A DNA stretch of 40,000 bases, from assembly GCA_963845065.1 (NCBI GenBank), contig CAWJQQ010000001.1, positions 811,540 through 851,539 of the forward strand, given 5' to 3'. Made by a program: the position numbers and the translations under genes. The stretch is from Nitrospirota bacterium (GTDB lineage: Bacteria; Nitrospirota; UBA9217). Every line of letters starts with the position of its first letter. Positions within the stretch are counted from its first letter, which is position 1. Positions 1-40,000 of this stretch are shown piece after piece. A model generated the notes under the pieces. That model searched no databases and was not told the DNA's origin. It saw only the letters and a program-made list of their open reading frames with translations.

Positions 1-227
1 AACTGTAAGCCAGACAAGATATAAAAAATAAATAGAGAACTCAGTGTAATATAGGAATCTTAACCGGAAGGTCGACTGTAAGCGTAATTAGTGTTCAGGA
101 CGTATAATCGCATCAGGAAGCATTCGGCATTAGGATACAAGAGCCCAGAGCAGCAGGAAAAGAGCCTAAGAGAAACTTAACTAGGTGTCCACTTTTTCGG
201 GGGAAGATCACTGGATAATATGCCTGC

Positions 228-243
228 TTGACATTAATGTCAA
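228..243. repeat. 16-bp perfect palindrome TTGACATTAATGTCAA (operator-like)
   Basis: Read directly; self-complementary over all 16 nt. No adjacent gene identified. Confidence 0.5.
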
Positions 244-279
244 CGATATCCGCCCATGAATCGTTTGATCCATGGGCTA

Positions 280-421
280 TTTATAAAACCTGTCCTTGAA
301 TACCCAGCAGTTCTACTGCTGGGAAGAAAAGGACAATCCTGACGAAGTCAGGATAAGAATCTGATTGGTTTTAGGTTCTATCGGTTTTGATGCCCCGCAG
401 CTCTGCAGCGGGGTAATTCAC
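280..421. repeat. Left copy of a ~142-bp repeat made of three GC hairpins; inverted relative to 1833-1974
   Basis: The reverse complement of 1833-1974 matches 280-421 with 4 mismatches by eye. Internal hairpins are CCCAGCAG-ttcta-CTGCTGGG, ATCCTGAC-gaa-GTCAGGAT and CCCCGCAGCtctGCaGCGGGG. Confidence 0.9.
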
Positions 422-521
422 TTTTTCGGTAAAAAACATTAACTTGATCTGTCATCATGATTTATTCTCTCTATCCTCCACTCTAATTTGCCATAGGGGA
501 CGTGTACCAGCAATATTTACA
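422..521 (-). mobile_element. Remnant of an IS3-family right end (terminal IR plus 5' leader plus first ~12 codons), truncated by the repeat at 421
   Basis: Reverse complement TGTAAATATTGCTGGTACACGTCCCCTATGGCAAATTAGAG aligns with the end of the intact IS3 copy at 20185-20225 (TGTCAATATAACTGAGACACCTCCCCTGTGGTAAATTAGAG). Confidence 0.7.
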
Positions 522-1005
522 CGGCAGGGCCTCGTTAAAATGCTGACGTTGATCGAGCAACGTTATGTAGTGAACTTGCGTGCTTGGCCTTAAAGTAGTT
601 TAATTACGAATTGTTGAAACGACACTGTTCCAGTGAATTAAAACCAACTATCCAAATTCGATATTGTGCATCACGCATCCATTTTGCATCGGTACCGGTA
701 CTATTTTTAGCGATCTCCCACCCGTCCTGATCGGTCGGGCAGACGCGACTGATGCCCTTTTGCCCTCTCTGGGCTATCCACTCATACTATTCAAAAATCG
801 AATACACGTTTCGATAATCCTATAGACTTCCCTCTTGTTTTTACTCGTTCCAAGCGATTCTCAAACACCTCTACGAGTCTCAATCGATCCTATTCTATTG
901 ATTTTATAATTCTTGTGCAGGTATACTCTTATGCTCTCATTCTTTGGCATGACAGATGCATTTTATGAAATCAGAAAGACGAAATATAGATGGGAGATGG
1001 TGGTA

Positions 1006-1833
1006 ATGAAGCTGGTTACATTATATATATTTTTACTCTTCGCACCCGGGTTTGCTATTGCCCAGAATATATCAGAGAAAGAAAACGACGCAGCAAATCG
1101 GAACGTACAAGTAGCCGCCCCTCAGCTGTCAGCAGACCGTAATCAAAGTACCGCTGTCGAACTGAACGCCCTTTATGACGAATCGAAATTTGGGGCCGAG
1201 CCGGAGTACTATAGGGGGATAAAACAGCCCGATCATTTTGACCCCGGCATCATAGGGGAATGGAACGAGCGTGTATTTAATACACTAAAAACTTATTTCA
1301 CTTCAAGACGGAAGGACCTTGTGTATGGTTATGGTCAGCAGAGCACTACTTATGTCGATGAACAGACAAGCGAGAGAAACATGGTAATAAAAGTTGTCTT
1401 GAATGAGACCTTGAGTTTAACGAGAGAGCGAATACCAGAGATCGACAGTCTGGTTAAGGCCCTGAAATTCGAGATTTCGAGTGAGACCACTGGAACAAAG
1501 AGCGAAGAGGAGGCAAAGGACAAAAGAACCATCGAAGCGAGCACTGTCAAAAAGAACGTTACCGAGGATAAGGTATATTATAAAACGGGAGTGCGCCTGA
1601 GGGTAGAGGGTTCGTTCCTGGGGCTTGCATCCGAGACGGAGGTCAACTACAACAGTGTGTCCTATTATTATAAAGTGAATTTCGACCATCAGAACGATAA
1701 CAGCCTGGGCTTTGTATGCGTTGTCGGGAGGGACATCTATATTAAATTTGAGCATAGCTTTACCGGCGCGATAGATCCAATAACGAAAAACAGGTCGAAT
1801 CGCAATATAGTCCAACTGGTCAGTAAATTTTAG
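1006..1833 (+). CDS. Secreted hypothetical protein (signal peptide MKLVTLYIFLLFAPGFAIAQ); function unknown
   Basis: ORF track 913..1833. An internal ATG at 1006 is preceded by GGAGATGG and starts a classic signal peptide. The stop TAG 1831-1833 abuts the right repeat arm. Confidence 0.65.
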   Translation: MKLVTLYIFLLFAPGFAIAQNISEKENDAANRNVQVAAPQLSADRNQSTAVELNALYDESKFGAEPEYYRGIKQPDHFDPGIIGEWNERVFNTLKTYFTSRRKDLVYGYGQQSTTYVDEQTSERNMVIKVVLNETLSLTRERIPEIDSLVKALKFEISSETTGTKSEEEAKDKRTIEASTVKKNVTEDKVYYKTGVRLRVEGSFLGLASETEVNYNSVSYYYKVNFDHQNDNSLGFVCVVGRDIYIKFEHSFTGAIDPITKNRSNRNIVQLVSKF

Positions 1834-1974
1834 TGAATTACCCCGCAGCAGAGCTGTGGGGCATCAAAACCGATAGAACCTAAAACCAATCAGATTCTTA
1901 TCCTGACTTCGTCAGGATTGTCCTTTTCATCCAAGCAGTAGAACTGCTGGGTATTCAAGGACAGGTTTTATAAA
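1833..1974. repeat. Right copy of the ~142-bp three-hairpin repeat (inverted copy of 280-421)
   Basis: See 280-421; hairpins CCCCGCAGCagaGCTGTGGGG, ATCCTGACttcGTCAGGAT, CCAAGCAGtagaaCTGCTGGG. Confidence 0.9.
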
Positions 1975-2059
1975 GTGTCGACAGCACACCTCTCATCTGC
2001 ATTTTAACTTGCAATTCTCTGAAGCTTGCTACAGGGTCACCGTATAGAGGGAAGAGTTT

Positions 2060-2131
2060 GAGAAACCGCAGGTTTCTCAATTGACAATCGTCTTCCTATT
2101 TATAAATACCACGCAGCTTGCTGCGTGGAAG
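2060..2131. repeat. Two further GC hairpins (GAGAAACCgcaGGTTTCTC 2060-2078; CCACGCAGcttgCTGCGTGG 2109-2128). The second, with its CTATTTATAAA leader, is a shortened relative of the start of the 142-bp repeat.
   Basis: ctatttataaa..tacc(c/a)(a/c)gcag..ctgc(t/g)(g/t)gGAAG is shared with 276-325; read directly. Confidence 0.6.
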
Positions 2132-2885
2132 TTCATTCGCGGCATCTGCCCATAAAATACGCCAAGAAATCATTGACAATCGCAGTCATTTGGCCTGATC
2201 TGATTAATGAATGAAGGGACGTCCTTGAATTATGGACTTGGAGATATATTTAGAAGAACATCTAAGAGAAGTTTCCTACCTATAGAAATATCCCCCGCAG
2301 ATTCTTTGTGATACTTCCACGTCCCAAATAATAAAGACATCCCCAAGATGCCCCCAGGAAACTGATGCACTTTGCCTATAGGGATGCCGAATGCCATCGC
2401 CTGGCCGCTGATGAAAAAAAAAGAATGATTCGATCCAAAGTATTTCAATCAGGAGGATCAAAACGCGCAGAAAAAAGCGGCATGATCCGTGAAATTCAAA
2501 ATCCTATTTCGACGGGAGAGTCCGATATGCGCGATTGAGGGCTGTTGACCTAGCACAAAACAATCCTAGGCATCTCGTTTGAACGATGGAATCTGGATGA
2601 GGGATTCTTTGCGGCCAGAGCTAAAAGCGCGGCACGCCGAATAGCAATAACCATCAGAGATATCGTTCGTCAGGATTCGAGAGCCTAGCCGAGAAAGCAA
2701 TAGCGGCAGGAAGGCCGAAAGGAGAACCGCGCCTTATAAACATCGCAAATATATATAGTACCGAAAATACTCAAAGTTCATTTTATTTTTGACAGGTATG
2801 ACATAGTATGTTCTGTGAGGGGCATTGATAAAAATCATATGGCCTAATAATGTGACACTCCTCATGCCGAAAGGGAGGAGAAACG

Positions 2886-4891
2886 GTGAAAACAAACCAT
2901 GCCTACGTGAGGTATAGGAGATGCCTACTCGACCAACACTTATAGAATCAACCTGAATTTGTAAAAGCGCCGGGATAAACCGGCATAGAGTCGGGGGTGA
3001 AAGTCCCCTACGTGAAAGGATGAGCTGATCCATCATGGCCTCGAGTCATGCGCGGGCAGTCGTGAGATTGCACGTGAAGCGTTGACAGAGGAAACGCAGG
3101 CCAGCCATTGAGCTCCGAAATCCGGTGATTCGGGGTGCCGACCGCGTACGAATGCTGGGAAGGCACTACTGGCAACGCCGCTATCCAGCCAGACGTTGCC
3201 CGACCCCGCGGAGTCAGAGAACCTGAGCATGCGTGGATACTCTATGTTCGAGAACTGGGAGAGCTCAGCAGCTCCCGCTAGGAAACATTAAGCGGGACGG
3301 TAAGGGAAGGCCTGTGGCCGCGATCCTTATATGCACGCTGCTGAGCAGTCTGACATCGGCGTACTACCTAAGAAGGTGCCGAACAAAGCTGCATGTTCCC
3401 CATGCGGCGGCGGAGGCTCTGGAGGGAAGGCTGATGACCAAGGGGAAATTCTGGAAAGTCGTCTGCGACCTGTACGCAGAGACAGGGGTAAGCATTGAAC
3501 GGACTTGACGGGATACGTGAAGCAGCGGCAAGGGATGGGAACCTTCGTTTCACCAGCCTCATGCACCATATCACAGAAGAAATGCTTCGGGATGCTTACA
3601 ATGCGCTCAAACGCAACGCGGCAGCCGGGGTAGACGATGTGACATGGCAAGAGTACGGTGAGGGACTGGATGTCCGGATAAAGGACCTCCACGATCGGGT
3701 AAAGAGTGGCAGGTTCCGAGCAAAGCCTTCGAAGCGGGTATGGATACCCAAGCCGGACGGTCGTCAAAGACCAATCGGCATAGCCGCACTTGAGGACAAG
3801 ATAGTCCAACAAGCGGTGGTGTGGGTACTGAGCCATATCTACGAAAAGGACTTTCTCGGTTTCAGCTACGATTTCGACCGGAGCGTAGCCAGCATAACGC
3901 GCTGGATGCGATATGGATGGGAATCACCCGAATGAAGGTAAACTGGGTGCTGGATGCGGACATAAAGAGTTTCTTTGACACGATCAATCATGCGTGGCTG
4001 ATGAAGCTCCTGGAACGTCGCATCGCAGACCCCCGGATGCTCCGCCTGATCCGAAAGTGGCTCAGGGCCGGAGTATCGGAAGACGGCGAGTGGTCAAAGA
4101 CGGAGGTAGGCACGCCGCAAGGGTCAGTCATATCGCCCTTGCTCAGTAATATCTACCTGCATTACGTTCTTGACAAGTGGGTAACAGAATGGCGAAAGAA
4201 CAAAGCAAACGGTGAAGTAATCATCGTTCGCTACGCCGACGATTTCGTCATGAGGTTTCAATACCGGAGCAGTGTGGAACGTTTCCTGCAAGAAATGAAG
4301 AAACGATTCGCCGCTTTCGGGCTTGAAATTCACAGCGAAAAGACCCGGCTCATCGAGTTCGGACGGTTCGCGGAAGCAAACCGCGCCGAGCGGGGAGAAG
4401 GGAAGGCTGAAACGTTTGACTTTCTCGGGTTCACGCATATCTGTAGCAGGACCTGGAAGAACAATCGTTTCACTATACACCGCAGAACAATCGCCAAACG
4501 TCTTCGGGCAAAGCTGAAGGAAGTGAGAAAAGAGCTTATTCAACGCAGGCATGAGCCGGTGCCGGTACTTGGTAAGTGGCTCAGGTCAGTGGTACAGGGT
4601 CATCTCAATTACTTCGCGGTGCCCGGCAACATAAAGGCATTACAGGCGTTTCGCACGGAGATAAATAAGGCATGGCTCTTCGCGTTAAGGCGCCGCAGCC
4701 ATAAGGCCAGAAATCTAACGTGGGACCGGATGAAATGCCTAATAAAGACGTGGATACCCGCAGCCAAAATCAAGCACCCGTACCCGCACCAAAGGCTTTG
4801 CGTGAACCACCCGAGGTAAGAGCCGTGTGAGGTAGTGCCTCTAGCACGGATCCGTGCGGGGGGCGTCCAGTAACGGACGCCCTACCGCGAT
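2886..4891 (+). mobile_element. Group II intron copy 1 (5' boundary uncertain, roughly 2815-2910; 3' end after domains V/VI)
   Basis: Domain V-like GAGCCGTGTGAGGtagtgCCTCTAGCACGGATC at ~4822-4853, followed by a domain VI-like hairpin with a bulged A (..GCCCTACCGCGAT, ending 4891). The RT ORF sits in domain IV. Domain I blocks (CATGCGC.., GTGAAGCGTtGACA, GAGCtCCGAAAT) are shared with intron 2. No clean GUGYG 5' end was found. Confidence 0.75.
3495..4819 (+). pseudogene. Group II intron reverse transcriptase/maturase, frameshifted (two ORFs 3495..3935 and 3821..4819); no En domain
   Basis: RT motifs RPIGIAALEDKIVQQAV, TPQGSVISPLLSNIYLH, VRYADDFV and the maturase X region. The frame breaks at ~3870, where tacgatttcg would read SYGFRPERSQHNALDA if it were tacGGatttcg. 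Confidence 0.85.
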
Positions 4892-4956
4892 TAATGTCTG
4901 ACACAAAAAAACCGCTCGACCAAAACGAATTTCTTGAAATACGCCTTTGAAAAAAT

Positions 4957-5400
4957 TCACACGATGTCGATGACTTCTACTATAAATTGCTTCCGCCGAA
5001 GGTATATCCCGACCTTAGCTTCGAGGTTTTTGGCAATGTTCGATACCGTCTGTGAGCTGACTCTCGTGCCGACAAGGGGCTTAAAGGCCTGGCCGGTAAA
5101 ACGCGTGGAGGCTCCATACAAGAAAATCCGGAGTAATGCCGCATCTCCACCTCCTGCACGCCCTGCTGATCGCGCTTTGTAACCTTGCTTTCATACCACA
5201 CGCCCCGAATCCGGGGCATCCGATTGTCCAGTCGACCTTCTTTCAAAAGAATATATCTTGTCCAATGACCATGCCGGTAATGAGCCCTCGTATCAGTTCG
5301 CCCGTAGGATTGGCAGAGTAACAGCTCTGTCCGCTCTGCCTCCAGTACCTCCTCGATAAGCTTCCTCCTGAAATCTTTTTGCGCGGCTTGGAGTTAGTTA
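4957..5400 (-). pseudogene. IS256-family (Mutator-type) transposase fragment, N-terminal third only, internally frameshifted
   Basis: Minus-strand translation gives ..LIEEVLEAERTELL..YRHGHWTRYILLKEGRLDNRMPRIRGVWYES.., then in another frame ..FLYGASTRFTGQAFKPLVGTRVSSQTVSNIAKNLEAKV, matching the conserved IS256 N-terminal layout as I remember it. Confidence 0.6.
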
Positions 5401-5532
5401 CGAAATCGCTGCACACACTAAAGTATTTGATTTAAATTCCGATAAGAAGTTAAATGCAGTCTATCAGGACTGAAAAGGCGTTTTTGCTCAATCATATGAT
5501 AGGAGGCATACTAATATTCAGGAGGTATCGAG

Positions 5533-6681
5533 ATGAAGAGAGGATTCTTGTTTTTGCTCATGATTTGTTTCACGCTGGCTGCTGCTGTCTGCACTGCCGA
5601 ACCCGGAGTCAGCGACTCGGAGATCAAGATAGGAATGGTAAACGCACAATCCGGACCGGCATCCGCTCTCGGCAAAGGAATGCTGTCAGGCGCAGGTGCC
5701 GTCTTCAGGGAGGTTAACGAAAAGGGGGGCATAAGCGGCAGGAAGATCAATCTTGTTGTTGCGGATGATGGTTATGAACCCGACAAGGCCGTAGACGCTA
5801 CGCTCAGGATGATCGAAGTGGAGAAGGTCTTTGCCCTGTTCGGCTATGTTGGCACGCCCACGGCCAATGCGGTCATACCGATCGTAAAGGACGCCAAGGT
5901 TCCTCTGGTTGGCCTTTTTACTGGCGCAATGACGCTTCGAAAGCCGGTGACGCATGAGATTATTAACATTAGGGCTTCCTATGATGATGAAGGGGAGAAA
6001 CTTGTAGACAACATGTTGAAGGCCGGCGCAAAGAAGATAGGCGTTTTTTACCAGGATGATGGATTCGGTACTGCTGTATTGTCGGCTACCGAAAAGGCGT
6101 TGAAAAAGAGGGGCATGGAAGTGGCTGCAAAAGGCACCTTCCAGAGAAATACCCTTGCAGTTAAGGCGGGTTTTGCATCGATTATCTCCGCCAATCCCGA
6201 TGCAGTGGTTTTGGTGGGGCCTTATACACCTCTGGCTGCATTCATCAAGGTCGCAAAGGAAGAGGGACTTAAAGCACGGCTCGCCACAGTCTCTTTTGTC
6301 GGAACCGACAGCCTTGTAAAGCTGGTTGGTGATCAAGGTAATGGCGTAATCATCTCCCAAGTCGTTCCGTTCCCCGAAGATATTTCCATCCCTGTTGTAA
6401 AAGAATGCAGCGAGATCGTAAAAAAATATTCGAACGAACCACTCGGTTTCGTCAATCTTGAAGGCTGCGTAACTGCTAAGGCGATTGTCAAGGCTATGGA
6501 GTCGATGGGGAAGAACATAACACGAGAAGGCCTTATCAGTGCATTCGAGGGCATGAAGGGCGTTGATATTGGAGGAATGGTATTCCAAATGGGACAAGAC
6601 AATCACCAGGCCTCCGATATTGTATATCTCACAGAGATAAAAAACGGAAAGATCACATCCATAAATGAAATCACCAAGTAG
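5533..6681 (+). CDS. Periplasmic ABC-type substrate-binding protein, branched-chain amino acid (LivK/Peripla_BP_6-like) family
   Basis: Signal peptide MKRGFLFLLMICFTLAAAVCTA, then IKIGMVNAQSGPASALGKG..GGISGRKINLVVADDGYEPDKAV..FGYVGTPTANA; RBS AGGAGG upstream. No permease or ATPase genes are adjacent. Confidence 0.9.
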   Translation: MKRGFLFLLMICFTLAAAVCTAEPGVSDSEIKIGMVNAQSGPASALGKGMLSGAGAVFREVNEKGGISGRKINLVVADDGYEPDKAVDATLRMIEVEKVFALFGYVGTPTANAVIPIVKDAKVPLVGLFTGAMTLRKPVTHEIINIRASYDDEGEKLVDNMLKAGAKKIGVFYQDDGFGTAVLSATEKALKKRGMEVAAKGTFQRNTLAVKAGFASIISANPDAVVLVGPYTPLAAFIKVAKEEGLKARLATVSFVGTDSLVKLVGDQGNGVIISQVVPFPEDISIPVVKECSEIVKKYSNEPLGFVNLEGCVTAKAIVKAMESMGKNITREGLISAFEGMKGVDIGGMVFQMGQDNHQASDIVYLTEIKNGKITSINEITK

Positions 6682-6730
6682 TAGAGTATACGCCTTCCGG
6701 CATGTTGCAGAGAGTTCTTTGAGGTGACTG

Positions 6731-9202
6731 TTGAATATCAGGAAAAAGCTGTATGGCAGCGTTTTTGTCACGATAATTGGGATCGGAGTGTTTCTTGCCG
6801 TCACTATCTATGCGAACTCCAGAATCCGTTCGGCGGTTGACATCATGACCGAAAAAACCACACCCCTGCAGGCAAAGGTCCTTGGATTGCAGCAGGAGAT
6901 CGAAAAGATGTCAGCGAATTTTCTGCGGCTCAGCTACGTTACGGACAATGCCGATTTCAAGCAGGTATCAGACAACATCGGCATAAACATAGTTAATATC
7001 GAAAGGATAAATGCAGATATCCAGCAACTAGGTAACAGTTCCACCGGGACAGACACATCGCCTCTGAAAAATATCCATTCTACCCTATCCAGAGTCTCCC
7101 AGCAGAGGATTACAGACATTGCTGCATTCAAGACCGGGATATCAGACGTCAATTCACAGATCAAGGTGACCGGGGCCGCCTATTCCAACATAATCGAAAA
7201 ACTTACCGTACTACGTTTGGAAGGCATTCGAACGAGTAGGGAATCAGAGGAATTCAGCAACAAGACTAATGCCGCGATTAGAAAGATACTTGTCCTTCAA
7301 TCTAAGCTAGTAGAAATTGAAAAGCTAGTAAGCGATGTTGAATCGGTCAGCAACAAATACAAGCTTTCTCCGTATAAGGAAAATGCCAAAGCGATCACTG
7401 ACTCTGTAGACGAAGTGACTTATACAAAGGACGACCCGGTTGTCATTAAAGATATAAAATACGCTGCAAAAGATATGTATAAACTGATCGTGGGGGAAGA
7501 AACCGGCGTTATCCCGCTTAAATGGGCGATACTTTCAGGTAACAGCGTTACAGGGCAGTATCAAGCGCAAAAAGCTAATATATCCAAATATGTCGAGGGT
7601 TTGCTTGTCAGGGTTTCCGAAACCATGGATCAGCTCGAGATTCAACGTATGAAGGGGAAACAGCAGGCAAACAAATCGGTGAGCGTGAAACAAACTGTAG
7701 CTGCTATCGAAGATGTCGTAAGCGCGGGTAACGACATGAACCTTAACATCAAAGAGCTTAACAGCCTTGTCAGACTGGCAATGCTCAGCTCTTCGAATGC
7801 TGAGCTCCAGAAAACCGCATCCGACATAGTAAAGGTCCGGGAGAAGATTGCTGAAAATATTAACGGCATGTTGTCCTTGCTCAACAAAATGGGCCAGGAG
7901 AGCCTTTCAAAAGATACTTCGGAGATGCGGCAGACATTGAAGAATGTAGATGCGGCGATTGAAAGAATGCTCTCCGCGAAAAGGGGCGTCCTTGAAGGCG
8001 ATGCCGAGATGCAAAAGGTTATAAGTCAAGTCAATGTGATTGCTGGAGAAAATGCCAGAAGGGCAGGAAATGAGGTTAAGGACATAGAGTTGAAGCAGCA
8101 GGACATAATGAACGAGGTCAAAGTCACTATGAATCAGACGCTTTTGATTATCGTAATGACGGTGGTCGTCGTCCTAGGGTTCGTTACAGTTACCAGCATC
8201 ATTACAGCAAGAGGAGTTATAAAAGGAATAAGCGAAACCGAAAAGCTTATTAAAGATGTTTCGACCGGCAACCTTGCAGTGAAGATCCATACTAAGAGCC
8301 GTGACGAAATAGGAGTTATGAGCGCTCAGCTGAACAGCCTTGTAGAAAAACTCAAAGAGATCGTCACCATCATCTACGACAAAAGCAATGCTGTTACACG
8401 CTCTGCAATGGAGATCGCAACCACAAGCACGCAACTCCACCAACGAGCGACCAATCAGGCTGAGGAGGTGACGATCCTCTCAGCTTCCGCGGAACAGTTA
8501 TCTGCAACGACCTTAGACATGTCCAAACATTCTGTACAAATAGCCGAATTCACTGCAACTACCAGTCGTATGGCCGATGAAGGCGGCAAAGAGATCTTAC
8601 ATGCGCTCACCGGCATCGTATCAGTCTCCGCCGCAGTCAGTGATATTTCCATTGCAATGAAAGAGCTTTCCACGAACTCGGACCGTATAGGAGAGATCGT
8701 TACCACCATAAAGGCCATCGCCGACCAAACGAACCTGCTCTCCTTAAATGCGGCCATCGAGGCTGCCCGAGCCGGGGAACAAGGGCTGGGATTTGCTGTT
8801 GTTGCCGACGAGGTACGGAAGCTTGCGGATAAGACTGTGGCCGCCGCAGAAGAGGTCTCAGATATCGTACGAACCATTCAATCTGAAACAGGTGCAGTTG
8901 AAAAGTCGGTCAAAAGAGGGATCGATTCCGTCGATTCTGCTATAAAGCTGACCAATAAGTCCGGTGATACGCTGAAGCACATTATTGGCGGCATCAATCA
9001 AATTACAGAGATGATCGACCAGATAGTTCCATCCATTTCAGAACAGTCCTCCACAACCAATTCCATGACCTCCAATATACTGCATATCAATAATGTTACG
9101 TCTGAATTCGCTGCCGCGATGCAAGGCATGACAAGAGCATCGACAGGCCTTGACGCCATTGCACAGGAACTGCAGTCCACTCTGAAGCACTTTCAGATAT
9201 GA
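6731..9202 (+). CDS. Methyl-accepting chemotaxis protein with a very long (~470 aa) helical periplasmic domain, HAMP and MA signalling domain
   Basis: TM-ectodomain-TM topology; HAMP (..[25 protein letters not shown]..); canonical hairpin tip [41 protein letters not shown] start after GAGGTGA. Confidence 0.95.
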
Positions 9203-9210
9203 AAAGCTTT

Positions 9211-9852
9211 TTATAGAGCCCCTATTTCATATAGCGCATAGCGAAGATCTGATTTTCCCTGTTTGGAAATGACCGGGGTCGCTGAATATGATGTCTTCCC
9301 GCTCCGATTCGCACAGAGGTCAAGACCGGCCATTTTCAACACCTGCTTCGCACTCGTAAACCGGTGAGGATTCCCGATAACCCCCAAGACCTTAGCGGAA
9401 AGAGCTGGCCCGAATCCTGGAATGCTCAAGAGGTATGTGTACTCGGGAAACTCCAGGCAAACATTCTCAAGTTTGTTTTCCACCGACTTGATGGTTTGTC
9501 AAAGCTACCTCAAACTGTCCACCATGACTTGGGCCTCAAATGATGCCGCTTCTCTCATGGTGCCGCCGATGGAGTCGACCGCTGCCCTCCAGATTGCCCC
9601 GACCCGGCGCCACGGTGCGGCAGAATGTGTCGTATTCCATTCCGGCAATTGCCGACGGATCGAGGCATTCTCGCACCACTGACAGGGTCTCTAAAGGGCC
9701 AAAGTGGTGGTCCAGCTCAGGGAAATATTGAGCAAGGAGATTATTATGGATACACGCGCTTATACCGTGTTTCCGCTTTTTCAGTCTCCGCTTGAGTACT
9801 ATGAGCGTGCGAACATTCCGCAGTGTCATCAGGGGATACTCGTAAAACAGGC
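9211..9852 (-). pseudogene. IS110-family transposase, middle and C-proximal part (C-terminus truncated; frameshift and in-frame stops)
   Basis: ..LFYEYPLMTLRNVRTLIVLKRRL.. and ..LLSIPGFGPALSAKVLGVIGNPHRFTSAKQVLKMAGLDL..SGKT..ISKQGKSDLRYALY (Transposase_20-like). The 9484-9620 segment reads AIWRAAVDSIGGTMREAAS..VDSLR*L*QTIKSVENKLE with TAG and TGA in frame. Confidence 0.8.
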
Positions 9853-9880
9853 ATAATGCAGAGTATATTGTTATGCGGAG
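9853..9880. repeat. RIT left terminal inverted repeat (contains two 10-bp subrepeats TAATGCAGAG and TTATGCGGAG, 7 bp apart)
   Basis: Read directly. Confidence 0.95.
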
Positions 9881-9908
9881 CCCGCTTTTCGCAGGCCCCG
9901 CAAACAGG

Positions 9909-10928
9909 TCATTTTGACGTCTTTTTACTCCGCATAAAATTGCTAGGCCGCAGCGAGGCAATCAATTTATCGGTTGCCTTGAACCTTCCAGATCGTAACT
10001 TGGGAGCGACAATAGACTCTAAGGTTTCTAGCTTCACCGAAGGATCTGCCCGCGTGTACATTTCAGTTGTTTGCAGGTTCGAGTGCCCGAGCCAGAGAGA
10101 GACTTTTCGTATATCGTTTGTGGCCTGCAGAACCGTTAACGCGCAGGTATGACGCAGCACGTGCGGCGAAACTTGCTTCGTTGATAGAGAAGGGCAGCAC
10201 CTTGCCCCGGTGTGAGTATGCTTACGCAGAATGTATTCGAAGCCGGAGCGGGTCATGGGTTGGCTACGAGCGTTGAGAAACAGTTCCGGCACCAAGGCCA
10301 TACCCCTGACTGCCAGCCATGCTCTTAGCGTCGATGTCGTATCCTTCCACAAAGGGAGGCATCGCTCTTTTCGGCCCTTGCCGTGAACCATAATGCTGGC
10401 GTGCGGTTGAAGTGTCAGGTCGTCAATTCGCAGCCCGATCAACTCGGAGACGCGCAAGCCTCCGGCGAAGCAGAGGTGAATCATGGCGCGATCTCTGATA
10501 CCATCTCGCTTAGTTGGTTCAGGCGCGTTTAGGATGGCCTGCATCTCTTCAGCCGTGAAGTGCTTGACAAGGCGTGTATCTGCTTTCTTTGATGGAATCG
10601 CCAAAATACGCCGGATCTGTTCTAAGGCCGTCGGCACACGATATTCCATAAAATGCATAAACGACTTAATGGCGGCCAGTCGAATGTTTCTGGAGCTCGG
10701 CCCATTCCCACGATTTTCTTCCAGATGGTTCAGAAAACTCACAATTAGTGGCGCGTCGAGTTGTTCCAAACACAATTCCGACGGAGAGATCTTGAGGCAG
10801 TTACTTGCGTATTCAAAGAGCATTTTGAAAGCATATGCATAGGACTCACAAGTGTTGTCACTAGCGCGGCGTTCGATTGGCAGTCGTTGCTGCAGAAAAG
10901 CCGTGATATGTGATGAGATCGGAGTCAT
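9909..10928 (-). CDS. Tyrosine recombinase, third gene of the RIT trio
   Basis: Start chosen at MTPISSHITAFLQQ, where ATGA overlaps the upstream stop. Motifs LRVSELIGLRIDDL, HVLRHTCA, LGHSNLQTTEMYTRA (R..HxxR..Y). Confidence 0.9.
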   Translation of the reverse strand: MTPISSHITAFLQQRLPIERRASDNTCESYAYAFKMLFEYASNCLKISPSELCLEQLDAPLIVSFLNHLEENRGNGPSSRNIRLAAIKSFMHFMEYRVPTALEQIRRILAIPSKKADTRLVKHFTAEEMQAILNAPEPTKRDGIRDRAMIHLCFAGGLRVSELIGLRIDDLTLQPHASIMVHGKGRKERCLPLWKDTTSTLRAWLAVRGMALVPELFLNARSQPMTRSGFEYILRKHTHTGARCCPSLSTKQVSPHVLRHTCALTVLQATNDIRKVSLWLGHSNLQTTEMYTRADPSVKLETLESIVAPKLRSGRFKATDKLIASLRPSNFMRSKKTSK

Positions 10929-11833
10929 AGCCGCCCTCCTGAGGTGAAAGTTTCGCAACGTTCTATGATGCTCCTCATCAGATCCGGCGTCGCTTCCAAA
11001 TACCAGTAGGTATGGGAAACATTGCTGTGACCGAGATAGGTTGACAGCGCCAACATATGTTTTGTGATACGCTCGCGGCCATCCGGGCAAGTTTCCAGGG
11101 CTCTTACAGCGAAGGTGTGGCGTAATGAGTGAGGTGTGGGTCGATGTAGCCTCGGTCCTCGCCGCAGCCCGATCTTGTCGACCGCAGTCTGGAATGCGGT
11201 TTCAACATCACGAAGAAGCAGTGGCTTTCTGCGCAACGAAACGAATACGTGATCATCGAAGGGGGCGTAGGGGCGGCGGTGTTTGAGATAACGTTCGAGT
11301 CCAGCCTGCGTGGTTTCGTGCAGGGGCACGAGGCGACTTTTGTGAAATTTGGAACACTGGATCACCAAACCATCTGGGGTGATGTCCTCAAAGCGCAGCC
11401 GGAGTGCTTCGGACACACGCAGTCCCGTGCATGCCAGCAAAGCGAATAGCGTGCTGTAGGTATGTTGACGCAAACAACAGGAACCGGACTGAGATGCCGC
11501 TTGCACGAGACGGTTGATGTTGTCCTGAGAAAAAATGTAAGGGGTGGGCCGCGACTGTCTCTCGCTACCAAAGACAGCCGGCGGCAGCTCATGGGATTGA
11601 TCCTCGGCACGGACATGCCGAGCGAATCGAATTACATGACCGAGCCGAGCAGCGCGCTGGTGGACCGATCTCGCCAATCCGGCCCACTCTATTGCGATTT
11701 CAGAGCAGACGTGCCGCTTGCCTTTTGCATTTGAGAAGGTGGCAAAACTTCGTAAAAAAGTGCTTTGGGGTTTAAACTCGAACCCGCAAGCACGACGCAC
11801 AGCCAGATATGACTCCACAGCTTGAGCTAACAT
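10925..11833 (-). CDS. Tyrosine recombinase, second gene of the RIT trio
   Basis: Start chosen at MLAQAVESYLAVRR, overlapping the upstream stop. Motifs LRVSEALRLRFEDI, HSLRHTFA, LGHSNVSHTYWYLE. The longer ORF-track N-terminus lies inside the upstream gene. Confidence 0.9.
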   Translation of the reverse strand: MLAQAVESYLAVRRACGFEFKPQSTFLRSFATFSNAKGKRHVCSEIAIEWAGLARSVHQRAARLGHVIRFARHVRAEDQSHELPPAVFGSERQSRPTPYIFSQDNINRLVQAASQSGSCCLRQHTYSTLFALLACTGLRVSEALRLRFEDITPDGLVIQCSKFHKSRLVPLHETTQAGLERYLKHRRPYAPFDDHVFVSLRRKPLLLRDVETAFQTAVDKIGLRRGPRLHRPTPHSLRHTFAVRALETCPDGRERITKHMLALSTYLGHSNVSHTYWYLEATPDLMRSIIERCETFTSGGRL

Positions 11834-13092
11834 GGCTGCACCTCCGGCCAGGGTTGAGAAATCTGTCGTAGAGCGGTCACGTCTACTTTTGCGTAGATTT
11901 GCGTAGTCTCGATTGAGCGGTGCCGAAGGACGGCCGCAATGTCCTGCAGCGATGCTCCTTGCCGCAACATGAAGGTTGCCACGGAATGCCGAAGAAGGTG
12001 GGCCGCACCCCTGCTTTGGCAAGAGACGCCCGCTCGGCGCATCGCCTGAGTAACGATGGACGATATGGCGGAACTGCGTGAGAAGGCGCGAAAAGGCGCG
12101 AGAGAGCGGACAAACAGTACATCTGTGTAAGTTTGAGGACGGCCGCCTTGCAGGTAGCCCACTACCGCATGGCCAACCTCCTGGGTCAGAGGCAGCCGAG
12201 TCTGACGACGTCCTTTTCCAGACACCTGAATACTGGCTTCTTCCCAATTTATATCGCCCAAGCGAAGCCGGACGATATCTCCCGCCCGAAGTCCCAGGCG
12301 GGCGAGGAGAAGTAGAATCGCACGATCCCGCCTGCCGACTGGTGAGCTCGAATCACAGGAACTAATGATACGCTCCACCTCTTCAGGCTGCAGGTACCGC
12401 GGTAGAGAGGAAAGACGCCAATGCGCCAGGACCGGAATGGCTGTATCAAGATCATCAGCACACTTGCCTTCAGCGATTAAAAAGCGAAGAAACATGCGAA
12501 GTGCTGTCGTACACATTTTTGCTGATGCCCATCCCGAACGTCGGCCTTTCTCCAGGACGAACTGTCGCAAGCTCTGTGCATCAAATTTGGATGGATCCTC
12601 TCCAAGGTGTATTAGTAACTCTCGAATAGGAAGGCTGTATCTGTTGAGGGTAGGATCACAGGTTCCGCGCTGCTGGCGCATCCACTGACGGAATGCAGCG
12701 AGCAGAATCGGATCCTGATCTGTTGTTTTAGCAACTGAAGCGGTAATTACGCCCGTGCTTCGCAGATGTCTCAAAAAAAAGCGAGCACTTTTAAGCACGC
12801 TCAATCGGTCGGCGTGTGCATAGCCCGGGCATCGGCATCGAGCCAAGTGGCGGTCGAAACGCTCAAGATTGTTTTCGAACGAACCTGAGATCTGTATGCC
12901 TTTTCGATCCGTCCAATAAACAACATGCTCCGCCGCACTGATGTACTTGCGGGCGGTTACCTCTGCATATCCCTCCTGGTAAAGCTCTTCAGTGAACCTT
13001 TCAAGTAACGGGCCACCCGAACCTTCGCGAAGCGCTTGAACTCGCGAATGGCGCTTGAAATACTGTTGAAACATGATGTCCTCCTTTAACAT
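11827..13092 (-). CDS. Tyrosine recombinase, first and largest gene of the RIT trio
   Basis: 421 aa; N-terminal SAM-like core-binding region; LRAGDIVRLRLGDI, HLLRHSVATFML, LRHRSIETTQIYAKV. Confidence 0.9.
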   Translation of the reverse strand: MLKEDIMFQQYFKRHSRVQALREGSGGPLLERFTEELYQEGYAEVTARKYISAAEHVVYWTDRKGIQISGSFENNLERFDRHLARCRCPGYAHADRLSVLKSARFFLRHLRSTGVITASVAKTTDQDPILLAAFRQWMRQQRGTCDPTLNRYSLPIRELLIHLGEDPSKFDAQSLRQFVLEKGRRSGWASAKMCTTALRMFLRFLIAEGKCADDLDTAIPVLAHWRLSSLPRYLQPEEVERIISSCDSSSPVGRRDRAILLLLARLGLRAGDIVRLRLGDINWEEASIQVSGKGRRQTRLPLTQEVGHAVVGYLQGGRPQTYTDVLFVRSLAPFRAFSRSSAISSIVTQAMRRAGVSCQSRGAAHLLRHSVATFMLRQGASLQDIAAVLRHRSIETTQIYAKVDVTALRQISQPWPEVQPC

Positions 13093-13199
13093 GAATTTAG
13101 GGTCAGGAAGACATCACTATTATGCGGTGTAACTAAATTTGCAAGACGATTCTACTCCGTTGAAATAATTGCATTGTCGTCGGTCTCCAAGGTTCACCT

Positions 13200-13227
13200 C
13201 TCCGCATAACAATATACTCTGCATTAT
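13200..13227. repeat. RIT right terminal inverted repeat
   Basis: CTCCGCATAACAATATACTCTGCATTAT is the exact reverse complement of 9853-9880. Confidence 0.95.
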
Positions 13228-13233
13228 ACTTAG

Positions 13234-13267
13234 GCTTCTTTCTGAAATGCCTTATTCAGAAAGAAGC
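13234..13267. repeat. Perfect 13-bp-stem hairpin GCTTCTTTCTGAA-atgcctta-TTCAGAAAGAAGC at the left end of the IS91-like unit
   Basis: Read directly. Confidence 0.85.
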
Positions 13268-13527
13268 TGGTTGAACTATGCCGTACGCGCCACGACGCTA
13301 TGGGATTTCAAATGATTTTTCTCTTTAAAGCGAGGGTATTGAGTACTGCATCGGCTGGGGCATAAGGCCTGTGACGGGTGATTTTCGAGTGAGAAGAAGC
13401 GATTCAAGGCAATTTCGCAATCCCAACTCGCAGGAAAAATGTCCTTTGGACAATAGAATATTGTTGCGAAGAACATGACCGTTTTCGGATTGGGATAGGG
13501 AGGCTGTTTTTTCGGTTTGAGTGATGT

Positions 13528-14721
13528 TCATATGCGTGGCGGTCCTTTGCAACGAGCAGGCTGTATAATCTCCATGGTATGCATTTTTCGTTCACCGCAG
13601 GCAGGACATAATGCGATGTCGATGCCGGTAAATCGGAGTAAAGCTTCTTGCCACGTTTCTGTCTTCTGTTCCGATTCGTTCTGATTGGCGCAGGCCAGAA
13701 GCTCTCTGCACCGGTCGAGTTTCTTCCTGCGGCATCTGTTCCCCAATAAGCTGTAATGTCTGATTTTCACAAACTTGTCAGGCAACACATGAAGCAGGAA
13801 CCGCCGGATGAACTCATCGGCTTTAAGGGGCATGATCTTGATTTTGTTGTTATCGGAGTAATCGCGCCACCAGAAAGAGACTTCGTCGTTTTCGAGCTTC
13901 ACGAGCCGGTGATTGCTGATCGCGATCCGGTGAGTGTATCTGCCGAGATACTCAAGAACATCCTTGGTCCCATTAAAGGGTGGCTTGCAGTAAACGATCC
14001 ACTTCTTTTTATACAGGTCGGTGATTAAGGCATTGAAAGCCCCCGGCGACGCAAAATGACTTATGTCGCCGGGGTAAACGAGTTTGTTTTCGACGCGAAG
14101 CTTTTTCAGATAAGCGAGGAACTTTCCCCGAAAAAGATTCGACATCACCTTGACGTGGACAAAGAAGTCATTCTTGCATGACTTCCATTTCCGCCCATCA
14201 CTGGACAATCCTCCGCCAGTGACGATGTTGTGAATGTGGGGATGGTTCAAGACGTTCTGACCCCAGGTGTGCAAGATGCTGGTGAACCCGATCTCCGCCC
14301 CCAGGTGTTTCGGGTTTTTCGAGAGTTCCGTCAGAGTCTCCGAAACGGCTTTGAACAGGATCCCATAGAGGACTTCCTGATTCCGGAGGACAAGAGGATT
14401 CAGTTTGTCAGGAATGGTGAAAACAACGTGAAAGTACGGTATGGGAAGTAGGTCTTTTCCCCGGTCCTCAATCCACTTCTCCTTTTTCAGAAACTGGCAT
14501 TTGGGACAGTGCCGGTTTCTGCAGGAGTTGTACGAGACCATCTTTGTCCCACAGTGCTCACACTCATCCACGTGGCCACCCAAATCAGCTGTGCGGCAAG
14601 TTTCTATTGCGCGCATAGCGCGAAGACGATTCACGGGCATGGGATGGGCGCTGCGGTAATCAGGGCCGTACCGGCGGAAGATATCCGCAACCTCAAGCTG
14701 TCTGACTTCTCGTGCACACAT
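13528..14721 (-). CDS. IS91-family rolling-circle (Y2/HUH) transposase with N-terminal zinc-binding domain
   Basis: CxxC..CxxC cluster (CEHCG..CRNRHCPKC), HUH-like HPHIHNIV, YLGRYTHRIAISNHRL tyrosine motif. Confidence 0.9.
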   Translation of the reverse strand: MCAREVRQLEVADIFRRYGPDYRSAHPMPVNRLRAMRAIETCRTADLGGHVDECEHCGTKMVSYNSCRNRHCPKCQFLKKEKWIEDRGKDLLPIPYFHVVFTIPDKLNPLVLRNQEVLYGILFKAVSETLTELSKNPKHLGAEIGFTSILHTWGQNVLNHPHIHNIVTGGGLSSDGRKWKSCKNDFFVHVKVMSNLFRGKFLAYLKKLRVENKLVYPGDISHFASPGAFNALITDLYKKKWIVYCKPPFNGTKDVLEYLGRYTHRIAISNHRLVKLENDEVSFWWRDYSDNNKIKIMPLKADEFIRRFLLHVLPDKFVKIRHYSLLGNRCRRKKLDRCRELLACANQNESEQKTETWQEALLRFTGIDIALCPACGERKMHTMEIIQPARCKGPPRI

Positions 14722-14743
14722 GGCGAAGCGACAAGCGGTCCGG

Positions 14744-15601
14744 CTACGAAGTCTTCTTGGAGTTAGAGGAATTGTCGATATCGAGAGGACTCACGATCTT
14801 TGATAGGTTTTTCTTGCTCACGTGGAGGTAGATCGTGGTCGTCCTGATCGATGCGTGGCCCAACAGCAGTTGAATGTTATAAAGGTCCACCCCGGCCTCG
14901 AGCAAATGTGTTGCAAAGCTGTGTCTCAGGCTATGGCAGCTTGCGGACTTGATGATGCCGGACTTGCGTTTCGCGCGTTTGAACGCTTGCTGGATGGTGG
15001 TAATGCTTATGGGCTGTCCAGGAATTCCTCCTGGGAAGAGCCAGTGTTTAGGGAGATACTTCTTAAAGTACTCTCGGAGTGTCTCTAGGGTGCGCTTCGA
15101 CAACAAGGTATACCGATCCTTTTTCCCTTTGCCTTGTTCTACACGGAGAAGCATACGCTTACTGTCGATGTCGGATATTTTGAGATGGGCGGTCTCGCTT
15201 ACCCGGAGGCCTGCGGAGTAGGTTACCATCAGCATCGCGCGCTGCTTCAGGCCGCCAGCGGACATCAGTATGGTTTCGACTTCGTTCCGTTCGAGAACGG
15301 TGGGAAGCTTTTTGGCCGACTTTGGATAGGGTATCTTGTCCATCACCCATCTTTTTTTGAGCGTGGTTTCATAAAGAAACCGCAGCGCGGCGTAGGTGAT
15401 TTTCAAAGAGGATGGGGATAGTTTCCTGTTCTGGACGACGGACAGCAGGAACGACTTGATGTCGTTCTGCCCAAGACGGTCGGGCGGCTTGTTGAAATGC
15501 AGCTCTAAATAGCGAGCTGCCCGGTGATACGCCTCTTGCGTATGCGGACTAAAGTTACGAAGCACCATATCGCCTTGCATCTGTTCTTTGAACGTTTCCA
15601 T
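14744..15601 (-). CDS. Tyrosine recombinase/integrase (XerD-like) paired with the IS91-type transposase
   Basis: LRVSETAHLKISDID, HSLRHSFATHLLEAG, LGHASIRTTTIYLHV. Confidence 0.9.
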   Translation of the reverse strand: METFKEQMQGDMVLRNFSPHTQEAYHRAARYLELHFNKPPDRLGQNDIKSFLLSVVQNRKLSPSSLKITYAALRFLYETTLKKRWVMDKIPYPKSAKKLPTVLERNEVETILMSAGGLKQRAMLMVTYSAGLRVSETAHLKISDIDSKRMLLRVEQGKGKKDRYTLLSKRTLETLREYFKKYLPKHWLFPGGIPGQPISITTIQQAFKRAKRKSGIIKSASCHSLRHSFATHLLEAGVDLYNIQLLLGHASIRTTTIYLHVSKKNLSKIVSPLDIDNSSNSKKTS

Positions 15602-15793
15602 TGCACAATCTCCTTCCGCTGACTTGAAATTCCAACGGCGTGACGCCGGTGGTGATGCGAGGGAAAATTGTAAATCAGTAGGGATTGTGAAGCAATATGT
15701 GAGAGCGTGATATTATTTGGAGATAATTGCGAAGGGATTGCAGATAAAATCAGTGGTGAGTGAAGAGTACCGCCGCGTAGCGGCTTAGTTCAA

Positions 15794-15825
15794 TGCCTGT
15801 AATGCGGTGCACCGCATTACAGGCA
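15794..15825. repeat. 32-bp perfect palindrome TGCCTGTAATGCGGTG|CACCGCATTACAGGCA at the right end of the insertion
   Basis: Read directly. It contains two inverted copies of the TAATGCGGTG motif related to the RIT IR subrepeats. The outer 7 bp overlap the IS110 target duplication. Confidence 0.9.
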
Positions 15826-16032
15826 CTTCCCCTGGGTGATGAGATCAGCGACATTTGCAGCATCCTTGACATCATGATTGTCCCAGCGGCCGTCCAGAAG
15901 CTGCCGGTTGTTCCTGACCGCGACGACTCCTACAAGAACAACCATGTGCCCGCATTTGATCAGATGCTCCGCCAGGGGCTTGTGGTAGTTCGCTGTTGGT
16001 TCGATGCCAAAGACGATTTTCGTCAGACTCAC
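15819..16032 (-). pseudogene. IS110-family transposase, N-terminal part (continues at 9852 once the 5.97-kb insertion is removed)
   Basis: (GTG)MSLTKIVFGIEPTANYHKPLAEHLIKCGHMVVLV..DVKDAANVADLITQGKCL. Joining to 9846 restores ..GKCLFYEYPLMTLRNV.. in frame. Confidence 0.85.
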
Positions 16033-16034
16033 AT

Positions 16035-16319
16035 TTGCTTAGTAACATTCACTTGCACTACGTCCTTAACACATGGGTACAAAATTAGCGAAAGAACAAA
16101 GCACGCGGTGAAGTGATTATCGTTCGGTACGCCGACGACTTTGTGATGGGGTTTCAACACCGGCACGAAGCGGAGCTATTTCTGGAAACGATGAGGAAGC
16201 GCTTCTCCGAGCACGGTCTGGAAATCAACAGCGAAAAGACCCGGCTCATCGAATTCGAGCGGTATGCAGAAGTAAATCGCGCCGAGCGAAGAGAAGGGAA
16301 GCCGGAAATTGCAGTTTAA
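16035..16319 (+). pseudogene. Remnant of a third group II intron RT (RT5-RT7 region only), with TGG>TAG in frame
   Basis: LLSNIHLHYVLNTWVQN*RKNKARGEVIIVRYADDFVMGFQ..LEINSEKTRLIEFERYAEVNRAERREGKPE is collinear with 4141-4420 of intron 1 but clearly diverged. It is truncated at both sides. Confidence 0.85.
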
Positions 16320-16423
16320 ACTTGTGGCGTTGATTTGCTCCAGAATTCTGCGATAGTATTATCTTTTGGAAATTGAAGACTTAACATTAGAAATTTGCAG
16401 CGCAAACCTCGACAATAATCAAG

Positions 16424-16473
16424 TTATTTTCTTTACAAAAAGGTTATCTCATACTAAAATCATGCCACTTATT
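16424..16473 (+). promoter_or_regulatory. Sigma-70-type promoter cassette, copy 1 (TTTACA-17-TAAAAT) upstream of the 16538 ORF
   Basis: TTATTTTCTTTACAA..CATACTAAAATCATGCCACTTATT is near-identical to 17774-17824. -35 at 16432-16437, -10 at 16455-16460. Confidence 0.6.
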
Positions 16474-16537
16474 GTTAAGCAGTTTCCAAAATGTTAATTT
16501 TTGACTTAAAGTTCCTTAAAAGGTGGAAGGCTAAAAA

Positions 16538-16798
16538 ATGGCTAATGACACTGTATCGTGGGATGATCCTATTTTAAAAGAGGCAATTAAAATAATTGCA
16601 GATGTCTCTGGTGTTAAGGAAGATAGGCTCTTACAAGACTATGTGATTGAGGCAATGTTTACTGACCCTATCGTCAAGGCACTCAAGGCTGCATTTGAGG
16701 GAAAGTGTACTGTCAACGTTGGGGATACGCAATCGCGGCATTGCCTAACGATAAATGAATTCCTTTCCGGAATCAAAAAAAATAAGAGCAATGATTAA
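16538..16798 (+). CDS. Hypothetical small protein (86 aa)
   Basis: ORF with RBS AAGGTGGAAGG ~10 nt upstream, downstream of promoter copy 1. No motif recognised. Confidence 0.5.
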   Translation: MANDTVSWDDPILKEAIKIIADVSGVKEDRLLQDYVIEAMFTDPIVKALKAAFEGKCTVNVGDTQSRHCLTINEFLSGIKKNKSND

Positions 16799-17211
16799 AT
16801 GATTTTTGATACGTTAGAGTTGCTCGATGATGTGGCTTACGCCAAGGCTATACTCGCTAAAAAGTCGTTAAGCAATGCAGACCTCGTCTTCTCACTCCGG
16901 AACCTCCTCCGTATGAAGTACTATCCTTTGCGGTGAAGTTCTTCTTCTCTCAGAATAAACTCGATGCCTTCAAGAAGAACACTGGCGATTTTGAGGCCAT
17001 TGATAAACGGATTGCGAGTAATACTCCACCTGATATGTGCCAGACATATAAACGTTTACTGCATTGAGGAATACCAGAGCATGAAATGAAAATGCTCATT
17101 GCGAGTATAGTAGCTGCAGAAATATTCGAGGTCGTATACAGCAGAGAACCGTACAACAATGAACGTTTCGTCCAGGCGCTCAACAGATTGCCAGAACTGC
17201 CTGTAGTGTAA
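16799..17211 (+). pseudogene. Degraded ORF (about 137 codons) with one frameshift and one in-frame TGA, abutting the stop of the 86-aa gene (TAAATG)
   Basis: MIFDTLELLDDVAYAKAILAKK..LRMKYYPLR*, then in the +1 frame ..FFFSQNKLDAFKKNTGDFEAIDKRIASNTPPDMCQTYKRLLH*GIPEHEMKMLIASIVAAEIFEVVYSREPYNNERFVQALNRLPELPVV*. Confidence 0.35.
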
Positions 17212-17403
17212 TTCTGGAAACAAAAATATTAAAAGTGCAAAATGCGATATGAATTATGCATTTTTGTACTCGATTAACTTGATGGGCAGTTCATCCTGAT
17301 ATACAATGTAGTTTACGTTCTTTGCATCACATAATGTTTGAACCTTTTTTTGGTATTCACGTATCAGGCATATTTATTTGCTAATGTGGGAAGCAATCTC
17401 TAT

Positions 17404-17691
17404 ATGAGGATCGTTATTTCAGGTACTCACTTTTCAGGCAAGTCGACGCTTGTCGAAGCGTTGCCCGACGCGCTCCCCCAGTATACGACGATCGAAGAGC
17501 CCTATCACCTCTTGCAGGAGGAAGGATATGAATTCGCGCTGAGTTGCCCTCAATTGAAGATTTTGAACTACAGCTGGAGCGATCCATTTGAAAAGCTCAA
17601 AGAAATTGTCCTTCAGAATTCATTCGACTTTGAGCTGGATGTGCTGGAAGTCACAGGCAGTCCTAAGACGCTCTCAATAACTTCATCCTAA
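17404..17691 (+). pseudogene. P-loop NTPase (small AAA/NadR-like ATPase family), frameshifted
   Basis: MRIVISGTHFSGKSTLVEAL (Walker A)..EEPYHLLQEEGYEFA; the family-typical ..ELPSIEDFELQLERSI then continues in another frame and stops. Confidence 0.6.
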
Positions 17692-17773
17692 AGTTCGCAA
17701 CAATTGTGTATTGTTGAAATTACATAAGTACATCTACGATATTTGCTGCGCATACTTTAATAATACCCAAATA

Positions 17774-17824
17774 TTATTTTCTTTACAACACGGTCAGTCC
17801 CATACTAAAATCATGCCACTTATT
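17774..17824 (+). promoter_or_regulatory. Sigma-70-type promoter cassette, copy 2 (TTTACA-18-TAAAAT) upstream of the FecR-like gene
   Basis: Same 15-bp and 24-bp blocks as 16424-16473. -35 at 17782-17787, -10 at 17806-17811. Confidence 0.6.
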
Positions 17825-17876
17825 TCTGAATCATTTCACAGCTTGAGCATTCTGGGTAAGTAAGGAGGATATTGCC

Positions 17877-18560
17877 GTGAAACAATCAAACAGAATATCC
17901 AGCGGAGCTGCATTCATCGGCGTGTTTTGCACTCTCATCATCGTTATTCTGACAGGCTGTACCGAAACACAGGCTACGCCCGCTCCAATCGGAACCGTAA
18001 AGCATCTCAAAAGCGGCACGTTGGAGCGACAGGACGGTAATGCCGTATGGAATCACCTGTCTCAAAACAGCGCCATCCGCGTAGGCGACCACCTGCGCAC
18101 CGGCCCCGACAGCGTTGCTGTGCTTACGCTGACACATATTGGCGTCGTTCTCATGAAATCAAACACGGAATACACGGTGGGCAGCGATCCGATGAATTTC
18201 AAGACCGTCCTGCACCGGGGTTACATCTGGATCAAGACCACACTTGCGCGAGGGGCGAAGCTGGACATCTCGACGTCCGATGCAGTAGCAGGCGTTCGAG
18301 GAACTAGGGTTTCCGTTCTCTCTGATGAGCATGGTGTCGACGTCTGTACGTGCACAGGAGAAGTGACGGTTACCCCAAAGAAGGGCAGGAATATGAGCGT
18401 CAATAGCGGCATGTACGACTCGATTGGTAAAGATGGAATCGCTAAGGCGCCGAAACACAGTAAACCGCTTCTGGAGAAGCTATGGAAAGGCGAGCAGTCT
18501 CGCTTTACTCCTTGCAGGGATTGCCATCAGAAAGGGAAAAAGGGAAAGGCAAATCTATAG
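17877..18560 (+). CDS. FecR-domain lipoprotein
   Basis: Lipobox ILTGC; FecR-like core ..IRVGDHLRTGPDSVAVLTL..VLHRGYIWIKT..AVAGVRGTRVSV; RBS AAGGAGG. Confidence 0.75.
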   Translation: MKQSNRISSGAAFIGVFCTLIIVILTGCTETQATPAPIGTVKHLKSGTLERQDGNAVWNHLSQNSAIRVGDHLRTGPDSVAVLTLTHIGVVLMKSNTEYTVGSDPMNFKTVLHRGYIWIKTTLARGAKLDISTSDAVAGVRGTRVSVLSDEHGVDVCTCTGEVTVTPKKGRNMSVNSGMYDSIGKDGIAKAPKHSKPLLEKLWKGEQSRFTPCRDCHQKGKKGKANL

Positions 18561-18639
18561 GCTTATGTCGTAGACATTCTACTGCCAGCCGCATGGGTGC
18601 GGAATTTGTCAATGACTTTGAGACACCCCGCGACCGAAT

Positions 18640-19659
18640 TTAGTGTACTTTCTCCTCGCTCACAGCGACCGGTTTAGGCTTGTTAATCCAAACGGCGTCT
18701 GGTAATGAGGGAGGAACAGGAACTTTTTTCACGAACCGCTCAGGATGTGCCTCATAGGCGGTACGAAGCACCTCGCCCCTGGCTTTCAGCACGTCCAGCG
18801 CGAGTCCGTAGTGGACAGACTCCGGCGTGAGCAGCCCAATGCCGGAGTGATGATGCTCGGTATTGTACCAGGGGAAAAAGACCTGGCAGAATCCCCGGCC
18901 GTCCTCAATGCAGCCGAACCGATCGGGGAAGTCCGGCCGGTACTTGAGCGTTTTGAACTGAGACTCTGAAAAAGGATTGTCATCGCTCGTATACGGTCTG
19001 CTGTGGGTCTTGGTGACGCCCAGATCGGCCATGAGCAAGGCGACCGGTTTCGACCTCATGGACGAGCCACGATCCGCATGTATTGTGAGCTGCCCTTTTT
19101 CTATATTCTGCTTGGCGCAGGTTTCCTTGATAAGCTTTTCCGCCAAGGCAGCCGATTCCCTGGGGGCGACCATCCAGCCGACGACGTAGCGGCTGAAGAT
19201 ATCCAGGATCACGTAGAGGTAAAAATAGGACCATTTTGCCGGGCCTAAAAGCTTGGTAATGTCCCAGGACCAGACTTGGTTCGGCGCAGTAGCCAGAAGC
19301 TCCGGCTTCTGATACACGGGGTGGCTGAGCTGGTTCCTGCGCTCCTTGACCTCCTGGTTCGCGTCGAGGATGCGGTACATGGTGCTTATAGAGCATTGAT
19401 ATGCGCCTTCATCCAATAGGGTTGCATAGACCTCCTGGGGCGCCTTGTCCACGAACCGCTCAGAATGAAGGACGTCAAGTACGTCTTGCCGTTCGTCTGA
19501 AGACAGAGCACGCGGCGGGCTCGGACGTTTCGTCGGCTCCATGGGAGGCGCATTTTTCCGCGCCTGTGTCCGGTAGAACCCGGAACGAGGGATGTCGAGC
19601 GATGCACATGCTGATTTGATCCCGATATCAGAGGAAAGAGTATGGGCGGCTTCCATCAT
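18640..19659 (-). CDS. IS3-family transposase OrfB (DDE integrase core)
   Basis: WSWDITKL..HADRGSSMRS..YNTEHHHSGIG. The frame stays open upstream through the A9 run. Confidence 0.9.
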   Translation of the reverse strand: MMEAAHTLSSDIGIKSACASLDIPRSGFYRTQARKNAPPMEPTKRPSPPRALSSDERQDVLDVLHSERFVDKAPQEVYATLLDEGAYQCSISTMYRILDANQEVKERRNQLSHPVYQKPELLATAPNQVWSWDITKLLGPAKWSYFYLYVILDIFSRYVVGWMVAPRESAALAEKLIKETCAKQNIEKGQLTIHADRGSSMRSKPVALLMADLGVTKTHSRPYTSDDNPFSESQFKTLKYRPDFPDRFGCIEDGRGFCQVFFPWYNTEHHHSGIGLLTPESVHYGLALDVLKARGEVLRTAYEAHPERFVKKVPVPPSLPDAVWINKPKPVAVSEEKVH

Positions 19660-20159
19660 TCGTTCTTTCCACTCTCGTCGGTCGCAATCGGGATCCCCAG
19701 AATCGCCGATATTTTTTTTTGAACATCGATGATGATTTCGGCCTGCCTGAGGCGATTGGTAAGCCGGTCATTCTCCTTGCGGAGTTTCTCGTTCTCTACC
19801 CGCAAAGGATTCCGGACGGTTTCCTTTCGTCCCCGTTTTTTGGGCGCGAGGCCGGATAGTACGCCGCGATCGCGCTGACCTCGCCAAGTGTTGAGATTTG
19901 ATGCATAGAGTCCTTCACGGCGCAGGAGCTCACCAAGGCACCCAGGCTCATTGCAGGCATCGGCCAGTGTCAGAACGCGCAGCTTATATTCAGCCGTAAA
20001 ACGTCGCCGGGCGGCTTTAACCGGAACTTCTGGATCAGGTGGGGCCGCAGCAGCACCATGAAGCAAACTGACTTCTTTAGGTGCTCCTCCCCAGGGAACC
20101 TCAGTCGCCCTACGGGCTCCTTCGTTTCCCTGGGATGCTTTGATCTTTGATGCTACCAT
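19656..20159 (-). CDS. IS3-family transposase OrfA (HTH)
   Basis: RRRFTAEYKLRVLTLAD..LLRREGLYASNLNTWRGQRD, followed by a leucine-zipper-like tail. Its stop overlaps the orfB ATG (ATGA). Confidence 0.9.
   Translation of the reverse strand: MVASKIKASQGNEGARRATEVPWGGAPKEVSLLHGAAAAPPDPEVPVKAARRRFTAEYKLRVLTLADACNEPGCLGELLRREGLYASNLNTWRGQRDRGVLSGLAPKKRGRKETVRNPLRVENEKLRKENDRLTNRLRQAEIIIDVQKKISAILGIPIATDESGKNE
19712..19720 (-). promoter_or_regulatory. A9 slippery run (CAA AAA AAA A), candidate -1 programmed frameshift site producing OrfAB
   Basis: T9 on the plus strand. orfB is in the -1 frame relative to orfA and is open across this site. Confidence 0.6.
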
Positions 20160-20816
20160 ATAGATTTCTCCTCCCCGCCCTCTACTCTAATTTACCACAG
20201 GGGAGGTGTCTCAGTTATATTGACACAGAGGGGTGTTGAGGGGACTGAAACTTATCAATGGACAACAGGAGCGCGCCTTCATAACGATAGAGCGCCCTTT
20301 GAAAGCACTATTTTTCGGAATGAGTAATCTGAGTGATGGCACATAAATCGTCATCACTTAATCCGTTCTACCTGGCAAATCGGGGAAAATAAAAAAAGAT
20401 AACAAAAGGAGAATATGTTAATCATGTCTATGCGGGTTACAAACCGAATCTGTTGATTGTTGCAAACAATTAGAATTACACACTTGAGGTGTACCTTACA
20501 GAGATCCTAATTTTGATCGAAGTGCAGAATCGGTAGTAACTATAAGTGCGATATTCTTACAGAAGCATGCATGCTTTAGACTGCACGGATTGCACAATAC
20601 ATCTATTCTTTCTCTTCTCAAGTTCCCGAATCATGCATGTCCATTATCGCTTCAATTCAGTTGCTATTAAAATCGTTATGCAAAAATTCATTCCTATTTT
20701 GGGGGAATGTGCGGAGAGAATTATGAGATAAAGTAAGAGGGGAGCGCCCGGTTACAGCCCGAGTACTGCCCCTTGGAGCTGAAAAATATTTATTTTATTG
20801 AAAATATATAAAATAT

Positions 20817-20848
20817 TGGCGGGAGAGCATGAGAATCGAACTCGTGCA
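20817..20848 (-). other. tRNA 3'-end-like fragment (T-arm plus acceptor plus CCA), not a complete tRNA
   Basis: Minus strand GCACGAGTTCGATTCTCATGCTCTCCCGCCA: a TTCGATT T-loop, a stem with one C/A mismatch, and an acceptor-like GCTCTCC(C)GCCA. No D or anticodon arms upstream. Confidence 0.3.
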
Positions 20849-20988
20849 TATGCATAATATATCAATGACTTACAGACTTATACGGTATGTTCACGGTATG
20901 AAATGAATTAACAGGATAAAGAGTCATCGTTAATTTTTTCAGATTCATCGTGTTCTGGAGCCATTGACATAAGAATTTGAGAGGGAAA

Positions 20989-21149
20989 TTACGGGAAATA
21001 TTTATAAATGTCTTTGCGATTTAGGAACCGCACGAGGATGACGGAATCATTCTTCAATACTAGGCCGAGCCGATAATCTCCGACTCTTAGACGGAAGTAG
21101 TTGTCCTGTCCCTTAAGCTTTTTTAAATTAGAAATAATAGAGAGGGAAT
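20989..21149 (-). pseudogene. RelE/ParE-family toxin gene, C-terminal piece (split by the IS4 element; extra A in an A7 run)
   Basis: ..KKLKGQDNYFRLRVGDYRLGLVLKNDSVILVRFLNRKDIYKYFP*. Confidence 0.75.
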
Positions 21150-22472
21150 CAGTAATGTCCGGTTACGTTTTTGCATGGAGAATGCCTTCTCCGGACATTT
21201 TATAGCAGTCACGGTCAGGCGGCACGTTCTCAAACTCAGTAGATTCATTTTTGATTTTGCAGCGTAGCTCTCTGACCCTTTTTATACTGACTTTCTCATT
21301 GTGCTGTTCGTGGCAATAAATAGCGAGAAGCAGGTAGGTGATGAGGCCTCCCAGTATTTGGACCATGAGACCATGCTTGCTTCTTGCAATCAAGTGATAG
21401 ACCTTCAAATGGCGTTTCCACCAGCCGAAGAAGGTTTCTATGTTCCATCGGAGCTTGTAAACCAGCGCTACCTCCTCGGCTGAAAGATCGTACCGATCGG
21501 TAGCAACCCAGTATTCTTTATTCGCGACACGATAGGCGACTACACGGAGTTCTTTTTCCGTTTGATTCACGCCTTTGGTCCCGAGCAGGACAACGGCGTC
21601 ATAGAAAACAATGCTTCCTGGCTTAACGGTATTGGCCTTGATAATAGTAATCGTTGTGTTTTCTTTGATCCGGCAGACAAAATATTTTCTCTCAATCTGC
21701 CACTGATCGAAGCTCTTATGCCGCTGATAGTAACGATCCAGAACACTGGTCTGACCCGGAGAAATAATCTGGCTTACAAAAGGGCGTTCATCTCCTTTGC
21801 CGTGGGTCAAAAATATCTTCGTCGGAATACCACGATTGATATCGAAGCCTATATGCGTCTTGGCTTTTTTTGAGCCGCCCCGATAATCGGCCCAGTGCAT
21901 GGAAAGGACTGCATCTATCAAAGATCCATCAACGGCGATAAGGTCGCCGAGATTGCCGTATTCAGTCGGAAGCAGCTTGGTGGCTTTGGCTTGGAGTGCC
22001 AAATATAATTCCATAAGTTGATCAAGGCCTCTTGAATTAATGGCCTCGAAAAAACTGCTTTTATTAATACCGGATTTCGGCGCAATCGTCTGTCGGGCAA
22101 AATCATCTTCCTTGAGGACTTGCAACAGGTGACGACCTGAAGTGTGTTCCTCAAGGTGAAAGTAAATGAGCGCATGAAGCTGATCTTCAAATTCCATTTG
22201 TAGCGGCCTGTTTCCTCGTGCCTTAAGTAGCGTGATGTCGCTTAACGGCGCTTCCAGCGGTTGAAGCAGAAGGCTGAATGATGGTCGTTTGCCTGATTTG
22301 TTCTTCGGATCGAGCACATAGGGCATTTTCGTAACTCCTTGCAGTTAAAGGTATTTACGAAAATTTTTTCTGTGCACGTTTTTCTAAATGTCAAGTTAAT
22401 AGCGACCGAACATTAGAATGTTATGCTTTTTTATTGTCTCCTTTGAATGCAATTTGCTAACCGGACAACGCT
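21150..22472 (-). mobile_element. IS4-family insertion sequence with 10-bp target duplication GAGAGGGAAT
   Basis: Direct repeats at 21140-21149 and 22473-22482. Ends CAGTAATGTCCGGTTA.. and ..TAACCGGACAACGCT share inverted TGTCCGGTTA. Confidence 0.85.
21163..22326 (-). CDS. IS4-family DDE transposase
   Basis: LIAVDGSLIDA, VLDRYYQRH, YKLRWNIETFFGWWKRHL (Y-R-E-K signature). Confidence 0.9.
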   Translation of the reverse strand: MPYVLDPKNKSGKRPSFSLLLQPLEAPLSDITLLKARGNRPLQMEFEDQLHALIYFHLEEHTSGRHLLQVLKEDDFARQTIAPKSGINKSSFFEAINSRGLDQLMELYLALQAKATKLLPTEYGNLGDLIAVDGSLIDAVLSMHWADYRGGSKKAKTHIGFDINRGIPTKIFLTHGKGDERPFVSQIISPGQTSVLDRYYQRHKSFDQWQIERKYFVCRIKENTTITIIKANTVKPGSIVFYDAVVLLGTKGVNQTEKELRVVAYRVANKEYWVATDRYDLSAEEVALVYKLRWNIETFFGWWKRHLKVYHLIARSKHGLMVQILGGLITYLLLAIYCHEQHNEKVSIKRVRELRCKIKNESTEFENVPPDRDCYKMSGEGILHAKT

Positions 22473-22588
22473 GAGAGGGAATGAACTTTTTCGATAGTCT
22501 CGATGATTTCCTTGACCTTTTTCAAAACGGCTTTGTCTTTGATACCTTTTAAGTCCTTTACAAAACTATCTCTGAAGTCTACTTTCAT
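22473..22588 (-). pseudogene. RelE/ParE-family toxin gene, N-terminal piece
   Basis: MKVDFRDSFVKDLKGIKDKAVLKKVKEIIETIEKVHSLS; its ATG overlaps the antitoxin stop (TAATG). Confidence 0.75.
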
Positions 22589-22794
22589 TATTTGCTCGTA
22601 AAAATTTTGAAGACAGCGGAACGGCTGACGGGTTTGCTGTGGAGGCCTTGTTCGATTGCATGCGCAAGAGCAATTTCCTCGATTGCATCTTCGACAATGT
22701 CCTGCACCAAGGCCCGTTGTTCATGGAGCGCTTCAGTAACGGCCGATTTCATCAGCGTTTTTAATTTTTTCTCATCTAGTGTCGCTGTTGCCAT
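22588..22794 (-). CDS. Putative antitoxin (68 aa) of the disrupted RelE/ParE pair
   Basis: MATATLDEKKLKTLMKSAVTEALHEQRALVQDIVEDAIEEIALAHAIEQG..; RBS GAGGGAGA. Position and overlap are typical of a type II TA pair. Confidence 0.6.
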   Translation of the reverse strand: MATATLDEKKLKTLMKSAVTEALHEQRALVQDIVEDAIEEIALAHAIEQGLHSKPVSRSAVFKIFTSK

Positions 22795-22964
22795 AAGTTT
22801 CTCCCTCATGATTCTTACACTATCATAGTATAATAAAAAACTCAGGTCAATGGAAAAAGCAGGTAAGTTCTTGCCGTGCATCAGACTCTTTAGACATAGT
22901 TCTAGAAAATGAATAGCATATTATAGTTAGGATCAGAGTATCTGGAACTAAAATTCAGATTGAA

Positions 22965-25038
22965 GTGTGCAATTGTTTCGATTTACAATAACTCGCGAGG
23001 TCCATCCTGTCGCGCCAGGTTAAGCCTGGGAAAGGTGGTGGACCAGAAACCGAAACCTTTCGTAGTGATTCTGTAGGTAACCAATCCTACCTGGCAAAGC
23101 CTGGTCAGCAGCCAGAAGCGAGTCTTGCATGCGCATAGGTGACTATGTGTGTGAAGCGTAGACAGCTACTGCAAAAGCCGTGTCATTGAGCCCCGAAATA
23201 GCCTTGCGGGAGCTTTCGTTTTCAGGATGACGGGAGCAGCATCGATCATGCAGTACCGACCTCACATGATCGGTCCTACCGGGGTCAAAGAGCAGGGCAA
23301 ATGCAGAAGAGGATCACCTAGGAACCTGGGAGATCTTGCCACTCCGTCTTTGGAGCACCGGTGGGGATAACGGAACGAATAACTCCAGGCCCCAAGCGTC
23401 ATCGCGCAGAGACGCTTAGGGAGGTGCGTGATGGCACGAAACAAAACAATCAGCGCGGAAGACGGTATCGCCAACTGAAGGAAACGAAAGGCGGCGAAAC
23501 GGGAAGCAAGATGTCGTAGCGCCCTCATAGAACTGATGATGCAGGGGAACAAATCCCATTGGACCCTGCGGAGGTAAGGGGGGCGTCGTGTTGTAGAACC
23601 GTTGATGGGAAACACAGAGGATGCGATGGAATCCGAAAACACAGTGTACACGAAACAGCAACGGATAGCAGAACTTGCGAGGATTCACCCTGATGTAAGT
23701 TTCACGTCTCTCACCCATCACATTGATTTAGTGTGGCTCTATGAAGCATTCGGTCGAACGCGGAAGGACGGAGCAACGGGAATAGATGCGCAGACAGCAG
23801 AAGAGTACGAGAAGGAGCTGAATGCGAATCTGCGGTCACTATTAGAACGCGCTAAATCGGGAAAGTACTTTGCGCCGCCGGTGTTGCGGGCGCATATCCC
23901 GAAAGACCCGGCAAAGAATGAAACCCGTCCTATCGGCATACCGACGTTCGAGGATAAGGTGATTCAGAGGGCTATACAAATGGTGTTGGAGCCACTATAT
24001 GAACAGGAATTTCTGGACTGCTCATATGGGTTCCGGACAAGGCGTTCTGCCCACGACGCGCTGCAATCGTTGTGGACGCAGATGATGGACATAGGCGGAT
24101 GCTGGATCATCGATTTGGATATTCGGAAGTTTTTCGATACGATGGTTCACGAGCACATCAGGGAGATACTCAAGAGGCGGGTGAGTGACGGAGTAATAAC
24201 GAGACTCATAGGGAAGTGGTTGAAAGCCGGTGTATGGGAAGCAGGAAACATCAGTTACCCAGAGAAGGGTACTCCTCAAGGCGGCGTGATTTCCCCCATG
24301 CTGAGTAATATTTATCTTCATGAGGTGCTGGACCTGTGGTTTGAGAAGGAAGTAAAACCACGCCTCCGTGGCAAAGCGTTTCTGATTCGTTACGCAGATG
24401 ACGCAGTGTTGGGGTTTGCGCTCGAAGAAGATACCCGGAGAGTGATGGAAGTACTTCCGAAGCGGTTTGCCCGATTTGGCCTGACGATCCACCCGGAGAA
24501 GACACGCGTGGTGAAGTTCATAAAACCGGATAACACCAACTCGGGAGGCCACAGCCAGGACAAGGACAACACGTTCAACTTTCTAGGATTTACTCACTAC
24601 TGGGCGACGTCCCGTAAGGGCATGGCGGTGATCAAGCGAAGTACCGAGAAGAGCCGGTTCGTGCGAGCGCTCCTGAAGATCAAGGAGTGGTGCAAGGTCA
24701 ACCGGCACACCCCTCTGAAGGAGCAGCATAAGACGCTGAACCAGAAACTCCGAGGCCACGACGCTTATTACGGGATTAGAGGCAACAGTCAGATGCTGTC
24801 GAACTTCCATCACAAGGTGAGACGGATCTGGCGCAAATGGCTACAGCGAAGGTCGTGCGATGGTAGTATCCCGTGGGATAACTTCGCACTATTAGAAAAA
24901 GCCTACCCACTTGTGTCAGCGAGAATCGTTCACTCCATATACTTACGCAAAGCTACAGCATGAAGAACCGAATGCGTTAATCGCGCACGTTCGGGTCTGT
25001 GGGGGCTGGGGCAGGTGACTGCCCTGGCCTACCTGGCT
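22965..25038 (+). mobile_element. Group II intron copy 2, apparently intact
   Basis: 5' GTGTGC at 22965 (GUGYG); domain V-like GAACCGAATGCGttaatcGCGCACGTTCGGGTC at ~24965-24997; domain VI-like hairpin with a bulged A ending ~25038; intact RT ORF in domain IV. Confidence 0.8.
23602..24963 (+). CDS. Group II intron reverse transcriptase/maturase (no endonuclease domain)
   Basis: RPIGIPTFEDKVIQRAI, TPQGGVISPMLSNIYLH, IRYADDAV, X-domain LRGHDAYYGIRGN. Confidence 0.95.
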   Translation: MMGNTEDAMESENTVYTKQQRIAELARIHPDVSFTSLTHHIDLVWLYEAFGRTRKDGATGIDAQTAEEYEKELNANLRSLLERAKSGKYFAPPVLRAHIPKDPAKNETRPIGIPTFEDKVIQRAIQMVLEPLYEQEFLDCSYGFRTRRSAHDALQSLWTQMMDIGGCWIIDLDIRKFFDTMVHEHIREILKRRVSDGVITRLIGKWLKAGVWEAGNISYPEKGTPQGGVISPMLSNIYLHEVLDLWFEKEVKPRLRGKAFLIRYADDAVLGFALEEDTRRVMEVLPKRFARFGLTIHPEKTRVVKFIKPDNTNSGGHSQDKDNTFNFLGFTHYWATSRKGMAVIKRSTEKSRFVRALLKIKEWCKVNRHTPLKEQHKTLNQKLRGHDAYYGIRGNSQMLSNFHHKVRRIWRKWLQRRSCDGSIPWDNFALLEKAYPLVSARIVHSIYLRKATA

Positions 25039-25120
25039 AGCAAATGAGTTTAAATTTATTGCAACAAGGTAAGTATCAAACTGAATATGTTAATTTGAAG
25101 AATATTTTTTTGCTTGCATG

Positions 25121-25138
25121 TATAGCAATAATGCTATA
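25121..25138. promoter_or_regulatory. Inverted repeat TATAGCA-ataa-TGCTATA overlapping the -10 region upstream of higB (candidate HigA operator)
   Basis: Read directly. TTGCAT/TATAAT-like hexamers flank it (25115-25120, 25140-25145). Confidence 0.4.
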
Positions 25139-25143
25139 TTATA

Positions 25144-25503
25144 ATGCTCATGCAATGGTCACTAGAATATTATGTAGATGAAAATGGGAAATCGCCCGTA
25201 AAATATTTTATCGACGCAATCTCTGCCGAAAGTAAAGCAAAATTTATTTTCATAGCTGACCTTCTCACTGAATATGGTCTGAGTGTGCGAGAACCCTATG
25301 TTAAACCCATTACCGGTTCGCGGAAACTTTTTGAGATCAGGCTGAAAGACCATCAAAATATTCACCGTGTATTCTACTTCGCCAGTACTGGCAGGAAACT
25401 GATTCTCTTACATGGATTTACGAAGAAAACCGACAAGACACCTCGGCGGGAAATCGACATCGCAGAAGCAAGAATGAAAGATTATTTGGCAAAAAGAGGA
25501 TGA
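25144..25503 (+). CDS. higB: HigB-like toxin (phage Gp49-like / RelE superfamily)
   Basis: (M)QWSLEYYVDENGKSPVKYFI..LFEIRLKDHQNIHRVFYFASTGRKLILLHGFTKKTDKTPRREIDIAE. The true start is probably ATG 25150. It overlaps the antitoxin start by 4 nt. Confidence 0.8.
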   Translation: MLMQWSLEYYVDENGKSPVKYFIDAISAESKAKFIFIADLLTEYGLSVREPYVKPITGSRKLFEIRLKDHQNIHRVFYFASTGRKLILLHGFTKKTDKTPRREIDIAEARMKDYLAKRG

Positions 25504-25793
25504 TTATGAATTACAAAGAACACAGGAAAGAGTTGCTAAGCAACAAAGCGGTCAAGGCAGAACATGAGAAACTCCTACCCGAATATGAACTTGCTAGGAG
25601 CATTCTGGAACAACGTCTAAAGAAAAAGATGACACAACTTGATGTCGCTAAGAAGACCGGTATGCCACAATCTTCTGTAGCACGAATTGAAGGATTAACC
25701 CATGGTCTGCCACGTCTGTCAACACTTAAGAAGATTGCTCAGGCTCTGGACGCGGAACTTATTATAACGCTGAAAGCAAAAAAGACCGCGTAA
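25500..25793 (+). CDS. higA: HigA-like antitoxin, XRE-family HTH
   Basis: ..LKKKMTQLDVAKKTGMPQSSVARIEG..; toxin-first gene order is typical of HigBA. Confidence 0.8.
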   Translation: MIMNYKEHRKELLSNKAVKAEHEKLLPEYELARSILEQRLKKKMTQLDVAKKTGMPQSSVARIEGLTHGLPRLSTLKKIAQALDAELIITLKAKKTA

Positions 25794-26004
25794 TAGTATT
25801 GAGAAAACCATAATCGATGACCGTTACGGCAACAGCAAAAAATAGCTGAAAGCTGATCTGAGCGCTCTTGCCCAGGAAAGAGACCTGAATGATGATATCG
25901 ATCTATCAATCCATTCGATACAGAGAATGGGCAGATCCTAAGTATTCCAAATGAGATTATAGTTGCTCTTGAGGATAATACTATAACAAACGGTTCTTCA
26001 TCAC

Positions 26005-33860: not shown

Positions 33861-35303
33861 ATGGCCCCTCAAGGACACAAATCCGAGCTCATGAACCTTC
33901 AGCTTATAATTGACTCGACTCCCGCTCTGATCCACAGCGGCCCGCCTGACGGCCGTCTCGATTTTTTCAATCAATGTTGGCTGGACTTCGTCGGTCTTTC
34001 GTTGGAGCACCTGCTGGGCTGGAAATGGACGGCTTCAATTCATCCTGAAGACGTTGAAGCGTTCGTGGAAAAGTCGCGCGCGGCCCTTGAGGCAGGGGAG
34101 CCTTTCGAAGGAGAAGCACGCGTCTGGCGGGCGGATGGGGTATATCGCTGGATGCTCCACCGCAGCGTGCCTCTCCGTGACGGACAGGGAAACATCGTAA
34201 GATGGTATGGATCCAGTATAGATATCGAGGACCTCAAGCGGACCGAAGATTCCCTCCAAAGGGCTTTTGACGAAATTAATAAATTGAAGGACCAACTCCA
34301 GAGAGAGAACATCGTGTTGCGCGAAGAAGTTGACAGAGCATCGATGTTCGAGGAGATCGTAGGCGCGTCACCGGCACTGAAAGCCGTGCTTGCGCGTGTC
34401 GTTAAGGTAGCGCCCACGGATTCAACCATCTTCATCACCGGCGAAACCGGCACGGGAAAGGAACTCATCGCCCGAGCCATCCACAAACGGTCGCAGCGCT
34501 CCTCACGGGCCTTTGTGAGTGTGAATTGTGCCGCAATTCCCGTATCGTTGATCGCCTCGGAACTGTTCGGTCATGAGAAGGGAGCCTTCACCGGAGCCCT
34601 CCAGCGGCGCCTCGGCCGCTTCGAGTTGGCGGAAGACGGGACGATCTTCCTGGATGAAATCGGGGAGCTGCCGGCCGAGACCCAGATAGCGCTCCTCCGT
34701 GTGCTGCAGGAGCACGAATTCGAGCGTGTGGGAGGGAATCAAGCGATCCGGACCAACGTGCGGGTCATTACCGCCACCAATCGTGATTTGAAGGCCGCCA
34801 TTGAAGCCGGCATCTTTCGGCGCGATCTGTTTTATCGGCTCAATGTATTTCCCATTGAAATGCCTCCTCTTCGCGAACGAAAAGAGGACATCCCCCTGCT
34901 GGTCGAGTATTTCATTAATCGATATGCCAGTAAAACGGGGAAGGAAATACGGAGCATCAACAAAAAGACCATGGATCTGTTTCAGTCGTACCCCTGGCCG
35001 GGCAACATTCGAGAGCTGCAGAATGTGATCGAACGGTCGGTTATCATCTGTGACACGAAGATCTTCTCAGTCGATGAGAGTTGGCTCGTTCGGGAGTCTT
35101 GTGAGACTCAGCCGGCAAGCCAGCCGCTCACCGACAAGCTTGTGACTCACGAAAAAGAGATGATTGAGGCTGCCCTGGCTGAAAGCAGAGGCCGAGTGTC
35201 TGGACCGTTGGGTGCGGCCGCTAGGCTCGGTATTCCGCCCTCGACTCTGGAATCGAAGATCAGATCCCTCAAGATCAACAAACATCGCTTCAAACCCGCA
35301 TAG
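33861..35303 (+). CDS. Sigma-54-dependent transcriptional activator with N-terminal PAS domain and C-terminal Fis-type HTH
   Basis: PAS (..WTASIHPEDVEAF..DGVYRWMLHRSVPLRD..), GETGTGKE Walker A, EKGAFTGA (GAFTGA), RELQNVIER, C-terminal HTH ..AAARLGIPPSTLESKI. Confidence 0.95.
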   Translation: MAPQGHKSELMNLQLIIDSTPALIHSGPPDGRLDFFNQCWLDFVGLSLEHLLGWKWTASIHPEDVEAFVEKSRAALEAGEPFEGEARVWRADGVYRWMLHRSVPLRDGQGNIVRWYGSSIDIEDLKRTEDSLQRAFDEINKLKDQLQRENIVLREEVDRASMFEEIVGASPALKAVLARVVKVAPTDSTIFITGETGTGKELIARAIHKRSQRSSRAFVSVNCAAIPVSLIASELFGHEKGAFTGALQRRLGRFELAEDGTIFLDEIGELPAETQIALLRVLQEHEFERVGGNQAIRTNVRVITATNRDLKAAIEAGIFRRDLFYRLNVFPIEMPPLRERKEDIPLLVEYFINRYASKTGKEIRSINKKTMDLFQSYPWPGNIRELQNVIERSVIICDTKIFSVDESWLVRESCETQPASQPLTDKLVTHEKEMIEAALAESRGRVSGPLGAAARLGIPPSTLESKIRSLKINKHRFKPA

Positions 35304-35418
35304 TAACTGCAATACCCTCTCCCTGAAAATCCTGATCATTTTTCGTGAACTCTCGCTAATTCTCGAAGACTCGCGACTTTGTAATTCGTGCCCTCAAGTA
35401 TTTTCAACGGATTACGCT

Positions 35419-35434
35419 TGGCATTCGCATTGCA
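35419..35434 (+). promoter_or_regulatory. Sigma-54 (-24/-12) promoter TGGCATtcgcaTTGCA
   Basis: GG-N10-GC spacing is exact (GG 35420-35421, GC 35432-35433), ~50 nt upstream of ATG 35485 and just downstream of the activator gene. Confidence 0.7.
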
Positions 35435-35484
35435 ATATAGCCTTGCATAAAACTTGGAAGGATAGTGGTTTCAACAAGGAATCT

Positions 35485-35754
35485 ATGACCTTGAAAATTC
35501 AGAAATCGGCGCAGGGGGAAGTCGTGGTCTTTACTCTGAGTGGTCGAATCAGGGAGGAAGAGGTCGCAGAGCTGCAAAGACTCTTCGAAGTCGAAGGACA
35601 AGACCACCGCATCGTTCTGGAGTTGAAAGAAGTCAAGCTTGTGGATCGAGACACAGTAAAATTTCTGGCTCGCTGCGAAGCGAAGGGCACCCGGCTCGAG
35701 AATTGCCCGGCATATATCCGCGAGTGGATTGAAAGAGAAGGACCACGACGGTAG
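35485..35754 (+). CDS. STAS-domain protein (anti-sigma-factor-antagonist-like), 89 aa
   Basis: MTLKIQKSAQGEVVVFTLSGRI..IVLELKEVKLVDRDTVKFL; RBS AAGGA. The longer ORF-track start overlaps the activator gene. Confidence 0.6.
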   Translation: MTLKIQKSAQGEVVVFTLSGRIREEEVAELQRLFEVEGQDHRIVLELKEVKLVDRDTVKFLARCEAKGTRLENCPAYIREWIEREGPRR

Positions 35755-35864
35755 TCTCTGTCGGCGCTAAACAGTAATAAGGTTTCTAGCGTGCAGGCAA
35801 TTCAAAAAATTGCATTACGCAGATTTCAAGGAACGCAGTTAGTACTTCTGGAGCATTATCACAT

Positions 35865-35961
35865 CTGAAAGGAGAAGAAAAACATGAAAGCGCAATGCAC
35901 CACAGACGTATTTCTGAAAGGAGAAGAAAACATGAAAGCACAGAGCACCACAGACGTATTA
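35865..35961 (+). repeat. Tandem duplication (49 + 48 bp) of the RBS, start codon and first codons of the HdeD-like gene
   Basis: CTGAAAGGAGAAGAAAA(A)CATGAAAGC.CA..GCACCACAGACGTATT occurs twice head to tail. ATGs at 35884 and 35932 are in frame. Confidence 0.9.
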
Positions 35962-36489
35962 AAGGGAGTCACGGGGATGTCCATCGGATGGGCCGTTATG
36001 ATGATCGTGTTGGGATTCCTGGCTGTTGCTCTGCCCCTTGCCACGGGCATTGGCGTCTCCATTTTGGTCGGTTGGATCGTCGTCTTCGGTGGTTTCACCT
36101 ATGCGGCCTATGCCTTTGCCGCTCAAGGCGCCGGGGCCTTTCTCTGGCGAATGCTGATAGGGATAGTCTACGTCGCCAGCGGTTTCTATCTGGTATTCCA
36201 TCCGGCGCTCGCATTGACGTCTCTCACAATAGTGCTGGCTGCCATATTGGTAGCGGAAGGCGTGCTGCAGATGATCGTGTTTTTCCAGTTCCGCTCCCTG
36301 CCGGGTTCCGGATGGGTCCTCTTTGACGGCATAACGACCCTGCTTCTGGGATTCTTTATCGGGTACCCCTGGCCGCTCAGTTCAGGGTGGGCGCTTGGAA
36401 CCCTTGTGGGTATTAACCTCCTCGTGAGCGGTTTTACCCGGCTGATGTACTCGGTGGCAGCCAGAAGGGTACTGAAGGCGACGGCCTGA
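35884..36489 (+). CDS. HdeD-family (DUF308) membrane protein
   Basis: Six hydrophobic segments with repeated G..L..G......P pattern (..LIGIVYVASGFYLVFHP.., ..LFDGITTLLLGFFIGYPWP..). Alternative start at 35932. Confidence 0.75.
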   Translation: MKAQCTTDVFLKGEENMKAQSTTDVLKGVTGMSIGWAVMMIVLGFLAVALPLATGIGVSILVGWIVVFGGFTYAAYAFAAQGAGAFLWRMLIGIVYVASGFYLVFHPALALTSLTIVLAAILVAEGVLQMIVFFQFRSLPGSGWVLFDGITTLLLGFFIGYPWPLSSGWALGTLVGINLLVSGFTRLMYSVAARRVLKATA

Positions 36490-36593
36490 TAACAGAAAGC
36501 GCGACTACTCGTGATTGCGATACCGGAAGATCGCACTCCGGGTCGCAATTGAAAGATTATCAAATATGATTCAAATATGAAAGGAGAATTGCT

Positions 36594-37394
36594 ATGGACA
36601 AGATGATTGTAGTCGTATTCGACAGCGAAAAGAAGGCGTACGAGGGCTCTAAAGCCCTCAGGGAATTGCATGCAGATGGGAGTATTACACTTTACGCTAT
36701 GGGCGTGATCGCGAAGGACGCCGGCGGGAAGGTGACAGTCAAAGAGGCTGTTGATGAGGGTCCCCTCGGAACGGCCGTAGGGTTGGCCACCGGGAGTTTG
36801 ATCGGCCTGCTTGGTGGGCCCATAGGTGTCGCGATCGGCGCTGGCGCCGGGACGTTTGGGGGTATACTTTACGATCTGGCTGCCGTCGGGGTTGGCGAGG
36901 ACTTCCTGGCCGAGGTCGGGGGACGCCTGCAGCCTGGCAAGGCGGCCGTTGTCGCCGAAGTCGGGGAGGATTGGTCGACGCCGGTCGATACCCGCATGGA
37001 GGCCGCGGGCGGTGTCGTCTTGCGCCGGGGACTCGGGGAAGTTCAGGACGCCCTGATCGAAAGGGACGCCGATGCACTCGAGGCCGAGATCGCTCAACTG
37101 AAAGCCGAATATGCTCAGGCGACCTGGCAAGCCAAGGCCAAGCTCCAGGCGAAGATCGACGAAGCCAAGGCCAAGCTGCAAGCCACACATGACCGCGCCG
37201 AGGCGGCGTTTGAGGCCGCGAAACAAAAGATGGAAACGAAGATCAAGTCCCTCGAGGAACAGTCGGCCAAGGCGAAGGGTGACGCGAAGGCCAAGATCGA
37301 CGCGCGCATTGCCGGGGTGCGGTCTGAGTACGAGTGGCGCTCTGACAAACTGAAGCAAGCCTGGGAACTCACCAAGCAGGCGCTGGCAGCATGA
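36594..37394 (+). CDS. DUF1269-like glycine-zipper membrane protein with C-terminal Ala/Lys-rich coiled coil
   Basis: MDKMIVVVFDSEKKAYEGSKALRELH..GPLGTAVGLATGSLIGLLGGPIGVAIGAGAGTFGG..; C-terminal AKAKLQAKIDEAKAKLQ repeats. The family name is from memory. Confidence 0.55.
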   Translation: MDKMIVVVFDSEKKAYEGSKALRELHADGSITLYAMGVIAKDAGGKVTVKEAVDEGPLGTAVGLATGSLIGLLGGPIGVAIGAGAGTFGGILYDLAAVGVGEDFLAEVGGRLQPGKAAVVAEVGEDWSTPVDTRMEAAGGVVLRRGLGEVQDALIERDADALEAEIAQLKAEYAQATWQAKAKLQAKIDEAKAKLQATHDRAEAAFEAAKQKMETKIKSLEEQSAKAKGDAKAKIDARIAGVRSEYEWRSDKLKQAWELTKQALAA

Positions 37395-37403
37395 ACTGGA
37401 TGG

Positions 37404-39365
37404 ATGAGGTGGACCATGAACGAACCTAAATTGTCACCAAGAAAAAACGACCGCGATTATGAAAAGAAGCACCAGGAGCAAAGTCGGCGCCAGTTTCGTT
37501 TCGGCATCAGCTACTTGATCACGAGCCTGATTCTCTTGTGGATGTTCCAGGTATTTGTTTTGACTCCCCGACACGACGAAATTCCTTACAGCGAGTTCAA
37601 GAAAAAACTGGCTGCCGCTCAAATCGCAAAGGTAACCATCGGCGAAAGGGGCATCGTTGGCGAGATGAAAAACCCCAAGTCGGACGGATCTCCTCCGGTC
37701 GTCCCATTCAATACAGTACCTGCTCCTGCCGGCGACCCCAGGCTGATTGAAGAGTTACAAAACGCAAATGTTACTTACCGCTTCGAGCCCCCGCCGAACC
37801 CCCTGGGCGGTATTTTGTTGAACCTTCTGCCGGTCGCACTACTCGGCGGTTTCTGGTATATGGCCTATCGGCGGGCGGGCGGGGCCGCCGGCGCAGGACA
37901 GGGCGGCATCTTTGGGATCGGGAAGAGCAAAGCGACAGAGGTCAGGCCCGAGGACGTTACGGTCACATTCAAGGATGTGGGCGGGGCGGATGAAGCCATT
38001 GCCGAGCTCCAGGAGATCATCGAGTTCTTGAAGGCGCCCGAGCAATTCTTTCAACTCGGTGGCCATATCCCCAAGGGCGTGTTGCTCGTCGGGCCCCCGG
38101 GCACCGGCAAGACACTGCTGGCCAAGGCCACGGCCGGCCAGGCCCACGTTTCGTTCTTCGAGACCAGTGGCTCCGAATTCGTTGAGATGTTCGTGGGAGT
38201 CGGCGCAGCGCGTGTACGAGACCTGTTCGAGCAGGCGCACAAGGCAGCTCCTGCTATCATTTTCATTGACGAGATTGATGCCATTGGTCAGAGCCGGGGA
38301 GGTGTTATACGCATGGGTGGCAACGACGAGCGTGAGCAGACCCTCAACCAGTTGCTCGCCGAGATTGACGGCTTTAAAACCGACTCCAGCGCCCCAGTGA
38401 TCATCATGGCTGCCACCAACCGTCCGGAGGTGCTCGACACGGCACTGCTGCGTGCGGGCCGTTTTGACCGCCAGATCGCCAATGGCAATCCGGACCTCGT
38501 TGGCAGGGTCCAAATACTGAGGATTCATTGTAAGAATGTAAAGCTTGCGGCGGACTTTGACTTGGAGCGGGCCGCCCGGATGACAGCGGGCTTCAGCGGC
38601 GCTGATCTGGCTAATGCCATGAATGAGGCGGCATTACTCGCTGCCCGGCACAAGGCCGCGGCAGTTACGTTGAATGATTTCGAGGCTGCTATCGAACGGG
38701 TGATTGCGGGTTCCGAGAAAAAGAGTCGGGTAATGAACGTGCAGGAACGAAACACGGTTGCATACCACGAGTCAGGACATGCGCTGGTGGCTGAACTGGT
38801 GCCGCATGGCGAACCGGTCAGCAAGATCAGCATCGTTCCACACAGCCGTGGCGCCTTGGGCTACACGATGCAAATGCCGACCGAAGACCGCTATCTGCTC
38901 ACGATCGACGAACTGAAGGACAGGATCGCCGTTATGCTGGGGGGGCGCGCCGCCGAGATGGTGCAGTTCGCGACTATCAGCACCGGGGCCAGTGACGACA
39001 TTATGCGGGCAACCGAGTTGGCCCGCCGTATGATCACGGAATTTGGCATGAGTGAAAAGCTCGGCTCGGTGCGCTACGCAGGTCAACAGCTCCAATACCT
39101 GGGCGGATCAGTTGAGGACAGTAGCCAGATCAGTCAAGAGACTCGTCAGGTGATCGATGCGGAAGTCCGGCGCCTAGTGACCGAACAGTACGACCGTGCC
39201 CAAGCGCTGCTGAAGGACCACCACACGGCCCTTATAACACTGGCTCGGCAACTGCTGAAGCAAGAGACGGTGAGCGGCAACGTCGTGAAAGAGGCACTGG
39301 AGAATAGTCCGAATCCGGAATCTTCTGCAGATGGCGCCCAAGTGCAGGGTCAAGCCTGGAGATGA
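37404..39365 (+). CDS. ftsH: ATP-dependent zinc metalloprotease FtsH
   Basis: [22 protein letters not shown], second region of homology, HESGHALV zinc site. The start is probably ATG 37416 after GAGGTGG. Confidence 0.97.
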
Positions 39366-39481
39366 GCGGTTAAGTTCGTGGCGGATCGCGTTGTCGGACA
39401 AATGAACTGCAGGTATGGCCTTGGCCACGCACTCGGTCGATGTCCCATTACAGGAGCCCGCTTTTTAGGAGTCGTTAATAC

Positions 39482-40000
39482 ATGAAACTTGCCGGAGTAA
39501 CACGATTGGATCGCAACGTCCGCCGGGCAGGCGAAATCATCGGTGTGGTGGCCAAGTACGGCCTGGCCGATTGGGTCAAGGACCTGGATGTTCCCGTGGG
39601 TCCAGGATCGCATTCGGAGCGCTGACGGCCAGCACATCCCCGACCTCAAAATCGAGGAGCGCGTGCGTCTGGCCTTCACCGAACTCGGCACCACCTTCAT
39701 CAAGCTTGGCCAGATGCTCAGCACGCGGCCCGACCTTGTCGGCCCTGAGATGGCCGGGGAACTGGCCCACCTGCAAACCGCCACCCCGGCCGATCCGCCC
39801 GCCACGGTCCGGGCCACGATGGAAGCCGAGTTCGGCAAACCGCTGAACGAGCTGTTTGCGCATTTCAAAGAAGAGCCCTTGCCTCGGCCTCCATCGCCCA
39901 GGTCCATCCGGCCCGGCTGCACTCGGGCGAGCACGTCGTCGTCAAAGTCCAGCACGCCGGCATTGAGGACAAGATCATGCCCGACCTCGATATCCTCGCC
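39482..40000 (+). pseudogene. ABC1/UbiB-family kinase-like gene, 5' part, with two apparent frameshifts (possibly sequencing artefacts); runs off the window
   Basis: Three frames together read MKLAGVTRLDRNVRRAGEIIGVVAKYGLADWVKDLDVP / [66 protein letters not shown] / [39 protein letters not shown]. Confidence 0.75.

Follow-up and report, generated by a model that had tools for sequence, protein, structure and literature searches.

The window analysed here is a stretch of 40,000 nucleotides from a Nitrospirota contig, and within it a block of 5,972 bp splits the gene for an IS110-family transposase. The block is a RIT (recombinase-in-trio) element of canonical architecture, inside which an IS91-family insertion sequence is nested. 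RIT elements have reportedly been described by Van Houdt et al. in 2009 and 2012 and by Ricker et al. in 2013. The block is an element of a known kind, and what is new is the leverage that it gives on mechanism.

The recombinase trio

The trio lies on the reverse strand and consists of ritC (9909..10928, 339 aa; Pfam Phage_integrase, E = 5e-32), ritB (10925..11833, 302 aa), which shares 4 nt with ritC and 7 nt with ritA, and ritA (11827..13074, 415 aa; the gene call is 415/421 aa). All three open reading frames match PF00589, and RitA carries two N-terminal SAM-like core-binding domains in tandem (Pfam), namely Phage_int_SAM_4 at residues 29-109 and Phage_int_SAM_1 at residues 134-209. The motifs GLRxxE/D, HxLRH and (G/R)H..TT..Y can be read from the translations of RitA, RitB and RitC, and by the translations all four tyrosine recombinases of the window keep the residues R..HxxR..Y. 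A RitC protein identical to this one is found on 20 contigs, and about 50 trios give full-length matches in which every protein is 50-84% identical to the corresponding one. RitA, RitB and RitC have been classified as simple, Xer-like tyrosine recombinases, and two core-binding domains in RitA serve as a criterion for RIT elements (PMC8138268). Their ends are known to bear an inverted repeat of 28-29 bp, with an 'overlapping palindromic sequence' (PMC3414803), while their target specificity and mode of movement are listed as not tested (PMC10214605, Table 1). The window element shares with them the adjacent genes in the order ritA-ritB-ritC with short overlaps of 4 and 7 nt, the tandem core-binding domains, the 28-bp repeats, the palindrome at one end, the near-identical multiple copies in a genome and the habit of inserting into other mobile elements' genes (PMC3414803; PMC8138268). 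The yardsticks used were gene overlaps of 4-8 bp and terminal inverted repeats of some 28-34 bp. It differs from them in holding a complete IS91-family element within its own core site, and in its target, an IS110 transposase gene rather than the istB gene hit in most relatives checked.

The interrupted IS110 gene

The target gene's C-terminal portion lies at 9211..9847 (-; Pfam Transposase_20) and the N-terminal part, whose first ~50 residues are absent, at 15826..16032 (-; Pfam DEDD_Tnp_IS110). The family assignment comes from matches of the fragments to PF01548 and PF02371, and both domains are present in an intact homologue, the 435-aa protein P0002 of locus L010, whose gene is 87% identical in nucleotide sequence to the window copy. 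The window gene is a relic: compared with L010, its C-terminal part has a frameshift, internal stops and a 29-bp deletion, and alignments and Pfam coverage give an estimate of roughly 50 residues missing at the N-terminus and roughly 60 or more at the C-terminus.

If the 5,972 bp are removed, the IS110 reading frame is restored; the reverse complements of 15826-16040 and 9211-9853 join into a single frame, ..NVADLITQGKCLFYEYPLMTLRNV.., as a preliminary description of this DNA had claimed for the two fragments. That description had also proposed looking for an uninterrupted copy, and L010 provides it: at the junction it reads CCCAGGGGAAG-TGCCTGT-TTTACGAGTATCC, with one copy of the 7-mer and no bases missing. 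Because this empty site has a single TGCCTGT and aligns without gaps, the block is a precise insertion. The sequence ACAGGCA stands at both junctions (9847-9853 and 15819-15825), again as described before, although the true repeat unit is of 6 bp, CAGGCA on the forward strand. One copy, the far-end 6-mer at 9848..9853, is native to IS110, where it reads TGCCTG in gene orientation and encodes Cys-Leu; the other is the outer 6-mer at 15820..15825, placed by alignment to L010. The seventh base matches because the next base of IS110 happens to be the T with which it is aligned, the RIT arm's first T, and in the relatives the flanking repeat is of 6 bp, against the 7-bp match of the window. By chance, two fixed junctions would agree over 6 bp once in 4096 cases. 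These identical 6-mers bracket the whole block and not the trio alone, which had been the earlier conclusion too.

Ends of the element and related loci

The inverted repeats of the RIT element are perfect over 28 nt (9853-9880 on the ritC side and 13200-13227 on the ritA side). The repeat on the ritC side, taken as a feature from 9854 to 9880, holds two direct motifs, TAATGCAGAG and TTATGCGGAG, separated by 7 bp, and motif search finds a third, subterminal motif in inverted orientation at each end, TTATGCGGAG at 9928..9937 (-) on the ritC side and TTATGCGGTG at 13120..13129 (+) on the ritA side. The repeat ending at 13227 is followed by TACTTA, as had been noted. What had been missed is a perfect 32-bp palindrome at 15794-15825, TGCCTG TAATGCGGTG CACCGCATTA CAGGCA, of which the right-hand copy of the flanking repeat is the outer part; as single-stranded DNA it is predicted to fold at -17 kcal/mol (z = -6.6). 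Its centre is a 20-bp palindrome of the two RIT motifs TAATGCGGTG and CACCGCATTA (15800..15819), and its inner side is a spacer TGCCTG (15794..15799), an inverted copy of the flanking 6-mer, which in the relatives directly adjoins the RIT inverted repeat. Both arms match the RIT motif TWATGCRGWG; the 40-kb window contains eight occurrences of this motif, where 0.65 would be expected, and all eight are in the RIT ends or in the palindrome.

Are these features peculiar to the window? About 35 relatives were compared, and 33 palindromes of RIT motifs were found across 29 related loci. An arm of the RIT inverted repeat stands exactly 6 bp from the palindrome in every case except the distant locus L067, and the window is the only RIT locus in this survey in which an insertion sequence, instead of the RIT arm, follows the spacer. 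The 6-mers vary among elements; those flanking the palindrome are perfect inverses of each other in 17 of the 33 cases. Of the 21 elements with both ends available, 13 have identical outer and far-end 6-mers and 15 have 6-mers with no more than one base of difference, so that the flanking repeat is imperfect in eight. The preliminary description had asked for a survey of the flanks of other copies of this RIT, and in these 13 relatives identical 6-mers do bracket the RIT together with its palindrome. Most relatives checked share as target one conserved position in the istB gene of IS21 (TTN|L-PF.EW; domain IstB_IS21). L045 and L046 share a target but carry their trios in opposite orientations. 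In a rearranged locus, L001, the crossover falls exactly at the motif boundary, at a subterminal motif that matches 13120..13129.

From these comparisons an architecture of the clade is shown that can be read as target-left, a 6-mer t, the 20-bp palindrome, inverted t, inverted repeat and [ritA ritB ritC], followed on the far side by inverted repeat, t and target-right. Judging from its place in the relatives, the 20-bp palindrome is the canonical outer end of the RIT clade. Together with the 6-bp spacer and the neighbouring arm of the inverted repeat, its inner arm makes up a complete dif-like core site, and the element boundaries are half-sites, the outer palindrome arm plus t on one side and the far inverted-repeat arm plus t on the other. 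The geometry of two arms around 6 bp, which had been put forward for a circle of the window block, is contiguous in all related loci but the distant one; thus the junction predicted earlier exists physically in the relatives, because there the palindrome sits 6 bp from the inverted repeat and 6-mers bracket both.

An insertion sequence inside the core site

Between spacer and inverted repeat, the window has an IS91-family insertion sequence (13228..15793, -; assigned by Pfam, with ends uncertain by ~4 bp). It comprises an oriIS-side hairpin (13234-13267), a Y2/HUH transposase (13528-14721), a tyrosine recombinase (14744-15601; both genes by Pfam) and a terIS-side subterminal palindrome (15772-15784). 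The transposase matches Zn_Tnp_IS91 (PF14319, E = 2.8e-33) and Y2_Tnp (PF04986, E = 2.4e-61), and its translation keeps the HUH and Y2 motifs. A relative of 2,592 bp, 86% identical and with the same ends, is found in loci L077-L082, where it interrupts a gene for a SulP protein and one for a YD-repeat protein with no RIT nearby. As this relative aligns to the window from 15795 down to 13222/6, the nested sequence accounts for all the DNA between spacer and inverted repeat. It is an autonomous insertion sequence of ~2.6 kb. Its origin as an insertion into the RIT element, and not as a captured neighbour, follows from the exact filling of this gap and from its autonomy elsewhere; the idea of an IS91-like unit lying beside the RIT was therefore rejected. 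Indeed, no integrase/IS91 unit was seen near the RIT in the ~50 RIT relatives screened for it.

The ends of the relative, GTCATTGAAC...CTAAGCATT, are identical in its two contexts, without target duplication. The family traits of IS91, IS801 and IS1294 (Zn_Tnp_IS91 and Y2_Tnp domains, non-identical ends, subterminal hairpins, no target duplication) are thus shared (PMC13181058), and the difference is a tyrosine recombinase gene upstream in place of orf121. The tetranucleotide GTTC/CTTG is absent beside the oriIS end, where the flanks are GTCT, ATGA, GTAT and TAAT, and target specificity in this subgroup may be of another kind or less strict. An IS91 subgroup with a tyrosine recombinase gene is, we presume, listed in ISfinder.

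Further copies of the composite

At least three diverged IS110 copies hold the RIT with its nested insertion sequence, and all of them hold it at the same codon. The second full copy, on a 1.48-Mb contig (L087), has the order IS110N, TGCCTG, palindrome, CATGCA, insertion sequence, RIT, TGCCTG, IS110C; its RIT is 99.9% identical to that of the window and its IS110 only 78.6%, and this IS110 also joins in frame. Here the trio is inverted relative to the palindrome and the insertion sequence, opposite to the window. In the third copy (L090), the end TGCATG is followed by another IS110 copy. Palindrome-side junctions are of three kinds, TGCCTG/CAGGCA, TGCATG/CATGCA and TGCCTG/CATGCA, and the flanking 6-mers track each target, TGCCTG or TGCATG. 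Among the copies, the insertion sequences differ by ~3% and the RIT bodies by 0.1%; the differences of the former are clustered in one patch of ~1 kb, a pattern that fits gene conversion. In locus L005, with a type-3 junction, the insertion sequence is 99.4-99.5% identical to that of the window. Several supporting loci (L003, L004) are metagenome contigs that end at this 6-kb repeat or may have been wrongly assembled across it.

The sharing of one codon by at least three IS110 copies, with 6-mers that follow the target, argues that the composite integrates site-specifically and in one piece. Placement at the three IS110 sites would be explained most simply by such movement, with the insertion sequence as a passenger. 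The earlier suggestion that the RIT mobilises an IS91-like unit survives in that the two appear to travel together; the unit is a nested insertion sequence and no neighbour.

A model of integration and its alternatives

How may the element have entered the IS110 gene? RitA, RitB and RitC would act as Xer-like simple tyrosine recombinases that exchange strands across a 6-bp overlap. Recombination between the boundary sites would release a circle with the junction CTCTGCATTA-TGCCTG-TAATGCGGTG, a mirror twin of the internal core, and this junction would then recombine with a pseudo-site whose 6 bp are identical or almost so. Such a pseudo-site would be the codons K-C-L|F-Y-E of the IS110 transposase gene here and TTN|L-PF.EW of istB in most relatives checked; the IS110 flanks have little resemblance to the RIT arms, at ~5-6 of 10 positions. 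The flanking repeat would accordingly be the shared overlap region and not a duplication generated by repair. Two identical cores, inverted to each other, are present in the circle, and integration through one or the other would explain why the trio lies in either orientation to the palindrome. In this lineage, the autonomous IS91-family element would have entered precisely where spacer and inverted-repeat arm meet, so that the internal core is split and the outer sites stay intact, and the composite would have reached the IS110 sites afterwards. The inverted trio of the second copy therefore calls for a further event, since the insertion sequence destroyed the internal core that explains orientation; the 28-bp repeats may have recombined internally, or another copy may have taken part in an exchange. 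Taken jointly, the RIT with its nested insertion sequence, the clade architecture, Xer-like integration and placement as a composite make up the reading that we hold to be probable from sequence comparison. The IS110 insertion and its relatives give a concrete and testable model of RIT integration.

The most serious alternative, although an unlikely one, is that the RIT and its palindrome integrated separately into each IS110 copy and that the IS91-family element entered each internal core afterwards and independently, because it targets that site, for instance as extruded palindrome or single-stranded DNA; the composite would then never have moved as one. It would account for the divergence of ~3% against 0.1%, and the opposite trio orientations of the first two copies would be natural if RITs free of the insertion sequence used either core. 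The IS91 family acts on single-stranded DNA and is target-specific (PMC13181058), and the -17 kcal/mol hairpin adjoins the insertion point. Nevertheless, three insertions would have to agree in nucleotide position and in orientation, from an element whose autonomous relative enters unrelated sequences with no tetranucleotide in common and which is seen in none of ~50 other RITs. The divergence, moreover, lies mainly in the ~1 kb patch typical of gene conversion, and the near-identity in L005 also speaks against this alternative.

It is considerably less probable that the RIT ends at its 28-bp repeats and that the trio sometimes uses a foreign or alternative outer end, thereby mobilising a neighbouring integrase/IS91 unit, as the preliminary description had supposed. 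The repeat does bracket the whole block, the outer end does carry RIT-type motifs, and the composite is present in several IS110 copies. However, the palindrome is a normal RIT end, because the 29 related loci have it without any IS91 unit and inside their flanking repeats; it lies 6 bp from the inverted repeat in all but one of them, and the insertion sequence fills exactly the gap between spacer and repeat.

It is improbable that staggered cuts and subsequent repair synthesis produced the 6-7 bp repeat as a true target-site duplication: both flanks of the second copy do carry the target TGCCTG around an inner spacer CATGCA, which suggests a donor site with TGCATG, and conservative exchange with a mismatched overlap is expected to leave one donor-type flank, but the RIT encodes no enzymes other than tyrosine recombinases (Pfam), which are not known to make repair-dependent duplications, and the order of arm, 6 bp and arm matches a crossover region. 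The imperfect repeats in 8 of 21 relatives likewise fit heteroduplex segregation or carry-over, as in Tn554 and SE (PMC10214605).

Comparison with known systems

In sequence geometry, as judged from the comparison of relatives, the sites match the Xer/dif type, with inverted arms of ~10-11 bp and a 6-bp centre. The RIT arms CCGCATAA and TTATGCGG resemble GGTGCGCATAA, which we take to be the inner portion of the arm bound by XerC in E. coli dif. Two inverted dif-like sites are also used by CTXphi. The likeness to IMEX that integrate at dif by means of XerCD (CTXphi, TLCphi, VGJphi) extends to two arms around a 6-bp centre and to Xer-like recombinases (PMC8138268). Unlike them, the RIT encodes three recombinases of its own and targets IS110 or istB genes, not the chromosomal dif, through weakly arm-like pseudo-sites within these insertion-sequence genes.

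Compared with Tn554, SE and GInt, the gene set of the RIT is without a counterpart of Tfp, Srap or TnpC, and the RIT has long inverted repeats and a palindrome; its relationship to these groups is unresolved (PMC10214605). Common to them are several tyrosine recombinases and a 6-bp crossover or coupling sequence that is portable from a donor to a new site (PMC10214605), and the spacer CATGCA of the second copy, in a TGCCTG site, indeed looks like such carry-over from a donor.

Structure of the composite and its insertion into an IS110 gene

The 5,972-bp composite is best read, from the organization of this locus and its relatives, as a canonical recombinase-in-trio (RIT) element with a nested IS91-family element. 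RIT elements have reportedly been described by Van Houdt in 2009 and 2012 and by Ricker in 2013. Parts of the architecture treated here may already have been described in Ricker et al. (2013). All of the genes lie on the minus strand: ritC (9909-10928, 339 aa), ritB (10925-11833, 302 aa) and ritA (11827-13074, 415 aa) are bounded by perfect 28-nt terminal inverted repeats at 9853-9880 and 13200-13227, and beside them stand an IS91-type transposase gene (13528-14721, with Zn_Tnp_IS91 and Y2_Tnp domains) and a gene for a fourth tyrosine recombinase (14744-15601, Phage_integrase). The RIT motif TWATGCRGWG occurs eight times in the 40-kb window versus 0.65 expected, a number reached in none of 100 shuffles. 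Three of the motifs lie at each RIT end, and the remaining two are the central part of a palindrome at 15794-15825 that is perfect over 32 bp (TGCCTG TAATGCGGTG CACCGCATTA CAGGCA). The block thus has a right-hand end built from putative RIT binding motifs. The idea that the palindrome is a terminator is rejected, as neither strand has a T-run after it.

As stated in the preliminary description, ACAGGCA is present at both junctions (9847-9853 and 15819-15825), the right-hand copy of the repeat being the outermost 6 bases of the palindrome. Removal of the 5,972 bp indeed brings the minus-strand fragments of an IS110-family gene at 15826-16032 and 9211-9853 into one frame (..NVADLITQGKCLFYEYPLMTLRNV..), and the joined sequence, used as a protein query, finds intact IS110 transposases of 435 aa, with identities as high as 89%. 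An uninterrupted IS110, which had been proposed as a check, is found in L010, an intact homologue with 87% nucleotide identity whose DNA reads CCCAGGGGAAG-TGCCTGT-TTTACGAGTATCC; it carries the 7-mer once, without a gap, and therefore the block is a precise insertion. The reverse event, in which an IS110 targets the RIT palindrome (compare IS4321 at Tn21 ends), is rejected, since the ORF of intact homologues runs through the site. The IS110 in the window is itself a relic with both ends truncated, a 29-bp deletion and stops, and it ends abruptly at ~16035, adjoining a reverse-transcriptase (RT) fragment.

The palindrome as a regular end of this RIT clade

A RitA scan of 185,579 species genomes gave 60 loci, and a pattern scan of JGI metagenomes (palindrome, N6, then RIT arm or IS end) gave 5 additional ones. 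Palindromes of 20 bp made of two RIT-type arms, such as TTATGCGGTG|CACCGCATAA, number 33 in 29 loci, and in all loci but a distant one exactly 6 bp separate the palindrome from the start of a RIT inverted-repeat arm. The order in the relatives is flank, target 6-mer, palindrome, inverted 6-mer, RIT from inverted repeat to inverted repeat, target 6-mer and flank, as in ..ACC AATCTG (palindrome) CAGATT (RIT) AATCTG CCC.. of L014. In 17 of the 33 cases, the 6-mers flanking the palindrome are exact inverted copies of each other, yet they vary between elements. Among the 21 elements with both ends, 13 have the same 6-mer at the outer and the far end, and 15 have at most one mismatch between the two. 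Judging from this comparison, the palindrome is a regular end of this RIT clade.

The arm, 6 bp, arm geometry of CACCGCATTA-CAGGCA-TAATGCAGAG, which the preliminary description had deduced for a circle junction, is contiguous inside every canonical relative. Thus, the original finding and its geometry stand. What does not stand is the proposal that the trio mobilises a neighbouring IS91-like unit by an alternative outer end: the palindrome is normal in the clade and the unit is nested within a canonical RIT. The window alone among the RIT loci has other DNA (TTGAAC.., the IS) after the 6-mer, and neither an integrase/IS91 unit nor an IS110 gene stands beside the trio in any of about 50 trios.

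RIT elements are widespread, with RitA relatives in 317 plasmid records and dozens of phylogenetically diverse genomes. The RIT loci of pHG1 and pBN3 have nested elements and too much rearrangement for clean ends. Megablast of 9000-16400 against plasmids returned only a 146-bp match of 77% and thus no close relative there, and exact look-up of the 421-aa RitA ORF returned no record. All five JGI loci belong to other RIT lineages with canonical architecture, and the JGI metagenomes yielded neither an IS-free copy of the window RIT nor a circle junction nor a new composite target; this negative result carries little weight, since the samples of this lineage are ENA assemblies.

The nested IS91-family element

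The IS91-type transposase of the window has hundreds of relatives. One of them, P0121 (90% identical in amino acids and 86% in nucleotides), makes up with its integrase a unit of 2,592 bp that occurs with identical ends, GTCATTGAAC...CTAAGCATT, in two contexts; the unit splits a sulfate-transporter gene in one and a YD-repeat gene in the other, and neither context shows a RIT nearby or a duplication. This unit aligns to the window from 15795 down to 13222/6, and therefore the IS fills all the DNA between the RIT inner spacer (15794-15799) and the inverted repeat (13227). It includes a 44-bp hairpin tail, which lies between the RIT and the IS-like repeats; the idea that this tail is a transduced flank is rejected by its presence in the autonomous relative. 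The insertion point is the spacer/arm boundary of the RIT internal core (the inner palindrome arm, the 6-bp spacer and the adjacent inverted-repeat arm) within 1-4 ambiguous bases. By these alignments, the IS91-like unit is evidently a nested, autonomous insertion sequence. It shares with the IS91 family non-identical ends, subterminal hairpins and the lack of a duplication (PMC13181058), whereas the GTTC/CTTG tetranucleotide of the family is not evident beside its oriIS. At 15671-15762, upstream of the IS integrase gene near the terIS end, a 17-nt sequence (TAAATCAGTAGGGATTG and variants) occurs as three direct repeats, which may be binding sites for that integrase. A third, diverged integrase/IS91 unit in L001 has no nucleotide similarity to it and is uninformative for the IS ends. 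One-ended IS91 transposition dragging along the palindrome and the N-terminal part of the IS110 gene (IS110N) is rejected, because the IS110N flanks of L003, L004 (left) and L005 are only 80-92% identical to that of the window where their IS is 99.5-99.9% identical.

Copies of the composite in diverged IS110 genes

Exact look-ups of RitC and RitB found the same RIT on two more large contigs of a sample that also holds the window locus. In the window, the order is IS110N, TGCCTG, palindrome, CAGGCA, IS, RIT, TGCCTG and the C-terminal part (IS110C) of a type-1 IS110. The second copy, L087 on a 1.48-Mb contig, reads IS110N, TGCCTG, palindrome, CATGCA, IS, inverted trio, TGCCTG and IS110C; its RIT is 99.9% and its IS110 78.6% identical to those of the window, and the IS110 parts join in frame (..DLIAQRKCLFYEYP..). 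These two copies thus have the same target and palindrome side with oppositely oriented ritABC bodies. The third copy, L090, ends in IS, RIT, TGCATG and a third IS110C flank, and the palindrome-side junction of L003, TGCATG/CATGCA, matches it. In L001, too, the position is the same: a RIT end, with TGCTTG, adjoins a 77%-diverged IS110. The flanking 6-mers track the local target across copies, while the inner spacer may trail behind it, as with CATGCA within the TGCCTG site of the second copy; therefore the spacer is carried by the element.

The IS copies differ by about 3%, and the differences are bunched in one stretch of the transposase gene some 1 kb long (13828-14828 in the window versus L087, with up to 24 differences per 200 bp against 1-3 elsewhere), which suggests gene conversion among IS copies. 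Presence of the IS in the RIT internal core appears not to block spread of the composite, and this may be a route for RIT cargo acquisition.

Rearranged forms were also seen. At 11495-14531 of L001, an array begins with IS copy A and a RIT end in inverted orientation that includes a 3′ fragment of ritC (90% identity). Next come IS copy B (98%), an inverted RIT end of 108 bp that begins exactly at the third motif, and the C-part of the 77%-diverged IS110. In L003 and L004, from two other samples, the region equivalent to about 15927-15988 of the window has the IS110 N-part, its inverted 56-bp duplicate and then a methyltransferase context; the arrangement is either genuine or the product of a mis-join at the 6-kb repeat.

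Targets of the RIT clade

Removal of the RIT and palindrome from L014, L020, L028, L040 and L045 restores an IstB-like ORF with the break point ..TI(V/L)TT|NL|PF.EW.., and Pfam assigns the targets to IstB_IS21 (E = 1e-50 and 5e-29). L014, L020, L028, L040 and L045/L046 share one conserved position of IS21-family istB, ..TTN|L-PF.EW... The flanking 6-mer of these RITs corresponds to the codon pair present locally, Asn-Leu or Asn-Arg, and the sequences point to strongly specific targeting of another mobile element's gene. An AAA ATPase gene (L023), a gene without a family name (L042) and the IS110 of the window are further targets. From this list of targets, RITs of the clade therefore appear to insert site-specifically into conserved codons, mostly in genes of other mobile elements, and to disrupt preferentially those of insertion sequences (istB of IS21 and the IS110 transposase). 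This agrees with an earlier, anecdotal record of RITs within a Tn6049-like transposase gene (PMC3414803).

Possible ways of RIT movement

How can such an element move? We take the arms ending CGCATAA around a 6-bp centre to resemble a dif site. RitA, RitB and RitC belong to the 'simple', Xer-like group of tyrosine recombinases (PMC8138268). Recombination of the half-sites at the two boundaries would give an excised circle with the predicted junction ..ATATACTCTGCATTA-TGCCTG-TAATGCGGTGCACC.., a mirror twin of the internal core, and would restore the type-1 IS110 site ..CAGGGGAAGTGCCTGTTTTACGAG... This junction would be diagnostic in the composite because the IS splits the internal twin site, which in an IS-free version would read CACCGCATTA-CAGGCA-TAATGCAGAG. 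Integration via either twin core would lead to both trio orientations relative to the palindrome. Among the relatives, the palindrome is on the side of ritA in some and of ritC in others, and L045 and L046, which are contigs of the same MAG, have equal target and palindrome side with opposite ritABC orientations. By these arrangements, the RIT body seems to be invertible or able to integrate in either direction. L029, L035, L037, L051 (complete chromosome OZ253507.1) and L004 have the palindrome on both sides with mirror-image flanks of up to ~300 bp, and L019 has no palindrome and two 'right-hand' flanks; such elements would fit reciprocal products of recombination between inverted copies. 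The L001 junction lies exactly at the third-motif boundary, as would be expected from cleavage at the arm/spacer boundary. The model would leave unaccounted the match of inner spacer to target, the target 6-mer on both flanks of the second copy, and inversion of its trio after the IS had split the internal core.

It is conceivable, though we think it improbable, that the 32-bp palindrome marks a recombination site that folds as a single strand or hairpin, like CTXphi attP and integron attC, and that RITs integrate as single-stranded DNA. If the circle were single-stranded, the far inverted repeat, the target 6-mer and the outer arm would pair with the inner arm, the inverted 6-mer and the near inverted repeat into a stem of more than 44 bp with one duplex core. 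One strand exchange followed by replication would then give the observed order of 6-mer, palindrome, inverted 6-mer, RIT and 6-mer. If so, RITs would be a class of transposons that integrate as single-stranded DNA and are specialised on conserved codons of insertion-sequence genes, and the nested IS91-type element, a single-strand, rolling-circle one, could supply or exploit the single-stranded form. No transposition of RITs has been reproduced, and their target specificity and mode of movement are given as 'NT' (PMC10214605); in a mobilome study, RIT coverage was elevated, circle junctions were not seen and hairpin intermediates were speculated (PMC5737581).

The value of the locus and its relatives lies in mechanistic leverage, not in a new element class. 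They give exact element boundaries including the palindrome, a predicted 6-bp crossover region, the predicted circle junction, and a defined target of 30 bp whose empty site is verified. They also offer natural experiments, namely three insertions in diverged IS110 copies, both trio orientations and carry-over of the spacer. The surroundings are a graveyard of mobile elements: fragments of group II intron-type RT (RVT_1) and a full-length RT ORF are found at 16113-16319, 4139-4412 and 23602-24963, and rve-type and DDE_Tnp_1 transposases at about 18640-22326.
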